DNA from: Candidatus Woesearchaeota archaeon
GTDB lineage: Archaea > Nanobdellota > Nanobdellia > Woesearchaeales > 21-14-0-10-32-9
Assembly (NCBI GenBank): GCA_046543095.1
Contig: JBKHAC010000003.1
Coordinates: 4,163 to 68,162 of the forward strand
Direction: 5' to 3'
DNA length: 64,000 nt
Part shown: positions 1-64,000 of the stretch, piece by piece
Layout: the number at the start of each line of letters is the position of its first letter
Position numbering within the stretch: the first letter of the stretch is position 1
Program-made: the position numbers and the translations under genes
The notes under the pieces: model-generated
What the model saw: only the letters and a program-made list of their open reading frames with translations
Told to the model about the DNA's origin: nothing
The model's database searches: none

Positions 1-948
1 TTTTTTGTAAAAAACGCTACTGAGGGTTTTAATTATTTATCATTAGCCCTTCAAAATACTTTATCGAGTGGTGATGAGATAATAACAACTGTTTTTGAGC
101 ATCACAGTAATTTCATTCCTTGGTTTGAATTATCAAAAAAATTAAACTTAAAATTTCTTGTTGCAAATTTTATTGATACTGAAAATAATATTTTAAATTT
201 AGTATCTAATAAAACTAAAATTATAACTTTGACGCATATGTCTAATGTTTCAGGCAAAATCATTGATGTGCAGATGTTAATTAAAAAAATAAGGGAAAAA
301 AATAAAGATGTAATTATTATTCTTGATGCTGCGCAATCAGTGGCGCATCTTGATATTGATGTTAAATCTCTTGATGTTGATTTTCTTGTTTTCTCTGCGC
401 ATAAAATTTATGGTCCTTTAGGTGTCGGCGTTGTTTTTGGAAAGAAATTTCGTCTTGAAAATTTAGCTCCTGCATTATTTGGTGGGGGTATGGTTCAAGA
501 TTATAAAAAAGGTGAATTTTCATATTCGTCTATTCCTCAAAAATTTGAGGCTGGTTCAATTGACGTTGCAGGAATTTATGCTTTTGCGCATGCAATAACT
601 TATTTCAATAATATAAAAGATAAGTTCTCTTTAGAGAAAAAACTTCAAAATTTTACATTATCAAAACTAAGAGAATTTAGTGAAGTAAAAATAATTGGTC
701 ATGATAATTCGTCAAGTTTTGGTCCTGTAATAAGCTTCGAAATAGATGGTGTTCATCCTCATGATTTTGCAAGTATTGCAAGTTCTTTTGGCGTTTGTGT
801 GAGGGCTGGGCATCATTGCGCGAAGCCGTATCTTGACGCGCTTGGTGTGGGTGCGCTAATTCGTGTGAGTTTATCTTTTTACAATGATGAAGAGGATATC
901 TTAAAACTTGTGGGTTCAATAAAAAAATCTATTGAGGTTTTCAAATGA
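1..948 (+). CDS. sufS: cysteine desulfurase SufS (class V aminotransferase), 5' end outside window
   Basis: Frame 1 is open from base 1 (FFVKNATEGFNYL..EHHSNFIPW), so track ORF 229..948 is only the tail. PLP-lysine motif FSAHKIYGP; active-site RAGHHCAKP; ATGA overlap with next gene. Confidence 0.9.
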   Translation, partial: FFVKNATEGFNYLSLALQNTLSSGDEIITTVFEHHSNFIPWFELSKKLNLKFLVANFIDTENNILNLVSNKTKIITLTHMSNVSGKIIDVQMLIKKIREKNKDVIIILDAAQSVAHLDIDVKSLDVDFLVFSAHKIYGPLGVGVVFGKKFRLENLAPALFGGGMVQDYKKGEFSYSSIPQKFEAGSIDVAGIYAFAHAITYFNNIKDKFSLEKKLQNFTLSKLREFSEVKIIGHDNSSSFGPVISFEIDGVHPHDFASIASSFGVCVRAGHHCAKPYLDALGVGALIRVSLSFYNDEEDILKLVGSIKKSIEVFK

Positions 949-1328
949 GTGATTTGTATCGTGAAATAATAATTGAGCATTATAAAAATCCGCAAAATAA
1001 AGGTAAATTACTTGCGCCTGATGTTGTTGTGGATGATGCTAATCCTCTTTGTGGGGATCATTTAGAAGTATTTTTAAAAATTAAAAATAATATTTTAAAA
1101 GATATATCTTTTGAAGGTAAAGGTTGCGCATTAAGCATTGCGACTGCATCTATTTTATCTGAGGAAATTAAAGGAAAAAGTATTGATGAGATAAATAATT
1201 TATCGCGTGAGGATGTTTATGCGCTTTTAGGTATTGACGTATCTCCTGCAAGAAATAAATGTGTTATGTTGTCTTTAACTGCTATAAAAAAAGGCATATT
1301 TGAATTTAATAAAAAAAATCTAGTATAA
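945..1328 (+). CDS. sufU: SufU/IscU-type Fe-S cluster scaffold
   Basis: LYREIIIEHYKNPQNKG, NPLCGD, GKGCALSIATAS and ARNKCVMLS give the three conserved Cys of SufU. Translationally coupled to sufS. Confidence 0.85.
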   Translation: MSDLYREIIIEHYKNPQNKGKLLAPDVVVDDANPLCGDHLEVFLKIKNNILKDISFEGKGCALSIATASILSEEIKGKSIDEINNLSREDVYALLGIDVSPARNKCVMLSLTAIKKGIFEFNKKNLV

Positions 1329-1500
1329 ACAGGTGATGTAAAGAATTAAAATAACAAATTAAAAATTATAAATTAACTGTTGAGGATACAAATCAAAGTT
1401 ATAAATTAAAATCAAAATAACGAATTGAATGTTAAAAATATAAATCAATAAATCGTTGTTAAAAAATCATATTTGAAAAAATTAGTTTGGGTGGTAACTT

Positions 1501-2256
1501 ATGGAGAATAAAATTATTGATGTAAGAAATTTGTCTGTGTCTATGGATAAAGAAATTATTAAAGGTGTTTCGTTTCATGTAAATAAAGGTGAGACGCTTG
1601 TAATTATTGGTCCTAATGGTTCAGGTAAAAGTACTATTGCTAAAGCAATAACTGGGTTTCCGGGTATTGATGTTAATGGTGAAATTAAATTTAGCGCTAA
1701 TGGTGAATTGGAGGATTTGTCTGATTTAAGTCCTAGTGATCGTGCAAAAAAAGGTATTTTTTTATCTTTTCAAAATCCTGTTGAAATTCCGGGTGTGACT
1801 GTTTCTAATTTTATTAGAACTGCAATCAATGCTAGGCGCTCAAAAGATAAACCTGTTAATCTTCGTGAGTACATATCTAAATTAAATGATACTATGAAAC
1901 TTTTAGGCATTCCTAAAGAGTTTGCTCAAAGAGAGTTAAATCATGGTTTTAGTGGTGGTGAGAAAAAGAAGGCTGAGATGCTTCAGTTAATGATGCTTGA
2001 GCCAGCTCTTGCTATACTTGATGAAACTGATTCTGGTCTTGATGTTGATGCTCTCAAAAATGTTTGCTCAAGTATTAACGATTTAAAGAAAAAAAATAAG
2101 GACTTGAGTTTAATTGTAATTACGCATTATAAGCGTATGCTTGAATATCTTGATGTTGATAGGGTTCTTGTTTTAGTTGATGGTAAAATTGTCAAAGAAG
2201 GTTCAAAAGAGCTTGTTGAATTAATTGAAGGTGAGGGTTTTGAGGGTTTTAAATGA
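1501..2256 (+). CDS. sufC: Fe-S assembly ATPase SufC (ABC ATPase)
   Basis: Walker A GPNGSGKST, signature FSGGEKKK, Walker B LAILDETDSGLD, H-loop ITHY. GGTGG Shine-Dalgarno-like sequence before the ATG. Confidence 0.9.
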   Translation: MENKIIDVRNLSVSMDKEIIKGVSFHVNKGETLVIIGPNGSGKSTIAKAITGFPGIDVNGEIKFSANGELEDLSDLSPSDRAKKGIFLSFQNPVEIPGVTVSNFIRTAINARRSKDKPVNLREYISKLNDTMKLLGIPKEFAQRELNHGFSGGEKKKAEMLQLMMLEPALAILDETDSGLDVDALKNVCSSINDLKKKNKDLSLIVITHYKRMLEYLDVDRVLVLVDGKIVKEGSKELVELIEGEGFEGFK

Positions 2257-3116
2257 TTGATTTTTCAAAAATAAAAATTAGGCGTCCGAAGGATTTGAGA
2301 TTTGCATCAGCTGGTATTCCTTTAAGTACGCCTCAAAAAGGCACGGTTGCTGGTATAAGGCATGTTCGTGCGCTTGGTCTTGGTGGTATGGAATTTGAAT
2401 TTGTGCACTCTGTGAATGTTAAAGGCGAGAGTGCAATTAATGCGGGCAGGATTGCCAGTGTTGAGGATGTTGTTTTAACTGCGCATGGTTCTTATTATAT
2501 TAATTTGAATGCTCAAGATTCTCAAAAAATTGCTGCATCTCGCGCAAGGATTATTGACGCGGCGAACGCAGCTAGGCTCGCTGGTGCGTTTAGTGTGACG
2601 TTTCATCCTGCGTTTTATTTAAAAGATGAAAAAAGCGTGGTTTATAGTCGTGTGAGGAATCAATTAAAAAAAATTACTGAGGAATTAAAAGACGCGGGTA
2701 ATGATATTATTATTAGTCCTGAGACGACTGGTAAAGGTACTCAGTTTGGTTCGCTAAAAGAGCTTGTATCTTTGAGTACGGAGCTTGATAATATTAGGCC
2801 GTGTATTGATTTTGCTCATCTTCATGCAAGAAGTGTGGGTAAATATAATTCGCTTGAAGAATTTAGGAGTGTTTTTGCGCTCGTAGAATCAAGTCTTGGC
2901 CGTGAGGCTTTAGATAATATGCATATGCATGTTGCTGGTATTGAATATGGTGAGAAGGGTGAGAAGCATCATTTAATTCTTGATAACTCTGATTTGCGTT
3001 ATAAAGACTTGCTTGTCGCATTAAAAGAATTTAAGGTGAAGGGTTCGCTTGTCTGTGAGAGTCCAAACATCGAGGAGGATGCGCTTTTATTAAAAAAGCA
3101 TTATGATAATTTATAA
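2253..3116 (+). CDS. nfo: endonuclease IV family (AP endonuclease 2, TIM barrel) protein
   Basis: The Nfo metal-ligand motif series is recognisable: HGSYYINL, TFHPA, PETTGKG, CIDFAHLHA, HMHVAG, CESP. ATGA overlap with sufC. Confidence 0.75.
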   Translation: MIDFSKIKIRRPKDLRFASAGIPLSTPQKGTVAGIRHVRALGLGGMEFEFVHSVNVKGESAINAGRIASVEDVVLTAHGSYYINLNAQDSQKIAASRARIIDAANAARLAGAFSVTFHPAFYLKDEKSVVYSRVRNQLKKITEELKDAGNDIIISPETTGKGTQFGSLKELVSLSTELDNIRPCIDFAHLHARSVGKYNSLEEFRSVFALVESSLGREALDNMHMHVAGIEYGEKGEKHHLILDNSDLRYKDLLVALKEFKVKGSLVCESPNIEEDALLLKKHYDNL

Positions 3117-3336
3117 TTGCAAATTATGTTTATGATTTATGATTAATTCTTATTTTTTTCTCATATTTTTTTGTATTATTGTATCAGTTTTAATATTATG
3201 TGTGTTGAAATTAAACTTAACTAAAATAAATTAAGTTTTTCGCATTTTTATCAAGTTTATTCACGCATTTTTTAATGGTAGCCATTAGCAAACTTTTTAT
3301 AAACTGCTATCTTTCCTTTTATTTAGGTGATATATA

Positions 3337-3930
3337 ATGGAAGAACTTGTAAAACTTAATTATGAATATGATGCTCTTGAACCGTACATTGATGAAACGA
3401 CGATGATGATTCATCACTCAAAGCATCATCAGGCGTATGTTGATAAATTTAATGCCGCAATTAAAGGCTCTGAATTTGAAAATAAGTCTGTTGATGACAT
3501 TCTAAGAAACTTAATTTCTGTTTCTGAGGATATTAGAAAAGCTGTCATTAATAATGGTGGTGGTGTTTGGAATCATAACTTTTTTTGGAGTATCTTAAAG
3601 AAAGGGGTTGTTATGTCTGATGAGCTTAAATCTTTACTTGAAAAGGATTTTGGTTCTGTTGAAAAATTCAAAGAAGAATTCACGAATGCTGCTTTGACGC
3701 AGTTTGGTTCTGGTTGGGCTTGGCTTGTTCTTGATGAATCAGGCAAATTAAAAGTTGTAAAGACGCCTAATCAAGACTCTCCGATAAGCAGTAACTTGAA
3801 GCCTGTGCTCGCGCTTGATGTTTGGGAGCATGCGTATTATTTGAAGTATCAAAATAAGCGTCCTGATTATGTGAATAATTTTTGGAATGTTGTTGATTGG
3901 GATAAGGTTTTGTCTTTAATTAAAGAATAA
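3337..3930 (+). CDS. sod: Fe/Mn superoxide dismutase
   Basis: YDALEPYIDETTMMIHHSKHHQAYV, WNHNFFW, FGSGWAWLV, DVWEHAYYLKYQNKRPDY. Confidence 0.92.
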   Translation: MEELVKLNYEYDALEPYIDETTMMIHHSKHHQAYVDKFNAAIKGSEFENKSVDDILRNLISVSEDIRKAVINNGGGVWNHNFFWSILKKGVVMSDELKSLLEKDFGSVEKFKEEFTNAALTQFGSGWAWLVLDESGKLKVVKTPNQDSPISSNLKPVLALDVWEHAYYLKYQNKRPDYVNNFWNVVDWDKVLSLIKE

Positions 3931-3938
3931 TTTTTTTT
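3931..3938 (+). terminator. oligo-T tract directly after the sod stop (archaeal-type terminator signal)
   Basis: T8 run starts 1 nt after the TAA. More T runs follow. Confidence 0.45.
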
Positions 3939-3956
3939 CTTCTTATTTTTTTTCTT

Positions 3957-4730
3957 TTAGTGATATGTTGAATCTTGTAGTGCGGTATGTATTATTTTTA
4001 ATTGTTTTGGTGGGAAACTTATGCCAAGTCTCATATCTGCGCCTGCACTCATTATCGTGCTAAATAGGTGTGTATATTCTTTTTGGGTGTACATTTTTCC
4101 GTATTTATTTGTCAGTGTTGTTGCGTGTAAAATTCTTTTTTGTGTTAGCTTATGCGCGTAATTTATGCTTTTTTTAAGTATATTTGCATCTTGATTCCAT
4201 TTATATGGGTTCCACTCTGTTACGTATTCATCAAATAAATTGGTTAAATTAGTTATGTGTGCGCCGCTTGATTTGTTGTTATATATTAGTGGCGCGCTAG
4301 AATTTATGGATATTTTTATTTGTGGGTTTTCATCTTTTATTGCTGTGACTATTTTATCAAGGCTATCTCTAACTATTTTTTCGTTTTTGTTTTCATCTTT
4401 GATCTTGTTATTTGATTGGCAATTATTGCAGTGGCATCCTTTATTTAATATCCAGGGTATGTCTATGAATATGCCGTCGAACGGGTTTTTTGTTATTAGA
4501 TTTTGCAATTTTGGTATTGTTACTTTATTTACATAATCTGATGAGGGGCACATCATTGCGGTTTTTTCGCTCTTTCCGTAAAATAGTGGTTCATGGTTTT
4601 TGTCTCGTTGAACATATTTGTAAAATAAGGGATTGTTTTTCAGATTCTCTGTGCCGAACACGCCTGTGTATAAAATTGATTGCATTCCTAGGTTGTGTAT
4701 TATTTTCGTAGTGTCTTGGAGTCGTTTCAT
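3957..4730 (-). CDS. hypothetical protein, possibly a glycoside-hydrolase-like TIM barrel (GHL-type); may be the 3' part of an interrupted gene
   Basis: A/C-ending codon usage typical of - strand genes. DGIFIDIPW-like strand motif. The same frame stays open upstream to an ATG at 4889 except for one TAA at 4785-4787. Confidence 0.5.
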   Translation of the reverse strand: MKRLQDTTKIIHNLGMQSILYTGVFGTENLKNNPLFYKYVQRDKNHEPLFYGKSEKTAMMCPSSDYVNKVTIPKLQNLITKNPFDGIFIDIPWILNKGCHCNNCQSNNKIKDENKNEKIVRDSLDKIVTAIKDENPQIKISINSSAPLIYNNKSSGAHITNLTNLFDEYVTEWNPYKWNQDANILKKSINYAHKLTQKRILHATTLTNKYGKMYTQKEYTHLFSTIMSAGADMRLGISFPPKQLKIIHTALQDSTYH

Positions 4731-5037
4731 TTGTCTTTCATATTGTAAGTTGGATGCTGCGTGTTCTATTTCTGTTGCACCTATTTATTTCAATTCTTTC
4801 AAATATTGTTCATATTCTCTTAAATTGAATCTGAGATGTACATTGAATTTGTTGTGTAGAAAATTTCTAATTTTTAAATTTGGGCTCATATTTTTTTTGT
4901 AAGTGCTTAGTTATTAATAAATATTTTTAGTTCTGAGAGATGTTTTTTTTGCTTTTTTTCAGAAACATTTTTATTGTGTGGGTTTTCATATTTGTTTTAG
5001 TGCTTAGTATTTTTTTTTGTTTGGAGGTTTTATTAAA

Positions 5038-6525
5038 ATGAAGTTAGTTGTTAAAAAAGAATTGGATACATCAAAGAAATTATTGGTTTTGGGTTTATTT
5101 AGTGATGATATTAATTATTATAAGGATTTGAATCCGTTCATTCAAAGTAAAATTGATTTGGCGCTTAAAAATAAAACTTTCAAGCATAAGTTTGGATCCA
5201 CTCTTAAATTAATGGTTTCAGATTCTTTGTATGATAATGTTTTAGTGGTTTCGTTGGGTGATTCAAAAAATCTCTCGGCTGAAATTATTAGGCGGGTGTT
5301 GAGTCGTGGTGTTAATTATTCTAAATCTTTAAAGGTTGATGGTTTCACGACGAATATTGCTGAGCTTGCTCACTTAAAAAAATTGGATATTAAGTCTTTG
5401 GGTCTTGCGTGCGGGGAGTCTTGCGCGCTTGCTAGTTATTCTTTTATAAAATATTCAAAGAAATCTGAAGAAGATGTTGCTTTAAAAGAAGTTGTTTTTT
5501 CTTTTTCTGATGAAAAAGAGGGTAAGTTGTTGTCTAATTTTTTATCCAAGGGTTTAATTGTTGGTGAGTCGACTAATTATGCTAAGGATTTGGTTAATGA
5601 GCCTGCGTGTGTTGTAACTCCTGCTTTTCTTGAAGGTGAGGCGAAAAAGCTTGCGAAATCTTCTTTGCTGTCGCTTAAAGTTTTTTCAAGTGCGGAATTG
5701 AAAAGGCTGGGTTTTAATTTAATTTCGGCTGTTGGTGGTGGTAGTGCGACTCCTCCGCGTATGCTTGTTTTTGATTATAAAAATTCATCTAAAAAATCTG
5801 AATTTGTTCTTTTAGGTAAGGGTATTACTTTTGATACGGGTGGTTATAATATTAAACCGACAGGTTATATGGAGGAGATGAAGTATGATATGGGTGGTGC
5901 TGCTGCAGTTCTTGGCACAATTCGCGCATTAACTTTATTAAAACCTAAAATTAGTGCGTCATTTGTTATTCCTTTGGCTGAGAATATGATTTCAAGTAAG
6001 GCATATAGGCCCAGTGATATTGTTTTATCGCATAGTGGTTTATCTGTTGAGGTCTTAAATACTGATGCTGAGGGTCGTTTGATTTTGGCGGATGCTCTAA
6101 GTTATGCATCTAAAAAATATAAGGGTGCTAAATTTATTGATGTTGCAACTCTTACGGGTGCAGCAGTTATTGCGACGGGGCATGTTGTTGCGCCTATGAT
6201 GGGTAATAATTCTGATTTACTTGAGTCTTTATCTTTTGCAGGTCTTGATAGTGGTGATAGGGTGTGGGAGTTTCCTTTCTTTGAGGATTATCAAGATGTG
6301 ATGGATTCTGATATTGCGGATTTATCGAATATATCGAAGAAGCTTGATAGGGCTGCGGGTTCAATTACTGCGGGTGTTTTCCTCTCGAAGTTTGTGAATG
6401 GTGAAAAGTGGGCGCACATTGATATTGCGGGTACTGCGTTTTTAAAAGAGTCTTTCTTTTACAATCAAAAGTATGCGACGGGTGCAGGTGTTAGGCTTTT
6501 TTCATATTTGCTTAATGATTTTTAA
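5038..6525 (+). CDS. pepA: leucyl aminopeptidase (M17 family)
   Basis: NTDAEGRLILADAL signature, GKGITFDTGGYNIKP, DMGGAAAV. Start moved to the ATG at 5038, which follows GGAGG at 5023. Confidence 0.9.
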   Translation: MKLVVKKELDTSKKLLVLGLFSDDINYYKDLNPFIQSKIDLALKNKTFKHKFGSTLKLMVSDSLYDNVLVVSLGDSKNLSAEIIRRVLSRGVNYSKSLKVDGFTTNIAELAHLKKLDIKSLGLACGESCALASYSFIKYSKKSEEDVALKEVVFSFSDEKEGKLLSNFLSKGLIVGESTNYAKDLVNEPACVVTPAFLEGEAKKLAKSSLLSLKVFSSAELKRLGFNLISAVGGGSATPPRMLVFDYKNSSKKSEFVLLGKGITFDTGGYNIKPTGYMEEMKYDMGGAAAVLGTIRALTLLKPKISASFVIPLAENMISSKAYRPSDIVLSHSGLSVEVLNTDAEGRLILADALSYASKKYKGAKFIDVATLTGAAVIATGHVVAPMMGNNSDLLESLSFAGLDSGDRVWEFPFFEDYQDVMDSDIADLSNISKKLDRAAGSITAGVFLSKFVNGEKWAHIDIAGTAFLKESFFYNQKYATGAGVRLFSYLLNDF

Positions 6526-6639
6526 TTTCTTTTCTTTTTTTTCCACACCTAACTAAATTGTCACTTCTACAAAGTAACAAAAAACAAAACATTTATATAT
6601 GTGTGTTGTTTAACTAGTTTCATTTAGGAGGTTAAAATA

Positions 6640-7281
6640 ATGGTTCATCCAGCATATTTTGAGAATATGGTTAAACAAAGATTAGAGTTAGCGATGTCTT
6701 ATTCAAAATATGGGCTTGTAAATGAAATGATTAATTTATTAGATGATGCTGATGGGTTAATTAAAAGTAAATCTGCTTGTTTTTCTAGTGACTTTCTGGA
6801 AAATTATGTTCAAGAAAAAGAAACTCTTTTTTATTTTGGTTTTGTAAATGGTCTTTCAAAAAATATCAATGATGCGCGCGCATTTTCAGAGGAAGGGGAT
6901 GTTGAAAAATTCTATGATGCAGTTGATTTAGTTAAAATTTGCGCAAAAGAACTAGGTGAACAAGTTCCTGACTTTTCATCTGAGAAAATTAGTGCATATA
7001 ATAAGGCTACTTCAAAAAATATAAATGAATCGTACAATTTTTTAGACAAAAAAGATTTTGACACATTCAAAGAATTTGTATCTTTAGCGAATTCTTATTT
7101 TAAAGAAACAAATAATTTCAGGGCAGAAGATATAGCTCTTTTAAACAATTTACTAAACTCAAATAGTGTAACTGCTACTAATAAATCGTCAAATTTATCT
7201 TCAAATTTAAATAGTGTTGATAAACAATATATTTTTAACAAAAAACAAGAAGGATCATTTAGTGATATTTATTTAAATTAG
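6640..7281 (+). CDS. hypothetical protein (tandem paralog A)
   Basis: AGGAGG 8 nt upstream. Shares the LFYFGFVNGL / LLYVGRFNGAL block and the C-terminal YLN with the next gene. Confidence 0.6.
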   Translation: MVHPAYFENMVKQRLELAMSYSKYGLVNEMINLLDDADGLIKSKSACFSSDFLENYVQEKETLFYFGFVNGLSKNINDARAFSEEGDVEKFYDAVDLVKICAKELGEQVPDFSSEKISAYNKATSKNINESYNFLDKKDFDTFKEFVSLANSYFKETNNFRAEDIALLNNLLNSNSVTATNKSSNLSSNLNSVDKQYIFNKKQEGSFSDIYLN

Positions 7282-7290
7282 GTGTTAATT

Positions 7291-7803
7291 ATGAACTCGC
7301 GTGATATTGGAAATAAGATAGCGGATATTTTAGATTCGGCAAAGAAACTCGCTTTTTCTGGAGAGGTTAGAGCTATGGATGATTCTATTGGTGCTGCTCA
7401 AAATTATGCTAATTTTATTAAGAAAGATATATCTAGTGATGTTAGTATGCTCTTGTATGTTGGTAGGTTTAATGGCGCGCTTTTAGATTTGTATGTTGCA
7501 AAAGATCTTGCTTTAAAAGATAATTTTGGTGGGGCTCTTTTTTGTCTTGATCTTGCAAAAAGAAATGCTGAGTCGTCAGGTAGAGATATTTTGCAGGGGG
7601 TGGCTTTAATCACAAATTATATTAATTCGTCAACTAAAAATGAGGGATTTAAACGATTTTGTCAGGAGGGTTATAGTGAGATTGTATTTGATGTTAATTC
7701 TCAGTTTAAATTAACTGATAAATTTGATTTTAAAAACATTAAAAAGAAGCCTAATGCTTATTTGAAAGTTGAGCAAGATGAGAAAACTATGTATTTAAAT
7801 TAA
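7291..7803 (+). CDS. hypothetical protein (tandem paralog B)
   Basis: The ATG at 7291 is preceded by AGGTG. Shared internal block and C-terminal MYLN with 6640..7281. Confidence 0.6.
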   Translation: MNSRDIGNKIADILDSAKKLAFSGEVRAMDDSIGAAQNYANFIKKDISSDVSMLLYVGRFNGALLDLYVAKDLALKDNFGGALFCLDLAKRNAESSGRDILQGVALITNYINSSTKNEGFKRFCQEGYSEIVFDVNSQFKLTDKFDFKNIKKKPNAYLKVEQDEKTMYLN

Positions 7804-7909
7804 ATAATAAAATTGTATTGTTGAAGTATTGACTTAATAACTTAAAAATATTAAAATAAGAATATAATTGTAAAACTAACTTATTAATAAATTGGTGGTG
7901 AAATTTAAA

Positions 7910-8455
7910 ATGTTTTCATTCAAATCAGTCATAGAATACGATGATAGAAAAATAGTCGCAGATATTCACACTGCAAATGATGGTGTTTCGCGTGAATCTA
8001 CTTCTGCCGCGATGGCTATGCTTATTGATTTAGATCAATCACTATCAAAAGAAGGGCTGCAAAAAGATTTGTATACTATGATTCAAGCTCATGGAAATAA
8101 TGGTGATTTATATGAGCATCAAAAGGTTTTAATGAGTAAAGATTACGCGTCAAAACAATATGATATAATTTGCGCGTGTAATCCTGAATTTTGGTTTCCT
8201 AATTCGAGCGCGTCAGTTTTAGCATTTGCGGAAGGCAATATTTATTCACATGAAATACTTTTAAATCCTGCTATGCAAGATATAAATTTCTTTGCATCAA
8301 TTAAAGGCAAAGGTAACTTTATTATGGCTGATGATGTAAAAAAGCGTTTAGATATTGGTGGCAGGTGTTATCAATTTAGTGATGATTTTTTGCGTTATGA
8401 ATCTCATGGCATAGTTAAATTAAAAATGTTTGATGTTTGGAATTTTTCTAAATAA
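7910..8455 (+). CDS. hypothetical protein
   Basis: Long ORF. The ATG at 7910 is preceded by GGTGGTG. No recognisable motif. Confidence 0.5.
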   Translation: MFSFKSVIEYDDRKIVADIHTANDGVSRESTSAAMAMLIDLDQSLSKEGLQKDLYTMIQAHGNNGDLYEHQKVLMSKDYASKQYDIICACNPEFWFPNSSASVLAFAEGNIYSHEILLNPAMQDINFFASIKGKGNFIMADDVKKRLDIGGRCYQFSDDFLRYESHGIVKLKMFDVWNFSK

Positions 8456-8598
8456 TTTTAGTATTTTAATTTAGTGTTTTATTTTTCTTGTTTTTGCTTA
8501 GTTTGTTTTTTTTTTTGATTTATTATTTGTTTTATTATTCTTGGTGGTTTCGTGTTTTTTCATAAAATTATTTATAGTGATTGTGCTTTCCACCTCTA

Positions 8599-9144
8599 AT
8601 GGTAAATAAAAAATTTCTTTTGGGGTTTTTAGTTATTTTGAGTGTTTTTGTTTTTGCTTGTTCGGCTCAAGAAACAGTTGATGATACTATGACTGAACGA
8701 ACGTTAGTGCCTGAGGATCCTATTGGTGTTGATGATGAAGAATATACTAATTATGGTGATACGCTCAATGATGTTGATGATGGCGTTGTTTATGAAGGTG
8801 AGGAAGTTATTGATTTTGGTGATAATGAATCATTAAATAGTGATGTAAAAACTTTTAATGTTGTTGGCGGGCCTATGTTTGAATTCTTTGTTGATGGTGA
8901 GCGTAATGCGGACATAATTGTAAATCAAGGTGATACTGTGAAGATTGTTTATGAATCGACTGGTGGTATGTCTCATGATTTTGTTGTTGATGAAATTGTT
9001 GGTGCGAGAACTGATGTTTGGTCTCCGGGTCAAGGTGAGACTATTGAATTCGTTGCTGATGTTGCAGGTGAATTTGAATATTATTGTTCTGTCGGGGCTC
9101 ATAGGGCTCAAGGTATGGTTGGAAGATTCATTGTTAGAGGATAA
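8599..9144 (+). CDS. secreted/lipid-anchored cupredoxin (plastocyanin/azurin-type blue copper protein)
   Basis: Signal peptide with a lipobox-like FVFAC, then an acidic linker. Type-1 Cu ligands are H (MSHDF) and the C-x4-H-x4-M in YYCSVGAHRAQGM. Confidence 0.8.
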   Translation: MVNKKFLLGFLVILSVFVFACSAQETVDDTMTERTLVPEDPIGVDDEEYTNYGDTLNDVDDGVVYEGEEVIDFGDNESLNSDVKTFNVVGGPMFEFFVDGERNADIIVNQGDTVKIVYESTGGMSHDFVVDEIVGARTDVWSPGQGETIEFVADVAGEFEYYCSVGAHRAQGMVGRFIVRG

Positions 9145-9251
9145 TTTTTTTTCTTTTCTTCTTTCTTTTTCTAAAAATAGAAATTATTATAAATTCTTAA
9201 CTACTTTAAAATGAATATTTTTCAGATTTTAATTATTGTGGGGGATTATTT

Positions 9252-10730
9252 ATGTTTATAAAAAATTTAGAAGATTCGATGACGACTGCGATTGTTTGTA
9301 ATCAATGGGGTGATACTGGTAAGGGTAAATTTGTTGATTTGTTAGGTGAGCGTAGTGATATAATAATTAGGGGTACTGGTGGCGCGAATGCAGGTCATAC
9401 GATTAAGCTTAATGGTGATACTTATGTTTTTCATCTTTTGCCCTCGGGCATTCTTCATGATTCGCAGGGTAAAATTAATATTATTGGTTCGGGTGTTGCT
9501 TTTGATGCGAACATCGTAAAAGAAGAACTTGATATTTTAAAAGGGTATGGTAAATCTTTTGATAATTTAATGGTTGCATATAATTCTAAACTTGTTTTGC
9601 CTCATCATTTGTTGCTTGATAATTTAATTTCTAAAAAGAAAATTGGAACAACAGGTAAAGGTATTGGTCCTGTATATGAAGATTATATTGGTAGGCGTCG
9701 TTTAATTGTAAATGATATTTTAAATCCATCTACGTTTCATAAAAAATTAAGTGAGGTATTAGGTCATGCTCGTCGTTTTGTAACTTCTTTTGAGTCTGAT
9801 GTTGTTCATGATGTTATGAATTCTAAGCCTTTAAAAGAAGGTAGATATTTTTCTAATTCTGATAAAGTTTTTGATATTGATGCTATAGTTGAAGATTATG
9901 TTGCATTTGGGCGAGAATTTAAAGATATGATTCGTGATACTGATACATTTGCACGAGATAGATTGGGCAGGAAAAAAATTCTTTTAGAGGGTGCTCAAGG
10001 TCTATTATTGTCAAGTGATTATGGTGCGAGTCCTTTTATTACTTGTTCTGATTCAAGTATTAATGGTTTAGTTAAAGGGTCTGGTCTTAATAGGCCAGAT
10101 GTAGATTTAGTTTTGGGTATTGCTAAGTTTTACTTAACAAGAGTTGGTGAAGGTCCTTTTCCTTCTGAACTTGGTGGTTTAGTTTCTGATGAGTGGTGTA
10201 ATCATCTTGCAAATAGAGAATTGGAAGAAGAAAGTTATGCTTTTGCGGATATTAATGATGTTGATGATTTTAAGCGAGGTGTTGCAATTAGGCGGGTTGG
10301 TGATGAATATGGTGCAACAACTAAACGTCCTAGGAGAACTGGTTGGCTTGATTTGCCTTTATTAAAGTATGCGATGAATGTTAATGGTCCTAATTTGATA
10401 ATAACTAAGCCTGATGTTTTAACTGGTATGGATGATATTAAAATTGCATTTGCATATATGTATGAGGGTGATGATTATGCTTTTGGTGGTTCTGTTTTAA
10501 AGGAGGGTGATATTTTAACTAATCATATTCCTTTAAGTGAGGTTATGAGTAAATGTAGGCCGTTGTATGATGTATTTCCTGGTTGGACTGAAGACATATC
10601 TAAAATAAGTAATTACGATGATTTGCCTAGTAATTTTAAGAATATTTTAAATCATATTGAATCTGAAACGGGTGGTAAAATAAATATTGTATCTGTTGGT
10701 CCTGATAGATATCAGACAATTTTCAAATAA
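9252..10730 (+). CDS. purA: adenylosuccinate synthetase
   Basis: QWGDTGKGK P-loop, GGANAGHT, TTGKGIGP, GATTKRPRR. Confidence 0.92.
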   Translation: MFIKNLEDSMTTAIVCNQWGDTGKGKFVDLLGERSDIIIRGTGGANAGHTIKLNGDTYVFHLLPSGILHDSQGKINIIGSGVAFDANIVKEELDILKGYGKSFDNLMVAYNSKLVLPHHLLLDNLISKKKIGTTGKGIGPVYEDYIGRRRLIVNDILNPSTFHKKLSEVLGHARRFVTSFESDVVHDVMNSKPLKEGRYFSNSDKVFDIDAIVEDYVAFGREFKDMIRDTDTFARDRLGRKKILLEGAQGLLLSSDYGASPFITCSDSSINGLVKGSGLNRPDVDLVLGIAKFYLTRVGEGPFPSELGGLVSDEWCNHLANRELEEESYAFADINDVDDFKRGVAIRRVGDEYGATTKRPRRTGWLDLPLLKYAMNVNGPNLIITKPDVLTGMDDIKIAFAYMYEGDDYAFGGSVLKEGDILTNHIPLSEVMSKCRPLYDVFPGWTEDISKISNYDDLPSNFKNILNHIESETGGKINIVSVGPDRYQTIFK

Positions 10731-10739
10731 TTTTTTTTG

Positions 10740-11567
10740 TTATTGTTTTTGTATGAGTTTTTTTATTATTAATTTTGCATCATTTGGTGTTTTTGCGATG
10801 TGTAGGTAGTTTGTGTATTCTTTTTTTAATCTTTCAACTAGTAATTCGTGGTTATGGTATGAGAAATGTATTAATACGCAGGGTATTTTTTCTTTGAGGA
10901 AGTCTTCTACATTTCTGGGGTCGTCTTCAAGAAAACATATTATTTCTTTATTTTTGTATTCTTGCATATTTTTTATTTCGTTGTATGCATTTATTTTTTT
11001 ATTTTCAAAAAATATTTTCTTAAGGCCTGCTTCATTTTTTATATTCCAGTTATGTGTTAATTGGGTTAAATATTGGTATTTTTCTGGTTGTGTTTTTATG
11101 TGTGCTGCGCGTGCGGTGATGCCTATTATGTGTATTTCTGGATTTTCATTTTTTATATCTTTATTTAATTCGTGTATTTCTTTAACTATACCTTCTTGGT
11201 AGTGTTTACTTGAAAAAAAGTCTTCGAATGTTGCAAAAAAGTAGGCTTCAATTTCTAAATCTTCTTCTGTTTCGTGTTCTCGGTATAATTTTTTTATTTT
11301 GAGCATTTCTTTTATTTTTTTTGCGTGCTCTTCATATTTTTCTCGTAAATTTTTTGTGGTTGTTTTTGTGCATTCTCCTTTTTTTGCTGCATCCATTAGG
11401 TAGTCTATTAAATAGGCTTTATCGCTTTCTAGATATTTTTGTGCAAGTTCTTCTTCAATTAATTTTTCTTCAACTAGGAATTTTGTGTGTTGTTCTTTAA
11501 AGGGGTAAGATACATTATCTATGTCTTGTAATATTATTTTTTTTATATCTTGTTTAAAAGTTTTCAT
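10740..11567 (-). CDS. hypothetical protein (K/E-rich)
   Basis: Start set to the ATG at 11567, which forms an ATGA overlap with the trxB stop. The longer track ORF would run inside trxB. Confidence 0.55.
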   Translation of the reverse strand: MKTFKQDIKKIILQDIDNVSYPFKEQHTKFLVEEKLIEEELAQKYLESDKAYLIDYLMDAAKKGECTKTTTKNLREKYEEHAKKIKEMLKIKKLYREHETEEDLEIEAYFFATFEDFFSSKHYQEGIVKEIHELNKDIKNENPEIHIIGITARAAHIKTQPEKYQYLTQLTHNWNIKNEAGLKKIFFENKKINAYNEIKNMQEYKNKEIICFLEDDPRNVEDFLKEKIPCVLIHFSYHNHELLVERLKKEYTNYLHIAKTPNDAKLIIKKLIQKQ

Positions 11568-12490
11568 TTGTGTTCTTTGTGTTCGAGGTATTTCTCTGCT
11601 TGCATTGCTGCCATACATCCGCTTCCTGCGGCTGTTATTGCTTGTCTGAATTTGTAATCTTGTACATCTCCTGCACCGAATACGCCGTTTATATTTGTTG
11701 TCATATCTCTATCTGTTTTTAAATATCCGTTGTCGTGGAGGTCTAGCTTTCCTTTAAAGATTGTTGTGTTTGGTATGTGTCCGAGGGCGAGGAATACTCC
11801 GTGGCATTTAAACTCTGTAACTTCGTTTGTTTTATTATTTTTGAGTTTGACTCCTGTAAGTCCTTGCGTGTCTCCTATGTATTCTATGATTTCGCTATTC
11901 CATATTACTTCTATTTTTGGGTTGTTTAGTGCTCTATCTTGCATTATTCTGCTTGCTCGAAATTCATCTTTTCTATGTATTATTGTGACTTTGTTTGCGA
12001 ATTTTGTAAGAAATGTTGCCTCTTCCATGGCTGAGTCGCCTCCGCCTACGACGACGACGTCTTTTCCGCGGTAGAAGAATCCGTCGCATGTTGCGCATGT
12101 TCCGACGCCTTTTCCTTTGAATTTTTTCTCTGATTCAAGTCCGAGCCATCTTGCGCTTGCGCCTGTTGCGATAATTAAGGATTTTGTTTCTATTTCTTCT
12201 CCGTTTGAGAGTGTTAATTTGAAGTTTCCGTTTTGTTCTTCGAAGTTCGTTGCGATTTCTTGTTTAAATCTTGCGCCGAATCGTTCTGCTTGTTTTTTTG
12301 TGTTCTCGACGAGTTCGGGTCCTTGTATGCCTTCTGGGAATCCTGGGAAGTTTTCAACATCTGTTGTCATTGTGAGTTGTCCTCCGCTCTCTGGTCCTGA
12401 TATTATGAGTGGGTTTAGTGTTGCGCGCGCGGCATATACTGCGGCGGTGAGTCCTGCGATTCCGTTTCCAAGTATTATTATATTTTCCAT
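11564..12490 (-). CDS. trxB: thioredoxin-disulfide reductase
   Basis: FAD motif GNGIAGLTAA, redox CATCDG, NADPH motif GGGDSAMEEA, C-terminal GAGDV. Confidence 0.92.
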   Translation of the reverse strand: MENIIILGNGIAGLTAAVYAARATLNPLIISGPESGGQLTMTTDVENFPGFPEGIQGPELVENTKKQAERFGARFKQEIATNFEEQNGNFKLTLSNGEEIETKSLIIATGASARWLGLESEKKFKGKGVGTCATCDGFFYRGKDVVVVGGGDSAMEEATFLTKFANKVTIIHRKDEFRASRIMQDRALNNPKIEVIWNSEIIEYIGDTQGLTGVKLKNNKTNEVTEFKCHGVFLALGHIPNTTIFKGKLDLHDNGYLKTDRDMTTNINGVFGAGDVQDYKFRQAITAAGSGCMAAMQAEKYLEHKEHK

Positions 12491-12650
12491 TTTTTTTTAT
12501 CTCTCCTTATTTTTTATTATGTAGTGTGGTTTATTATGTAATTTTTTTTATTACTATGTTGTTTTTAGTAATTGGTTGGTGTTTTATATTGTTTTTGGAT
12601 AAATTCTTTTTTTTCTTGTTTTTTTGAGAATCTTTCATTTGAGGGGTTTG

Positions 12651-12739
12651 TTACAAATTGGGTTTGATGCCTTGCGGCTTCGTGGGCGATTTTGGACTCA
12701 ATTTGTAATTGATAAGAAAATTCGCCAGCGAAAATTCGC
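12651..12739. other. GC-richer structured intergenic element (10-bp stem plus a 10-nt direct repeat)
   Basis: ttacaaattg (12651-60) pairs with caatttgtaa (12699-708). gaaaattcgc occurs twice (12716-25, 12730-39). Shares aatttgtaat with the hairpin-element family. Confidence 0.3.
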
Positions 12740-12792
12740 GTCAGTACTCTGCGGCTCTGCTGCGCGAGATAGTGGATTTTAGGATTTTCGTT

Positions 12793-13548
12793 TTATTTAT
12801 CTTTGAATGAATTTAGATATATTGCAGTTGTTGTGCCTTTTCCTATTTCGCTTTGTATTTCAAACTCTCCGTTTAATCTTTCTGTGAGTTTTTGTGCTAC
12901 TATTAGGTTTAAGTCGGAGTCGTTCACGTTGAATTTTTGGAGATATTCTTGTTGTGTCGTGCTTATTTTTTTCAGTTGGTCTTTAATGTCAAATCCTTGG
13001 CTTGTATCTTGCACATATAGTTTTATTTTGTTTTCTAACTTTTCTGCGCCGAGTAGAATTGTTCCTTGTTGTGTGTTTGCCTCGCTATATGTTAGCATAT
13101 TTAGTATTGTTCTTTGTAGGTTTGTTTGGTTTGCAAATATTTTTGTTCCTTTAATGCTTTCTATATTTTTTTGTATTTGTAAGTTTCCTTGGTGTGCGTA
13201 GTAGAATGTTGTGAAGATTTCATTTATTGCAGGGTATAGTTGTATTAAGTCGTTTGTTCCGTTTTCTCTTCCTGTTTGTGCTATTTTTATTTGTGCTCGT
13301 GATGCGGACTCTAAGTAGTCTGTTATTTTTTTTGCTTGTTTAATTAAACTGCGGTATGTGTCTTTTTCTTCAGTTTCAATATTTAGTTTTTTTAGTAGTG
13401 TTTCTTGTTCGTCTTCTATTTCTTTTAACAATTCTGTTAAGGCGAGATGTTGTGTTTTGAGTTCGTTTGTGTGTTTCGTTGCAAGTATTAATCTCTCTTT
13501 ATGTGTTAGTTGTGGGGTTTCGTTTTGTTTTGTTTCTTTTTTATTCAT
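12793..13548 (-). CDS. GHKL/HATPase_c-domain protein (histidine-kinase-like), coiled-coil N-terminus
   Basis: The C-terminus carries G-box-like motifs: QDTSQGFD, LNGEFEIQSEIGKGTTTAIYL. No clear H-box, and no receiver gene nearby. Confidence 0.55.
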   Translation of the reverse strand: MNKKETKQNETPQLTHKERLILATKHTNELKTQHLALTELLKEIEDEQETLLKKLNIETEEKDTYRSLIKQAKKITDYLESASRAQIKIAQTGRENGTNDLIQLYPAINEIFTTFYYAHQGNLQIQKNIESIKGTKIFANQTNLQRTILNMLTYSEANTQQGTILLGAEKLENKIKLYVQDTSQGFDIKDQLKKISTTQQEYLQKFNVNDSDLNLIVAQKLTERLNGEFEIQSEIGKGTTTAIYLNSFKDK

Positions 13549-13906
13549 TTTATCTCACCTCCAAGAAGTTGTTTAATTACTTAGTAGTGATTATTTATTT
13601 ATAAGTGTTTTGTTTTGTTTCCTTTTTTTATTTAATTTTTTTTTCTATTCAGCTGGTTTTAAACCTTATTTGAATGTATTATTTTAAAAAAAAAGTTATT
13701 AATCTATGTTTTTTAACTAATAAGGGATTTCAAGGAGGTTATTTGGGTTTTTGTTGATTTATTGTGTGGTGGGTTTGAAGTCTCTTGGCGCTACTATATG
13801 GATTAATAATTTCATGTTTTTAGATTTTGTGAAGCCAAATCCTTATAAATGTCAATGTGTTTATTTTATTTAGATATTATTTATTTTTAAACAGAATTTA
13901 ATTAAA

Positions 13907-14797
13907 ATGGTTAAAAAACGTATTGATTTGAAACTTGTAGATAAAAAGAACTTGATCAAAGCTCCTTTTAATTATTTCTTACTTTACATAAAAGGTTTAT
14001 TTATGGGTTTATTTGACTTAGTTCCAGGTATATCAGGGGGATCTGTTGCTTTAATTGCAGGTATTTATGAAGATTTAATTTTTGAGATAAATAATGTATT
14101 TTCTTTTCTAAAAAGTTTGTTGTCTTTCAATTTTAATAAAATAAAAACTGCGTGGTTAAATATAAGCATAGTATTTATAGTTATCTTGGGTGTTGGTATT
14201 ATTTCGGGAATATTTTTAAGTGTATTTACTTTAAGTTTTCTGCTCAAAAATTACTTTGTTGAAACTATGGGTTTCATTGCGGGTTTAATTTTGTTATCGG
14301 GTATTTTGTTATCTAAAAAATATTTATCTAAAAATAATTATTTATTTGGCGTAATAGGGCTATGTTTAGGAATAGTAATATCTATATTATCGCCTATTGC
14401 GGGACACTCGTTTAGTTTTTTTCAAATCTTTTTGCTTGGCGCGATAACTATTACTGCTATGATTTTACCAGGTATATCTGGTGCACTTATTCTTCTTCTT
14501 TTAGGCGGTTATGATTTTATGCTCTTTGCATTAAAAAACATATCTGATAATTATTTAGTTGTTATTATCTTTTTATTAGGTGCTGTGATGGGTCTTGGTG
14601 TGTTCAGCAGAGGTATATCTTATTTATTAAAAAAATATCATAATAAAACATTAATATTTCTCTCAGCTTTAATGGTTGGTGCAACTACGAAGCCTATTAT
14701 TGAGGTTAGTGGTCATCAGAATTATTTGTTTAGTTTGCCTTTTTTTATTTTGGCTATTTTGTTAGGTTTTATTTTTTATAGGAAATTTAATTTATAA
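13907..14797 (+). CDS. DUF368 family membrane protein (polyprenyl-phosphate transporter family)
   Basis: Duplicated PGISGG / PGISGA motifs in a polytopic membrane protein. Confidence 0.7.
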   Translation: MVKKRIDLKLVDKKNLIKAPFNYFLLYIKGLFMGLFDLVPGISGGSVALIAGIYEDLIFEINNVFSFLKSLLSFNFNKIKTAWLNISIVFIVILGVGIISGIFLSVFTLSFLLKNYFVETMGFIAGLILLSGILLSKKYLSKNNYLFGVIGLCLGIVISILSPIAGHSFSFFQIFLLGAITITAMILPGISGALILLLLGGYDFMLFALKNISDNYLVVIIFLLGAVMGLGVFSRGISYLLKKYHNKTLIFLSALMVGATTKPIIEVSGHQNYLFSLPFFILAILLGFIFYRKFNL

Positions 14798-14810
14798 GTT
14801 AGATGTTTGA

Positions 14811-14944
14811 TTAGTTGGCGACATAAAAAATTTGTAATGCCTAAAAGAGCCTTAGGTTCGCACTCGTTAACACTAGACTCGGTTTATAAAGCGAGGATCA
14901 AAGCGATGCTCTTTGCATTACAAAAAACTTTTATCGCGGATTAG
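14811..14944 (+). repeat. hairpin-element family 1, copy 1A (134 bp)
   Basis: 6 mismatches in 134 nt versus the reverse complement of 19947..20080. Its ends form a long imperfect stem (ggcgacat..tttgtaatgcctaaaagagc / gctctttgcattacaaa..atcgc). Confidence 0.8.
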
Positions 14945-14988
14945 ATTTAATAATTTAAAATAAAAATTTAATAAAAAAGTTTGATTAG

Positions 14989-15369
14989 TTATTCTCGAAC
15001 AAGTCTCCAGTGAAATAAGAATAGGGGAATTCCTACTATGAGTAATGCAAGGTTTCTTGCTGCGCCTTCTCTGTCGCGATAATTATTTGCGCGTTCAGCA
15101 GTAGCTTCCCATGCCTCATAATCTCGAAGCCAATTATCAAGTAATATTCTATCTTCTGCGCTAAGATCATCGCAGGTTTCAAGTGTATCTAATTTGTTTG
15201 TAAAATAAGGCATTGGGGGTTGCATGCTCCAAGGGTCTTGCGCGTTAAAAACTAGGTTTTTAAGTCCTAAGTTTATAAGTCCTACTGAGCCTATAACAAT
15301 TAAAACTAGGCCTAACATTGAAAATAAATATAAATATACTCGCCCAACAGAATCTTTGTAACTTTTCAT
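14989..15369 (-). CDS. hypothetical membrane protein (TM helices at both ends)
   Basis: ORF with - strand-type codons. Hydrophobic N- and C-terminal segments. Confidence 0.55.
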   Translation of the reverse strand: MKSYKDSVGRVYLYLFSMLGLVLIVIGSVGLINLGLKNLVFNAQDPWSMQPPMPYFTNKLDTLETCDDLSAEDRILLDNWLRDYEAWEATAERANNYRDREGAARNLALLIVGIPLFLFHWRLVRE

Positions 15370-15410
15370 GTTCTTATCCTCGTTTATTTTAATATTTTTC
15401 AGTTTACTAT

Positions 15411-15641
15411 TTATTTATTTGTGCAACTGCAGGTGTAATCTGTTAATTTTCGTTTAGGTGTACCTTCCTCGTATTCTTCGAGTTTCTTTAATGCTTCTTC
15501 GTATTTCTCTGAGGATTCATCTTTTTTATCATCTAAATTTATGTGTGTAAAATTAGAACGTCTATTACAAAGCATACATTTTTGTGGCTTATTGCTCTGT
15601 TTTATTATTGCCCCGCAGCTCTCGCAGCTCCATGCATCCAT
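15411..15641 (-). CDS. small zinc-ribbon protein
   Basis: CESCG..x14..CMLCN knuckles followed by an acidic tail. Confidence 0.5.
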   Translation of the reverse strand: MDAWSCESCGAIIKQSNKPQKCMLCNRRSNFTHINLDDKKDESSEKYEEALKKLEEYEEGTPKRKLTDYTCSCTNK

Positions 15642-15718
15642 AAATATAGTAAATGAGTATTACTTTATATTTTTATTGTTATATTTGCTGAGGGATTATT
15701 TTATGAGATCAGTTTTCA

Positions 15719-15915
15719 GGCCTCGCAGGTTTCATGCGCCTCATAGAACTTCTAATAAACTTTTAACAATTTTGCTATTTTGCCTAAAGTCTTGGCGTAG
15801 TTCTAGATTAAACTTGCAGAGTTGTGTGGGTCTCTATTTAAATGTCTAGATATCGTGAAAAAGGAGCATGCCTCATTTAAGATTTTATTGATTCGAAAAG
15901 GATTTATGCGAGGTC
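15719..15915 (+). mobile_element. MITE-like family 2, diverged copy 2C
   Basis: Aligns with 43710..43874 over aaatgtcta..aaaaggagcat..ttaagattttattgattcgaaaaggattt. The left end carries two TIR-like segments (ggcctcgca.., gcgcctcatagaa..). No clean TSD. Confidence 0.5.
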
Positions 15916-15921
15916 ATTTTA

Positions 15922-16051
15922 GTTCGCGACATTAATAAAGTTTAATGCCTAAACGAGTGTTCGATTTACAAATAAAACTTCACTATGCTCGGTATTAAAT
16001 ACTAATTAAAAAACGATACTCGTTGCATTATACAATACTTTTGTCGCTAAC
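15922..16051 (+). repeat. hairpin-element family 1, diverged copy 1C
   Basis: Same architecture as 1A: gttcgcgacat..taatgcctaaacgag / ctcgttgcatta..ttttgtcgc. Shares the central gctcggta motif. Directly abuts copy 2C. Confidence 0.55.
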
Positions 16052-16066
16052 TATTTTTTAGTAAAG

Positions 16067-16074
16067 TTTATAAT
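16067..16074 (+). promoter_or_regulatory. TATA box (tttataat) for the antiporter gene
   Basis: Ends 19 nt before the ATG at 16094, and no SD is visible. This suggests a leaderless or short-leader mRNA. Confidence 0.45.
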
Positions 16075-16093
16075 CTCTTGCATTACATATAGT

Positions 16094-17449
16094 ATGATGG
16101 ATCCTTTAATAATTTTTGCTGTTATTTCTGCAATTATAATAATCGGGTATTTTGCTGAGCTTTTATTTAAAAAAACGGGCATTCCTGATGTTTTAATTTT
16201 AATTGGTATTGGTATTTTATTGAGGCATTTTTTTGAGGCGGTTCATCCTGAGAATTTCGGTCTTAGTGCTGGTTTATTTGCGACTTTTGCATTGATTTAT
16301 TTATTATTTCAAGGTGCACTTGCTATTGATTTTAAGACTTTGTTTTTATCATTAAAAGAGTCTGCTAAATTAACTTTTTTATCTTTTATTTTCACAGTTG
16401 TTGTATCTTCTTTTTTGGCTATTGTTTTATTTGGATTTAATATTCAATTGGCTTTGCTTTTTGGTATGATTATTGGCGGTACATCGAGTGCTGTTGTTAT
16501 TCCTTTGGTGAAAATGCTTCCTTTAAATAAAAAGCAAGGTAGTGCGCTTATGCTTGAATCTGCCATTAGTGATGTTTTGTGTATTGTTGGTGCTATGACT
16601 ATGATTAATATTATTATCTCGGGCGAGATTTCTGGTGCTAATATTTTTAAAAATATTTTATCGTCTTTCTCTCTTGCAATAATTGTTGGGGGTATTATTG
16701 GTTTGCTTTGGGTTTTCACATTGTTCAAATTTAAGGATTTGAGGCGCGCTCATATTGTAACTATTGCTGTTGTAATTGCGCTTTACTCTTTTGTTGAAAG
16801 TCCGTTCATTGAAGCTAGTGGTGCTATTGCTGCTCTCTCGTTTGGTCTTGTTTTAGGTAATAGTAAAACAATTATTGCTTTAAATAAAAAAGTTGATAAA
16901 GAAGAGCACTCGGAGATTATTGATGTTTTATCTAAGACTGCTCAAAGTTTTTTTAGTGAGATCTCTTTTTTTGTGAAAGTGTTTTTCTTTGTGTATTTAG
17001 GTATTTTAATGGATTTTTCAAATCCTATTATGTTTGCTATTGCAGGAGTTATGGTTTTCAGTATTTATATGGTGCGGCCATTTGTTGTGTGGCTTACTCA
17101 TAAAAAAGAAAATCTGGATGATTATTCTAGGACTAATCTTGAAATTTTAATTCCTAAGGGTCTTGCTGCAGCGGTTCTTGTAAATATTACGATTCAAGAA
17201 GGCGTTCCTGGTGCTGATATGATGATTGCGCCGATTTTAGCAATAGTGCTTCTCAGTATTATTTTAACATCTGTTCTTGTGCCTCTTTCGCGTGCGGGTT
17301 ATTTTAAAGGGTTTACGAGGATATTCTATAGGCCTAAAATTGTGGTGGGTGTTGAAGGTGTGCAAGTTAGTAGTGTTCAAAAAAGAGAGGATTCGTTAAG
17401 TGATGTGTCTAACGTGTCAGATCAGGATGCTTCTAATTATAAAAAATAA
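16094..17449 (+). CDS. cation:proton antiporter (CPA1/NhaP-type Na+/H+ exchanger)
   Basis: About 12 TM helices with a hydrophilic tail. The overall pattern is that of the Na_H_Exchanger family. Confidence 0.75.
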   Translation: MMDPLIIFAVISAIIIIGYFAELLFKKTGIPDVLILIGIGILLRHFFEAVHPENFGLSAGLFATFALIYLLFQGALAIDFKTLFLSLKESAKLTFLSFIFTVVVSSFLAIVLFGFNIQLALLFGMIIGGTSSAVVIPLVKMLPLNKKQGSALMLESAISDVLCIVGAMTMINIIISGEISGANIFKNILSSFSLAIIVGGIIGLLWVFTLFKFKDLRRAHIVTIAVVIALYSFVESPFIEASGAIAALSFGLVLGNSKTIIALNKKVDKEEHSEIIDVLSKTAQSFFSEISFFVKVFFFVYLGILMDFSNPIMFAIAGVMVFSIYMVRPFVVWLTHKKENLDDYSRTNLEILIPKGLAAAVLVNITIQEGVPGADMMIAPILAIVLLSIILTSVLVPLSRAGYFKGFTRIFYRPKIVVGVEGVQVSSVQKREDSLSDVSNVSDQDASNYKK

Positions 17450-17698
17450 TATTTTTTCTTGTATTATTTACTGTATATTTGGGTAGTGGAGTTATATGGT
17501 GCACGAAAATTAAACAACTAATGGGGATTCTTTGAAATTTATTTTTAAAGCTCGAAAATTTGTAATTTTTGTGTAATCAAAGTTATAAAATTAGGTGTTT
17601 TAATCTGACAAATTTTATATTTGCGGGTGTTTTGTTTGATTCTTCCTATCTTAATATAAAAAAACTTAATAAATAAGGAGTGCATTCTATTAAATAAA

Positions 17699-19006
17699 AT
17701 GGAAAGAACTTTATTAAAAAATATACAAAATAAAATAAATGAAGATGTATTGATAAAAGGTTGGGTGCAAGATTTTAGGAACCTAAACAAATTAAAATTT
17801 ATTATTATTAGGGATAGAACTGGTCTTGGTCAGCTAATCGCTCTAAAAGATGAAACGCCTGAAAAAATCTATGAAAAAATCGCTGATTTACCGCAAGAAA
17901 CAGTCATAGAGGCTAAAGGTAAAGTTGTTGAAAATAAACAATCAAGGTTTGGTTATGAAATAAAAATAGGTGATATAAAAGTAATAACTAAAGCGAACAC
18001 TCCTCTGCCAATTGATAATTCTGATAAAAGTAATACGACTATAGACAAAAGAATTGATCACAGATTTCTTGACACGAGGAATATGAAGCATCAGGCGAAA
18101 TTCAAAATAAGAAGTAAAATTGTGAAAATATTAACAAATTTCTTTGATAAAGAAGGTTTTACAAATATTCAAACATCGAAGCTAACTAAAATAGGTGTTG
18201 AATCTGGTGCGGAATTATTTAAAGTGAATTACTTTGGTGATTCAGTGTATCTCTCGCAATCTCCTCAAGTATACAAACAAATGTTCGTTGCAGGAGGATT
18301 TGAACGCGTATTTGAAATTGGTCCTGTTTTTCGCGCAGAAAAATCAAACACAACAAGGCACCTCACAGAATTCACAGGGGTTGATTTCGAGATGGGGTTT
18401 ATTAATAACATGAACGATATTATGGATTTAATTGAGGCTATGATTAAAGACTTACTTGAGAATTTGAAAATTGATGCTGTATCTGAGTTAAACATATTTA
18501 ACATATCTTTAGTTGTGCCTAAAAAAATTCCAAGAATTGAAATGTCTGAGCTCAAAAAAGTGTTAAAAGAAAAAGGTAAAATTTTAAGCGAGGATGATGA
18601 TTTAGACTCTGAAGCTGAAAGGTTAATAGGTGAATATGCTAAAGAAAAATACAATTCAGACTTTATATTTGTAACAAAATATCCTTGGGAGGTTAGGCCG
18701 TTTTATCATATGAGGTCTGAGGATAATAAAGATGAAACTGAATCATTTGACTTACTTTTTAACGGTGTAGAAATTGCAACAGGTGCGCAAAGGGAGCATA
18801 GATTAGAGGTTCTAAGTGCGCAGTCAAAAGAGAAAGGCTTAAATCTTGATGACATGGAAAAATATAAAGAAATATTTGAATATGGTATGCCTCCTCACGG
18901 CGGGGCGGGTTTTGGCCTTGATAGGATAACTCAAAGGCTTCTCGGTATTGACAATGTACGTGAAGTTGTGCTCTTGCCACGTGATCCTGATAGGAAAACG
19001 CCTTAA
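17699..19006 (+). CDS. aspS: aspartate--tRNA ligase (archaeal type)
   Basis: N-terminal OB fold (GWVQDFRNLNKLKFIIIRD), class II motif 2 GPVFRAEKSNTTRHLTEF, motif 3 GGAGFGLDRI. Confidence 0.93.
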   Translation: MERTLLKNIQNKINEDVLIKGWVQDFRNLNKLKFIIIRDRTGLGQLIALKDETPEKIYEKIADLPQETVIEAKGKVVENKQSRFGYEIKIGDIKVITKANTPLPIDNSDKSNTTIDKRIDHRFLDTRNMKHQAKFKIRSKIVKILTNFFDKEGFTNIQTSKLTKIGVESGAELFKVNYFGDSVYLSQSPQVYKQMFVAGGFERVFEIGPVFRAEKSNTTRHLTEFTGVDFEMGFINNMNDIMDLIEAMIKDLLENLKIDAVSELNIFNISLVVPKKIPRIEMSELKKVLKEKGKILSEDDDLDSEAERLIGEYAKEKYNSDFIFVTKYPWEVRPFYHMRSEDNKDETESFDLLFNGVEIATGAQREHRLEVLSAQSKEKGLNLDDMEKYKEIFEYGMPPHGGAGFGLDRITQRLLGIDNVREVVLLPRDPDRKTP

Positions 19007-19011
19007 ATATT

Positions 19012-19022
19012 CTTTTTTTTTT
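19012..19022 (+). terminator. oligo-T terminator after aspS
   Basis: T11 run starts 6 nt after the stop codon. Confidence 0.5.
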
Positions 19023-19256
19023 ATTCATTTATTTTTTCGCTATATTATTTCTGTGGTTGTATTTGTCTTTATTTGTTTGTTTTTTTCTTCAATAAAGTTA
19101 CATTGGCTTTGTCCTGAATAGTTGTTTTTTTGTATACTGCTTAGCAAACCACTCAAAATAAACATTGACTTTTATAGACTCGGATTTAAACTCTGGTAAC
19201 CATTGTTTGGTTTGCGTAGTATACAATTCATTGTTATTTGGGTCAGAGCTGTTATA

Positions 19257-19862
19257 TCATAAAATAAATAAAAATCCGAAACTAAAAATAATTAAAAGAA
19301 CTGAAATTGTTATAATTATTTGTGTTGCACTTATTCTTTGTACTTCTTCCTTTCTTTTAATTGAGCAAACACCGCCTGGGCAATGTTTTGCCATGCCGGG
19401 GTAAATTAGGTTATAAATCTTGCATCCTATGCATATTCCAAATGAAGTCTCAAAGAATAATAATATTAGGCAAAAAGAGCATATTGCGAGGTTTATAAGT
19501 CCGCGAACATCAAATACTACAAGTAAAAAGAACATCATGAGGGACATTGCAAAGCCTATGCTCCATGCAAAACGTTTCTGAGGCGCACCGACCCATTCCA
19601 CATCTTGATTTGAAACGAAGAATCTGCCAATTATGAGGCTTGGTGCGAACTTAGGATTTACAAACACTCGAATAGTAAAATCAATTAAAAACGCAGTCAC
19701 AAAAATCTTGATATAATCAAAGTTTGAGAGAAACCATGCATTTGCAAATGCGAATACTGCGAAGAAAAATAATATTCCTGCGCCAGCTCTCGCCTCGCGT
19801 TCATTTAATACGCGCACAGTGTATCCTTTGATTTTCTCGCCGAAATAAAAAATATTTTTCAT
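19257..19862 (-). CDS. DUF4395-like membrane protein with C-terminal Cys motifs
   Basis: LNEREARAGAGILFFF start and CIGCKIY..CPGGVC. The family assignment is from memory only. Confidence 0.5.
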   Translation of the reverse strand: MKNIFYFGEKIKGYTVRVLNEREARAGAGILFFFAVFAFANAWFLSNFDYIKIFVTAFLIDFTIRVFVNPKFAPSLIIGRFFVSNQDVEWVGAPQKRFAWSIGFAMSLMMFFLLVVFDVRGLINLAICSFCLILLFFETSFGICIGCKIYNLIYPGMAKHCPGGVCSIKRKEEVQRISATQIIITISVLLIIFSFGFLFIL

Positions 19863-19946
19863 GAAATAAAAAGAAAAAATACTTTATTTAAAAGCATGGT
19901 TGAGTACATTAAAAAAGCACTAAAAAATAAGAAACTCATAGAAAAA

Positions 19947-20080
19947 CTAGTCTGCGACAAAAGTTTTTTGTAATGCAAAGAGCATCGCTTTGATCCTCAC
20001 TTTATAAACTGAGTCTAGTGTTAACGAGTGCGAACCTAAGGCTCTTTTAGGCATTACAAATTTTTTATATCGCCAACTAA
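19947..20080 (-). repeat. hairpin-element family 1, copy 1B (inverted relative to 1A)
   Basis: The reverse complement matches 14811..14944 at 128 of 134 positions. Confidence 0.8.
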
Positions 20081-20180
20081 ACAAAGAATAAGATTAAAAA
20101 AATTTAAGATACAAACTTAACTAAGTTCTGTACTAATTTTAGTAAATAAAATTAAAGAAATTATTTTAACAAAAAAGAGT

Positions 20181-20190
20181 GCCCAGGGTG
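20181..20190 (-). repeat. 10-nt direct repeat of the tRNA-Ser 3' end (att-like)
   Basis: gcccagggtg is identical to 21460..21469, which covers the acceptor 3' strand and the end of the T stem of tRNA-Ser. Same orientation, 1279 bp apart. Confidence 0.5.
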
Positions 20191-20370
20191 GGTCTTAATC
20201 CTTCAAGGAGCGTTGCATTGACTTTTCAGTCCTCTTTGAATCAATAGCTTTTAGAATATTATAACTTTTATTTAAATCTTGCTTTAAATCTATTTTTGTA
20301 ATGGTTAAGTCAATAAATGAGATGAATAATACAAATAATTAAATTTTCGCGTTTTAAATATAATCTAAGT

Positions 20371-20943
20371 TTATTCCACCAAGATATTTTTTTTAGAATA
20401 ATTTATTTTGTTATTTTTTAATATCAATTCAAATTCATAGGATTTACTTATTGGAACTAGTAATGCTCCGTTAGCCAATCTTTGAATGTTAAATAAATCA
20501 AGTATTCCTTTATTGTTGTTTCTTCCGGCCAATATATAATTAAATTTGACTTTTTCATTATGTGATAAATTTTCTAAATCATACCAATAAAGACACATGC
20601 CTTTAAATCCTAAATTTTCTGAAAAAGGCACAACGTTTTTTAAACTAATACCTTCCAATAAAATTCCTGTTCTAGCAAAAAAAGATTCCTTGAAAAGTTC
20701 TTCTAATACGATTTGTTTTAAATCGAGTTTTTTAAATTCTTTTGATAATTTGTTTTTTAATTCATTTTTTATAATTTGTAATTTATTTAATCGGTTTTCA
20801 AGAGAACCTTCATTAAATATAATGACTAAATCTAAATCATTAGGTTCTAAACTACCCTTAGCTACTGAGCCATATAAAATAATATCAAATATTGTTTTAT
20901 CATTCAGATATTTCTTCAATGATTTTCTTAAGTTTTTCTGCAT
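20371..20943 (-). CDS. nucleotidyltransferase-domain protein (MNT-like, extended C-terminus)
   Basis: ILYGSVAKGSLEPNDLDLVIIF is the GS-x9-DxD pol-beta NTase motif. Confidence 0.75.
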   Translation of the reverse strand: MQKNLRKSLKKYLNDKTIFDIILYGSVAKGSLEPNDLDLVIIFNEGSLENRLNKLQIIKNELKNKLSKEFKKLDLKQIVLEELFKESFFARTGILLEGISLKNVVPFSENLGFKGMCLYWYDLENLSHNEKVKFNYILAGRNNNKGILDLFNIQRLANGALLVPISKSYEFELILKNNKINYSKKNILVE

Positions 20944-21247
20944 CTTTTCTAAGCATCTCTGCTTCCTCTAAATCCATTTTTTTAGAATAACTATCTTGAT
21001 AAAATGGAAAATCTTTATCAGCAATAAAATATAATTTAGGAAATTGTTCTTCCATGATTCTAAATCTTGATGAATGTGATGAAGGCGCAGAACCTGTTTT
21101 TTTAAGAATGTATAAATCACATAATGCGACTATTGATTTAAAAAATAATGTTGTTGCTGTGTTGTATTTCTTTTCAAATAATGCTTTTAGAGCGAAAGAA
21201 TAATATTCGTTGAAGTTTTCTAATAATATTTTTTCTTTTGAATTCAC
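20900..21247 (-). CDS. HEPN-like helical protein, partner of the NTase
   Basis: Overlaps the NTase gene. All-helical, with an SHSSRF segment. Start is proposed at the GTG at 21247, 24 nt downstream of a TTTATATAT box (plus 21272-80). Confidence 0.45.
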   Translation of the reverse strand: MNSKEKILLENFNEYYSFALKALFEKKYNTATTLFFKSIVALCDLYILKKTGSAPSSHSSRFRIMEEQFPKLYFIADKDFPFYQDSYSKKMDLEEAEMLRKDAEKLKKIIEEISE

Positions 21248-21458
21248 GTTGTATAATACAACAGCTAAGAAATATATAAATGTTTCGGTTGTATGATACA
21301 ACAAAAAAACACGAATTTATTTTAAATGATGTATGGTACAACAAGTTTAGTTCATTAAAAAATCAAAACTTGGCCGACGGCTTAACGATAAAAAGTTTCA
21401 AAACACATAAAATTAACTAATTTTGACAAATAATTCAAAAAAACTTAATTTAAGAAGG

Positions 21459-21581
21459 CGCCCAGGGTGAGATTTGAACTCACGATCCCAAAGGGACAGG
21501 ATGTTTGCGGCATTGTAGGTTCTCTAAAGCACAATGTTGTACTTAGCAATCCTGCGCAATACCAGGCTATGCGACCTGGGC
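21459..21581 (-). tRNA. tRNA-Ser(GCU) with a 41-nt intron at the canonical 37/38 position
   Basis: Acceptor GCCCAGG/CCTGGGC, discriminator G, anticodon stem CAGGA/TCCTG, loop TTGCTA|A. Long variable arm TCCC-TT-GGGA, T arm GTGAG-TTCAAAT-CTCAC. BHB: 4-bp helix TTGC/GCAA flanked by 3-nt bulges TAA and ACA. CCA is not encoded. Confidence 0.9.
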
Positions 21582-21670
21582 ATATTACTTGGAAAATTGG
21601 GCTGCTTATTTAAACTTTTCTGGGTTTTTTTGGCAAAAAATATAAAAACTAGGGATATTTAACTATTTAA

Positions 21671-22747
21671 ATGTTTGAAAACTTATTTAATGGATTCTTG
21701 GATGTGGTGTGGCAAGGTAATACTGTGTTTGAATATGTGGTGGCTTTGGGTTTATTTTTGGGTTTATTTATTGTATTTAAAATATTTGATTATTGGGTAT
21801 TGCATAAATTGGAGGTTCTTGCTAAGAAAACTAAAACTGGGTGGGATGATTTATTGATTAATTTTCTTAAAGAAATAAAGTGGTTTTTTTATTTTGTTTT
21901 ATCTTTATTCATATCTTTGCAAACGTTATCTATTCCTCAATTGATTAATAGTGTGGTATATTATTCATTGCTTGTTGTTGCTGGTTTTTATATTGCTAAG
22001 GGTATTTCTCGTGCGATAAATCATTTAGTTGAAGAAAAAATAAAGAAAAGCGGGGATAAAAAATCGGATAGTTCAAGTTCTATGATTAAGCTTTTAGGTA
22101 ATATTGCTAAAGGTGTTATTTGGGTTGTTGCTTTGCTTATGATTTTATCGAATGCGGGTGTTGAGATTACGCCTATGATTGCGAGTCTTGGTATTGGTGG
22201 TATTGCAATAGCGCTTGCTTTGCAATCTGTTCTTGGTGATTTGTTTGGTGCGTTTGTTATTTATTTTGATAAGCCGTTTAAAGAGGGTGATTTTGTAATT
22301 GTTGGTTCTGATATGGGTGTTGTGAAGCATATTGGGATTAAAAGTACTAGGCTTCAGGCACTTGGTGGGCATGAACTTGTTATGTCTAATACTGAGATGA
22401 TTAACTCAAGAATTAATAATTATAAACAAATGGAAAAAAGGCGTATTGTTTTTGGTTTTGGTGTTAGGTATGATACTGGTAAGGTGAAGCTCGCGAAGGT
22501 TAATGGTATTGTTAAGAAGATATTTAAAAAAGTTGATAATGCGGATCTTGATAGGGTTAATTTCAAGCAATTTGGTGATTTTAGTTTGGATTTTGAAGTT
22601 GTTTATTATGTTATGAGCGCGGATTATAATGAGTATATGGATATTCAAGAGAAAATAAATATGGATTTATACTCTGAATTTGAAAAAGTGAAAATTGGTT
22701 TTGCGTTTCCGACTCAGACTCTTGAGATTGAGAAATTTAAAAAATAG
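21671..22747 (+). CDS. MscS-family mechanosensitive channel
   Basis: N-terminal TM helices followed by FKEGDFVIVGSDMGVVKHIGIKSTRL, the beta-domain signature. Confidence 0.85.
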   Translation: MFENLFNGFLDVVWQGNTVFEYVVALGLFLGLFIVFKIFDYWVLHKLEVLAKKTKTGWDDLLINFLKEIKWFFYFVLSLFISLQTLSIPQLINSVVYYSLLVVAGFYIAKGISRAINHLVEEKIKKSGDKKSDSSSSMIKLLGNIAKGVIWVVALLMILSNAGVEITPMIASLGIGGIAIALALQSVLGDLFGAFVIYFDKPFKEGDFVIVGSDMGVVKHIGIKSTRLQALGGHELVMSNTEMINSRINNYKQMEKRRIVFGFGVRYDTGKVKLAKVNGIVKKIFKKVDNADLDRVNFKQFGDFSLDFEVVYYVMSADYNEYMDIQEKINMDLYSEFEKVKIGFAFPTQTLEIEKFKK

Positions 22748-22827
22748 TTTTATTTTTGGTATTTTATTTTTTTCTTCTTTTTTTGGGTAAGTTTTATAAA
22801 AAGTGTTGTGTTTTCTTTTAATTAAGT

Positions 22828-23481
22828 ATGGTAGCTAAAAAGAAAGATTCATTAAATAAGGGTTCTTTGCCTATTGAGTCTAATGGTATTAGTAATGTGA
22901 CTTATGAGCTTGAGGGTGTTGAGCGCGAGGAGCTTGATGAGAAGAGCAAGCGTAGGCCTAAGGTGTTGGCTGTTTTTTCTAATGAGCGTATTGTGACTGA
23001 GAATAGTAATGAGGCTCGTGAATTGTTTAATCAGAGTAGGTTTGGGTCTGTTCTTGATAATGGTCAAGTTCAGCTTAGTTTGCATGAGGCGTTATATTTG
23101 ATGGAGAAGTCTCGTATTGAAATTGTTGATTATCGTAAGAAAGAAGTTAGTTTTCAAGATTATTTTAAGCGTGCTAATAAAATTGAGCCTAATTTTTGGG
23201 TAAGATATGCTGTATTTAAAGACATGAGGACGAGGGGTTACATAGTTAAAACTGCTTTAAAATTTGGTGCTGATTTTCGTATTTATGATCGTGGTGTCAA
23301 GCCAGGTGAGGATCATGCGAGGTGGGTTGTGTATCCTGTTCATGAGGGTACGACTTTGACGTGGTATGAATTTGCTGCTAAAAACAGGGTTGCGCATTCA
23401 ACTAAAAAAAGATTAATGCTAGCAGTCGTTGATGATGAATCTGATGTGACGTATTGGGAAGTTAAGTGGGTTAGGCCGTAA
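22828..23481 (+). CDS. endA: tRNA-splicing endonuclease
   Basis: C-terminal catalytic domain YIVKTALKFGADFRIYD..HARWVVYPV..KRLMLAVVD. Confidence 0.8.
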   Translation: MVAKKKDSLNKGSLPIESNGISNVTYELEGVEREELDEKSKRRPKVLAVFSNERIVTENSNEARELFNQSRFGSVLDNGQVQLSLHEALYLMEKSRIEIVDYRKKEVSFQDYFKRANKIEPNFWVRYAVFKDMRTRGYIVKTALKFGADFRIYDRGVKPGEDHARWVVYPVHEGTTLTWYEFAAKNRVAHSTKKRLMLAVVDDESDVTYWEVKWVRP

Positions 23482-23521
23482 TCTTTGCAGTTTTTTTCTT
23501 CTTCTTTTTTGTTTGTTTGGT

Positions 23522-23544
23522 GAACAAAGCTTTTGGCTTTGTTC
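23522..23544. terminator. perfect 9-bp hairpin between convergent genes
   Basis: gaacaaagc-ttttg-gctttgttc, preceded by T-rich sequence after the endA stop. Confidence 0.5.
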
Positions 23545-23554
23545 GGTGCGGTGT

Positions 23555-23606
23555 CAACGGACGCAACCGTTGTGTGAGTTTGACGGACGCAATCGTTGTG
23601 TGGTTT
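23555..23606. repeat. two tandem 26-nt units, the first containing a small palindrome
   Basis: caacggacgcaaccgttgtgtgagtt / tgacggacgcaatcgttgtgtggttt match at 21 of 26. The caacgg..ccgttg stem is in unit 1. Confidence 0.6.
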
Positions 23607-23611
23607 AGGTA

Positions 23612-24091
23612 TTAATATTGTTGTTTATCTGTTTTGCAGTTCCATTCGTTGAGTACTTTGAGGCATTCTGTTCTCATTATTTGTTTTTCTTTTAATTTTT
23701 TTATTTGTTTTCCTTTTATTATTTCGTATATGTAGTGGTCTTTAAAGCCTATTTTCTCAACGTCTTTTGAATTTGTGCCGTATATTATTTTTTCAATACC
23801 TGCCCACATAATTGCAGCAAGGCACATCGGGCATGGTTTTGATGTTGTGTATATTTCGCATCCTTGTAGGTTGTGTGTTCCAAGTTTCTTTGATGCGCGT
23901 CGTATTGCGACTATTTCTGCGTGCGCGGTTGAGTCTTTTGTTTTTATTACCTCATTATGTGCTTTCGCGATGATTTCATTGTTCAATATAATTATTGAGC
24001 CGAATGGTCCGCCGTGGTTTTTGCACACTCCTTTTTTTGCTTCACTTATTGCTTTTTGCATGTATTCTTTATCTTTATTAGCGCTCTTCAT
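23612..24091 (-). CDS. CMP/dCMP-type zinc deaminase (TadA/guanine deaminase-like)
   Basis: HAEIVAIR and PCPMCLAAI zinc-binding motifs. Confidence 0.8.
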   Translation of the reverse strand: MKSANKDKEYMQKAISEAKKGVCKNHGGPFGSIIILNNEIIAKAHNEVIKTKDSTAHAEIVAIRRASKKLGTHNLQGCEIYTTSKPCPMCLAAIMWAGIEKIIYGTNSKDVEKIGFKDHYIYEIIKGKQIKKLKEKQIMRTECLKVLNEWNCKTDKQQY

Positions 24092-24143
24092 AAAGTTATT
24101 AGCTTAGTTAAGTTATTATAAAAGTTTTTATTTGCAGTACATA

Positions 24144-24245
24144 CATAGCATGGTGCCTAAAAGAGCCTTCAAGTTATAAAATTAATTTTACTCAGGTTTA
24201 AAGATGAAATAAACTGCTTTGCTCGTTGCACTATGCACGTGCTAT
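24144..24245 (+). repeat. hairpin-element family 1-like copy 1D
   Basis: Shares gcctaaaagagcctt (15 nt identical to 1A) and a gctcgttgca right arm as in 1C. The outer arms catagca../..tgctat pair. Confidence 0.35.
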
Positions 24246-25393
24246 TTGCGTGCAAGTTTTATGAAGTAGAATTCTTGTTTTCCTTGTGCTGTTTCTAATC
24301 TATCTATTTCTTGGTATTTGTGTTTTTTTCCTATTTCTATTAGTATTTCTGGGTTTCGTATCATGACATTTATTGTACCTTTTTTTGAGAGGAATTCGTT
24401 TGCTGCTATAAATAAGTCGTTGTATGTCTTAATTACTTTTGATTCGGGTACATTCTTTGATGGTTCTATTATTCTTGTTGCGACTATGTCTATTTCTTTT
24501 GAGAAGTTTTTTATATCAAGGTTTGATGCGTCTACTCTTGCAAATGCTATGTTGCGTTCTACTCCTGCGATTCGGGAGTTCTTTTTTTGTGCGGCGAGGT
24601 TTGGAAATGATGGGTCGCATGAGTATATATTGTTCATTTTTTCATCTTTAATTTTTGTGTCATAATCTTTTAATTTGGTTAAGTTTTCCTCGTTTATTTT
24701 TGTTGGGAAATTGAAGTCTTTTTGATAAAAATGTATTGATGTGTTTTTCTCATATAGTGCTGCCTCTATTGGGATGATTCCTGCAAGTGAGAATGGGTCG
24801 AGTAATGTTTTTCCAGGGGCGTAGTTTGAAAACATTAGTAAATTAAATGCGAGGGTTCCTTTGACTGCTGTTGGATTGTTGAAAAATATGTAGTGTCTTT
24901 TGCTCAAATCTTTGCCTGCGTAATCTAGTCCTATTAAGTAATTATTATCTTCAATTAAAACGAAAAAAATTAAGTCTTTTGTTTTGTAATCTGCTTTTGT
25001 ATTTATTTTTTTTTCATCTATTATTTTTTTTATCTCGCTTGATATTTCTTGTTCGACGATTACGCTGTTAAATTCGTGTGCGCCTTTTCGCGTAGCTGTG
25101 ACGCGGTAGCTCTCGGGGAGGTATTCTTGCCAGACTTGATTTTCTTTCAAATTAGTGCTTATTTTATTTTTTAAATCTTCAAGGTCTTTAAATTTTCCGT
25201 TGCCTATTTTGATTATTATTCTCTTTGCGCTTTGGGCGTAATATGTGATTTTTAGTGCGTCTTCGTTTTTTGCTATAAAATCTACAAATCCTTCTTTTTT
25301 CTCGCTATTTATTTTAAATTTATCTTTAAGTTCTTTTCTGCATAATTCTTCGCAGTTTTTCTCGGTTATAATTGTGTATGTTTTATTTATCAT
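24242..25393 (-). CDS. THUMP-domain class I SAM-dependent RNA (tRNA m2G-type) methyltransferase
   Basis: N-terminal THUMP-like fold pattern. C-terminal Rossmann motif LLDPFSLAGIIPIEAAL. Confidence 0.7.
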   Translation of the reverse strand: MINKTYTIITEKNCEELCRKELKDKFKINSEKKEGFVDFIAKNEDALKITYYAQSAKRIIIKIGNGKFKDLEDLKNKISTNLKENQVWQEYLPESYRVTATRKGAHEFNSVIVEQEISSEIKKIIDEKKINTKADYKTKDLIFFVLIEDNNYLIGLDYAGKDLSKRHYIFFNNPTAVKGTLAFNLLMFSNYAPGKTLLDPFSLAGIIPIEAALYEKNTSIHFYQKDFNFPTKINEENLTKLKDYDTKIKDEKMNNIYSCDPSFPNLAAQKKNSRIAGVERNIAFARVDASNLDIKNFSKEIDIVATRIIEPSKNVPESKVIKTYNDLFIAANEFLSKKGTINVMIRNPEILIEIGKKHKYQEIDRLETAQGKQEFYFIKLARK

Positions 25394-25486
25394 TATTTTA
25401 TTTAGAAATCTTTTTTCTTTTATAAATCATGCTTTATTTTTTTAAAGGAAGTTTTTTATATTCTTTTGTTTTCTTTTTTTATTATT

Positions 25487-27442
25487 ATGGTTGGTGTTTT
25501 AAAAAAATTATTGTTTGGCTTGGTTTTTTTTATGTTTTCTATAATTTTATCTCTGCAATCTATTGCTGTTTTATCTTCTAACTCTGCGGTATTGGATGTG
25601 TCTTTATCTGTTCCTATAGATTTTGTTGTTGAAAATCAAGGGTCTTTATCTCGTCTTAATATTGATTTTGCTATGGTTCCGATTAATGCTAACAATCAAA
25701 AAGTTTTAGCTCAATCGTATAATGTTATGCCTGAAGATGTTGGGGAGGGTTTTGCTAAATTTAAAATTACTAGTGCAGAAGATTTTGATTTGGTTGCAAA
25801 TTATGAAATTGAAACATCTATTGCATCTACTAAAGTTTTTGATAAAGTATCCTTTCCACTAAATGGTCTTGATCCGTCTTATATCTCGTTTATATCGAAA
25901 ACTGATGTTTATGATATAAATAATGATATTTCCGCTCTTGCTGCATCTCTTGCTGGGGGCGAGGATGATTTGTTTAAAGTTGTATTTAATCTTGCTAATT
26001 GGGTTCATGAAAATGTAGAGTATGATATTGAAACTTTAAATCCTGAGTCTTTGCCTGCCTCTTGGGTTTTTAATAATAGAAGGGGTGTTTGCACGGAGTA
26101 TACATCTTTATTTATATCTCTTGCTCGCAGTCTGGGTATTCCTGCGCGTGAAGTTTCTGGTTTTGCGTTTACGGAATCAACATTATTTGAGAGGGGTTGG
26201 GAGTTTCATTCTTGGGCTGAAGTTTATTTTCCGGGTACTGGGTGGGTGTTATTTGATCCGACTTATGGGCAGTTTGGTTTTGTTGATGCGGGTCATGTTA
26301 GGCTTGGCTCGTCAGGTGAGGGTTCGCTTGTTCGTAATTCTTTTTCGTGGCGTGGTATGGGTGTTGATGTAATTCCGGGTCAAACTGATTTATCTGTTAA
26401 TGTTCTCTCGACTAAGGGTGGGTCTGATAAATCTAAGTTATCTGTAGATGTATCTGTTTTTGAAGAGGTTATATCGCGCGGTTCTTATAATTTTTTAAAA
26501 GTTGATTTAACTAATAATAATGAGTTCTATGTTGCTGAAACTATTCGTGTATCTGGTGTTGATGGTTTATCTTTTCTATCTGATAGGAAGAAGGCGGTTG
26601 TGCTTGCGCCTTTTGAGTCTAAGGCAGTATATTTTGTATTTAAGGCGGATGATAATCTTAAATCTAATTTAATTTATACTTTTCCTTTAAGGTTTTATTT
26701 GAATGGCGAATTATTTTCAAAGTCTTTTACTCTAAAGGAGGGGGGGTCTTTTATTCCTGAAGATGCAATATCTATTTTTCTTGAATCTGATGATTTAGTT
26801 ATATCTAAAGAGTTTTCGTGTAAATCAGATGAGGTTATAATTTTAGGTTCTTATCTTAATATATCTTGTATTTCTAGTGTTGATTCGGGTTATTTGTGTT
26901 TTGGTGATGTTTGCGAAGGTATTGATTCGTTTAATAATAATTTTTCTATTAAAGTATTTGATTCAGGACTTTTTTCTAAGCCTATAACTTTAAAAAATGG
27001 TGATTTAAAAGAGGTTTCTTTTATTAGTTTTTTAGTTTTGGATTTGGCAAATATTGATTTATCTAATGTGTCTTATTCGAAGAAACTTGAGCCTAATGAT
27101 TTTGGGTCTATTAATGTTTCTTTATTAAAATCTTCAAGTAGTGTTCCAAATAATGTGTCTTTAAAAATTTATCATCCTCATTTCTCTGAGGTTTTCTTTT
27201 TTGATAATTTGAATACTCCTGCGCGTCTTAATTTTGAGTTTCCTGCAAGAAATCTGAGGAGGGGTGCTAATGAAATAATTATCTCTGCTCAATTTGAGGA
27301 TGTTATTGGCAGGTCTTTTTCAAATAATGCTACTATTGATATGTATGTTGAGGGTTTATCTCTCTTTGACGAGGTTGACTTCTTTTTTAGAGGAGTTTAT
27401 TTTTGGGTTGTGAATTTATTTAGGGGGGTTTTATTTGAATAA
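25487..27442 (+). CDS. membrane-anchored transglutaminase-like cysteine protease-fold protein with a large beta-rich C-terminal region
   Basis: Cys-His-Asp core: RRGVCTEYTSLFISLARSLGIPAR .. HSWAEVYFPGTGWVLFDPT. N-terminal TM helix. Confidence 0.8.
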   Translation: MVGVLKKLLFGLVFFMFSIILSLQSIAVLSSNSAVLDVSLSVPIDFVVENQGSLSRLNIDFAMVPINANNQKVLAQSYNVMPEDVGEGFAKFKITSAEDFDLVANYEIETSIASTKVFDKVSFPLNGLDPSYISFISKTDVYDINNDISALAASLAGGEDDLFKVVFNLANWVHENVEYDIETLNPESLPASWVFNNRRGVCTEYTSLFISLARSLGIPAREVSGFAFTESTLFERGWEFHSWAEVYFPGTGWVLFDPTYGQFGFVDAGHVRLGSSGEGSLVRNSFSWRGMGVDVIPGQTDLSVNVLSTKGGSDKSKLSVDVSVFEEVISRGSYNFLKVDLTNNNEFYVAETIRVSGVDGLSFLSDRKKAVVLAPFESKAVYFVFKADDNLKSNLIYTFPLRFYLNGELFSKSFTLKEGGSFIPEDAISIFLESDDLVISKEFSCKSDEVIILGSYLNISCISSVDSGYLCFGDVCEGIDSFNNNFSIKVFDSGLFSKPITLKNGDLKEVSFISFLVLDLANIDLSNVSYSKKLEPNDFGSINVSLLKSSSSVPNNVSLKIYHPHFSEVFFFDNLNTPARLNFEFPARNLRRGANEIIISAQFEDVIGRSFSNNATIDMYVEGLSLFDEVDFFFRGVYFWVVNLFRGVLFE

Positions 27443-29306
27443 ATTAAAACAAAAAGCAAAAGATGATGCGAGAATTAATTCTGCAGGTGATGTTGTTGTG
27501 CCTGATACGAGTATCATTGTTCAGGGTTTAATTTCTAAGGCTATTTTATCTAATTCTTTAAAATTTAAAAGGATTTTGATTCCTGAGGCTGTTTTAGCGG
27601 AGCTTGAAAGTCAAGCAAATAAAGGTAGGGAATCTGGGTATTTGGGTCTTGATGAAATAACTAGTATTCGTGATCTTGCTATTGAAAAAGATTTTGCTGT
27701 TGAGTTTCATGGTTCAAGGCCTGGGGACTTTGAGATTAAATTTGCTAAATCAGGGGAGATTGATTCTTTAATTAGGGATATTGCTCAAAAAAATAATGCT
27801 ACGCTTTTAACTGCTGATGTTGTTCAGGGGAAAGTCGCGCTTGCAAAAGGTATTAGTGTTATTATTTATGATGTGCCTAATAAAGATCTTGATTCTTTGT
27901 TTATTGAAAAATATTTTGTTGAGGGCGCGATGAGTGTTCATTTAAGAGAGGGGTTTTTGCCTCGTGCAAAAGTGGGGTTGCCTGGTACTTGGTCTTTTGT
28001 TGATGTGGGTGAAGAAATTTTATCAAAAGATGCAATTGATGGTGTCGCATCTCAGTTAATTGATTATGCGAAAGTGTGTGAGGGGTGTTTCTTTGAATCT
28101 GAAAAGAAATATAGTGTTGTGTTGCAAATTAAGAATATGCGTGTTGTGATTGTTAGGCCTCCTTTATCTGATTTATTTGAAATAACTATTACGCGTCCTA
28201 TTGCGAATAAAAATCTTGAGGATTATAATTTAAGTAAGGATTTAACTGAGAGGTTATTATCAAAAGCTGAAGGTATTTTAATTGCGGGGCCTCCGGGGCA
28301 TGGTAAAAGTACGTTTACTCAGGCGTTATCAACTGCGTATTTATCGTTATCAAAGTCTATTAAGACTCTTGAATCTCCTCGTGATTTAATTGTTGATGAG
28401 TCGATTACGCGTTTTGGTCTTGCACATGCAAGTCAAAATGAGCTTCGTGATATTTTGCTTTTATCAAGGCCGGATTTTGTTTTATTTGATGAAGTTAGGT
28501 CTTTTGAGGATTTTAAATTATTCTCTGATTTAAGATTGTCTGGTATTGGTATGCTTGGTGTTATTCATGCATCTGAGCCTATTGATTCTATTCAGCGTTT
28601 TATTGGTAGGCTTGATTTGGGTTTAATTCCTCATGTAATTGATACTGTTATATTTTTATTTGGTGGGGTTGTTAAAAAAGTTTTATCGCTCTCTCTTTCA
28701 GTTAAAGTTCCGTCGGGTATGGTTGATTCGGATCTTGCTCGTCCTGTGGTTTTAGTTTGTGATTATGCCTCTGGTGTGTTGGAGTTTGAGATTTATAGTT
28801 ATGGTGAGCAAACTATTGTTGTGCCTATAACTTGTGATATGAAGAAAAAATCTATTTATTTGCTTGCTCAAAAGCAACTTGAAGATGAAATAAACTTGCT
28901 TGGTGTTGAGGATGTTTTAGTTGAGTTCATATCTGATGTTAGGTGCTCTGTTTTTGTTGTAAAAGATGATGTTCAAAAATTAATTGGTGATAAAGGCAGA
29001 GTGATTAATGGTCTTCAGAAAAAGTTTGGTTTGAAAATTGATGTTTTTGAAAAGCGTGCATCAAAATCTTTAGCTATTAAACAGAAATTAAATTTTTCGT
29101 TAAATATATCTTCTAAGTACGTGGTGTTTGATTTAGATAAAAATTTTGCTGATGTTTTAATATCGATTTTTGCTGGTGGTACTTTTGTTATGAGTGTTAA
29201 ATCAAGTAAAAAGGGGCAAATAAAAATTAATAGGGATAGTCCTGCGGGTAAATTATTATTTGATGCTAGTAATAACAAAGATGAAATAAAATTGTCTCTT
29301 GCTTGA
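27435..29306 (+). CDS. PIN-domain / P-loop ATPase / KH-domain protein (archaeal PINA, PilT-like ATPase)
   Basis: PIN start VVPDTSIIVQG, Walker A GPPGHGKST, Walker B VLFDEVR, C-terminal KH LIGDKGRVINGLQKKFGLKIDV. Confidence 0.8.
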   Translation: MNKLKQKAKDDARINSAGDVVVPDTSIIVQGLISKAILSNSLKFKRILIPEAVLAELESQANKGRESGYLGLDEITSIRDLAIEKDFAVEFHGSRPGDFEIKFAKSGEIDSLIRDIAQKNNATLLTADVVQGKVALAKGISVIIYDVPNKDLDSLFIEKYFVEGAMSVHLREGFLPRAKVGLPGTWSFVDVGEEILSKDAIDGVASQLIDYAKVCEGCFFESEKKYSVVLQIKNMRVVIVRPPLSDLFEITITRPIANKNLEDYNLSKDLTERLLSKAEGILIAGPPGHGKSTFTQALSTAYLSLSKSIKTLESPRDLIVDESITRFGLAHASQNELRDILLLSRPDFVLFDEVRSFEDFKLFSDLRLSGIGMLGVIHASEPIDSIQRFIGRLDLGLIPHVIDTVIFLFGGVVKKVLSLSLSVKVPSGMVDSDLARPVVLVCDYASGVLEFEIYSYGEQTIVVPITCDMKKKSIYLLAQKQLEDEINLLGVEDVLVEFISDVRCSVFVVKDDVQKLIGDKGRVINGLQKKFGLKIDVFEKRASKSLAIKQKLNFSLNISSKYVVFDLDKNFADVLISIFAGGTFVMSVKSSKKGQIKINRDSPAGKLLFDASNNKDEIKLSLA

Positions 29307-29398
29307 GTTTTTTATTATTATTAGCTGCCTCGCATCGCTAAATTTAAAAAGAATGAGCACTTCTTAGTGGTTATGAATTTTATTTAAGGGGTTTTTTT

Positions 29399-29863
29399 AT
29401 GGAAAGAATATCTGATGTCGAAACTTATTTAATGACGCGCGCGATTATAATGAATGAAACTGCAAATTATGCTTACTTGCTTGAAGGTTTATCTGTTGAT
29501 GACAAGCAAAAAAACATGGTTGATCCTTTAAGCGAGTATAATGTTGCAATACTAAAAAATAAAACTGCTAAAGAAGGTTTTGAATCTGTATTTAACACTA
29601 AATATGAGGGGTCTAATTTAGAGATTTTATCTAAAGATAATGATGTTGTAAATCTAAATTTTGTTGGTGTGGAGATAAAAGCTTTGCATTCTGCATATAA
29701 TTTAGTTTTCAAAAATGATTTGGACATTGAAGTCAGGGTTTATGATGACAGTTCTAAAATTACTATTCCAGTTAAATCTTTAGAAGCTGTTGCGGGGGTA
29801 GGTGCGAAAATATCGTCTTCATCAAGTGACTTACTTGAGGATATGTTTAAATATCACAAGTAA
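29399..29863 (+). CDS. hypothetical protein
   Basis: ORF with AAGGGG upstream. No motif recognised. Confidence 0.45.
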   Translation: MERISDVETYLMTRAIIMNETANYAYLLEGLSVDDKQKNMVDPLSEYNVAILKNKTAKEGFESVFNTKYEGSNLEILSKDNDVVNLNFVGVEIKALHSAYNLVFKNDLDIEVRVYDDSSKITIPVKSLEAVAGVGAKISSSSSDLLEDMFKYHK

Positions 29864-29872
29864 TTTTTTTAT

Positions 29873-30511
29873 TTAGTCTTTTTTTAATTTTTCTTTAAGT
29901 TCTTTAAATCGTCTAAGTTCTGTCCAGTTTTTGCGTAGGTGCTCTGCATCTGAGTATTCTGTGAACATATCGTAGTGTTTGTGTGGGTTTTGCATTCTTT
30001 GTGCGTGTTTTATTGGGCACCAGTAGCGTTCGGTTCTTCCGACGATTTCTTGCATGTAGCTAACAAGGCAGTTGTAATATGAGCAGTATGCGCAATTTAA
30101 TTTTTCGAGCCAGTTTAGGTGTGGTAGCTTTCGTCTATCAAATATGAAATATTCTTTTGGGTTTACAAGAGGTATGCCATATAATCTGAAACATACGTGG
30201 TGGTATATCTCAATTGTTATGTGCATTATGATGCCGGGTATTATCATTCCGTAAATGAAGGGCATTGATATTAGGTATTTTAATGTCATCCATATGTTTG
30301 TGTATATTAGTTTGTGCCATACGCTAATTCTTTTTAATCTAAGTTCGCCTTTCTTTTTTAGAACCTCGGTTATGTAGTCTCTTTGTTTGTATAAATTATC
30401 TATTTGTAAATCTATTTTTTTAAGAAAGTTCTCTCTGAATTTTTCAAATTCTTGTATCTTTGTAAGTGTCTTTGTTTCTTGTTTTATATCTTTTTTCATT
30501 TCTTTTTTCAT
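29873..30511 (-). CDS. hypothetical membrane protein with a Cys/His-rich C-terminal module
   Basis: Coiled-coil N-terminus and two TM helices, then CAYCSYYNC..YWCPIKHAQR. Confidence 0.5.
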   Translation of the reverse strand: MKKEMKKDIKQETKTLTKIQEFEKFRENFLKKIDLQIDNLYKQRDYITEVLKKKGELRLKRISVWHKLIYTNIWMTLKYLISMPFIYGMIIPGIIMHITIEIYHHVCFRLYGIPLVNPKEYFIFDRRKLPHLNWLEKLNCAYCSYYNCLVSYMQEIVGRTERYWCPIKHAQRMQNPHKHYDMFTEYSDAEHLRKNWTELRRFKELKEKLKKD

Positions 30512-30559
30512 ATTAGTGCCTAATTTAGTTATTGTTATAGATTTATATTTATTTGTTTT

Positions 30560-31666
30560 TTATGATGTAAGTGCATCTTTTAGAAATGTTGAATCTGTTG
30601 TTTTGTATTTTAATTTACCTGAGTCATAAACTCGTTTGATTGGGTCGGATCTTAAGTTTAAAATCAAATCTATTCTCTTTCCAGTTATAATTAATAATTC
30701 TCCTGTCTCGTAATTAATTAAGTATTTGTTTTCTTGTGGTACTTTTTGTATTTTTGCTTTTTCAAGTTTGTTAAATCCTAAAATTGTTTGCGCAATGTTG
30801 TCTATTTCTTGTCTTTTAACGGGTAAAATCATAGGTATTAGGCCTATGTCGTGTTCATTTAAATAAGAATTTAATCGTACAAGTCCTTCTCTTAGTGGTT
30901 TGTACTTCCTTGTTGGTATTGTTATTTCTTCTCGTGTTCCCATTATTAAGAAATCTATTTGTTTTTCAGGGTATAGTGATTTTATTGGTTCTATTATTTT
31001 TCTGTATATTTTTTTATTATTTTTCTCTGTGCTTCTCAAATATCCGAGTGTGCCTATTTTTGATTCGCATATGATGAGTCCATCTACCTTTCTTGTTTTA
31101 TATTCGAATAAGCCGTCGTATTCAGTTATATTTCTTTGTTTTGGGCAATTTTTATCTATTAATATTTGATTATATCTTGATATTCCTTCAAGAATATATC
31201 GTTCATTTTCTTTTATTATTATTTGATTATTGGTAATTTCATCAAGTGTGAGTGCATCATTTATTTCAATATTTTCTTTTTGTTTAGTCTCTGTATTATT
31301 ATTTACTTTTTTTTCTGTTTTTATAAAATTTGATTCGTCTATTTTGAGTTTTTTACTTATTCTTCTAAAAAATTCTTTTATTGTAATTCGCATTATGCTC
31401 TCACCCATAAGTCCGCTAAAGGTTCCATAAATTATTTTATTTGTTTTATTTGCGCCATTTCTATTGTAGTTGAGTAAGTATTTTCTTTGTCGAAATTCTT
31501 TCACTGAGGGAGATTGTATTGAAAAATAATAATCTGGGCACGTAAATGAGCCTGCTTTTTCAAAACCAAGAGATCTAACATTGTGGTGTTGTCCAATTTT
31601 TAGTGTATTTGTTAAATTGCAGTCTACTGGATAGAATTCGTCTAACACGCGATCTTCAAGGTTCAT
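30560..31666 (-). CDS. hypothetical protein, possible PD-(D/E)XK nuclease fold
   Basis: EYDGLFEY..KVDGLIICESKIG resembles a D..(D/E)xK motif. This is weak evidence. Confidence 0.45.
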   Translation of the reverse strand: MNLEDRVLDEFYPVDCNLTNTLKIGQHHNVRSLGFEKAGSFTCPDYYFSIQSPSVKEFRQRKYLLNYNRNGANKTNKIIYGTFSGLMGESIMRITIKEFFRRISKKLKIDESNFIKTEKKVNNNTETKQKENIEINDALTLDEITNNQIIIKENERYILEGISRYNQILIDKNCPKQRNITEYDGLFEYKTRKVDGLIICESKIGTLGYLRSTEKNNKKIYRKIIEPIKSLYPEKQIDFLIMGTREEITIPTRKYKPLREGLVRLNSYLNEHDIGLIPMILPVKRQEIDNIAQTILGFNKLEKAKIQKVPQENKYLINYETGELLIITGKRIDLILNLRSDPIKRVYDSGKLKYKTTDSTFLKDALTS

Positions 31667-32091
31667 ATCTTTTTTTTATTTCATCATTTTATAAAAATTA
31701 TTGTTTTTAATCAGTTGTATTAGGTTGTTTAATATGGGGGTTATGTGTTAAATGTGTGAGTCTAAGTATGGAGCCGTAAATTAGTATTGTTAAAAGAAGT
31801 AAATTTTGTTTATTTGATTTTATTAATTTGCTTAATTTCGTTAATTTAGTTGAGTTATTTTTCTTCATTTAGTTTATTGTCACTTTATCTTTTATTTATA
31901 GATTTGTTTTTTTCTTAGTATATTTAGTTAGTGCACTGGTCACTCTAAGAAAATGTTTATAAGTGTCATTTATTTCTGTTTATTTGTAGTTCATATTTAT
32001 TCAAGTATCATATTTGTGTGTGGTTATTTAAATGTGGCTCGTTGTTTAAGTATGCTGTGTTATTTGGGTAGTATTTATTTGAGGTATTAAT

Positions 32092-33576
32092 TTGGCGAAG
32101 TTATTAACGAAATCAAAATATATGAATGGTCTTGAAAGTGATGCTTTGCTTTGGCTCGCGGTTAATGATAAATCTTCGCTTCCTGCGTATGATGATGCGA
32201 CTCTTGCTAAATTTGATGCGGGTAAGGAAATTGAGATTCTTGCGCGGAAAATGTTTGATGGTGTTGATTTATCTGAATTTGATTTTATGCCGAATATTCT
32301 TGAGACAAAGAAGTATCTTGGGCAAAGAAAAATTATTTTTGAAGCGGGGTTTATGATTAATAATCTTTATTCTAGAAGTGATATTATTTTTCCTAATGAT
32401 GATGGTTCTTGGGACTTAATTGAAATTAAAGGTTCGACTAAGGTGAAGGAGAGTCATGTTAAGGATTTGGCCTTTCAAAAGCATGTTCTTGAGCTCTCGG
32501 GTTTTCGTGTGAGGGATTGTTATGTTATTCATTTATCTAGGGATTATGTTCGTGGTGATTTTCTTGATATTGGTCTTTTATTTCAAAAATCTATTGTCAC
32601 AAAAAGGGTTGATGAAGAAATAATTGGTATTGATGTTAGGATTGCTAAAATGTTTGAGGTTATTAATTTGCCTGAGTGTCCGATGTTTGATTATCATGAT
32701 ATGTTAAGGTCTGAGTATGGTAATCCGTTAATTGATGAATTTCTCGCATCTCTTCCTGAGCATTCGGTTTTTGAACTTTATCGTGTTCAGTCAAAAAAAG
32801 CGGTTGAGCTTCTTGATAGGGGTATTGTTTTAATTAAAGATATTCCTGATGATTTTCCTTTAACTGCTATTCAGAAAATTCAAAAAGAGTGTATATTGAA
32901 TGATAAAGTTCATGTTTTGCCTCATTTAATTAAGAAATTTACAAGTAGTATTATTTATCCTGTGTATCATTTAGATTTTGAGACGATGATGCCGGCTATT
33001 CCTTTATTTAAAAATTCTAGGTCGTATAATCAAATTCCGTTTCAGTATAGTCTTCATATTGAGCATGAGAATGGTTTAGTTGAGCATCGTGAATTTTTAT
33101 ACTCGGGTGAGGGTGATCCTCGTCTTGATTTTTTGAAATCATTAAAAAATGATCTTGTGGGTGCGTCCACTATTCTTGTGTATAATGAGGGGTTTGAGAT
33201 TTCGAGGTTAAATGAGCTTGCGCGTCTTTTTCCTGAAGAAAAAGTGTGGCTTCAAAGTGCTATAGGTAAAGTTGTTGATTTAATTACTCCTTTCACCTCT
33301 TTTGCATTTTATGATGCTAAGCAGAGGGGTAGTTGTTCTCTTAAAAAAGTCATGCCGATATTTCATGAACGTTCTTATAATTCTTTAAACATAAAAGAGG
33401 GTGGTGATGCGTCAAGGTCGTATTATCAAAACTTTGGGAAGTTATCGCCTGAATTAAAAACTGATTTGCTTGAGTATTGCAAACTTGACACTGAGGGGAT
33501 GGTGTCTATTTTAAGGGGTCTCGTTGATTTAGCAAATGTTAAGGATGTGTCTTTGCAAGAAGATAAATCGAATTAA
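32092..33576 (+). CDS. DUF2779-family protein (Cas4/RecB-like PD-(D/E)XK N-terminus plus a C-terminal nuclease-like domain)
   Basis: The N-terminal KSKYMNGLESDALLWL and DIIFPNDDGSWDLIEIKGSTK (D..ExK) are typical of the family. TTG start follows GAGGT. Confidence 0.65.
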   Translation: MAKLLTKSKYMNGLESDALLWLAVNDKSSLPAYDDATLAKFDAGKEIEILARKMFDGVDLSEFDFMPNILETKKYLGQRKIIFEAGFMINNLYSRSDIIFPNDDGSWDLIEIKGSTKVKESHVKDLAFQKHVLELSGFRVRDCYVIHLSRDYVRGDFLDIGLLFQKSIVTKRVDEEIIGIDVRIAKMFEVINLPECPMFDYHDMLRSEYGNPLIDEFLASLPEHSVFELYRVQSKKAVELLDRGIVLIKDIPDDFPLTAIQKIQKECILNDKVHVLPHLIKKFTSSIIYPVYHLDFETMMPAIPLFKNSRSYNQIPFQYSLHIEHENGLVEHREFLYSGEGDPRLDFLKSLKNDLVGASTILVYNEGFEISRLNELARLFPEEKVWLQSAIGKVVDLITPFTSFAFYDAKQRGSCSLKKVMPIFHERSYNSLNIKEGGDASRSYYQNFGKLSPELKTDLLEYCKLDTEGMVSILRGLVDLANVKDVSLQEDKSN

Positions 33577-33656
33577 ATTAACTTAGTTTGGTTATGTTTT
33601 TGCTAATATTGCTTTATTCTTTAATATTCTTTTGATTTGAGTGTTGTAATCAAATT

Positions 33657-34229
33657 TTAATCTAAGTGTTTTGTGCAATTATTTATAATGAGCTCGTGTT
33701 GTTTATTTTCTTTTATGTTGATTTCTGTAACTGATGTGTTTTTTGGTTTTTCTAATTCTCGTGCTTTTTGTGGCGCGTTTTCATATAAGGCAGATATTAA
33801 TGCGCGTTTTGCACCTCCGTGAAATACTACGAGCACTGTTTTATTTTTGTGTTGTGCGTAAATATCTTCAAAGAATTCTTTCACGCGTTTCTGTATCGCT
33901 TCGTGGCTCTCAACGTGGCTTGGTAAATTGTACCAGTCAAAATCTTTTGGGAATGGTTTTCCTTGTAATTTTCCAAAGTATCTCTCTCGTAATCTTTCAT
34001 CAAGTATGAGTTCTTTTTTTTCGTGGTGTTTTAATATCTCTTTAGCTGTATCCTTTGCGCGAGTCAAATCACTACTATATATTAAATCAAATTTATAATT
34101 TTTAAATCTCTTGCCAAGTTTCTTTGCTTGCACCACGCCTTTATCTGATAATTTGTTGTCAAGTTGTCCTTGGCATAGTCTTTGCACGTTATGCTCTGTC
34201 TCCCCGTGTCTTATAAGTATTAGTTTCAT
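33657..34229 (-). CDS. histidine phosphatase family protein (phosphoglycerate mutase-like)
   Basis: LILIRHGETEHN catalytic RHG motif, and the FHGG second His. Confidence 0.85.
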   Translation of the reverse strand: MKLILIRHGETEHNVQRLCQGQLDNKLSDKGVVQAKKLGKRFKNYKFDLIYSSDLTRAKDTAKEILKHHEKKELILDERLRERYFGKLQGKPFPKDFDWYNLPSHVESHEAIQKRVKEFFEDIYAQHKNKTVLVVFHGGAKRALISALYENAPQKARELEKPKNTSVTEINIKENKQHELIINNCTKHLD

Positions 34230-34385
34230 AATTATATCTAATTTACAAATAATTTTATTTCATTTAAAAAAGCTTTCAGTTTTTTTCGAAATATTTTCGA
34301 ATTTAGCTAGTTTAGTTCAGTTAAAGAATTAAAAAAAGTTTATTAAAAAAATAAAAAGATTTATTGCTTATTCACTTCATTGAAT

Positions 34386-34613
34386 TTAGCGTCTAATTGC
34401 TGATGCAATTGTGCTTGCCGCACTTAAAATTCCTGCTGTGAATACGACCCAGTCTCCACTAAGGTTTGAGTATCCTGCAAATCCTGCGCCTACTTTTATT
34501 ATCCAGACGTTAATAAAAAAGAATATTATGCTCATAATTATGAACATTACTGCGCTAAGTATTGTAAATCCAAACGCGAGTCCTATTGGTGCTGCTGCTC
34601 TCATTTTTTTCAC
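34386..34613 (-). CDS. small two-TM membrane protein
   Basis: 75-aa hydrophobic ORF with GGGTG upstream. Confidence 0.4.
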   Translation of the reverse strand: MKKMRAAAPIGLAFGFTILSAVMFIIMSIIFFFINVWIIKVGAGFAGYSNLSGDWVVFTAGILSAASTIASAIRR

Positions 34614-34782
34614 CCTCCAAACACTTTTGTGTTTAATAATTGGTAATTAGTTGTTTTTTATGTATTTTATGGTATTTTGTGGGGTTTTTGTATTTTTTTA
34701 TTCTGTTTCTTTTTTTCTTTTCGTTTCAGAAACATTTAAATTGTAGCTGTTCTTGTTTAATATTAATTAGAGGTGTTATTTA

Positions 34783-36462
34783 ATGAAGCGTTTTTTTAAT
34801 GAACCTGAACCTAGGAAGATTGCGTACTTTTCAATGGAGATTGGTATTGATGGTTCGATGCCGACTTATAGTGGGGGACTTGGTATTCTTGCGGGGGATA
34901 CTATCAAAAGCGCTGCTGATTTAGCTGTGCCTATGGTTGCGGTGAGTCTTGTTCATGAGAAGGGTTATTTCTCGCAGAAGCTTCTTGATGATGGTTGGCA
35001 AGAAGAAGTGCCTAGTTCTTGGCGTATGGAGGAGCATCTTGAGCCTCTTGATGTTCAAGTAATTATTAATATTGAGGGTCGTGAGGTTAGGATTCGTCCT
35101 TGGCGTAAAATTGTTCGTGGCGCGAAAGGGTATGATGTTCCGATTATTTTTCTTGATACTAATGTTCCAGGGAACAGTGATTATGATAAAACATTAACTT
35201 CATTTTTATATGGTGGTGATCAGCGTTATCGTTTCGCGCAGGAAATGATACTTGGTATTGGTGGCATTCGTATGCTTAATGCGCTTGGTTATAGCAATAT
35301 TAAGAAATATCATATGAATGAAGGTCATGCGAGTTTGTTGACTCTCGAATTATATAAAGAAACAGATAGTGCAAGTTTAGAGGATGTTCGTCATCGTTGC
35401 GTGTTTACAACGCACACGCCTGTTCCTGCGGGACATGATCGTTTCGATCAAGGTCTTGTTCGTGATTTGATGCCTAGTTTCCCGTTTGATATTCGTGACT
35501 TAATTGATGGTGAGAATAAAGTTAACATGACGCTTATTGGTCTTTATTTTAGTAATTATGTTAATGGTGTTGCAAAAAAGCATGGTGAAGTTTCTCAGGA
35601 GATGTTTCCTAATTATCCTATTCATTCAATTACTAATGGGGTTCATTCAGGTATGTGGACGAGTCCTGAAATGCAAGAATTATTTGATAGGTTTATTCCT
35701 GAGTGGCGTATTGATCCTTTCACATTAAGGTATGTCGCAGGCATTCCTGATGAGGAAATTTTGGCTACGCATCGTGAGAATAAAAAGAATTTAATTGATG
35801 AAATTAATGCTAGGACTAAAGATTCTTGGGATTATGATGCTTTCACTATTGGCTTTGCTAGGCGCGCGACATCTTATAAACGGCCTGATTTATTATTTTT
35901 TGATGTTGAGCGTTTAAAAAAAATTGTTGATGAAAAAGGGTCTATTCAATTAGTTTTTGCTGGTAAGGCTCATAAAAAAGATAATGCTGGAAAAGAGATA
36001 ATTAAGCATTTATTTTCTCTAAAAGCAAAGCTTGGTGATAAAATTAAACTTGTATATTTGGATAATTATGATATTCGCTTAGCCAAAATGTTAATTCCTG
36101 GTGTTGATGTTTGGCTTAATACTCCTATGCGTCCAAAAGAAGCATCTGGTACTAGTGGTATGAAGGCTGCGCATAATGGTGTTCCGTCTTTGAGTGTTCT
36201 TGATGGTTGGTGGCTTGAGGGTTGCATTGAAGGTGTTACTGGTTGGAGTATAGGTGATAAGAATCCAGTATTAGATGAGCATGCGCAAAATGTTAAAGAT
36301 TCGCAGTCTCTTTATGAGAAGCTTGAAAAAATTATTCCTCTCTATTATAATGATAAACATGCGTGGGCTGAGATTATGAAGTACACAATCGTAATTAACG
36401 CATCATTCTTTAACACGCATAGGATGGTCAGCCAATATGTGTTGAAAGCTTACTTCCACTAA
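34783..36462 (+). CDS. glgP: alpha-glucan (glycogen/maltodextrin) phosphorylase, short archaeal type
   Basis: YFSMEIG..GGLGILAGD and the PLP site EASGTSGMKAAHNG. Confidence 0.9.
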   Translation: MKRFFNEPEPRKIAYFSMEIGIDGSMPTYSGGLGILAGDTIKSAADLAVPMVAVSLVHEKGYFSQKLLDDGWQEEVPSSWRMEEHLEPLDVQVIINIEGREVRIRPWRKIVRGAKGYDVPIIFLDTNVPGNSDYDKTLTSFLYGGDQRYRFAQEMILGIGGIRMLNALGYSNIKKYHMNEGHASLLTLELYKETDSASLEDVRHRCVFTTHTPVPAGHDRFDQGLVRDLMPSFPFDIRDLIDGENKVNMTLIGLYFSNYVNGVAKKHGEVSQEMFPNYPIHSITNGVHSGMWTSPEMQELFDRFIPEWRIDPFTLRYVAGIPDEEILATHRENKKNLIDEINARTKDSWDYDAFTIGFARRATSYKRPDLLFFDVERLKKIVDEKGSIQLVFAGKAHKKDNAGKEIIKHLFSLKAKLGDKIKLVYLDNYDIRLAKMLIPGVDVWLNTPMRPKEASGTSGMKAAHNGVPSLSVLDGWWLEGCIEGVTGWSIGDKNPVLDEHAQNVKDSQSLYEKLEKIIPLYYNDKHAWAEIMKYTIVINASFFNTHRMVSQYVLKAYFH

Positions 36463-36501
36463 GTTTTTTTCTTTTTAATTTTTTCTTGTATTTATGGCTA
36501 T

Positions 36502-36912
36502 TTAGTTTTTCAATTGTGTTATTTGTTTTATGTATTGTTTTGTATCAAGAATTAGTTCTTTTAAGCTTTCAAAGAATACTTCGTTATCAAAAGAATCATA
36601 GCTGCGAACCATTAAATTTCTCATTCCTTTCATTTGTTCTAATTTTTTCGCAAGGTCATTAGTTATTATTTTCAGATCAGTTAATATTTCAAAGCACTTT
36701 TCTCTTCGTGTTATTCCTTTTTCTTTGAGGATTATGTTCGATGTATTGATTATGTCTTCTATTATTTTTTCTGCAAATCTCTCACATGCAGCCATTATCA
36801 CAAAATTTGATTCATATTCTTTTATTGTTTTTGGAAGTGTTGTTTCTAATTGATTTAAAATTAATTTTAAGTCATGTATTTTGTCTTGTATCCTCGAAGA
36901 GTATTTTTCCAT
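36502..36912 (-). CDS. DUF86/HepT-type HEPN protein with a variant active-site motif
   Basis: The family pattern is present, but the motif reads RNLMVRSY where RNxxxHxY is expected. Overlaps the upstream MNT gene by 41 nt. Confidence 0.7.
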   Translation of the reverse strand: MEKYSSRIQDKIHDLKLILNQLETTLPKTIKEYESNFVIMAACERFAEKIIEDIINTSNIILKEKGITRREKCFEILTDLKIITNDLAKKLEQMKGMRNLMVRSYDSFDNEVFFESLKELILDTKQYIKQITQLKN

Positions 36913-37387
36913 TGTTTTTTATTTGTTTTTGAATATTTTTTGGTAAATTATTGTATATTGATAAATCTATTAAATTAGGTTTTTGCATCATCATTCTTTT
37001 TTTGAAAAGAGATGCTTCTTTTAAACTAATTTTTTTAAATTCTACGGCTACATCAACATCTGATTCGTGGCTCATTTTATTTTCTACAAATGAACCAAAC
37101 AGATAAATTTTGATTATGTCTCGCCCGATCGGGTCTAGTAATGCTTTTTCTTTGAATAAATTCAATTGTTTTTGTGCTTCTCCGCCTTTTTTTATTTCAA
37201 ATTCTTCTCTGTAAGCTGAGCATTTTTTTATGAATTCGAATTTAGGTCTTATGCTTCGTGATAATCTGTTTTTTTCAGATTGTGATAGTTTTATTCCTAT
37301 TAGTTGTTTTTTTATTATTTCTATTTCTGCTCTGCCAAATACTTTTGTTGCTAAAGGTTCTTTTTCAATAAAATTAAATAAAGTCAT
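36872..37387 (-). CDS. MntA-type nucleotidyltransferase with an N-terminal helical extension
   Basis: IYLFGSFVENKMSHESDVDVAVEF (GS..DxD). Start at the ATG at 37387, just after AGGAGG. Confidence 0.75.
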   Translation of the reverse strand: MTLFNFIEKEPLATKVFGRAEIEIIKKQLIGIKLSQSEKNRLSRSIRPKFEFIKKCSAYREEFEIKKGGEAQKQLNLFKEKALLDPIGRDIIKIYLFGSFVENKMSHESDVDVAVEFKKISLKEASLFKKRMMMQKPNLIDLSIYNNLPKNIQKQIKNNGKILFEDTRQNT

Positions 37388-37487
37388 AGTAATCCTCCTA
37401 AAGGTTATAATAACCATTAAGAAGGTTATATTTATATATTTTTTGATTTTTGTTGATTGTGTGTTTTTTAAGAGAAAATAATTTTGT

Positions 37488-37862
37488 TTATATGTTTTTT
37501 TTGCGTATTTGTCTAGTGCTAAAATCTTTTTTTAAATATTTTTTAGCAATTGGCACTCCGAGTTCTGCGTGTCTCATCCATTCGTCTCGTATGTTTTCTC
37601 GCTCTCGTGCGCCTTGGAATAATTTGCTTGCTTTAAGTTTTGTTTTTCCGACATCGTGCAATATTGCCGCGGTTAGTACTTCTTCTTGTCTTATATTTTC
37701 ATTTTTAAGTTCGCGTATGATGTTTTTTGCTTCCTCAAACACTCGCATCGTGAAATATGTTTCGTCGAATGGTCCGTGGTAGAAGTGGTTTGTTTTGTTA
37801 AATTTTTCTTTAACAAATGCGTAGATTTTTTTGTAGTTTGGTTTTTTATCTTTTGTGTTCAT
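37488..37862 (-). CDS. HD-domain protein, short (possibly C-terminally truncated)
   Basis: AAILHDVGK HD motif. At 124 aa it ends just upstream of the MNT/HepT cassette. Confidence 0.6.
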   Translation of the reverse strand: MNTKDKKPNYKKIYAFVKEKFNKTNHFYHGPFDETYFTMRVFEEAKNIIRELKNENIRQEEVLTAAILHDVGKTKLKASKLFQGARERENIRDEWMRHAELGVPIAKKYLKKDFSTRQIRKKNI

Positions 37863-37945
37863 TTATTTGTTTTATTTGAGTTTATTTTTAATGTTTTTCT
37901 ATGTTTTCTCGGATATTTTCCGGTAGGCTTTAATTTTTAGTGTTA

Positions 37946-39421
37946 TTAAAGATAATTTATGTCTTGGCTGTTTTGTTCAAATAAATTTGTTAGTTTTATT
38001 AAGGGTTCATATTTTTGTTTTGTTATTTTAAGTCCTACATTATTGTTTACCAGGTCGTTGTTTTCTATTGTTGCTTGTTTGAATCTTTGTAGGTACATTC
38101 CGGTGCCGTCTGTTAATGTTGTGGTGTGTGTCAAAAAACCTTTTTTTCTGATATTTTTTATTTCATTATTTGCTATTATTAATTCTTCTTGGTTTGTGCC
38201 TTCAAAATGTATTCCTGTGGAAAAATTATTTTGTATGTTGTTGTTATCTATTATTGTTTTTTTTCCGTTTTCGATGTGTATTGCTGTGGAGCTTTCTGCA
38301 TCGTATGTTCCTTTTCTAAAAAAAATGTTGTTGGTTATTATGTTATTTGTATTTTTTAAGTAAAATGCTGTTTTTATTTCGTTTTCAAAATAATTTGTAT
38401 CTATTAATATTTCTGAGTTGTCTATTGTTGCTATTCTACTTATTATGTGTTTGTTTTTGTTTTTTAAGAATTGGTTGTTTTCTATTATTGCGTTCGTTTT
38501 AGCTATGTGTAGTGTGTCTATTGGGTTCGAGAGAAATTTACTTTTGCCTTCATTAGATTCAATTAAATTGTGAATTAAGTGTGCATTTGTTTCATCTAGG
38601 TATATTGCAGACCCGTATTTTGTTGCTGAATTGTCTAGTATATGGTTGTTGTATGCTAATAAATCTGTGTTCGTGGCGTAAATTGCACCACCCATTTCAG
38701 CAGAATTATTTATAAGGGTTGTATTTGTAATGCTTGTTTTTGTGTTTATCAGGCTTATCGCGCCTCCTGTTTTAAATGCTTGACTTCTTAATTGTCTTCC
38801 TGTGCCGTTTTTTATGATGCAATAATCAAATACTGATTCTTCGTTTTGATTTCCTTTAAGAGTTATGTTTCTCCAATGTGTATTTTTAGCTTCGAAGGTT
38901 ATTTTTTCATTTTCTGTTCCTTTCGCGTATATTTTTCCTTCGCTATAAATTCCTGCATTTTGTTCAAATAATAGTGTGGTTCCTTCATCTATGTGTAGTT
39001 CTCCTCTAGCATCTATTTGTATGTCTTTATCCACGAAATATGTTCCTTTAGGTATTCTAGTTTTTTCAGTTATGTTGTGATTTATGTCTAAATAGTTGTC
39101 TTGTCTTATGTTTATTGTTTGTATTTCGGAGGTTGAATTTGTTTGGGGATTTGAGCTAGGTATTCTTTCGCCTCGAGACAGTCTTTTTATTAGTTCTGTT
39201 AATTCATCTATTGAGTTTTGTTGTTGGTTTAGTTTTTGTTCCAAATCCTCATTTGTTGTTCTTTTTATTGGTGTAATTATTGTTTGTGCGTATATTTTTT
39301 TATTTGTCGCGGATTCTTTAAGCAGGTGTTCTGGTTTTATTTCTTTCAAATCTATTTTTTGTTGCATGTTGTATCTAATCTTTTGTATTTCTTCATTTAT
39401 TATTTCATTTATCGAGGTCAT
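37946..39421 (-). CDS. right-handed parallel beta-helix repeat protein with a coiled-coil N-terminus
   Basis: Repeated N-x-I/L-x-N-N turns (IENNQF, ITNNIF, IDNNNI, IANNEI, IENNDL). Confidence 0.7.
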   Translation of the reverse strand: MTSINEIINEEIQKIRYNMQQKIDLKEIKPEHLLKESATNKKIYAQTIITPIKRTTNEDLEQKLNQQQNSIDELTELIKRLSRGERIPSSNPQTNSTSEIQTINIRQDNYLDINHNITEKTRIPKGTYFVDKDIQIDARGELHIDEGTTLLFEQNAGIYSEGKIYAKGTENEKITFEAKNTHWRNITLKGNQNEESVFDYCIIKNGTGRQLRSQAFKTGGAISLINTKTSITNTTLINNSAEMGGAIYATNTDLLAYNNHILDNSATKYGSAIYLDETNAHLIHNLIESNEGKSKFLSNPIDTLHIAKTNAIIENNQFLKNKNKHIISRIATIDNSEILIDTNYFENEIKTAFYLKNTNNIITNNIFFRKGTYDAESSTAIHIENGKKTIIDNNNIQNNFSTGIHFEGTNQEELIIANNEIKNIRKKGFLTHTTTLTDGTGMYLQRFKQATIENNDLVNNNVGLKITKQKYEPLIKLTNLFEQNSQDINYL

Positions 39422-39437
39422 TTTATTTTTTCTCTTT

Positions 39438-40235
39438 TCATTTATTTCGTCTTGATATTGTTATTGCATTATTTATGCGTCTGTGGTTTCTTATGTTGTA
39501 ATTATTAAAATGCATTTGTGCGCTTCGTCCTCCGTCGAGGTTTAGTGCTTTCGTGTAATTTTGTGTTTTTAGAAATTCTGTGAATTCGATTAGGGTTATA
39601 GTATTTCGTCTAAATGGGTTTGTTTCGGTTATAATAAAATATAGATTTTTTTCTGTATCTTTTGCAATTGCGGCGCGGTAACTTTTTCGTTCATTTTCAA
39701 CTCTCATTTTCTCATTGTCATATATTAAAAGAGGGAATGATTGTAGTATTTCATCATATTTCGTGGTGTCACATAATTCTCGCAGTATTTTTACATTGTC
39801 GTCTTTGACTGTGAAATATCCGCTTCCTCTAATTCTTTGGTTTGGGCTTAGTTCTTCGCCGTTTGTTTGTACGAGGCCTATTGTTTTTCCATCTCTTAAA
39901 AACGATCCGTTTATTGCGGCTATTATTTCTTTGTCACTTTGTCTGTTATTCTCATGTATTATTTCTTCTAAGTATTTTGGTGTGTTTGTTGAGGTTATGT
40001 TTATTGAGGTGTTTTTATTGTTGTCTATTTTTATTATGTGGTAGGTTGTATTTTTATATTTGTGTTTGGAGTATTCTATTTCATCTCTTTTTTGTTCTTG
40101 TATTTGTTTTTGTGTTAGTTGTTTTAATATTATTTTGGGGTTTATTTCATGAAATATTGGTTTGTAATCTGGGTTGGGTGCGGATGAGGTGAGGCTTGCA
40201 AGTAAGCTTATTGTTGCATATTTTTTAAAAGACAT
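39438..40235 (-). CDS. phosphodiester glycosidase family (DUF2233/NAGPA-like) protein with a signal peptide
   Basis: INGSFL.. and ALNLDGGRSAQM motifs. Hydrophobic N-terminus. Confidence 0.65.
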   Translation of the reverse strand: MSFKKYATISLLASLTSSAPNPDYKPIFHEINPKIILKQLTQKQIQEQKRDEIEYSKHKYKNTTYHIIKIDNNKNTSINITSTNTPKYLEEIIHENNRQSDKEIIAAINGSFLRDGKTIGLVQTNGEELSPNQRIRGSGYFTVKDDNVKILRELCDTTKYDEILQSFPLLIYDNEKMRVENERKSYRAAIAKDTEKNLYFIITETNPFRRNTITLIEFTEFLKTQNYTKALNLDGGRSAQMHFNNYNIRNHRRINNAITISRRNK

Positions 40236-40313
40236 ATTTTTGAGGGGGTTTTTTAAACTATAAAAACGTTTCGAATGTTTTTACCAAATAGTAGTTATAA
40301 AACAATTAAAAAT

Positions 40314-40352
40314 AAATCTGTTTCAGATTTGAAACAATTTGTTTCAGATTTG
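40314..40352. promoter_or_regulatory. operator-like palindromes and direct repeat upstream of 39438..40235
   Basis: aaatctg-ttt-cagattt; a 15-bp palindrome gaaacaa-t-ttgtttc; and tgtttcagatttg twice, 21 bp apart. Confidence 0.4.
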
Positions 40353-40850
40353 TATTTTTTATTTAAATAATTTAGTTCTTTTGATTTTTTTTGTTCTTCG
40401 TCTAAAAAATAAAAAAATATAGAAAAGTATTTAAATCGAGACGTATTCCCTAATTTAGGTATTTGTATACTGGGTGAGCAATCTGAGGGCTAAAATATTG
40501 AAACAAGACATTTTTTCTAGAACCTTATCGAACAGGTTTAACAATTATAGGTTGAAGGCGCATTCGAAAGTTCCTACTTATAAGCCTGTGCAACAAATAA
40601 ATTTTATTGCTGGGTGAATTGGAGAAAAAATGTTTGGGGTATCAAGAATCAAAAATTCTTGAATATTTATTTTTTTATTTCTGGATTAGTTTTAAATTAG
40701 TTTAAAGTGTGGTTGTTAGAAACCATAAATGTGTAAATTTTGTTAAATGATGACTCGTTTATTTTCTTGGCGAGATAAATCTTGCATGTAGTTGTGTTTT
40801 GTCTGATTTTTATCGGCTTTTTTTTTTAGTTTGTGCTTGAAGTTTTTGTT

Positions 40851-41399
40851 TTATTTTTTAAACAATTTATTTTTCTTGAATTTTTCTTTATATGTATTTA
40901 TGCTCTCTTTGATTAATTTGCGAGCGACACTGCCTCTTTTTAAATCAAGCACTTTTACTTCTTTATTTTGTAGGGCTTTATATGTTTCAAAGAAATGTTT
41001 TATCTCGAGCGCAACGTGCTCAGGCATATCGCTAATATCTTGGTATCTATCAAATCGGGGATCTGTTGCGTGTACTGCGATAATTTTATCGTCGTTCTCA
41101 TCATTATCAACGATTCTAAGTACGCCTATAGGTCTTGCTCTGACTAGTATTCCGGGGTGTACGGGGAAGTTTGATAAAATTAAGATATCCATTGGGTCAT
41201 TATCATCAAAATATGTTCTTGGTATAAAGCCATAATCTCCGGGGTAGTGAACTGCTGAATATAAAACTCTGTCAAGTTTAATTAGTCCTGTGTCTTTATC
41301 GAGTTCGTATTTTAACGTACTGTTCTTTGGTACTTCTATTATTGCATTAACTTCTTCGGGGGCGTCTTGCCCAAAACTTACATCGTGCCATGGATTCAT
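40851..41399 (-). CDS. ppa: inorganic pyrophosphatase (family I)
   Basis: YELDK, DPMDILIL, VLRIVDNDENDDKIIAV. Confidence 0.92.
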   Translation of the reverse strand: MNPWHDVSFGQDAPEEVNAIIEVPKNSTLKYELDKDTGLIKLDRVLYSAVHYPGDYGFIPRTYFDDNDPMDILILSNFPVHPGILVRARPIGVLRIVDNDENDDKIIAVHATDPRFDRYQDISDMPEHVALEIKHFFETYKALQNKEVKVLDLKRGSVARKLIKESINTYKEKFKKNKLFKK

Positions 41400-41757
41400 A
41401 AATTCTTAAAACTCTGGATTTATTTATAAGATTTAGCTTTTTTATTTTTTAAATTAGGGTTGGATGTGATTCTAGATTTTTTTTGTATTGTGCAAAAAAT
41501 ATTTTTTTTGGGTGGGGGTTGAATTCTTTTTCTAATTTGTTAAAGTTAGGGGTTTTGTGTCTTTTCTAATTTTTTCAAGTTCATTTCTTTGTTCTTTTTT
41601 TATTTAATTATGTTTTTGTTTCTTATTTTTTAATTTGTTTTAGTTTTTTATTTCTGATTCTTTATTTTTCTTGTTTTTTTTTTCTTCTATTTTCAAATCT
41701 TAATTGTTTTTTTCTATCTCGACCAAAACAAATAGTAATTCCTAAAAAGTAGTAACA

Positions 41758-41765
41758 TTTATATA
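41758..41765 (+). promoter_or_regulatory. TATA box TTTATATA
   Basis: Ends 22 nt before the ATG at 41788. No SD is present, suggesting a leaderless mRNA. Confidence 0.5.
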
Positions 41766-41787
41766 GTGTTTTGTGTTTCTTCTAAGT

Positions 41788-42393
41788 ATGGGAATTACAA
41801 TATCTGGAATGTTAAAAATGGAAGATGTTCAAAACTTGATCCAAAGTATAAATCATAATTATTATGAGTCTATAGGTCATCAAGATATGTTTGAGCAAAA
41901 CTTGGTGCTTTGGGATGATGATTCTTTGGTTGATGTGGGGAGGAGACTTGAGTCTCAGTCTAGCACTTGTAAAGCGTCTTTACAATTGCAGAAGGATTAT
42001 GCTATTGTGGAGGCGCGGAAATTAGGAGGAAGATTGTTGCCTGCAATATCTGAGTTTGCATCTACTGTTAATGTTGAAGGTAGGCGCGATAAATATTGTG
42101 ATCTTAGGGTTGAATCTAAAACTAGGATTTATAATGTGACATTACTTGAAGATTTAATTTCGGGTCAAACTTTTAAACCTGTTATTAATAAATTTCTTAT
42201 TCAAACTCTTCAACCTTATAAAGGGGATGGTTATCACAAATTTGATTATGTTGCTGATAGGTTGATTAAATTAGATGACTTTAATGCAGGTTTCCTAGAA
42301 TATAGGAATAGGATGGTTCTTCAAGCTCAAGATAGGGTGAATCAGTATGTATCAAGGGCCGCGGGTCGTATGCTGGATGATTTAAGAGGATAG
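41788..42393 (+). CDS. hypothetical protein
   Basis: ORF behind a leaderless-type promoter. No motif recognised. Confidence 0.5.
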   Translation: MGITISGMLKMEDVQNLIQSINHNYYESIGHQDMFEQNLVLWDDDSLVDVGRRLESQSSTCKASLQLQKDYAIVEARKLGGRLLPAISEFASTVNVEGRRDKYCDLRVESKTRIYNVTLLEDLISGQTFKPVINKFLIQTLQPYKGDGYHKFDYVADRLIKLDDFNAGFLEYRNRMVLQAQDRVNQYVSRAAGRMLDDLRG

Positions 42394-42574
42394 TTAGTTA
42401 GGTGTTTTTGCAAGTTTTAGATATTTTTTGTGTGTTTCTTTTTTCTTTTTTTATTTTTTTTCTAGCTGCTTTTTTTAATTTGTCTTGCTCGACTAAACGT
42501 CGAGTCTTATTGAAGAAGATTGTAAATCTTCTTCTCGCAAACTTTATAAATGAAGTCTTGTTCCACCCCTTTAT

Positions 42575-42652
42575 AGCGGGGTGGAGCAGCTAGGAGTGCT
42601 CGTAGGGCTCATAACCCTGAGGTCGAAAGTTCAAATCTTTCCCCCGCTACCA
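42575..42652 (+). tRNA. tRNA-Met(CAU), initiator-type, CCA encoded
   Basis: AGCGGGG/CCCCGCT acceptor with A1:U72. D arm GAGC-AGCTAGGAGT-GCTC. Anticodon arm TAGGG-CTCATAA-CCCTG with three G:C pairs next to the loop. T arm GAAAG-TTCAAAT-CTTTC, then ACCA. Confidence 0.9.
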
Positions 42653-42906
42653 TTATTTTCTCGCGTATCATTTTCCATTCCACCCTCGAGGTTATGAGTC
42701 CTTCGAGTCGTATCATTGTCATCATGTCGCTGCGCTTTTTTGATTAGTTTCAAGCGCACTTCTAATAGATCTCCTACGTTTAAATTGATGTATTTTCTTA
42801 TGTGTGCGGGTATAACTATTTGATAACTGTGTCCGTTCTTTACAATTTGGGCACTGTATTGTTTTATTTCTTTGGGTTTGGTTGTTATTAGTTTTGTGTT
42901 TTTCTT
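42631..42906 (-). pseudogene. AbrB/SpoVT (MazE-like) swapped-hairpin domain remnant without a canonical start codon
   Basis: The frame reads ..SAQIVKNGHSYQIVIPAHIRKYINLNVGDLLEVRL... No ATG, GTG or TTG precedes the domain. The open frame runs into the 3' end of tRNA-Met on the opposite strand. Confidence 0.4.
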
Positions 42907-43113
42907 TTAGTTTGTGGTATTTCTTTTTTTATTTTGTATTTTTGGTTTGTGGTTTTTTTGAGTTTTGTCGTTGTATTTTTTCTTGTTTTTTTATCTGAAT
43001 CTAAGATTATTGGTGTTTATTTTATGTTTTTCCGTGTTTCTTCTTATTTTTCTTATTTTTTTCCGTGTTTTGTTTAGTAATTATTTTTAACTTGTTTTAT
43101 TTATTGTTTGTTT

Positions 43114-43623
43114 ATGATTGTTGATTTCAGAAGAGATATTCATTTGAGGGGTGCTGTCTTTGAGGATGTCGCTCGTATCTTGCTTAGACGTCGTAATGAG
43201 AATAATTTTATTTTTCGTGTGTGTAATTTTGATTCTTTATTTGAAATAGTTAAGAAATACAGGTTTAATTGTAGTGGTATTAAAGATGTTTTTTCTTTTT
43301 TCTCTGTGAATCGTTGTCTTTGTGATTTGGTTGAATTTGTTGTTGATAATGTTGAGTCTAGGAATGTTTTAAAAATTAATTTTTATGAGGTTAAATCTAG
43401 GAGGCAGGATGCTAAAAGGAATTATTTTGAGTCTTGTTTGTCTAATCATAATTTCATGGTTGATATGAAAAATAGGGGGTTTGGTGTTTTTGTTATTAGT
43501 TTGGTTTTGTTTGATGATTGGCGGTTTAGTTTTAACGTTTATGATTATGGTTCTGTTTTGTTTAGGGTTTATGATTCTCAGCGTAATAAAACTGTGTTGT
43601 TTCAAAGGCCTTTGAAGGTTTAA
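43114..43623 (+). CDS. hypothetical protein with a PD-(D/E)XK (Hjc/Mrr-like) motif pattern
   Basis: RGAVFEDVARILL (helix Glu), CDLVEFVV (Asp), INFYEVKSRR (ExK). Confidence 0.45.
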   Translation: MIVDFRRDIHLRGAVFEDVARILLRRRNENNFIFRVCNFDSLFEIVKKYRFNCSGIKDVFSFFSVNRCLCDLVEFVVDNVESRNVLKINFYEVKSRRQDAKRNYFESCLSNHNFMVDMKNRGFGVFVISLVLFDDWRFSFNVYDYGSVLFRVYDSQRNKTVLFQRPLKV

Positions 43624-43709
43624 TTCTTTTGTTTTTTTGTGTTTTAGAGTTTTTTTGAGAGTTGTGTTGTTTTATTTTGTTTTGGTGTTTATTTTAATAT
43701 TTGGCATTA

Positions 43710-43874
43710 GGTATTATAGAAATCCTATTAAAATTTTAATAATGATGCTATCTTGCGCAGTCATAGATCAAACAGCTGTGGTGTGTGAGACTCGGTTCAA
43801 ATGTCTAAATAATATGGAAAAGGAGCATAGTATAATTAAGATTTTATTGGTTCGAAAAGGATTTCTATGAGGCC
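43710..43874 (+). mobile_element. MITE-like family 2, copy 2A (165 bp)
   Basis: TIR ggtattatagaaatcctatt versus the reverse complement of the right end, ggcctcatagaaatcctttt (16/20). Flanked by a perfect 8-bp direct repeat tggcatta (43702-09 and 43875-82). Confidence 0.75.
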
Positions 43875-43900
43875 TGGCATTAGTAATATTTTTATATTGG

Positions 43901-44386
43901 TTGGGTTTATTTTTGTTTATGGGTTTTGTTGTTGGTGATGTTTATCGTGTCTCTGCGCCGTTGGGGCCTTTAGTTAAGTATTTGTTGAGTGATAAGTCTG
44001 GGGTGTTGGTTAGGTCTGGGTTTGTTGGTTTATTGGGAGAAGTTGAGGGTTCTAATGCTGTTGCTGCGCAGAGTTATTTATCAGGGGGTGTTTTGAATAT
44101 TTATGATTATAAAAAGTGTTGTGGTGATGAGTATGGTGTTGTTTTTGATGCTATTGATTCGTTTATTGAGGGGAGGGATTTTTCTTTTAAGGGTTTAGCT
44201 GTTGATCGTGATGTTTTTTTTAAAAGTAAAGATGTTCATTTTCTTGCGGGTTATTTGTCTAGGTTCGGTGAATTTTTTAGAAAGCCTGTTTCGCTTGAGG
44301 ATTCTTTGTCTCATTTGAAATGTAGGGTGTTTGAATTCAAATCTTTTAAAGTTGCTAAGTGTGTTTTTGAGAGTTATGTTGTTTGA
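43901..44386 (+). CDS. hypothetical protein
   Basis: + strand-type codon usage. No motif recognised. Start is uncertain (TTG at 43901 or ATG at 43919). Confidence 0.45.
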   Translation: MGLFLFMGFVVGDVYRVSAPLGPLVKYLLSDKSGVLVRSGFVGLLGEVEGSNAVAAQSYLSGGVLNIYDYKKCCGDEYGVVFDAIDSFIEGRDFSFKGLAVDRDVFFKSKDVHFLAGYLSRFGEFFRKPVSLEDSLSHLKCRVFEFKSFKVAKCVFESYVV

Positions 44387-44399
44387 TTTTTTCTTTGTT

Positions 44400-44960
44400 T
44401 TAGCTTTGTAGTTTTACTTCGATGTTTTTTTTCTCTGTGTTTGTGGCTTCGTATAGTTGTTCATCTTTAAATCCGAATAGTTTCGCGATTATGTTGCTTG
44501 GCATTGTTTGTATTTTTGTGTTGTATTCTGTTGTGTTTGCGTTGTATATTCTTCTTGATGCTGCGATTTGGTCTTCTGTTTTTATTAGTTCGTCTTGTAA
44601 TTTTAAGAAGTTCTCGTTTGCTTTAAGGGTTGGGTAGTTCTCTGCGACTGCGAATAGTGTTTTTAGTTTTGAGTCCATAACTTCGTCGCATCCTGCTACT
44701 TTTTTTATGTCTTTTTTATCTTGGGCGTTTATAAGTTCGGTTCTCATCTTGGTGATATCTTCAAGTAATTTCTTTTCGTGTTTTGCGTATCCTTTAACTG
44801 TTTCGACGAGGTTTGGTATGAGGTTTGTTCGTCTTTTTAGTTGTATGTCTATTCCTGCGTATGCTTTCTTTGCGTAATTTTTGAGTTTGATTATATTGTT
44901 GTATGTGATAATTATCCAGAGTATTATTGCGCCTAATATTATTAATAGTATTGTATTCAT
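44400..44960 (-). CDS. lemA: LemA family protein
   Basis: N-terminal TM helix, YNNIIKLKN.., RRIYNANTTEYNTKIQTMPSNIIAKLFGF. Confidence 0.85.
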   Translation of the reverse strand: MNTILLIILGAIILWIIITYNNIIKLKNYAKKAYAGIDIQLKRRTNLIPNLVETVKGYAKHEKKLLEDITKMRTELINAQDKKDIKKVAGCDEVMDSKLKTLFAVAENYPTLKANENFLKLQDELIKTEDQIAASRRIYNANTTEYNTKIQTMPSNIIAKLFGFKDEQLYEATNTEKKNIEVKLQS

Positions 44961-45134
44961 GTTTTTCTTTTAATTCTTTTTTCTTTATAAAATTTGTTGT
45001 GTTTATTTTTGTTTATTTTTAGGTAGTTCATGTATTTTTTGTGTTTGTATTTTTTTCAGTTACTTTTTTATAGGTTTATTTTTTTCTTATCTTTAATTAA
45101 ATTATTTTTTTTATTTAATTGGAGTGTGTTTTTT

Positions 45135-46556
45135 ATGGATGTAAAATTGGAAAATAATGATTTTAAAATTAAAGATATTAATCTTGCAGGTCAGGGTAGG
45201 AAGCAAATTGATTTGGCTGAAAAAGAGATGCCTGGTTTAATGGCTTTAAGGGCGAAGTATGGTGCATCTAAGCCGCTTAGTGGTGCGAGGATTATGGGTA
45301 GTTTGCATATGACTGTTGAGACTGCTGTTTTAATTGAGACGCTCGTTGAGCTTGGTGCTCATGTGCGTTGGGTTTCGTGTAATATTTATTCTACTAATGA
45401 TGAGGCTGCGGCGGCTGTTGTGGCGCGTGGTGTTAGTGTTTTTGCTTGGAAGGGTGAAACATTGAAAGAATATTGGTGGTGCACTAAACAGGCTTTAAAC
45501 TTCGGGGGTGTTGGTCCTGATTTAATTGTTGATGATGGTGGGGATGCTACTATGATGATTCATAAGGGTGTTGAAGTTGAAAAAGATCCCTCTTTGTTGG
45601 ATGAAGATTACTCGGGCGAGGGGGAGGACTTCTTTGAGCTTATGAATATTTTAAAAGAAACGTTCGTGGAAGATAAAGAATTGTGGCATAAGCTTTCAAA
45701 AAATATTAAGGGCGTCTCTGAGGAGACTACAACTGGTGTTCATAGGCTTTATGAGATGATGAAGAATGGTGAATTATTATTTCCTGCTATTAATGTGAAT
45801 GATTCTGTGACTAAATCTAAATTTGATAATTTGTATGGTTGTCGTGAGAGTTTGGCTGATGGTATTAAGCGTGCGACGGATGTTATGATTGCAGGTAAGG
45901 TTGTTTTGGTTTGTGGTTTTGGTGATGTTGGTAAGGGTTGTGCGCAGTCTATGAAGGGTTTTGGTGCGCGCGTGATTGTTACGGAGGTTGATCCTATTTG
46001 TGCGCTTCAGGCTGCGATGGAGGGTTTTGAGGTTAAAACTGTTGAGGATGCGCTTGATGAGGCTGATATCTTTGTGACTGCGACTGGTAATAAGGATATT
46101 ATTACGTTTGAGCATATGCAGAAAATGAAGGATAATGCAATTGTTTGTAACATTGGTCATTTTGATAATGAAATTCAAGTATCTAGGCTCGAAAAGCATG
46201 AGGGCGTGGTTGAATTAAACATTAAGCCTCAAGTTGATAAATATACTTTCAAAGAATCGGGTAATAGTATTATTTTGTTATCTAAAGGTAGGTTGGTTAA
46301 TCTTGGTAATGCGACGGGTCATCCGAGTTTCGTTATGAGTGCGTCTTTTACGAATCAGGTTCTTGCGCAAATTGAGCTTTGGCAAAAACAATATGAGCTT
46401 GGGGTGTATATGCTTCCAAAGGAGCTTGATGAGGAAGTTGCAAGGCTTCATATTGGGAAGCTTGGTATTAAGTTAACGGTTTTATCTGATGAGCAGGCGA
46501 AATACTTAAACATTGATAAGTCGGGTCCGTTTAAGCCGAGTCATTATCGTTACTAA
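45135..46556 (+). CDS. ahcY: adenosylhomocysteinase
   Basis: Start at the ATG at 45135, after [29 protein letters not shown] site [20 protein letters not shown]-terminal PSHYRY. Confidence 0.93.
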
Positions 46557-46612
46557 TATTTTTTCTTTTTTTTTCTTGTTAATTAACTTTTTATATTTGT
46601 TTTCATTCCTTG

Positions 46613-47452
46613 ATGGTTATGTCTTCGGAATTTGATGTTTTAGCATTCAAGCACTTGAAAGATCAAAAATATGATTTCTTGAATGTTTTTAGCAAGTTTT
46701 CTAATAGTAAGTTTCACAGACAAACGGATGGTTTGCTTGAGGTTTTTCCTCATTTAAAGCGGCCTTTGGATTTTTATTTTAAAGGTTCTTTTTTGCATTA
46801 TAATTGGGTGTATCATCTTGTTAATTTATCTAGGCGCGTTTTAGCTATTGATGCGCGTGGCGATTTGGATAATTGTTCAATTGAGGATATTTTAGATTTG
46901 AAAGCTAAGCATGAAAACTTGAGTTGTGTTAAAGATAAGTATGTTGGTGTTATGAATGATTTTCATAAAAGGTTATTTGATGTTTTAGATGAGTATCAAA
47001 CTCATGTTAAATTAAACAAGAAAGATTATCTTGAAAGTTTAAAAAAAGGTGATTTATCGTATATTGATTCTGATCCTTTTGGTGGTGCGTTGTATACTCA
47101 GCTTAGGGGTATTTTAATTAATGACGATTTAATTTCTATTGTGTTAAATAAGGTTACATCGCGTGCTGAGCTTGAGTATTTGGATTCTGCGCATTGGTCT
47201 ATTTTTGAGGCTTGTTTGGATTTTTTGCCTGTGGGTGTGCCGTGTGGTGAGTATTTTACTGGGGTGATTGATGAGTCTAGGCGTTTGTTTGAAGGTGGGG
47301 TGTATGATTTTGATTTCATTAATAAATTTGTTTCAACTAAAACTTTCTCGTCTGTTGATTTAATGAATCCTGATTTTGGGGGTCTTAATTTTTTTAAAGA
47401 GCAGCATCATGATGCGTGGTCAGAATTTAAGGCAAAAAAATATTTTAAATAA
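46613..47452 (+). CDS. hypothetical protein between ahcY and the kinase
   Basis: 280-aa ORF with + strand-type codons. No motif recognised. Confidence 0.5.
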   Translation: MVMSSEFDVLAFKHLKDQKYDFLNVFSKFSNSKFHRQTDGLLEVFPHLKRPLDFYFKGSFLHYNWVYHLVNLSRRVLAIDARGDLDNCSIEDILDLKAKHENLSCVKDKYVGVMNDFHKRLFDVLDEYQTHVKLNKKDYLESLKKGDLSYIDSDPFGGALYTQLRGILINDDLISIVLNKVTSRAELEYLDSAHWSIFEACLDFLPVGVPCGEYFTGVIDESRRLFEGGVYDFDFINKFVSTKTFSSVDLMNPDFGGLNFFKEQHHDAWSEFKAKKYFK

Positions 47453-47490
47453 GGGGTTTTGTTTTGTTTTTTTTTGTTTTTTCTTTGGAA

Positions 47491-47596
47491 TTTAATGAAG
47501 TGCAGCACCGAGTGAGCTTTAATTACTGCAAATGCGATATCGCTAGGCTCGGTAAAGTGTTATTATTAAACGTAGTTTGCGAGCGTGCAAGTAATG
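47491..47596 (+). repeat. hairpin-element family 1-like, most diverged copy 1E
   Basis: Shares tttaatg..c.c.gagtg on the left and the central ggctcggtaaagtgttattattaaacg. Compare 1C tgctcggtattaaatactaattaaaaaacg. Confidence 0.3.
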
Positions 47597-47895
47597 TTTT
47601 CTTTTAACTTGTTTTTGATATTTGTTTTTTATTATTTTTTTTGTCTTTTTTGGTTTTTTTGTGTTAGTATTTCTTTAAGTATTATTTGTGTTTGTTCTTT
47701 GTTATTTTTGTATGTGTCAAAATTTGGTTTCTTATATTTTTTGAGGTTCCGTAGTTTTATATATGGGTTTTTATTTTCTTCTTTTTATTGAATTTTATTT
47801 TGTAATAGTTTTTGTAATAGTTTTTCAATTATTATTTAATATTTTTTTTCAAAAAAATTTTATAATTTTTTTCAATTTATTAAGAGGTAATATTT

Positions 47896-48867
47896 ATGCT
47901 TGGTATTGTATGTATTGGTAATGCGCTTGTGGATATAACATTGAATGTTGAGGATTCTTTTGTTTTAAGCACAGGTCTTCGTAAAGGCACGATGACTCTT
48001 GCGGGGGATATTACTCAGAAATTTCTGTTATCTTCAATTAAGGGTATGTCGTCTACTTTATCTACGGGTGGTTCTGCTGCGAATGTTGCGATTGGTTTTG
48101 CAAGTTGTGGTGGTACATCTTTGTTTATTGGTAAAGTTGGTCGTGATTATCATGGTTCTTTTTTTAAATCATCACTTGAGCAAAGGGGTGTTATTCCTAA
48201 ATTAGCTGAGTCTCTTGATTTAATTACGGGTTCAGCTGTTGCGTTAATTTCGCCTGATGCTGAGCGTACTTTCTCAACTCATCTTGGGGCGTCCGCATCT
48301 CTTGTTCGCAGTAATATTTTAGATTTTCCAAAATCGATGTTTTTTCACGTTGAGGCTTATTTGCTTGAATCATCTTCGATTAAAGAGGTTGTTTTAGATT
48401 TAATAAAACTTGCAAAAGTTAATGGTTCGAAAATATCTCTTGATTTATCTGATCCTGCGTTAATTGAGCGTATAAAGCCTGTGCTTGATGATTTCTTGAA
48501 ATTAGTTGATGTTGTATTTGCAAATGATATTGAAGCTGAAAAATTCACGGGTAAAACTGGTCTTGACGCTGCGAGGCATCTTAGCAATTTTTGTGGTGGC
48601 ATCGCTGTAGTAAAGCTTGGGGAGAGGGGTAGTGTAATTATCTCTGGCACTGAAGAGGTTACAATTAGGCCTGAGGTTGTAAAGCCTATTAACACTAATG
48701 GTGCGGGGGATGCGTATGCTTCAGGTTTCTTATTTGCGTTATCGAAAGGTTTTTCGTTAAAAAAAGCTGGTGATATTGCGTCAATTGTTGCAAGGGAAGT
48801 TGTCTTAATTGAGGAGGCTGCACCTAAGAGTTCATTGGCATCTAAAATTGCTCATCTAGTAAATTAA
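47896..48867 (+). CDS. PfkB-family carbohydrate/nucleoside kinase (adenosine kinase-like)
   Basis: GGSAANVA di-Gly region and the NTNGAGDAYASGF ATP/anion-hole motif. Confidence 0.8.
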   Translation: MLGIVCIGNALVDITLNVEDSFVLSTGLRKGTMTLAGDITQKFLLSSIKGMSSTLSTGGSAANVAIGFASCGGTSLFIGKVGRDYHGSFFKSSLEQRGVIPKLAESLDLITGSAVALISPDAERTFSTHLGASASLVRSNILDFPKSMFFHVEAYLLESSSIKEVVLDLIKLAKVNGSKISLDLSDPALIERIKPVLDDFLKLVDVVFANDIEAEKFTGKTGLDAARHLSNFCGGIAVVKLGERGSVIISGTEEVTIRPEVVKPINTNGAGDAYASGFLFALSKGFSLKKAGDIASIVAREVVLIEEAAPKSSLASKIAHLVN

Positions 48868-49085
48868 GCACATCTGAGGTGTTATTCAATCTTTTTTTTT
48901 TAGTTTAGTTTTTTTGTTTTGTTTGATTTTTTTCTATTGTGTTTGTTATCTTGTTAGTTTAATTTAGTGTTTTAGTTGTGTTTTTCTTTTCTTGGTTTTT
49001 TGCTTAGTTTATTTTTATTGATGGTATTAATCTTAGAATTATGGTATTGAAAATAACTGGATGGGGCTGAAAACGGACTGAAAAA

Positions 49086-49141
49086 ATAAGGTTGAAGAAT
49101 TAAGGGTAAAGAAATAAGGATGAAGAAATAAGAATGAAGAA
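49086..49141. repeat. four tandem 14-nt purine-rich units (ATAAGRWTGAAGAA)
   Basis: ataaggttgaagaa / ttaagggtaaagaa / ataaggatgaagaa / ataagaatgaagaa. They lie in the 3' flank of the - strand pilin gene, where they are pyrimidine-rich on its transcript. Confidence 0.6.
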
Positions 49142-49171
49142 AAAAATAAAAAAAGAAATTAAAAAATTTAT

Positions 49172-49672
49172 TTATGGATTTACTTTCGCGTTTATTGATC
49201 CAGTGTGTGGTCTTGTTAGTTCAGTGTCCATATTCGTGTATTGGAAGGTCAGGTCTGATCTGAATCTGTTTCCTGCTGAAAGGCCTGATCCTGAGCTACT
49301 GCAATTGTAGGCTAGTGTAAATTGTGCGCCATTAGGAATTTCGTATCCGTTTCCTGATGCTGTTACGTCATCTCCTGTTATGTATGCATTATATATTGAA
49401 TCACAATCTTCGGTGCCTGCCATATCGTTGGTTGATATGTTTATTTTTGTTCCTACATTATTTCTAAAAACTATTTCTACAGCTGGTGTACTTGCAGATA
49501 CTACTGAGTCTATGCTTTGTATTGGTGCTGCAAATGTTGTTCTCTCGGGTAGCATGTTTCCTGGGCTAAGTACGCCGAAGTATGCTAGTGCTGCGATTGC
49601 TGCTAGTACTACTAATATTGCCCAGCCGTATGTCATTAAGAATTCCATGGCTGCTTGTCCTTTTCTTTTCAT
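49172..49672 (-). CDS. archaeal type IV pilin (class III signal peptide), candidate major pilin
   Basis: MKRKG|QAAMEFLMTYGWAILVVLAAIAALAYF. AGGTGA SD 8 nt before the ATG at 49672. T/S/N/G-rich globular part. Confidence 0.8.
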   Translation of the reverse strand: MKRKGQAAMEFLMTYGWAILVVLAAIAALAYFGVLSPGNMLPERTTFAAPIQSIDSVVSASTPAVEIVFRNNVGTKINISTNDMAGTEDCDSIYNAYITGDDVTASGNGYEIPNGAQFTLAYNCSSSGSGLSAGNRFRSDLTFQYTNMDTELTRPHTGSINAKVNP

Positions 49673-50002
49673 GTTTATTTTCACCTCTATTGGGTTTTTT
49701 TATTTTTTTTATCTCTTTGGATAAGTATTTTTTTTATCTCTTTTTGGTCGTTTTTTTGACCTTTTTTGACCAAAGATAGACAATTAATACTTGTATTAGT
49801 ATATAAAAGTTTCTATTTTTGTGGGTTTTTGTATATTCGAATACGTTTTAGTTTCGGATTTTTTTTATTATTTTGCTCATTATTTTGTTCTATTATGCCT
49901 ATTTGCTTTATTTTTATCATCTTGTTTTTTGTATTTGTTTTTTGTTTTTTGTTGTATGTCTTTTTCTCTATCTCGTTTTCAGGTGGGGGTTTTTCATAAA
50001 AA

Positions 50003-50010
50003 TTTATATA
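50003..50010 (+). promoter_or_regulatory. TATA box TTTATATA for the pilus operon
   Basis: Ends 25 nt before the ATG at 50036. No SD. Confidence 0.5.
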
Positions 50011-50035
50011 CTTGAGCTTATCAGTTGTTTGTATT

Positions 50036-50455
50036 ATGTTTTTAAAAAAAAGGGGTCAGGTGAGTTTTGAGTATTTGGCAATTTTTGGTATTGCTTCTCT
50101 TATGATTATTCCTTTAATGATTATCTTTGCGCATCAATCATCTTCAATTGAGGCGGATGTTGCGTATGCTCAAGCGGAAAGTGCGTTATCGCGCATTGTG
50201 GCGTCGGCAGAAGAAGTTTATTTTCAGGGGCCTCCTGCGCGTAAAACTTTGAGTGTTCATTTCCCGAAGGGTGTTCGTGAGGTTTTAATTGAGGAATCAT
50301 CGATTGTGTTTGTCTTAGAAACGGTTGATGGTGAATTTAATATTTATAAAGATACATCTGCGCGTTTGTCAGGTTCGCTTGAGTCTTTTGAGGGGCCTCA
50401 TATTGTTGTTTTTGAGGCGAGTGAGGGTTTAGTTACGTTGGCGGAGAAGTCTTAA
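50036..50455 (+). CDS. prepilin-like protein 1 (class III signal peptide)
   Basis: MFLKKRG|QVSFEYLAIFGIASLMIIPLMIIF. Confidence 0.7.
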   Translation: MFLKKRGQVSFEYLAIFGIASLMIIPLMIIFAHQSSSIEADVAYAQAESALSRIVASAEEVYFQGPPARKTLSVHFPKGVREVLIEESSIVFVLETVDGEFNIYKDTSARLSGSLESFEGPHIVVFEASEGLVTLAEKS

Positions 50456-50462
50456 AAAATGA

Positions 50463-50915
50463 GTGTTGGTTAGGGTGATATTTGTTTTGATTAAAAAAAA
50501 GGGGCAGGTTGGTTTTGAATTTATGATGGTGGCTTTAATTGCTATCTCGACGCTCATTGTTTTTGTTATAATTTTAAGTGTTTTAACTACTACTAAGCAA
50601 GATGATGCGCGTATGTTTAAGGCGCAAAGTTTAGTTGATGGTTTTAGTGAAGAGCTTTTTTTTGCGGCGGAAGCTGAAGAGGGTTATTCGAGGGTAATTG
50701 AGCTTCCATCTTCTGTTGAGGGTAGGCCTTATGTGCTTAATATTGAGGGTTTTGAGAATCGTTCATCTTTCTTTGAATTATCTGTTGAGTCTTATATTCT
50801 TTCGAATTATTTACCGAGTAATGTTCAGAGTTTTTATTTTAATTCTTCTATTCATTCAAAAAATGTGGTTATATCAAAGCGTGATGGTTTGATTAATTTA
50901 GAGGTGGTTTCTTGA
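50463..50915 (+). CDS. prepilin-like protein 2
   Basis: ..LIKKKG|QVGFEFMMVALIAISTLIVFVII. Non-ATG start, exact codon uncertain. Confidence 0.65.
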   Translation: MLVRVIFVLIKKKGQVGFEFMMVALIAISTLIVFVIILSVLTTTKQDDARMFKAQSLVDGFSEELFFAAEAEEGYSRVIELPSSVEGRPYVLNIEGFENRSSFFELSVESYILSNYLPSNVQSFYFNSSIHSKNVVISKRDGLINLEVVS

Positions 50916-51418
50916 CTTTTTTATTTTTCTCAAAGAGGGCGCAGTCTTGGATTTTTGAGTATATTGTTAGTTTCTTAATATTTTTAGGTCTTTTATTTAT
51001 TGCAATTAATGTTTTATCTTCTACATCGTCTAAGTCTTATTTTGAGGATGTTGCGCGTGATGCGGATCATATTTCGTCGTTATTTTTATCTGAAGGCATG
51101 CCTGATAATTGGTCTAATTCGTCTGTTTTATCTGTTGGTTTAATGTCTGATGGTCGTGTTGATTTAAATAAAATGGGTGAATATGATTTGCTTACTTATA
51201 ACAATGTTAAATCTTTACTTGGTGTATCGAGTGAGTTCTTATTTTATTTTGAAAATTCTTCAGGTATGATGCTTGTTGATGGTCTTTGTTATCGTGGTTT
51301 CGTTGAGGGGTGTGGGGATTTTAAGAGTTTTATTACTTATAATGATTTAGCGACGTCTAGGCGTATTGTTGTTTTAGATTCGAGTATTGTTGAGTTAGTG
51401 GTGGTGGTTTTTAGATGA
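50912..51418 (+). CDS. prepilin-like protein 3
   Basis: ..FSKRA|QSWIFEYIVSFLIFLGLLFIAI. 4-nt overlap with the previous gene. Confidence 0.6.
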   Translation: MTFLFFSKRAQSWIFEYIVSFLIFLGLLFIAINVLSSTSSKSYFEDVARDADHISSLFLSEGMPDNWSNSSVLSVGLMSDGRVDLNKMGEYDLLTYNNVKSLLGVSSEFLFYFENSSGMMLVDGLCYRGFVEGCGDFKSFITYNDLATSRRIVVLDSSIVELVVVVFR

Positions 51419-54120
51419 ATCGTAAAGGAATGTATTATATTTTTGATGCTCTTCTTGCTGGTGTTTTGTTAATGGGTGTTTTAATCTTAATAGTATCTAT
51501 GAGTGATGATTCTACTTATTCTTCTCCTAATTTTTTAAGTCAGGATTTATTAAATGCTTTATCTACGATTAAGGTTCATGAGCTTCCTGCAGATGATCTT
51601 GCTTCAATTTCTAATCAGGATGATTTATATTTAAATATTAGTGTCTTTGAGCAAATTGGTAGGTTTTGGGCTTTAAATTATTCTAGTGATGCGTCTTTGC
51701 TTGCGGATATTGCTTTATCTTCGCTTAATTTATCAAAGCAGGTTACTTTAAGGGTTGGTGGGGAGGATATTTATACTGTTGGTTCATTTGTGCTTGATGA
51801 TGTTTTTATTTCGCGTAGGATGATTGCGGGTATTGATAAGGGTAAGCCTGTAACTGGCACGAGTGCATCTGCTTATTTGCGTCGTATTCGTGATAAAAAA
51901 ACTAGTTCTTATGCGTACTTTGGTGGTTTTACAGGGCAGGGTAATATTTCAAAAAAATTAATTTTGCCTTCTGATTTTACGCTGGCGCGTCTTATTTCAG
52001 CGGAGCTTAAAGCGGAGATTCCTAGTGATTTTCGCGTTTTTGTAAATGGTGTGCTTTGTGGTGGTCTTAGAAGTGGCGCTGAGGGGGTGGTTTCGAGTCA
52101 TAATTTGTCGATGTGTTCTTTTAAAAATAATACTAATATTGTGCTTATTTCATTTGCAGGAAGTATTGATTCTGCGTATGTGAGTGGGGGTTATATTAAG
52201 GCGACGTATACGACTGATTCTTTGCGTGAGGGTGAGTCTTTAGGTGTTGCGCGTTATGATTTTCCTGGTATTAATGGGTTGATTAATGTTTATGATTCTA
52301 TATCTGCGCAAGGCACGATTACTGGTTGGCGTTTAAACATTACTTTTGAGAATATTTATGATACTTTTATGACTATTGCAAATGAGACTGTCTTTTATGC
52401 GCCGGGTCAAAATGATTCGAGAAATATTATTATTACAAATAATGATCCTGATTTGCCTCCCTCTCAAATTCCGATCAGGGTTGGTGTTAGTAATTTGTCT
52501 AATATTACTACTGTTTTAAATGGTACTCCTGCTGATACTTTTTTAATTACTGATGTGTCTGGTAGTATGAGTACTTGTGGTCTTCTTGAGGAGGAGGATG
52601 TTCAGTATTGTTCATATGAGTATCGTTCATGTTTTTTATGGTTTTGTAATTGGTATCCTGTGGAGTGTCCTTATTCTGGTTCTTGCGCAGGTAATCCTTG
52701 TGGGGGTACTACGAATACGCGTAATCATAATTCTTTTAATAAAACTGAGCAGGTTTGCACTGCATCTTTTATGGATGTTGCAAAAGATGCGGGGAAAGTG
52801 TTTGTTGATGAGGTTCTAGGTGAGTCTTCGCAGCATAGAATTGGTCTTGTTAGTTTCTCGACTAATTCCAATTTGGATCACGTGTTATCTAATATTGGTG
52901 GTTCTCTAAAATCTACTATTGATGGTTACTCTGCGGATGGTGGTACGTGTACTTGTTGTGGTTTGAATCGTGCGAGAAATGAAATAATGTCGTCTGATAA
53001 AGAGCGTTTTATAATTTTGCTTAGTGATGGTGTTCCTACTTATTATTGTGATAATTTAAATGATTACACAGGTTCTGGTACGGGTAGTACTATGGAGCAA
53101 GATGATGTTGATGCTGCACTTGCATCTGCGCAGGAGGCGTGTGATAATAATATCACGGTTTATTCTATTGGGTTTGGTGATTTATTAACTGTTGAGGGTC
53201 ATGATGTTTTACGTCAGCTTGCATGTAATGAGTCTTTATATTATAGCACTACTGATATGGATGAGCTCGCAGATATTTTTAGAAATATTTCGAGTCAGAT
53301 TTTGCTTCAGGCGAATTTTTCATCGCAAACAATTGAAGTTGTTGGCGATTTCGTTGAGTCTAATTTGAGTGTTGATTCTTATCTTGAAATTTTCTTTGAT
53401 CCTTTCGAGTCTTCTGTTGATGTTGGTAAAATTGAGCTTTCATTTGAATCTGATCCTTTTAGTTGTGATGCTAGTATTTATATTCCATCTAATCTTGAAA
53501 TTACTGATGCGAAGATTGCATCTTTCTCTGGTAATGAGTGGACTCGTAAATTAAATATTAAAAATGATGATTTTGATGAATTGGTGTATGATATTGATTT
53601 GTTTGGTTCTGATTATCCTGTTTTAGGTGATCCTTTTCAAATTCAAGTTCCGTCTGTTTTACTCATGCCTGGGCAAATTAATAATTTATCTATTGTTGTT
53701 GGTGATTCTCCCAGTAATATTTCTAGTTGTATGCCTTTTAACACTTTAATTTATACGGGGTTTATTAATTCGACGACGCCGAGGACTGATTCTTTGGAGT
53801 TCGCGGATGGTTGTCTTTGGAGTGTTGAAACTGCTGAGGGTACGTTTCTTGAACTTGATATTCCTGAGGATTATTCTGTGAGTGGTTCTAATAGGTGTTA
53901 TTATAATTCATCAAGTGATTTCATTAATAACAAGCCATTTAATGATAAAGATGCGTATGATGTTGCGATGTTTAATTTGCTCAGGCAGCTTGATCCTGAT
54001 GAGGCGGGTCGTATCATTGTTGATTTAGATGAATCTGATCTTGAAATTCAGTTAACTATTGTTGGTAGTATTCCTTATATGTGGGGGCCGAGTATTGCTG
54101 AAGTGGAGGTGAGACCTTGA
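51415..54120 (+). CDS. 901-aa pilin-like protein with a von Willebrand factor A (VWA) domain
   Basis: MNRKG|MYYIFDALLAGVLLMGVLILIV. MIDAS residues DVSGSM .. ADGGTCT .. LLSDGVPT. Cys-rich insert after DxSxS. Confidence 0.75.
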   Translation: MNRKGMYYIFDALLAGVLLMGVLILIVSMSDDSTYSSPNFLSQDLLNALSTIKVHELPADDLASISNQDDLYLNISVFEQIGRFWALNYSSDASLLADIALSSLNLSKQVTLRVGGEDIYTVGSFVLDDVFISRRMIAGIDKGKPVTGTSASAYLRRIRDKKTSSYAYFGGFTGQGNISKKLILPSDFTLARLISAELKAEIPSDFRVFVNGVLCGGLRSGAEGVVSSHNLSMCSFKNNTNIVLISFAGSIDSAYVSGGYIKATYTTDSLREGESLGVARYDFPGINGLINVYDSISAQGTITGWRLNITFENIYDTFMTIANETVFYAPGQNDSRNIIITNNDPDLPPSQIPIRVGVSNLSNITTVLNGTPADTFLITDVSGSMSTCGLLEEEDVQYCSYEYRSCFLWFCNWYPVECPYSGSCAGNPCGGTTNTRNHNSFNKTEQVCTASFMDVAKDAGKVFVDEVLGESSQHRIGLVSFSTNSNLDHVLSNIGGSLKSTIDGYSADGGTCTCCGLNRARNEIMSSDKERFIILLSDGVPTYYCDNLNDYTGSGTGSTMEQDDVDAALASAQEACDNNITVYSIGFGDLLTVEGHDVLRQLACNESLYYSTTDMDELADIFRNISSQILLQANFSSQTIEVVGDFVESNLSVDSYLEIFFDPFESSVDVGKIELSFESDPFSCDASIYIPSNLEITDAKIASFSGNEWTRKLNIKNDDFDELVYDIDLFGSDYPVLGDPFQIQVPSVLLMPGQINNLSIVVGDSPSNISSCMPFNTLIYTGFINSTTPRTDSLEFADGCLWSVETAEGTFLELDIPEDYSVSGSNRCYYNSSSDFINNKPFNDKDAYDVAMFNLLRQLDPDEAGRIIVDLDESDLEIQLTIVGSIPYMWGPSIAEVEVRP

Positions 54121-55064
54121 ATAAGAGGGGTTTTATTTATGTTATTTCGGCGGGGCTTTTAGTTTCTGTTTTGCTTATTGTTTTTTTTTCTATGCAAGAT
54201 TTTACTTTTGATGAGTCTGTTTCATCTAAGCTTCGGCGTGTTGGTTTTGCTAATGATTTTGTTTCGGGGTTTAATCAAGATCTTGAGCGTGCTTTAAATA
54301 TTGCATCTTTCAGGTCCATGGTTGCGCTAGAGGAGCATATTGCATCTACTGGTTCTTTTTTAAATGATACGGAGGCGTATTTTGTTGAAGTGTTAGAGTC
54401 TGGTTTAATTAATGGTTCTGCTTATCAAATCATGGATAATTCTTCGCTTTCAGTTTATCTTGAGCGTGTAAATATTATTGCGAGTAATTTTGGTATTGAA
54501 GTTGATGTTCAAATTAATGATATTGTGCTTGATCAATTTGATGCTTGGAATTTGTTTGTGTCAATTAATGCTTCTGTTTTAATTTTGGATACGACTGGGC
54601 TTGCTAATTGGTCTTATATTAGGGTGTATGAGTCTGTTGTGCCTATATCGAATCTTCGTGATCCGCTTTATACTGTATCTACGCGTAATCGTGTATCTAA
54701 TACTGTTCGTGAGTTTAACAAATCTTTTTCAAGTTCTAATATTTCTAATTTCTTTGAATTCCTTGAAGGGTCTTATTATGTTGAATCTCCAAATGCTGCG
54801 CCAAGTTTCATTCAGCGTTTTAGTAATAATGTGTCTCCGAGTCCTTTTGGGATTGAGAGTTTGGTGGATGTTCTTGAAATATCTGATCAAGATCTTGATA
54901 CATTTCCTAGTAGGGTTAAAATTGATTTTATTTACTTTAATGATTTATCTGTTCCAGAAACAGTTTGCGTGATTGGTGGTGTTCCTTCAGGTTATCATTT
55001 GATTCTGCCTAACTCTAGTGTGGATAAATTTGAATTAAATAGTTTTGTTATTGGTTGTTCTTAA
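54117..55064 (+). CDS. prepilin-like protein 5
   Basis: MNKRG|FIYVISAGLLVSVLLIVFF. 4-nt overlap with the VWA gene. Confidence 0.6.
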   Translation: MNKRGFIYVISAGLLVSVLLIVFFSMQDFTFDESVSSKLRRVGFANDFVSGFNQDLERALNIASFRSMVALEEHIASTGSFLNDTEAYFVEVLESGLINGSAYQIMDNSSLSVYLERVNIIASNFGIEVDVQINDIVLDQFDAWNLFVSINASVLILDTTGLANWSYIRVYESVVPISNLRDPLYTVSTRNRVSNTVREFNKSFSSSNISNFFEFLEGSYYVESPNAAPSFIQRFSNNVSPSPFGIESLVDVLEISDQDLDTFPSRVKIDFIYFNDLSVPETVCVIGGVPSGYHLILPNSSVDKFELNSFVIGCS

Positions 55065-55275
55065 TTTTTTTTTGTTTTTGTTTAGTTTTTTTGTTCTTTT
55101 ATTTTTTCTTATTTCTTATTTTTGTTTATTTTTTCTTATTTTTTATTTAAATAGCTCACTTTATTTAGGGTGGTGTTTTATTTCGAAAAGTATATAAGTG
55201 ATAACTTTATTTATTATTTATAATTGAAGGGTTTTTTTATTTAAAAAAGAGGGTTTTTAGTATAAGAGGGGTTTG

Positions 55276-56424
55276 ATGAAGAAGATTAAAACCGGTGCTG
55301 ATAAATTAATTGATATTATTCAGGAAACTAATCGTATTAGTTTGGATGATGCCTCTAAAGCGCTTGGTGTTAGTGGTGAGCTTGTTTTGGAGTGGGCTGA
55401 GTTTCTTGAAAAAGAAAAACTTATCAGTATTGATTATTCTTTCTCTAAGGTTTTTTTCAAAACGAGGGTTATGTCGTCTAGTGATATCAAAAGTTCGGCT
55501 AAAGAAGTTGTTCATGAAAAGGATGCTTTTTTAAGAAAAGTTGAGTATGCTATTTCTTCTCTTGATAGGGAGTCTGTTAATTTTGATGAGATTAAAAAGA
55601 AGTTTAATAGTGTTCATGGTGATGTTAAGGAAGAGATTAAAACTGTTGAGCGTGAGCTCTCCGAGCTTGAAAAATATAATCAGTTAAAATCAAATATTGA
55701 TAAGGATATTGAGGTTCAAAAAGATAAGTATGAGAAATTGCTTGATTTGCTCGCAGAAGATATTAAAGATTATGAAAAAGAATTTGTTGATTTGTATGCG
55801 AGGATTGTTGCTGAAAAAGAAAAAATTAATGAGCATAGATCTCGGTTAGTTTCGCTTTCGAATTCTCAAAAAGAAATTTCTGAGTCGATTAAGTCTGCTA
55901 ATTCTGTGTTAATAAAACTTAAAGATGATTTGAGGGTGGAAGAAGGGGCTATGTCTTCTAGACTTAAGAGTTTTGATAAATTAAAAGTTGAATTTGATAA
56001 TTTGAGTGATAAGATTATTCGTGAGAAAAAGCGCAAAATTTCTGATTTGTCTTCGTCTCTTGATAAGGAGTCTGCTATTTTGCGTGAGCGTCAAAATAAA
56101 TTGTTTGATGATGCGCGTGCGAAAGCATCGAAGCTTGAGAGTTATGAGTCTTTGGGCAGGACTATTAAAAATAGTTTTGATGGTTTTTTCAAGAAAACTA
56201 TTATTATATCGAAGAAGATGGATGAAATTGACTCGGATAAGGTTGACTTAAAAAAGAATTTGCTCGTGTTAAAACAAAAAGCTGAGGCTCTTGTTGTTAT
56301 GTCGTCTAATGAATCGTTAAAAGAGCAGGCTGATGCGCTTGATTTGGAAATTAAAAAACAAGAGGAGGCTAAGCATAGGCTTATTGGTAAGATGCGGTCT
56401 TTACTCGATGATTTGAGGTTGTGA
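55276..56424 (+). CDS. wHTH-like N-terminal domain plus long coiled-coil protein (pilus-locus accessory)
   Basis: The N-terminus ISLDDASKALGVSGELVLEWAEFLEKEKLISI looks like a winged helix. The rest is heptad-rich and K/E/L/D-rich. Confidence 0.5.
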   Translation: MKKIKTGADKLIDIIQETNRISLDDASKALGVSGELVLEWAEFLEKEKLISIDYSFSKVFFKTRVMSSSDIKSSAKEVVHEKDAFLRKVEYAISSLDRESVNFDEIKKKFNSVHGDVKEEIKTVERELSELEKYNQLKSNIDKDIEVQKDKYEKLLDLLAEDIKDYEKEFVDLYARIVAEKEKINEHRSRLVSLSNSQKEISESIKSANSVLIKLKDDLRVEEGAMSSRLKSFDKLKVEFDNLSDKIIREKKRKISDLSSSLDKESAILRERQNKLFDDARAKASKLESYESLGRTIKNSFDGFFKKTIIISKKMDEIDSDKVDLKKNLLVLKQKAEALVVMSSNESLKEQADALDLEIKKQEEAKHRLIGKMRSLLDDLRL

Positions 56425-56429
56425 TTTAT

Positions 56430-58259
56430 ATGGTTAAAAAAAGGGTTTCTTCTAAAAAAAATAAAGTTTCTACTAAAAGTTCAAGCAAAAATAAACTTGG
56501 GTCTGATGAGTGGACGGGTGAGGTTAATCATAAAGTTGATTCTCATAAAAATTTAAAAAGTGGCGTTGTTGATTCTGCACTTGATGATGGTTCTGAAAGT
56601 AAGGGTGCATCTGTATCGAGTAGTGGAGTTGGGACTAATAAATCTGATGGTGTTAAGTCTGCTATTGTAGATTCTTCTAATTCAGGTGAAAATAATGTAT
56701 CTTCTAATGAAGGTGTCTCTCAAGGTGATTTAACTAAAGTGGATGCGGGGGGTATGTCAAAACCTGCTGATTCTGATTCTATGAAAGTTATTGATTATTA
56801 TGATTATTTGGCTGATGGTATTACTATTAATATTGTGATTAAAAAGGTGCGTGGTGAATTTGTGCCTATTTATGATCTTGAAATATCTGCGATAAGTCCT
56901 ACGACTGAAGTGATTTTAGAGGGTGTTCGTCAAGAGCTTATTCGTCGTGTGAATCTTGGTATTGCTGAGATTAATGATTATAAGAATGCGAATTTGGTTG
57001 AAGAAAAATTTGATCATATGATTCGTATTTTGATTCGTAAGTATTTTCCTGAAAGTGATGATGCTACTGAGAATTTTTTGTCAACGTATTTGAAAATGAA
57101 AAGTTTGGGTCTTGGCGCGCTTGAATTATTGATGGCTGATGAGCTTTTGGAGGAGATTGTAATTAATCAGGGCACGGAGCCGATTTGGGTTTATCATAAG
57201 CGTCATGGTTGGCTTAAGACTTCGGTTGTTTTAAAAGATGAGGAGCAAGTTAAGCATTATGCTAGTATTATTGGTCGTAAGGTTGGTCGTCAAATCACGG
57301 TTTTAAATCCTTTACTTGATGCTCATTTAAATGAGGGTGACAGGGTTAATGCGACGCTCTATCCTGTAAGTACTGCGGGTAATACTATTACTATTCGTAA
57401 ATTTAGTAAAGATCCGTGGACTATTACTAAGTTCTTGAAAACTGAGACTATTTCATATAAGGCTGCGGCGATTATTTGGACTGCTATTCAATATGAGATG
57501 TCTGCGATTATTGCGGGGGGTACTGCGTCTGGTAAGACTTCTGCGCTTAATGTTTTTGCGGGGTTTTTTCCGCCTAATCAGAGGATTATTACAATTGAGG
57601 ATACTCGTGAAATTCAGCTTCCGAAGTTTTTGCATTGGGTTCCTTTGAATACGATTTTGGCGAATCCTGAGGGTAAGGGCGAGATTACTATGCAGGATTT
57701 GCTTGTGAATTCTCTTCGTATGCGTCCTGATAGGATTCTTGTTGGGGAGGTTCGTCGTAGTAAGGAGACTGATACTTTGTTTGAGGCGATTCACACGGGG
57801 CACTCTGCGTATGCGACTTTTCACGCGAATAATGCGAAGGAGACTATTGAGCGTTTGACTAATTCTCCTTTGAATGTTCCTAAAATTATGTTGCCTGCTA
57901 TCTCGCTTATTATTGTTCAGTTTCGTAATCGTAGGTCTGGTAAGCGTCGTACTTTTCAAATCTCTGAAATTACGTCTTCAGGTGATGCGAATGTTATTTT
58001 GCAGTATGATGCTAAAAAGGATGTTTTAGTTGAGGCGAATAAATCTTCTGCTTTCTTTGAAAACATTAAATTATTTACGGGGCTCGATGAGCGTGAGATT
58101 AATGCTGATTTGGATGAGAAAGTTAAGATTTTGAAGTACTTGGTCAATCATAACATTAACACTATTGATGGTGTTGGTCGTATTATGGCTGAGTATTATA
58201 CTGATAGGGATAATTTGATGAAGTTTGTAAATAAAAATGAAGTGTTTAAGGATGATTAG
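56430..58259 (+). CDS. type IV filament assembly ATPase (FlaI/PilB/VirB11 T2SSE family)
   Basis: Walker A AGGTASGKTS, Asp box ITIEDTREI, Walker B RILVGEVR, His box GHSAYATFHAN. Roughly 120-aa S/G/D/K-rich N-terminus. Confidence 0.85.
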   Translation: MVKKRVSSKKNKVSTKSSSKNKLGSDEWTGEVNHKVDSHKNLKSGVVDSALDDGSESKGASVSSSGVGTNKSDGVKSAIVDSSNSGENNVSSNEGVSQGDLTKVDAGGMSKPADSDSMKVIDYYDYLADGITINIVIKKVRGEFVPIYDLEISAISPTTEVILEGVRQELIRRVNLGIAEINDYKNANLVEEKFDHMIRILIRKYFPESDDATENFLSTYLKMKSLGLGALELLMADELLEEIVINQGTEPIWVYHKRHGWLKTSVVLKDEEQVKHYASIIGRKVGRQITVLNPLLDAHLNEGDRVNATLYPVSTAGNTITIRKFSKDPWTITKFLKTETISYKAAAIIWTAIQYEMSAIIAGGTASGKTSALNVFAGFFPPNQRIITIEDTREIQLPKFLHWVPLNTILANPEGKGEITMQDLLVNSLRMRPDRILVGEVRRSKETDTLFEAIHTGHSAYATFHANNAKETIERLTNSPLNVPKIMLPAISLIIVQFRNRRSGKRRTFQISEITSSGDANVILQYDAKKDVLVEANKSSAFFENIKLFTGLDEREINADLDEKVKILKYLVNHNINTIDGVGRIMAEYYTDRDNLMKFVNKNEVFKDD

Positions 58260-58265
58260 TTTTTT

Positions 58266-59090
58266 TTGGGTGGGGGTTTGATTTTTGTGGATGTGAATAA
58301 ATTATATGCTTGGCTTGCAAGGAAGAGTCCTGGTTTGAAGACTAAGTTGCAGCAGGCTGGTATTTATGATTCTCCTGAGGGGTATGTTAAAAAAACTGTG
58401 TTTAATTCTGTTTTGTTGGCTTTGGGTATTTGTTTTATTTTATTTATGTTTTTAATGTTGCCTATTGTTTTTTTATTTGTGCCAGTCATTGTTCCTTTGC
58501 TTTATTTTTATTTTATGGGTTATGTTGATGTTAAAATTGAGCAGATTAAAAAAGATATTGATAGGGAAATTATTTATGCGGGTCGTTTTCTTATAATTGA
58601 AATTGAGTCTGGTGTTCCGCTTTATGATGCTATTTATAATATTGAAAAGAATTATAGGATTATTGGTGCGTATTTTGGTGATATTGTAAATAAGGTTTAT
58701 TTGGGTACGTCACTTGAGGATGCTATTAATGAGACTATGCTTATTACGCCGTCTAATAATTTGCGTAAGATTTTGTGGCAAATGTTAAATTCTATTAAGA
58801 CTGGGGGTGATGTTGCGACTAGTTTGAATTCGGTTATTGATCAAATTATGAAAGAGCAAAAAATTAGTGTTCAAGATTATGGTAAAAAATTAAATCCTCT
58901 TGCGATGTTTTATATGATGGTTGCGATCATTGTGCCTTCTTTGGGTGTTACTATGCTTGTTGTTTTGGCGACGTTTTTAGGTCTTCAGATTGGTTTGCCT
59001 ATTTTGCTTGTTATTGCTTGTTTGCTGGGGTTTGTTCAGTTCATGTTTTTGAGTATTATAAAATCTGCGAGGCCGAGTATTAGTTCATAA
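58266..59090 (+). CDS. T2SSF-domain platform protein 1 (TadB/PilC-like)
   Basis: TM helices flank a cytoplasmic helical domain (AGRFLIIEIESGVPLYDAI..LWQMLNSIKTGGDV). Start codon uncertain. Confidence 0.7.
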   Translation: MGGGLIFVDVNKLYAWLARKSPGLKTKLQQAGIYDSPEGYVKKTVFNSVLLALGICFILFMFLMLPIVFLFVPVIVPLLYFYFMGYVDVKIEQIKKDIDREIIYAGRFLIIEIESGVPLYDAIYNIEKNYRIIGAYFGDIVNKVYLGTSLEDAINETMLITPSNNLRKILWQMLNSIKTGGDVATSLNSVIDQIMKEQKISVQDYGKKLNPLAMFYMMVAIIVPSLGVTMLVVLATFLGLQIGLPILLVIACLLGFVQFMFLSIIKSARPSISS

Positions 59091-59092
59091 AA

Positions 59093-60163
59093 ATGCAAAA
59101 GAAAAAAAATAATCTGGATGGTGAAAAAAAATCTAAGAAGATTAAAAGTAAATTTGATAAGACTAAAAGAGCGCAGAGGCGGTCTATTCAAAAGATTTTA
59201 TCTGAGTTCTTAGTTAAGGCGGGTAGTGATGAGTCTCCTAAAGATTTGCATAAAAAAGTTGTTATGATTTCGCTTGTGCTTTGCGGGGTGTTGTCTTTAG
59301 TTATTGTTGTTATGGGTGTTTTTGCTAGTACTAGTTTTATTCAGATTTTTTCTATTTTGTTTCTTATTTGGACTTTGTTTCTTGTTGCTTTTTATTTGGT
59401 TTCTTTACTTTTTGTATTTTTTTATTTTGATTATCGTATTTATCAAAGAACTAAGGAAATAGAGGAGGTACTTCCTGAGTTCTTGCAACTCACGTCTGCA
59501 AATATTAGTGCGGGTATGACTATTGATAGGGCGCTGTGGTTTGCTGTTCGTCCGAAATTTGGTGTTCTTGCAAAAGAGATTGAAGAAGTTGCAAAATCTA
59601 ACATTGCGGGTGATGATCTTGAAAAGGCTTTGCTTGACTTTGCAAACAAATATAGGTCTGATACTCTTCGTGAGGCGATTAATTTATTAATTGAAGGTAT
59701 GCGTGCGGGTGGTGAGATTGGTTATTTGCTCAATCAAATATCTGCGAATATGCAAGATATTAAGCTTATGAAGCGCGAGATTAGTTCGAGTGTTACGACG
59801 TATGTTATTTTTATTACGGCGGCCGCGATTATTGGTGCGCCTTTGCTTCTTGCGCTTAGTGGTCAGCTTCTTGTTGTAATTTCTTCTTTAACTGCGGGTC
59901 TTGAGATGTCTGCGGGTGATGGTGCGAGTAGTATGTTCTCTATGGATTTATCTGGTGAGAGTATTTCTCTTAGTGATTTTAGGGTCTTTGCGTTTGTCAT
60001 GCTTTTTTTCTCATCTACCTTCTCTGCGTTAATCATTGGTGTTATTCGTAAGGGTTCGCCTAAAGAGGGGTTGAAATTTATTCCGGCATACATTGCTATC
60101 TCGTATGTGTTATACTTCCTAGCTGATTGGGGTTTTAGCTCATTGCTTGGTGGTATTTTCTAG
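59093..60163 (+). CDS. T2SSF-domain platform protein 2 (TadC/PilC-like)
   Basis: LPEFLQLTSANISAGMTIDRAL..LIEGMRAGGEIG, plus N- and C-terminal TM helices. Confidence 0.7.
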   Translation: MQKKKNNLDGEKKSKKIKSKFDKTKRAQRRSIQKILSEFLVKAGSDESPKDLHKKVVMISLVLCGVLSLVIVVMGVFASTSFIQIFSILFLIWTLFLVAFYLVSLLFVFFYFDYRIYQRTKEIEEVLPEFLQLTSANISAGMTIDRALWFAVRPKFGVLAKEIEEVAKSNIAGDDLEKALLDFANKYRSDTLREAINLLIEGMRAGGEIGYLLNQISANMQDIKLMKREISSSVTTYVIFITAAAIIGAPLLLALSGQLLVVISSLTAGLEMSAGDGASSMFSMDLSGESISLSDFRVFAFVMLFFSSTFSALIIGVIRKGSPKEGLKFIPAYIAISYVLYFLADWGFSSLLGGIF

Positions 60164-60175
60164 TTTTTTCATGTT

Positions 60176-61543
60176 TTATAGTATTCTTTTAATATATTTG
60201 AGTATGTTATTGTTGTATGGGGGATATCTTAGCTTTATATCTGGCCATATCTTTGTGTGTAGTATGCTTTTCTCGTAGGTGAATGCGTCAAAGCTTTTGT
60301 CTTTATGGTATCTGCCCATTCCGCTTTTACCTATTCCGCCAAATGGTAAATTGGGGTTTGCAATATGCATCATTGTGTTGTTTATGCATCCGCCTCCGAA
60401 TTTTTCGTTTAGTATTTCTTGTTTTATTTTTTTATTATTTGTAAATAAGTATAGTGCGAGTGGTTCTGGGTTTTTGCGTATTATGTTTTTTGCATCATTT
60501 ATTGTTTTATAGGTTAGTATGGGTAGTATTGGTCCGAATATTTCTTCTTGCATAATCTTCGCGTTTTCTTTTGGTTTGATTAGGGTTGGTTCAATTTTTA
60601 ATTCATCATCAAACGCTTTTCCGCCTACTATTATCTCGTCTTTATCTAAATAAGCTTTGAGTCGCAAGTATGCGGGGTCATCAATTATTTTCGCGATGTC
60701 TTCCTCGCCTTTGGGGTGGAATTCTTTTATTGTTTTTTTTAGTTCTTCAATTAATTTTTTCTCTATTATTTCATCTACGAGTAAGTAGTCTGGTGCGATG
60801 CATGTTTGTCCTGCGTTAAAATACTTTGATGAGATTATTCTTCGCGCAGCTATTTTTAGGTTTGCATCTTGCGCGATTATGCATGGGCTCTTTCCGCCTA
60901 GTTCAAGTGTTGTTGGTGTGAGTGTTTTTGCTGCGGCTTTTGCAATCAGTGTTCCTATTTTTGTGCTTCCTGTAAAAAATATTTTATCGAACTTTATTTC
61001 ATCAATCACATCAGGTATTATTCGATCGCCTCGCGTCTCAAGCATAATTACTTCGTCTTCTCTAAATGTTTCATTAATTATTTTAGTGATTATCCTCGTC
61101 GTGTTCGCACTCTTATTTGATGCTTTAACTGCTACGCGGTTTCCTGTTGCATACGCCGCGATTAGTGGTGTGAGTGTTAATTGGAAAGGGTAGTTCCATG
61201 GTGCAAGTACAAGTACAAGTCCGTAGGGTTCTTTTTTTATTATGCTTCGCGATCTAAATAATGTAAGGGGTGTTCTAACTTTTTTATTTGCAAGATACTC
61301 AGTGATATTATTGATTGTGTAATTGAGTTCTTTGAGTGTGAATAAATAATCGCTTGTGTATGCTTCAAATAATGGTTTATCGAGATCATTTTTTAATGCA
61401 GTCATAATTTCTTTTTCATGTCGTGTTATTTTTGATTTAAGTTTTTTAAGTGTTTTAACTCGAGTTTGTATTGGTATTATTTCATTTGTTAGTGTTTTTT
61501 CTTTTAGAACTTTTAATTTATCAATTTCATTCATATAACTCAC
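60176..61543 (-). CDS. aldehyde dehydrogenase (ALDH3-like)
   Basis: ELGGKSP, catalytic Cys in NAGQTCIAPDY, EEIFGPILP. Confidence 0.9.
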   Translation of the reverse strand: MSYMNEIDKLKVLKEKTLTNEIIPIQTRVKTLKKLKSKITRHEKEIMTALKNDLDKPLFEAYTSDYLFTLKELNYTINNITEYLANKKVRTPLTLFRSRSIIKKEPYGLVLVLAPWNYPFQLTLTPLIAAYATGNRVAVKASNKSANTTRIITKIINETFREDEVIMLETRGDRIIPDVIDEIKFDKIFFTGSTKIGTLIAKAAAKTLTPTTLELGGKSPCIIAQDANLKIAARRIISSKYFNAGQTCIAPDYLLVDEIIEKKLIEELKKTIKEFHPKGEEDIAKIIDDPAYLRLKAYLDKDEIIVGGKAFDDELKIEPTLIKPKENAKIMQEEIFGPILPILTYKTINDAKNIIRKNPEPLALYLFTNNKKIKQEILNEKFGGGCINNTMMHIANPNLPFGGIGKSGMGRYHKDKSFDAFTYEKSILHTKIWPDIKLRYPPYNNNILKYIKRIL

Positions 61544-61649
61544 CTATCTCAATTTAGGGGTAATTAGTATTTTTATTTAAAAATCATGTTTTTGTATTAT
61601 TTTAGTTTCTTGTTTGTTTCTTGTTCAAGTATTTTTTCTTTCATGTATA

Positions 61650-61657
61650 TTTATATA
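61650..61657 (+). promoter_or_regulatory. TATA box TTTATATA
   Basis: Ends 22 nt before the ATG at 61680. No SD. Confidence 0.5.
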
Positions 61658-61679
61658 TTGTCTCTTATTTGCATAGTTT

Positions 61680-62255
61680 ATGTTAGTTAAAACTATTTCA
61701 AAGGAGGCGACTTGTCGATTTATTGAAAAAAAATCATCTTTCACCGCGTACTTATTCAAGGTATCTTCTGAGGCGGAGTGCAAAGAAAAGCTTTTGTTTT
61801 TGCAAAACAAGCATAAAGATGCAAATCATATTCCTTTCGCATACAGGTTGCACGTTGCAGGTTCTTTAATTGAGCGTTTTAGTGATGGTGGTGAGCCTTC
61901 TAAAACTGCGGGTTTTCCTTTGCTTAAAATATTGAGGCAAGAAGATCTTTTAGGTGTTGCTGTATTTGTTGTGCGTATCTTTGGCGGTATAAAACTTGGT
62001 CCTGCGGGTTTGATGCGTGCATTCTCTCAGAGCTTGAGGCTTGCTTTAAATGATGCAGGTATTTTAGAAGAAGAATTATCTTCATCTCACAACGTAGAGG
62101 TTAGTGTAGATAAAATTGCTGTTGTTGAGTCTTTGTTCAAATCAAATAAAATTGAGTATTCTATTGCGCCTAGCGGTGAATCTTTACTTATTTCATTTAA
62201 GATTCCGTATTCGAAGAATTTTTTGCTTGATGATTTATTGCGTTTAGCTAAGTGA
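61680..62255 (+). CDS. IMPACT/YigZ (UPF0029) family protein
   Basis: KKSSFTAYLFKV, HIPFAYRL, SDGGEPSKTAGFPLL, VVRIFGGIKLGPAGLMRAF. Confidence 0.8.
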   Translation: MLVKTISKEATCRFIEKKSSFTAYLFKVSSEAECKEKLLFLQNKHKDANHIPFAYRLHVAGSLIERFSDGGEPSKTAGFPLLKILRQEDLLGVAVFVVRIFGGIKLGPAGLMRAFSQSLRLALNDAGILEEELSSSHNVEVSVDKIAVVESLFKSNKIEYSIAPSGESLLISFKIPYSKNFLLDDLLRLAK

Positions 62256-62368
62256 TTTGTTAAAATAATGTGTTGTAGTGGTGAATGGGTTTTTGTTTTT
62301 TTCCTTACGTTTTATTAGTTATCCTTTTTTTCTTATTTTTTTAGGTTATATAAAGTATATTCGCGGGT

Positions 62369-62533
62369 GGCATTATAGAAATATTATTAAGATTTTAATA
62401 ATGATGCTATCTTGCGCAGTCATAGATCAAACATCTGTGGTGTGTAGGGCTCGGTTCAAATGTCTAAATAATATGAAAACGGAGCATAGCATCATTAAGA
62501 TTTTATTGATTTAAAAAGAATTTCTATGAGGCC
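62369..62533 (+). mobile_element. MITE-like family 2, copy 2B (165 bp)
   Basis: 149 of 165 positions identical to 2A, with no indels. Flanked by tcgcgggt (62361-68) and tcgtgggt (62534-41), a 7/8 target-site duplication. Confidence 0.75.
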
Positions 62534-62836
62534 TCGTGGGTAGTCGCATGTTTTAAAACAGCTTTTTAAAGCCTAGTCAAACTTTGTTTGACGCTGTATA
62601 TAACACGTAAAAATCAAACAACAATATGAAATTTTTTGAAATGTAATTTTAAAGTTCGAAAATGTATGATTTTCGCTTGTAATTAAACTTTGTTTGATTT
62701 TTCTTGTATGTTGCTCTTCGAAACATATTTATACTAATTATTCTTTCAATGAATTATTAATTGTGAAGTGTTATTTTTTTAATTATTTTTATGTAAATTT
62801 TTATGTGAATATTTTGTTTTTAAAAAAGAGGGGTTG

Positions 62837-63850
62837 ATGAACTTGAAAATTGTATTTTTTGACTTAGAAGAATGGGAGATTGATTATTTAAAGAAGAGAA
62901 TTATTGGTCATGATGTTCGGTATTATCGCGAGGGAATAAAGCAGGTACCTATTGGTGATTTTAAAGATGCTGATATTATTGGTGTTTTTGTTTTTTCTCC
63001 TGTTTTAAAAGACGTTCTTGATTTTTTACCTAATTTGAAATATATTATGACTATGAGTACTGGTTTTGATCATATTGATTTAGAGGAGTGTGCGAGGCGT
63101 AATATTCAGGTTTGTAACGTTCCATCTTATGGGGAGAATACTGTTGCTGAGCACGCGTTTGGTTTAATTTTGAATCTTTCAAGAAATATTCATAAAGCCT
63201 ATACTAGGACTTTGCGTGATGAGTTCTCGTTTGAGGGTTTGATTGGTTTTGATTTGAAAGGTAAAACTTTGGGTGTTCTTGGAACGGGGAAGATTGGTCG
63301 TAATTTGATTCGTATGGCGAAGGGGTTTGATATGAATGTTGTGGCGTATGATCCCTTTCCTAATTATGATTTGTGTTCGTCTCTTGGTTTTTCGTATGTC
63401 TCTTTTGATGATTTGCTTAAGTCCTCTGATGTTATTTCGATTCATGTTCCGTTAAATAGGCATACTTTTCATTTAATTAATGATGAGACTATTTCAAAGA
63501 TGAAACGTGGTGTGTTAATTATTAATACTGCGAGGGGCGCGATTATTGATACGCATGCGTTAATCAAAGGTCTTGAGTCTGGTCAGGTTGGTGGTGCGGG
63601 TCTTGATGTTCTTGAAGGGGAGTTGTTGATTAAAGATGAGAAAGAAATGGTTCACTCTCTTAGTGCTCTTCCTCGTGAGCAGATGCGTCTTTTGCTTGAA
63701 AATCATGCTTTGATGAAGATGTCGAATGTTATTGTCACGCCTCATTTGGCGTTTTATAGTAAAGAGGGGCTTATTAGGATTTTGAATACTACGCTTGATA
63801 ATCTATTTGATTATCTTGAGCATCGTGGTTTGAATAATCTTGTTAAATAA
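62837..63850 (+). CDS. D-isomer-specific 2-hydroxyacid dehydrogenase (D-lactate dehydrogenase-like)
   Basis: NAD motif GVLGTGKIGRNL, INTARGAIID, GLDVLEGE, TPHLAF. Confidence 0.85.
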   Translation: MNLKIVFFDLEEWEIDYLKKRIIGHDVRYYREGIKQVPIGDFKDADIIGVFVFSPVLKDVLDFLPNLKYIMTMSTGFDHIDLEECARRNIQVCNVPSYGENTVAEHAFGLILNLSRNIHKAYTRTLRDEFSFEGLIGFDLKGKTLGVLGTGKIGRNLIRMAKGFDMNVVAYDPFPNYDLCSSLGFSYVSFDDLLKSSDVISIHVPLNRHTFHLINDETISKMKRGVLIINTARGAIIDTHALIKGLESGQVGGAGLDVLEGELLIKDEKEMVHSLSALPREQMRLLLENHALMKMSNVIVTPHLAFYSKEGLIRILNTTLDNLFDYLEHRGLNNLVK

Positions 63851-63902
63851 TTTTTTCTTTTTCTTTTTTTTTCGTAATTTTTTCAGTTTATCTTAAGAAG
63901 TA

Positions 63903-63910
63903 TTTATATT
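63903..63910 (+). promoter_or_regulatory. TATA box TTTATATT
   Basis: Ends 22 nt before the ATG at 63933. Confidence 0.45.
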
Positions 63911-63932
63911 GTAGTTAATGTTGTGTATTTTT

Positions 63933-64000
63933 ATGAGTAAAATTAAAAATGAATTGTTTGGTGTGTTGAGGCGGAATTCTCGCATGAATATTTCTGAATT
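63933..64000 (+). CDS. 5' end of an ORF running off the window (possibly an Lrp/AsnC-like HTH regulator)
   Basis: MSKIKNELFGVLRRNSRMNISE.. resembles the start of Lrp/AsnC proteins. Only 22 codons are visible. Confidence 0.3.
   Translation, partial: MSKIKNELFGVLRRNSRMNISE

Follow-up and report, generated by a model that had tools for sequence, protein, structure and literature searches.

A 165-bp repeat family of an uncultured Woesearchaeota-type archaeon is very probably a family of MITEs

The window analysed here, a 64,000-nt stretch of DNA from an uncultured Woesearchaeota-type DPANN archaeon, contains two similar sequences whose ends are inverted repeats and which are each bracketed by a short direct repeat. 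Were these sequences, which we call R1, carried to their present sites by transposition, or are they members of an immobile family of regulatory or RNA genes? In our view R1 is very probably a family of MITEs, non-autonomous DNA transposons, here 165 bp in length. MITEs are 50-800 bp long, with terminal inverted repeats (TIRs) of at least 10-15 bp and target-site duplications (TSDs) of 2-10 bp. R1 is 165 bp long and non-coding; its TIRs measure 16 bp, copies A and B each have an 8-bp TSD of their own, and the copies are scattered among unrelated flanks. As for the host, the closest taxon-labelled matches of the D-2-hydroxyacid dehydrogenase encoded beside one copy come from Candidatus Woesearchaeota and Nanoarchaeia MAGs (62-63% identity), and other relatives from metagenomes are 78-87% identical.

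Copy A (43710-43874, + strand) is a complete element, its limits agreeing with an end-to-end fold and with the breaks of metagenome contigs at its ends. Copy B (62369-62533, + strand) has the same length and is identical to copy A at 149/165 positions, the 16 differences falling in an alignment without a single indel, so that the coordinates and counts of the preliminary description are reproduced. A and B are similar exactly up to the TIR ends and no further, their flanks being unrelated. The consensus of the 16-bp TIRs is GGCCTCATAGAAATCC. In copy A the right TIR (43859-43874, - strand) has the consensus form, GGCCTCATAGAAATCC, with no mismatches, and the left TIR (43710-43725, + strand) reads GGTATTATAGAAATCC and agrees with the consensus at 13/16 positions; the left end of copy B is GGCATTATAGAAATAT and its right end, as the reverse complement, GGCCTCATAGAAATTC. 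When up to 3 mismatches to GGCCTCATAGAAATCC were allowed, four sites were found in the 64-kb window and all four are termini of copies A, B and C, as against 0.19 sites expected in a shuffled window, with none of 100 shuffles reaching four. The inverted-repeat ends reported earlier are therefore confined to the ends of the element.

Each of the two copies is bracketed by a direct repeat of its own. At copy A, TGGCATTA stands both at 43702-43709 and at 43875-43882 (8/8, or 9/9 when an ambiguous G is included). At copy B, TCGCGGGT (62361-62368) and TCGTGGGT (62534-62541) agree at 7/8 positions. The duplicated sequences of the two copies (TGGCATTA in A, TCGCGGGT in B) are unrelated to each other. 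Chance was assessed from every pair of 8-mers at 165-bp spacing in the window, which gives P(8/8) = 1.7e-4 and P(>=7/8) = 1.8e-3, with the boundaries of the element set independently, by where the A/B similarity ends. For both duplications together, in the two copies (A and B) that supply the TSD evidence and have both flanks known, the joint chance is approximately 3e-7. The claim of 8-bp duplications at both copies is thus upheld.

Sequence resembling an element end also lies directly beside two insertion points. The GGCATTA within the copy A TSD, TGGCATTA, is the same as the first 7 nt of the left terminus of copy B (62369-62375), and copy C likewise has a TIR-like piece directly outside its left end. 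Insertion may favour such targets, or the likeness may be due to chance. Around copy A we also observed a 71-nt direct repeat of 72% identity (43619-43689 and 44331-44401) at the 3' ends of the two flanking ORFs (43108-43623 and 43901-44386), in neither of which a Pfam family was found.

The third copy, which had been described as older and as having a duplicated left terminus, answers to that description. Copy C (15719-15915, + strand) is an old, diverged member of approximately 75% identity with no clear TSD: a search of both its ends for a flanking duplication of at least 7/8 bases gave none. It is recovered by nhmmer at 15738-15915 with E = 3.6e-46, and the identity of about 75% extends over its right 119 nt (BLAST). 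The left end carries an additional TIR-like piece of 17 nt (15719-15735, GGCCTCGCAGGTTTCAT), and there is an internal insertion of 13 nt, of a type seen in further metagenome copies represented by loose contig ends. Copy C itself is single-copy in the metagenome at 90% or greater likeness.

A second hairpin repeat family, R2, begins 2-4 nt beyond the right end of copy C with the member R2c (15918-16079, + strand), which is multi-copy. The window has four R2 copies (14791-14948 on the + strand, 19943-20100 on the - strand, 15918-16079 and 24153-24235 on the + strand), and the metagenome depth of the family is 124-195 as against 9-11 for single-copy DNA. Two inverted R2 copies, 91% identical, bracket 5 kb with a Na+/H+ antiporter gene, aspS and a DUF4395 gene. 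We considered a core common to R1 and the other hairpin families and rejected it, since no significant similarity was found and CTCGGTW is only about 2-fold enriched (11 vs 5.5). In Smith-Waterman comparisons with R2, x24 and x47, R1 never scored better than p = 0.05 relative to shuffled sequences in either orientation, and the highest metagenome k-mer depth of R1 is in its arms, not in its core. A further repeat of 99 nt and 91% identity occurs at 12700-12798 of the window and at 7450-7548 of L010 (approximately 66.4 kb, on the same contig outside the window) and holds the GC-rich boxes CGCCAGCGAAAATTCGCG...GCGGCTCTGCTGCGCG.

The insertion site of copy B can be followed more closely than the others. 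Word depth in the flanks of copy B is 55-84 on both sides, compared with about 9 in unique DNA, so these flanks are themselves multi-copy; joined, they fold into one hairpin. They make up a foldback repeat, R5 (62336-62622), which consists of 62336-62368 and 62542-62622, has the arms GGTTATATA...TATATAAC and holds copy B. In three metagenome contigs, two of run X1 (depth 45) and one of run X5, 62366 is followed by TAG and then directly by 62545. The junction without copy B reads ...tattcgcggTAGCGCATGTTTTAAAAC..., and the empty site expected when both flanks are put together around a single TSD reads ...tattcgcgggtAGTCGCATGTTTTAAAAC...; the two are two 1-nt indels apart. Copy B is inserted into R5, and at the insertion point the R5 paralogues run through unbroken. 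The GC-rich 8-mer that serves as the target of copy B in AT-rich DNA is explained by this position inside R5.

A further comparison concerns the length of the spacer between the genes for Impact_N and the 2-hydroxyacid dehydrogenase (2-Hacid_dh), which is 581 bp here and 55 bp in L004, an ENA assembly whose dehydrogenase is 85% identical in protein. The additional spacer of approximately 460 bp is accounted for by copy B, R5 and a repeat common with 17506-17581, which makes the spacer a pile-up of at least three different repeats. The last of these is approximately 78 nt long and 77-80% identical between 62610-62687, to the right of copy B, and 17506-17581. A BRE/TATA-like box, GAAACATATTTATAC (also given as GAAACATATTTATA(C)), is conserved in three species approximately 50-110 bp upstream of the dehydrogenase gene (window 62719-62733, L004 3946-3960, L005 3572-3586). 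Since these relatives are too distant for their spacers to be aligned, the short spacer of L004 counts as support for insertion and not as a clean empty site at the same locus.

On empty sites in relatives, which the preliminary description had proposed as a check, the analysis gave a paralogous case, the uninterrupted R5 copies, and an orthologous short spacer, that of L004; no same-locus empty site in a sister strain was found. GCA_964462285.1 belongs to the same population (99.96% identity) and has copy B. The closest LemA relative, in which we looked for an empty site at copy A, has other synteny. No contigs that skip copy A or copy C were found in X1, X2 or X5, copy C is unchanged in X2 and X5, the former from 2024, and there was no presence/absence polymorphism among samples from 2020, 2022 and 2024. 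The R1 family looks old or slow, because A and B are 10% apart, the TSD of copy B is mutated, copy C is 25% diverged and the samples show no polymorphism.

Evidence for dispersal beyond the window comes from run X1, a microbial-mat metagenome that contains 89-99% of the window's sampled words. Word depth in X1 is 9-11 in the unique flanks and a summed 275-1165 inside the element, at least 27 times the flank depth, where the X1 depths may take in other organisms and give a depth-based estimate only, not a copy number. Depth peaks at 1100-1830 in the terminal arms of approximately 45 nt beside the TIRs, not at the element centre, as is expected if a transposase recognises the ends. At least 6-8 distinct long contigs of X1 (0.8-13.5 kb, with a flank-like depth of 9-12) end at each terminus, and the loose ends begin at 43710-43716 and at 43874/5, each with an unrelated flank. 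Depths and contig breaks of this kind reveal a repeat that is dispersed and has sharp ends. Several metagenome copies have a perfect left TIR, GGCCTCATAG, and copies elsewhere in the metagenome have the right-TIR sequence of copy A, GGCCTCATAGAAATCC, at their left end. Diverged copies with other flanks occur in X2 (2024) and X5 (2022), which are mat samples of another study, and in X3.

Searches of reference collections were made with two core patterns of R1. Exact scans of approximately 185,000 GTDB species representatives gave 0 and 2 matches, the two being attributable to chance (Clostridia and Bacteroidales), the same patterns gave 0 matches in IMG/VR, and BLASTN of R1 against plasmids and phages found nothing. 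A scan of metagenome contigs with the core patterns gave one dubious partial match (L001), beside a bacterial-looking gene. Because the two patterns find R1 in neither the GTDB representatives nor IMG/VR, there is no independent lineage in which mobility could be tested.

R1 has no coding capacity. The 77/78-aa ORFs that lie over copies A and B start in unrelated flanking DNA, the frame is lost in copy C through the 13-nt insertion, and no homologues were found among 5.8 billion proteins; they are by-products of the repeat, as had been proposed. The statement that the window has no transposase holds at the sensitivity of a Pfam scan, in which none of the 40 ORFs of at least 140 aa in the window matched a transposase family and 12 had no family at all. 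The other large ORFs are of the housekeeping type (aspS, the Na+/H+ antiporter, SAHH, an aldehyde dehydrogenase, Impact_N, 2-Hacid_dh) or belong to a pilus cluster. An autonomous IS with matching TIRs was found neither in the window nor in those X1 contigs with a match to the terminal 60 nt. The element itself had been described correctly in all details that we checked.

We infer that R1 would be moved in trans by a transposase encoded outside the window, presumably of the DDE type. Such an enzyme would recognise the 16-bp TIRs (GGCCTCATAGAAATCC), and probably also the conserved arms of about 45 nt beside them. It would then excise or copy R1 and place it in a target whose two strands are cut 8 bp apart, and repair of this stagger would leave the 8-bp direct repeats. 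The transposition footprint recognised in the preliminary description now includes, beside the TIRs and TSDs, the varied flanks in the metagenome, the nested copy B and the shorter spacer in L004.

The alternative that survives best leaves the transposon in place and adds a function to it. In copy A the + strand folds end to end with -44.1 kcal/mol (z = -4.3) and the - strand with -21.8 kcal/mol (z = -0.9); for copy B the values are -55.7 and -36.6 kcal/mol. This gap is due to G.U pairs, of which the A and B folds have 10-11 on the + strand and 4 on the - strand. The foldback from end to end is most simply the outcome of the palindromic build of the element. The excess of + over - strand folding is something that a purely DNA-level palindrome would not predict. 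It may be that R1 is a MITE that has also been co-opted as a structured RNA or single-stranded DNA signal, with its G.U-rich + strand foldback under selection. We regard this as unlikely. Besides the strand difference in A and B, it would suit the inner hairpin (hairpin 1), whose 5-6 non-Watson-Crick pairs are all G.T on the + strand with no A.C, a metagenome variant that has U.A in place of two U.G pairs, and the common orientation of copies A, B and C, each upstream of a gene in the same direction.

Several observations weigh against such selection. The + strand of the window is skewed throughout, whatever the gene direction: GC skew ranges between +0.06 and +0.43, and AT skew is below zero in almost all 2-kb bins. 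The window probably belongs to a single replichore whose strand bias is unusually strong. Under this skew, G.T wobbles would arise on the + strand from C>T and A>G drift by itself, and the wobbles of A and B, inherited from one master copy, count as one event. In the diverged X3 copy, pairing is kept in 5/9 changes at paired positions, which is the neutral transition rate, and all five are switches from G.U to Watson-Crick pairs. RNAalifold finds 1 compensatory pair in 53, with a positive covariation term. For all three copies to share one orientation, p = 0.25. We also tried R1 as a known structured RNA family and rejected this, as no Rfam covariance model matched it, either at the gathering threshold in the scan of the whole window or at E<=1 over 43650-43930. 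A selected RNA role of R1 is thus unsupported.

A wider form of the same idea, which we hold to be quite improbable, is that R1 and the other foldback families are not just passive MITEs but function as RNA or single-stranded DNA through a G.U-rich end-to-end structure confined to the + strand, and that the enzyme that moves them comes from outside the chromosome. If true, the foldbacks might guide the mobilising enzyme or serve as its recognition module, or they might act as 5'-leaders that regulate the co-oriented genes behind them, and an enzyme supplied by a virus, a plasmid or a host cell would account for the unseen transposase. The genome in question is of the symbiont type and about 1 Mb in size.

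It is very improbable, in our judgement, that R1 is mobile by a non-DDE route, either an IS200/IS605-type single-strand (HUH) system, as in PATEs, or a site-specific recombinase. A full-length hairpin with strand asymmetry would be in keeping with this, as would a window in which no DDE transposase is seen. IS200/IS605 elements and their PATEs are not known to carry terminal inverted repeats or to duplicate their targets, and the hallmarks of IS200/IS605 PATEs are subterminal hairpins and insertion 3' of a fixed short motif. The 16-bp TIRs, the 8-bp TSDs and the unrelated targets TGGCATTA and TCGCGGGT of R1 point instead to a staggered cut at non-specific targets; they contradict each of the marks of an IS200/IS605-derived PATE (no TIR, no TSD, a fixed insertion motif), and we rejected R1 as an element of that kind.

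We give almost no credence to the reading that R1 is immobile, a conserved family of regulatory or ncRNA genes that was copied along with its surroundings and is flanked by matching 8-mers by chance: the stable fold and the intergenic position of every copy would suit it, but the A/B similarity stops at the TIR ends between unrelated flanks, the two TSDs would jointly arise by chance at about 3e-7, the metagenome has many distinct flanks, copy B breaks an R5 repeat that is intact elsewhere, and a relative has no element between the same genes (Impact_N and the dehydrogenase). A fixed syntenic position beside a gene, which had been named earlier as the sign of such a family, has nothing in its favour.

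R1 resembles prokaryotic MITEs in its size, its TIRs and TSD, its non-coding sequence and intergenic position, its multiple diverged copies and the absence of a nearby transposase, and differs in that its sequence family was not found in the searches of GTDB representatives, IMG/VR, plasmids and phages. The SM1-SM4 MITEs of Sulfolobus solfataricus, reportedly described by Redder et al. in 2001, are said to be 80-190 bp long and non-coding, with TIRs and TSDs, and to be moved by resident IS, their partner IS families having reportedly been recognised through matching TIRs. R1 is also archaeal and non-coding with TIRs and TSDs, but it has no sequence similarity to SM1-SM4, comes from a host of another phylum and has no matched partner IS. 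Correia/NEMIS of Neisseria, ERIC and RUP/BOX are bacterial foldback repeats whose action is at the RNA level, and neighbouring genes are often transcribed together with them. R1 is like them in being small and TIR-bearing and in having a long stem-loop, although it is known here from DNA only and the replicon's compositional skew can account for its folding asymmetry.

The likely family of the mobilising IS is less readily named. MITEs derived from IS6/IS26 (MITEBth2 and MITEHarch3 of ISfinder; PMC6807381) share with R1 an 8-bp TSD and a GG start of the TIRs. Bacterial IS6/IS26 TIRs are marked by GG at positions 1-2 together with G at position 7 (PMC6807381). The seventh base of R1 is A (GGCCTCA), which makes it a partial match to this bacterial signature. 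Archaeal IS6-like TIRs are looser, so the A does not count against those. No IS6-type transposase was seen. TSDs of 8 bp are also made by the ISL3, IS1595, IS256 and IS66 families. We leave the IS family of R1 unassigned, because the IS6/IS26 signature is matched in part and 8-bp TSDs are common to several families.

Our verdict is that R1 is a new family within a known kind of element, the ordinary non-autonomous DNA transposons. Such elements had been thought undescribed in DPANN archaea, which is out of date: in the 2024 archaeal MITE census a Woesearchaea genome is among those of highest density, at 105 MITEs/Mb (PMC11602168). With a high density in Woesearchaea already published, the general picture is unchanged. 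R1 enlarges a thin catalogue of DPANN mobile DNA by a TIR consensus, an 8-bp TSD and conserved arms of approximately 45 nt, and it shows that MITEs in a very small genome nest within one another and swell intergenic spacers, here from 55 to 581 bp. For annotation, R1 can be used to mask spurious 77-78-aa ORFs and to account for contig breaks in MAGs, and it offers a handle for tracing its transposase.

One further feature of the window concerns a tRNA gene. A 123-nt tRNA at 21459-21581 (- strand) was found by Rfam (42.6 bits) and missed by ARAGORN, and it probably contains an intron. A gene for a tRNA-splicing endonuclease with both the N and C domains of tRNA_int_endo lies 1.2 kb from it, at 22828-23481 (+ strand).

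Follow-up and report, generated by a model that had tools for sequence, protein, structure and literature searches.

A life spent attached to other cells is assumed for DPANN archaea; to our knowledge, the molecules of this contact are largely unknown, and we know of no cultured Woesearchaeote. A cluster of pilin-like genes on a contig from a Ca. Woesearchaeota MAG raises the question of which filament these genes encode and what that filament would bind. The original prediction had assigned the DNA to a DPANN-like cell, in agreement with its source, and had described a divergently transcribed pilin gene facing an operon of overlapping genes. In the 64-kb stretch of DNA that was analysed (hereafter the window), the open reading frame (ORF) list contained all ten ORFs of that description, and they proved to be arranged as proposed.

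Gene order and prepilin-like N-termini

The type IV pilus gene cluster spans positions 49172-60163. It is made up of a divergently transcribed pilin gene and an operon of nine genes, most of them overlapping, in which five pilin-like genes are followed by a winged helix-turn-helix (wHTH)/coiled-coil gene, a T2SSE ATPase gene and two single-domain T2SSF platform genes. The features are as follows (a slash follows the G or A of each prepilin-like motif; the basis of each entry is given in brackets).

49172..49672, minus strand: pilA, candidate major pilin, 166 aa, MKRKG/QAAMEFLMTYGWAILVV (ORF)
49673..50035, no strand: divergent intergenic region with TATA-like boxes (sequence inspection)
50036..50455, plus strand: p1, minor pilin-like, MFLKKRG/QVSFEYL (ORF)
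50487..50915, plus strand: p2, minor pilin-like, (M)IKKKG/QVGFEFMM (ORF; TTG start)
50912..51418, plus strand: p3, minor pilin-like, SKRA/QSWIFEYIV, acidic residue at +6 (ORF; overlaps p2 stop)
51415..54120, plus strand: p4, modular pilin-like protein of 901 aa with a VWA/MIDAS domain, predicted adhesin, MNRKG/MYYIFDALLA (ORF, Pfam)
54117..55064, plus strand: p5, minor pilin-like, 315 aa, MNKRG/FIYVISAGLL (ORF; overlaps p4 stop)
55276..56424, plus strand: cc, cytoplasmic, N-terminal HTH-like domain (~65 aa) and ~310-aa coiled coil (weak profile matches)
56430..58259, plus strand: type IV pilus assembly ATPase (T2SSE/VirB11 superfamily) with ~120-aa low-complexity N-terminus (Pfam)
58287..59090, plus strand: F1, platform protein, one T2SSF domain corresponding to the N-terminal half of FlaJ/UpsF (Pfam)
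59093..60163, plus strand: F2, platform protein, one T2SSF domain corresponding to the C-terminal half of FlaJ/UpsF (Pfam)

Four-base overlaps join p2 to p3, p3 to p4 and p4 to p5, and cc ends just ahead of the ATPase start. Several starts were refined. The pilA gene begins with ATG at 49672, preceded 9 nt upstream by the Shine-Dalgarno-like GAGGTGA, and p2 begins with TTG at 50487, preceded by AGGGTGAT. The p1 start was placed at the ATG at 50036, with a TATA-like box (TTTATATA / AAATTTATATAC, at ~49998-50010) ~26 nt upstream; this spacing suggests that the p1-operon mRNA is leaderless, the box being a putative promoter. A second TATA-like box (TATATAAAAG) is located at ~49800 in the divergent intergenic region. 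The starts of cc (55276), the ATPase (56430) and F1 (58287) were set by the called genes of an identical 10-kb Logan contig; the ATPase ORF comprises 612 aa versus 609 aa for the deposited gene, which starts three codons later.

Six other Woesearchaeota-type genomes (L002-L007) carry the entire ten-gene cassette in synteny. A paralogous second cassette is present in L004, L005 and L009, and a rearranged cassette in L018. The cluster is real and complete-looking, a conserved lineage-specific (DPANN) version of a well-known machine.

Six of the encoded proteins had been described as prepilin-like on account of a basic stretch, a G or A and a hydrophobic N-terminal helix. When all six frames of the window were scanned for class III-like N-termini (K/R followed by G/A and a hydrophobic helix), ten matches were returned; the six in annotated-size genes of this locus are canonical, and the other four are weak. 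Using a stricter motif with an acidic residue at +5/+6, only five sites were found in the 64 kb, all inside the pilus locus, and no further small ORF with Q+1/E+5 was present anywhere in the window. All six proteins show the motif followed by a hydrophobic stretch, and these N-termini are kept in orthologues: Q.S.EY of p1 and Q...EF of p2 (each in 8 orthologues, directly after the G), and Q.W..[DE][YF] of p3. The p5 N-terminus is also conserved, with the acidic residue at +5/+6 absent from all 9 orthologues; a Pfam search with p5 gave no match. The Pfam Class_IIIsignal model matched only p1 of the six, weakly and below cutoff (E=0.016).

The pilA family is very abundant: over 5000 homologues were retrieved, and JGI names some of them 'UPF0333 family'. 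Its N-terminus is nearly invariant among 120 homologues, for which Pfam gives no family. The AF2 model of PilA (pLDDT 88.7) has a helix at residues 4-32 followed by a beta-sandwich, which is the architecture of a pilin or archaellin; a Foldseek search of the model against the PDB returned no significant neighbour (best E-value 1.2e-3).

Assembly machinery and the archaellum reading

The HMM searches proposed for the machinery identified one T2SSE ORF (Pfam, 3.4e-33) and two separate single-domain T2SSF ORFs downstream of it, F1 (6.2e-15) and F2 (2.4e-12). F1 aligns to UpsF 31-243 of 484 and FlaJ 10-248 of 555, while F2 aligns to FlaJ 266-554 of 555; PDB sequence searches with F1 and F2 gave no matches. 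The low-complexity N-terminus ascribed to the ATPase, S/G/D-rich and ~120 aa long, is borne out by composition: residues 1-122 include 27 S, 17 K, 15 V, 13 G and 12 D, and homologues align only from around residue 120 onward. The ATPase is 100% identical to an NCBI Woesearchaeota protein and 65-85% identical across many Woesearchaeota; the closest 120 matches listed are all of Woesearchaeota type. Against PDB sequences it scored 225 bits with AfGspE, 195 with FlaI and 167 with CpaF, and in these alignments the Walker A motif (GGTASGKT), the IEDTRE (Asp) and VGEVR (Walker B) boxes and the His box are intact. A PIN-ATPase-KH protein at 27435-29306 has a weak T2SSE match and was considered as a further pilus ATPase; its architecture is different and it lies 27 kb from the locus, and on these grounds it was rejected.

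The protein encoded by cc had been described as a wHTH/coiled-coil protein. Its coiled coil is backed by weak SMC/Rad50/HmpF-type matches, while the N-terminal wHTH holds at the family level only: a search with this domain retrieved 530 representative proteins, relatives match HTH_DeoR and MarR, and the domain profile found only LrpA in the PDB (E=0.015). In L004, L005 and L009 the second cassette has the HTH-like domain as a separate gene of 65 aa, and in L010 the domain is fused to the ATPase N-terminus. This fusion suggests that cc may dock on the pilus ATPase, and we propose that it could be a cytoplasmic accessory associating with the ATPase as a scaffold or regulator.

Automatic annotation of the homologues as FlaI and FlaJ would make the locus an archaellum, the swimming organelle. 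Many ATPase homologues are named 'flagellar protein FlaI' by JGI, FlaI is the best-scoring NCBIfam model for the ATPase, and flaI/flaJ/flaK are listed as motility genes in papers on Woesearchaeota (PMC11606122). However, the FlaI model score is 266 bits against a cutoff of 550. In a small neighbour-joining (NJ) tree of the core domain, built from DPANN ATPases with AfGspE, FlaI and CpaF copied from the PDB alignments, the DPANN ATPases formed their own group outside the FlaI+AfGspE pair (100% bootstrap). In this tree the locus ATPase lies at a distance of 0.66 from CpaF, slightly nearer than FlaI and AfGspE lie to CpaF (0.71-0.72), although by bit score the locus ATPase is closer to AfGspE and FlaI than to CpaF; the tree resolves only that the ATPase is 'not FlaI/AfGspE'. 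The platform here is split whereas FlaJ is fused, and the pilins carry a Q+1/E+5 pilin-type N-terminus. None of the six pilin-like proteins has an archaellin Pfam match, and no archaellin, FlaF/G/H or FlaC/D/E/X was matched among the window ORFs scanned, in agreement with the original statement on archaellum-specific genes; the arrangement named as refuting the original pilus reading, an ATPase inside FlaI together with archaellins, is not what was found in these ORFs and the small tree. An archaellum is accordingly very improbable. What the locus does contain is the set of pilins, ATPase and platform of an archaeal type IV filament, as first proposed, and this reading corrects an annotation habit in which such genes are named flaI/flaJ and tallied as motility genes.

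The window had also been reported to lack a prepilin peptidase, and a search of its multi-TM ORFs indeed found no peptidase A24; nor did one turn up in the regions next to the cassette at 19 related loci. In another study flaK was reported in most Woesearchaeota MAGs (PMC11606122).

The VWA-bearing pilin and the predicted tip complex

The giant pilin-like protein p4 combines a pilin-type N-terminus with a VWA module carrying a complete DxSxS...T...D MIDAS, as seen by Pfam (VWA, 6.6e-9), structure prediction, Foldseek and conservation. The AF2 model (pLDDT 86.3) consists of a helix at residues 3-28, beta domains, the VWA domain at 373-634 and C-terminal beta domains. Among 72 homologues, conservation of the MIDAS residues D380, S382, S384, T511 and D538 reaches 90% or more, and the best Foldseek matches were the vWF domain of the pilus-tip protein Mfa5 (1.3e-12), the pilus adhesin SpaC and the vWFA domain of LapA. 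This module was absent from the original prediction. VWA domains occur also in intracellular regulators such as ArnB; the class III N-terminus of p4 argues for export. In Streptococcus sanguinis a VWA modular pilin, PilB, acts as a tip adhesin (PMC8179133), and p4 is predicted to be a modular VWA pilin and PilB-like adhesin with putative metal and ligand binding. The p4 family was found in records of Woesearchaeota/Nanoarchaeota type only. An hhalign comparison of the family with small pilins in equivalent positions of Micrarchaeota and Nanoarchaeia loci gave a match, at low probability, confined to the N-terminal helix; the notion of p4 as one of these small pilins onto which domains were grafted therefore stays a suggestion.

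A set of one major and five minor pilin-like genes also resembles that of a short pseudopilus. GspG with GspH-K and ComGC with ComGD-G are major and minor pseudopilin sets of this kind, and the locus has a single ATPase and no retraction ATPase. Archaeal TFF machines have moreover been proposed to be 'functionalised' by class III-signal binding proteins (preprint 10.64898/2026.04.22.720090). The cluster could then be a machine of the type II secretion, Com pilus or bindosome type, serving secretion, DNA uptake or substrate capture with no long adhesive pilus. Against this, the locus encodes no recognisable substrate-binding protein, nuclease or DNA-binding pilin, the folds nearest to the VWA/MIDAS domain are those of pilus-tip adhesins, and the pilA family is as abundant as that of a shaft subunit would be. 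We regard a pseudopilus as unlikely. The genes probably specify the subunits of an adhesive archaeal type IV pilus, with a VWA adhesin at its tip, together with the machinery that assembles it.

Gene and domain content, motif conservation, synteny and predicted folds are what the data show; from them we infer how processing, filament assembly, the tip location of p4 and p5, adhesion and the choice of target might proceed; the roles given to p1-p5 follow those of bacterial minor pilins. Cleavage of the six prepilins, behind the G/A that follows the basic residues, would fall to a class III signal peptidase whose gene lies elsewhere. The ATPase, as a hexamer of the secretion superfamily, would dock on a platform of the two half-size T2SSF proteins and provide the drive for pulling pilins out of the membrane and polymerising them. 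PilA, with its predicted alpha-helix and beta-sandwich, would form the shaft, and the five operon-encoded pilin-like proteins would form an initiating or tip complex that is capped by p5, which has no acidic +5/+6 residue. This complex would present p4, whose VWA/MIDAS domain would bind a ligand on another surface. As the lineage is host-dependent, the first candidate for that surface is the host cell. Ultrasmall cells are linked to their hosts by pili-like appendages (PMC7906910). Attachment to a host is a plausible role, and the VWA/MIDAS module on p4 strengthens it.

The same adhesive pilus might instead serve general surface or biofilm attachment, or attachment to the same species, and be specific to no host. 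Epd, Aap and haloarchaeal PilA pili mediate surface adhesion (PMC4858521; preprint), the ligands of VWA domains are diverse (PMC8179133), and the sequence itself names no ligand. Circumstantial points on the other side are that the lineage is thought to be host-dependent and that the cassette is highly conserved, as the ATPase identities across Woesearchaeota illustrate. We consider such non-host adhesion possible but doubtful. More tentatively, the five-gene minor-pilin operon with p4 may be the archaeal counterpart of the bacterial minor-pilin/PilY1 (or TadE/F/G) tip complex and a host-recognition device of Woesearchaeota, with cc as a previously undescribed ATPase-docking cytoplasmic component, the whole constituting a DPANN-specific pilus subtype outside the current clade scheme.

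The type of machine is one expected for the lineage and so comes as a modest surprise to a specialist. What the conserved cassette supplies is a concrete pair of candidates for cell contact, a shaft pilin and a VWA tip adhesin with a mutable MIDAS.

Relation to known type IV filaments

The locus had been called 'Epd/Tad-like', a description that is partly supported, for layout only. The platform is indeed split into two single-domain genes, but pilA encodes a globular 166-aa protein, an EppA gene is missing in and near the locus, and the ATPase scores higher with AfGspE and FlaI than with CpaF. Two platform genes are likewise known from clade 2 and some DPANN 4A loci (literature), and for this reason the split layout is not diagnostic of Epd.

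The Epd system (System 1, or Makarova clade 1, of which the Methanococcus maripaludis Epd locus is an example) resembles the cluster in having two separate platform genes and one ATPase, at least five minor pilin-like genes and a large predicted adhesin within the locus, and pilin N-termini in which Gln occupies +1 and +5 is acidic (UPF0333/DUF361 type). Archaeal clade 1 loci encode large adhesins and at least 5 minor pilins (PMC4858521), and System 1 has been reported in DPANN (literature). In contrast to the ~70-aa headless major pilin of the EpdE/arCOG06620 type, PilA has a predicted beta-sandwich; a short pilin of that type may yet lie outside the window in the genome. The adhesin here is of VWA rather than DUF2341 type, an HTH/coiled-coil gene is present, and neither a 9-TM EppA, the dedicated peptidase often encoded in Epd loci (window and flanks of related loci), nor a FleN/MinD gene (locus) was found.

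With the bacterial Tad/Flp pilus (TadA/CpaF, TadB, TadC, TadE/F/G) the cluster shares a platform split as in TadB and TadC, one ATPase that belongs to the CpaF subfamily, and a pseudopilin set that includes a VWA-bearing member, as noted for TadG (PMC4858521). It differs in the absence from the locus of a Flp-type pilin, TadZ, a secretin and TadV, and in the preference of its ATPase for archaeal sequences noted above.

Euryarchaeal clade 2 pili (Archaeoglobus AfGspE; Haloferax PilB3/PilC3 with PilA) include the best solved-structure match of the ATPase, AfGspE, and many ATPase homologues carry the Pfam PilB3_C domain. Some clade 2 loci have two platform genes, and their major pilin is likewise globular and PilA-like, encoded beside the machinery or apart from it. 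Yet the DPANN ATPases fall outside the AfGspE+FlaI pair in the core-domain tree, and the pilin families are distinct, with no Pfam or arCOG link.

The closest parallels to p4 are S. sanguinis PilB and the PilY1/minor-pilin tip complexes of bacterial T4aP. Unlike these, p4 has an archaeal class III signal, is far larger (901 aa), and carries extra beta domains and a Cys-rich insertion in its VWA domain, and the VWA fold is the sole detectable sequence relationship. The shared features are a pilin-type N-terminus joined to a VWA domain with an intact MIDAS; p4 is likewise co-encoded with several small minor pilins and is predicted to be a tip adhesin.

Gene layout and prepilin-like N-termini

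All ten genes of the pilus locus were recovered by open reading frame analysis at 49172-60163 of the window, and the gene-by-gene description in the original prediction proved accurate. The starts of pilA, p1 and p2 were refined by reading the DNA, and those of cc, the ATPase gene and F1 were taken from an identical Logan contig.

Genes of the pilus locus, in order (↓ marks the putative cleavage position)
pilA, ATG at 49672, minus strand: candidate major pilin, 166 aa, begins MKRKG↓QAAMEFLMTYGWAILVV; GAGGTGA precedes the ATG
p1, start 50036, plus strand: minor pilin-like, MFLKKRG↓QVSFEYL; TTTATATA box ~26 nt upstream of the start
p2, TTG start 50487, plus strand: minor pilin-like, IKKKG↓QVGFEFMM; AGGGTGAT precedes the TTG
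p3, plus strand: minor pilin-like, SKRA↓QSWIFEYIV
p4, plus strand: pilin-like with a VWA domain, 901 aa, MNRKG↓MYYIFDALLA
p5, plus strand: minor pilin-like, 315 aa, MNKRG↓FIYVISAGLL
cc, start 55276, plus strand: HTH/coiled-coil protein, 382 aa; a 208-base gap separates p5 from cc
ATPase, start 56430, plus strand: T2SSE-type, 609 aa
F1, start 58287, plus strand: platform membrane protein
F2, plus strand: platform membrane protein, 3′ of F1

pilA diverges from the plus-strand genes that begin with p1. At p2/p3, p3/p4, p4/p5, cc/ATPase and F1/F2 the stop codon of one gene overlaps or adjoins the start of the next, a layout indicative of an operon.

A six-frame scan for K/R and G/A followed by a hydrophobic stretch returned ten matches in the 64 kb, the six canonical ones being confined to the locus; when an acidic residue at +5/+6 was required, five sites were left in the whole window, all five at the locus. 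Orthologues retain the motif as KG↓QAAMEF in pilA, ↓Q.S.EY in p1, ↓Q...EF in p2, ↓Q.W..(D or E) in p3 and ↓h[YF][YF]..DA in p4, and the N-termini of p5 orthologues are hydrophobic, with an acidic residue in none. The six prepilin-like N-termini originally claimed are thus upheld by motif and conservation. Pfam recognised T2SSE and T2SSF at the locus; its Class_IIIsignal model produced a sub-threshold match, on p1 only. The model of pilA (120 homologues; pLDDT 88.7) places a helix at residues 4-32 before a beta-sandwich, the same overall design as in archaeal pilins and archaellins. A Foldseek search with the model returned nothing below E=1e-3, archaellins being among the weak matches.

Assembly machinery and the remainder of the window

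The ATPase matches Pfam T2SSE (3.4e-33), and its first 122 residues, a stretch without conservation in homologues, are rich in S/K/V/G/D, in agreement with the low-complexity N-terminus of ~120 aa described previously. Among NCBIfam models FlaI scores highest (266 bits, where the cutoff is 550), with TadA and BasE next. The protein is 100% identical to one from a Ca. Woesearchaeota MAG (70-kb contig) and has thousands of Woesearchaeota/Nanoarchaeia relatives (62-85% identical among the matches listed), many of them automatically named 'FlaI'. F1 and F2 carry one Pfam T2SSF domain apiece, confirming two separate single-domain genes. NCBIfam alignments pair F1 with the N-terminal and F2 with the C-terminal half of UpsF/FlaJ; the platform is therefore the fused archaeal platform protein in split form.

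The only matches of the cc protein were of coiled-coil type (SMC, Rad50, HmpF). With residues 1-70 as the query 530 representative proteins were found, and an HTH or winged-helix fold is likely for this domain because several of its relatives match HTH_DeoR, MarR or TrmB models; a profile of the domain searched against the PDB reached only LrpA, at E=0.015. The predicted coiled coil therefore stands, with the winged helix likely through its relatives. At a related locus (L010, 2457-4235) the ATPase gene bears the cc HTH domain (~60 aa; 41% identity over 61 aa) as an N-terminal fusion, and a separate cc gene is absent upstream of it. This fusion argues that the HTH domain may work with the ATPase.

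Platform aside, four ORFs of the window have at least four predicted transmembrane segments, and all have other identities than a prepilin peptidase (undecaprenyl-phosphate translocase-like, Na/H exchanger, DUF4395 protein, MscS channel). No archaellum family was matched among the ~35 window proteins scanned. Both results agree with the original prediction. No candidate peptidase was found in the sequence flanking the related loci; since flaK was reported in most MAGs of another Woesearchaeota study (PMC11606122), a peptidase encoded in trans is plausible.

Surface transglutaminase-family peptidases have been linked to clade 1 pilus loci (Makarova et al., PMC4858521). The window encodes, 22 kb away from the pilus locus, a protein of 658 aa that combines a hydrophobic segment at the N-terminus with a transglutaminase-like core (25466-27442, plus strand), overlapping the start of the next gene, which specifies a 623-aa PIN + PilT-like ATPase + KH protein (27435-29306, plus strand). 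Sizeable ORFs at 46610-47452 (+), 43108-44386 (+), 41773-42393 (+) and 29873-31666 (-) had no Pfam match. An Rfam tRNA match of 123 nt at 21459-21581 (minus strand; 42.6 bits), not reported by ARAGORN, is probably an intron-containing archaeal tRNA. On the plus strand GC skew is positive in every 2-kb bin of 1-64000 (up to +0.43), with AT skew mostly negative. Third codon positions of plus-strand genes show a GC3 skew of +0.66 and an AT3 skew of -0.49; minus-strand genes, read on their own coding strand, are the mirror image (-0.55 and +0.52), and therefore the bias tracks the DNA strand rather than coding sense. The pattern resembles a mutational asymmetry tied to replication, and a very strong one.

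The VWA-bearing pilin, related loci and a proposed mechanism

p4 contains a Pfam VWA domain (6.6e-9). Its model (72 homologues; pLDDT 86.3) comprises a helix at 3-28, more helix after it, a region rich in beta structure (109-360), the VWA domain (373-634), which bears a beta-hairpin and a Cys-rich insertion, and further beta domains (649-900). The top Foldseek match was the vWF domain of Mfa5, a type V pilus tip protein (1.3e-12); other top matches were SpaC (a sortase-pilus tip adhesin), the LapA adhesin vWFA and anthrax-toxin-receptor VWA domains. The metal-site (MIDAS) residues D380, S382, S384, T511 and D538 are each at least 90% conserved across the 72 homologues. The family was found in Woesearchaeota/Nanoarchaeota-type records only, named 'VWA domain-containing' or 'hypothetical', and one distant Aenigmarchaeota relative also has DUF2341, a domain of clade 1 adhesins.

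Nineteen related loci from species-representative genomes were compared. The full order pilA / p1-p2-p3-p4-p5-cc-ATPase-F1-F2 recurs in L002-L005, with pilA displaced in L006 and L007; in L018, p1-p5 diverge from a short HTH protein, ATPase, F1 and F2. Three loci contain a second, paralogous cassette, p4′-p5′-ATPase′-F1′-F2′ with a 65-aa HTH gene after it, at a distance of a few kb from the other copy (L004 14473-21031, L005 14476-21463, L009 4689-8352); these second copies are without p1-p3 and pilA, and their ATPase is ~50% identical. In Nanoarchaeia L017 and Micrarchaeota L020, three upstream pilin-like genes have the same three N-terminal types and the gene at the p4 position encodes only 131-146 aa; in profile comparisons the N-terminal helix alone of these small pilins matches p4. 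In Ca. Altiarchaeota L015 (3948-5557), three tandem pilA-like genes, MRRG↓QGALEYLITYGWAIL, directly follow ATPase-F1-F2. The MAGs of L002, L003, L018 and L019, with the Woesearchaeota-type cassette, were deposited as 'uncultured Methanosarcinales archaeon', and single homologues are labelled Alphaproteobacteria and Allocoleopsis; these labels probably reflect wrong taxonomic assignment or faulty binning.

If the system works like the type IV filaments already characterised, the peptidase would cut off the short basic leader, an ATPase hexamer on the F1/F2 platform would power assembly of a PilA shaft, and the minor pilins would prime assembly and finish at the tip. The acidic residue serves to neutralise the N-terminus of the overlying subunit, and its absence marks the bacterial capping subunit (GspK/PilX-type). 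Because p5 always lacks this residue, it would sit on top of the tip complex. p4 would resemble S. sanguinis PilB, a modular pilin shown to act in adhesion from the tip through the VWA module it carries (PMC8179133). Given the lineage's lifestyle and the pili-like links seen by cryo-TEM to join ultrasmall cells to hosts (PMC7906910), an attractive candidate for the p4 ligand is a component of the host envelope; generic surface adhesion in place of host attachment is possible.

Relationship to known type IV pilus systems

Archaeal type IV pilus ATPases have been divided into clades 1 (Epd), 2 (euryarchaeal, including AfGspE), 3 (archaellum) and 4 (Makarova et al., PMC4858521). System 1, present in DPANN, has two platform genes, as likewise do some DPANN 4A loci (2026 preprint 10.64898/2026.04.22.720090). 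Against solved structures the ATPase scored 225 bits with AfGspE, 195 with FlaI and 167 with CpaF. In a neighbour-joining tree (294 core columns, sequences copied from PDB alignments) FlaI and AfGspE paired at 100% bootstrap and all DPANN ATPases fell outside the pair, which on sequence grounds excludes an archaellum ATPase, as had been anticipated. The DPANN ATPases were marginally nearer CpaF than FlaI and AfGspE are, and the node joining them had a bootstrap of only 36%. With FlaI, AfGspE and CpaF as its references, the tree does not decide between clade 1, clade 4 and a separate DPANN clade.

The original interpretation is largely right, and its 'Epd/Tad-like' label holds in part. In common with Epd, the locus has a platform divided between two genes, a set of at least five minor pilins, a predicted adhesin of large size and pilins with Q at +1 (JGI name 'UPF0333 family'). 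Unlike Epd, it has a globular 166-aa candidate major pilin, a predicted adhesin with VWA instead of DUF2341 and an HTH/coiled-coil gene, and no EppA or MinD gene. A better description of the locus is a conserved type IV pilus cassette of DPANN type in which the platform is split and a giant pilin bears a VWA domain, and the Epd label should be dropped. As a version of a familiar machine that is specific to this lineage, the cassette is of moderate interest, chiefly for the host-contact candidates that it offers for testing.
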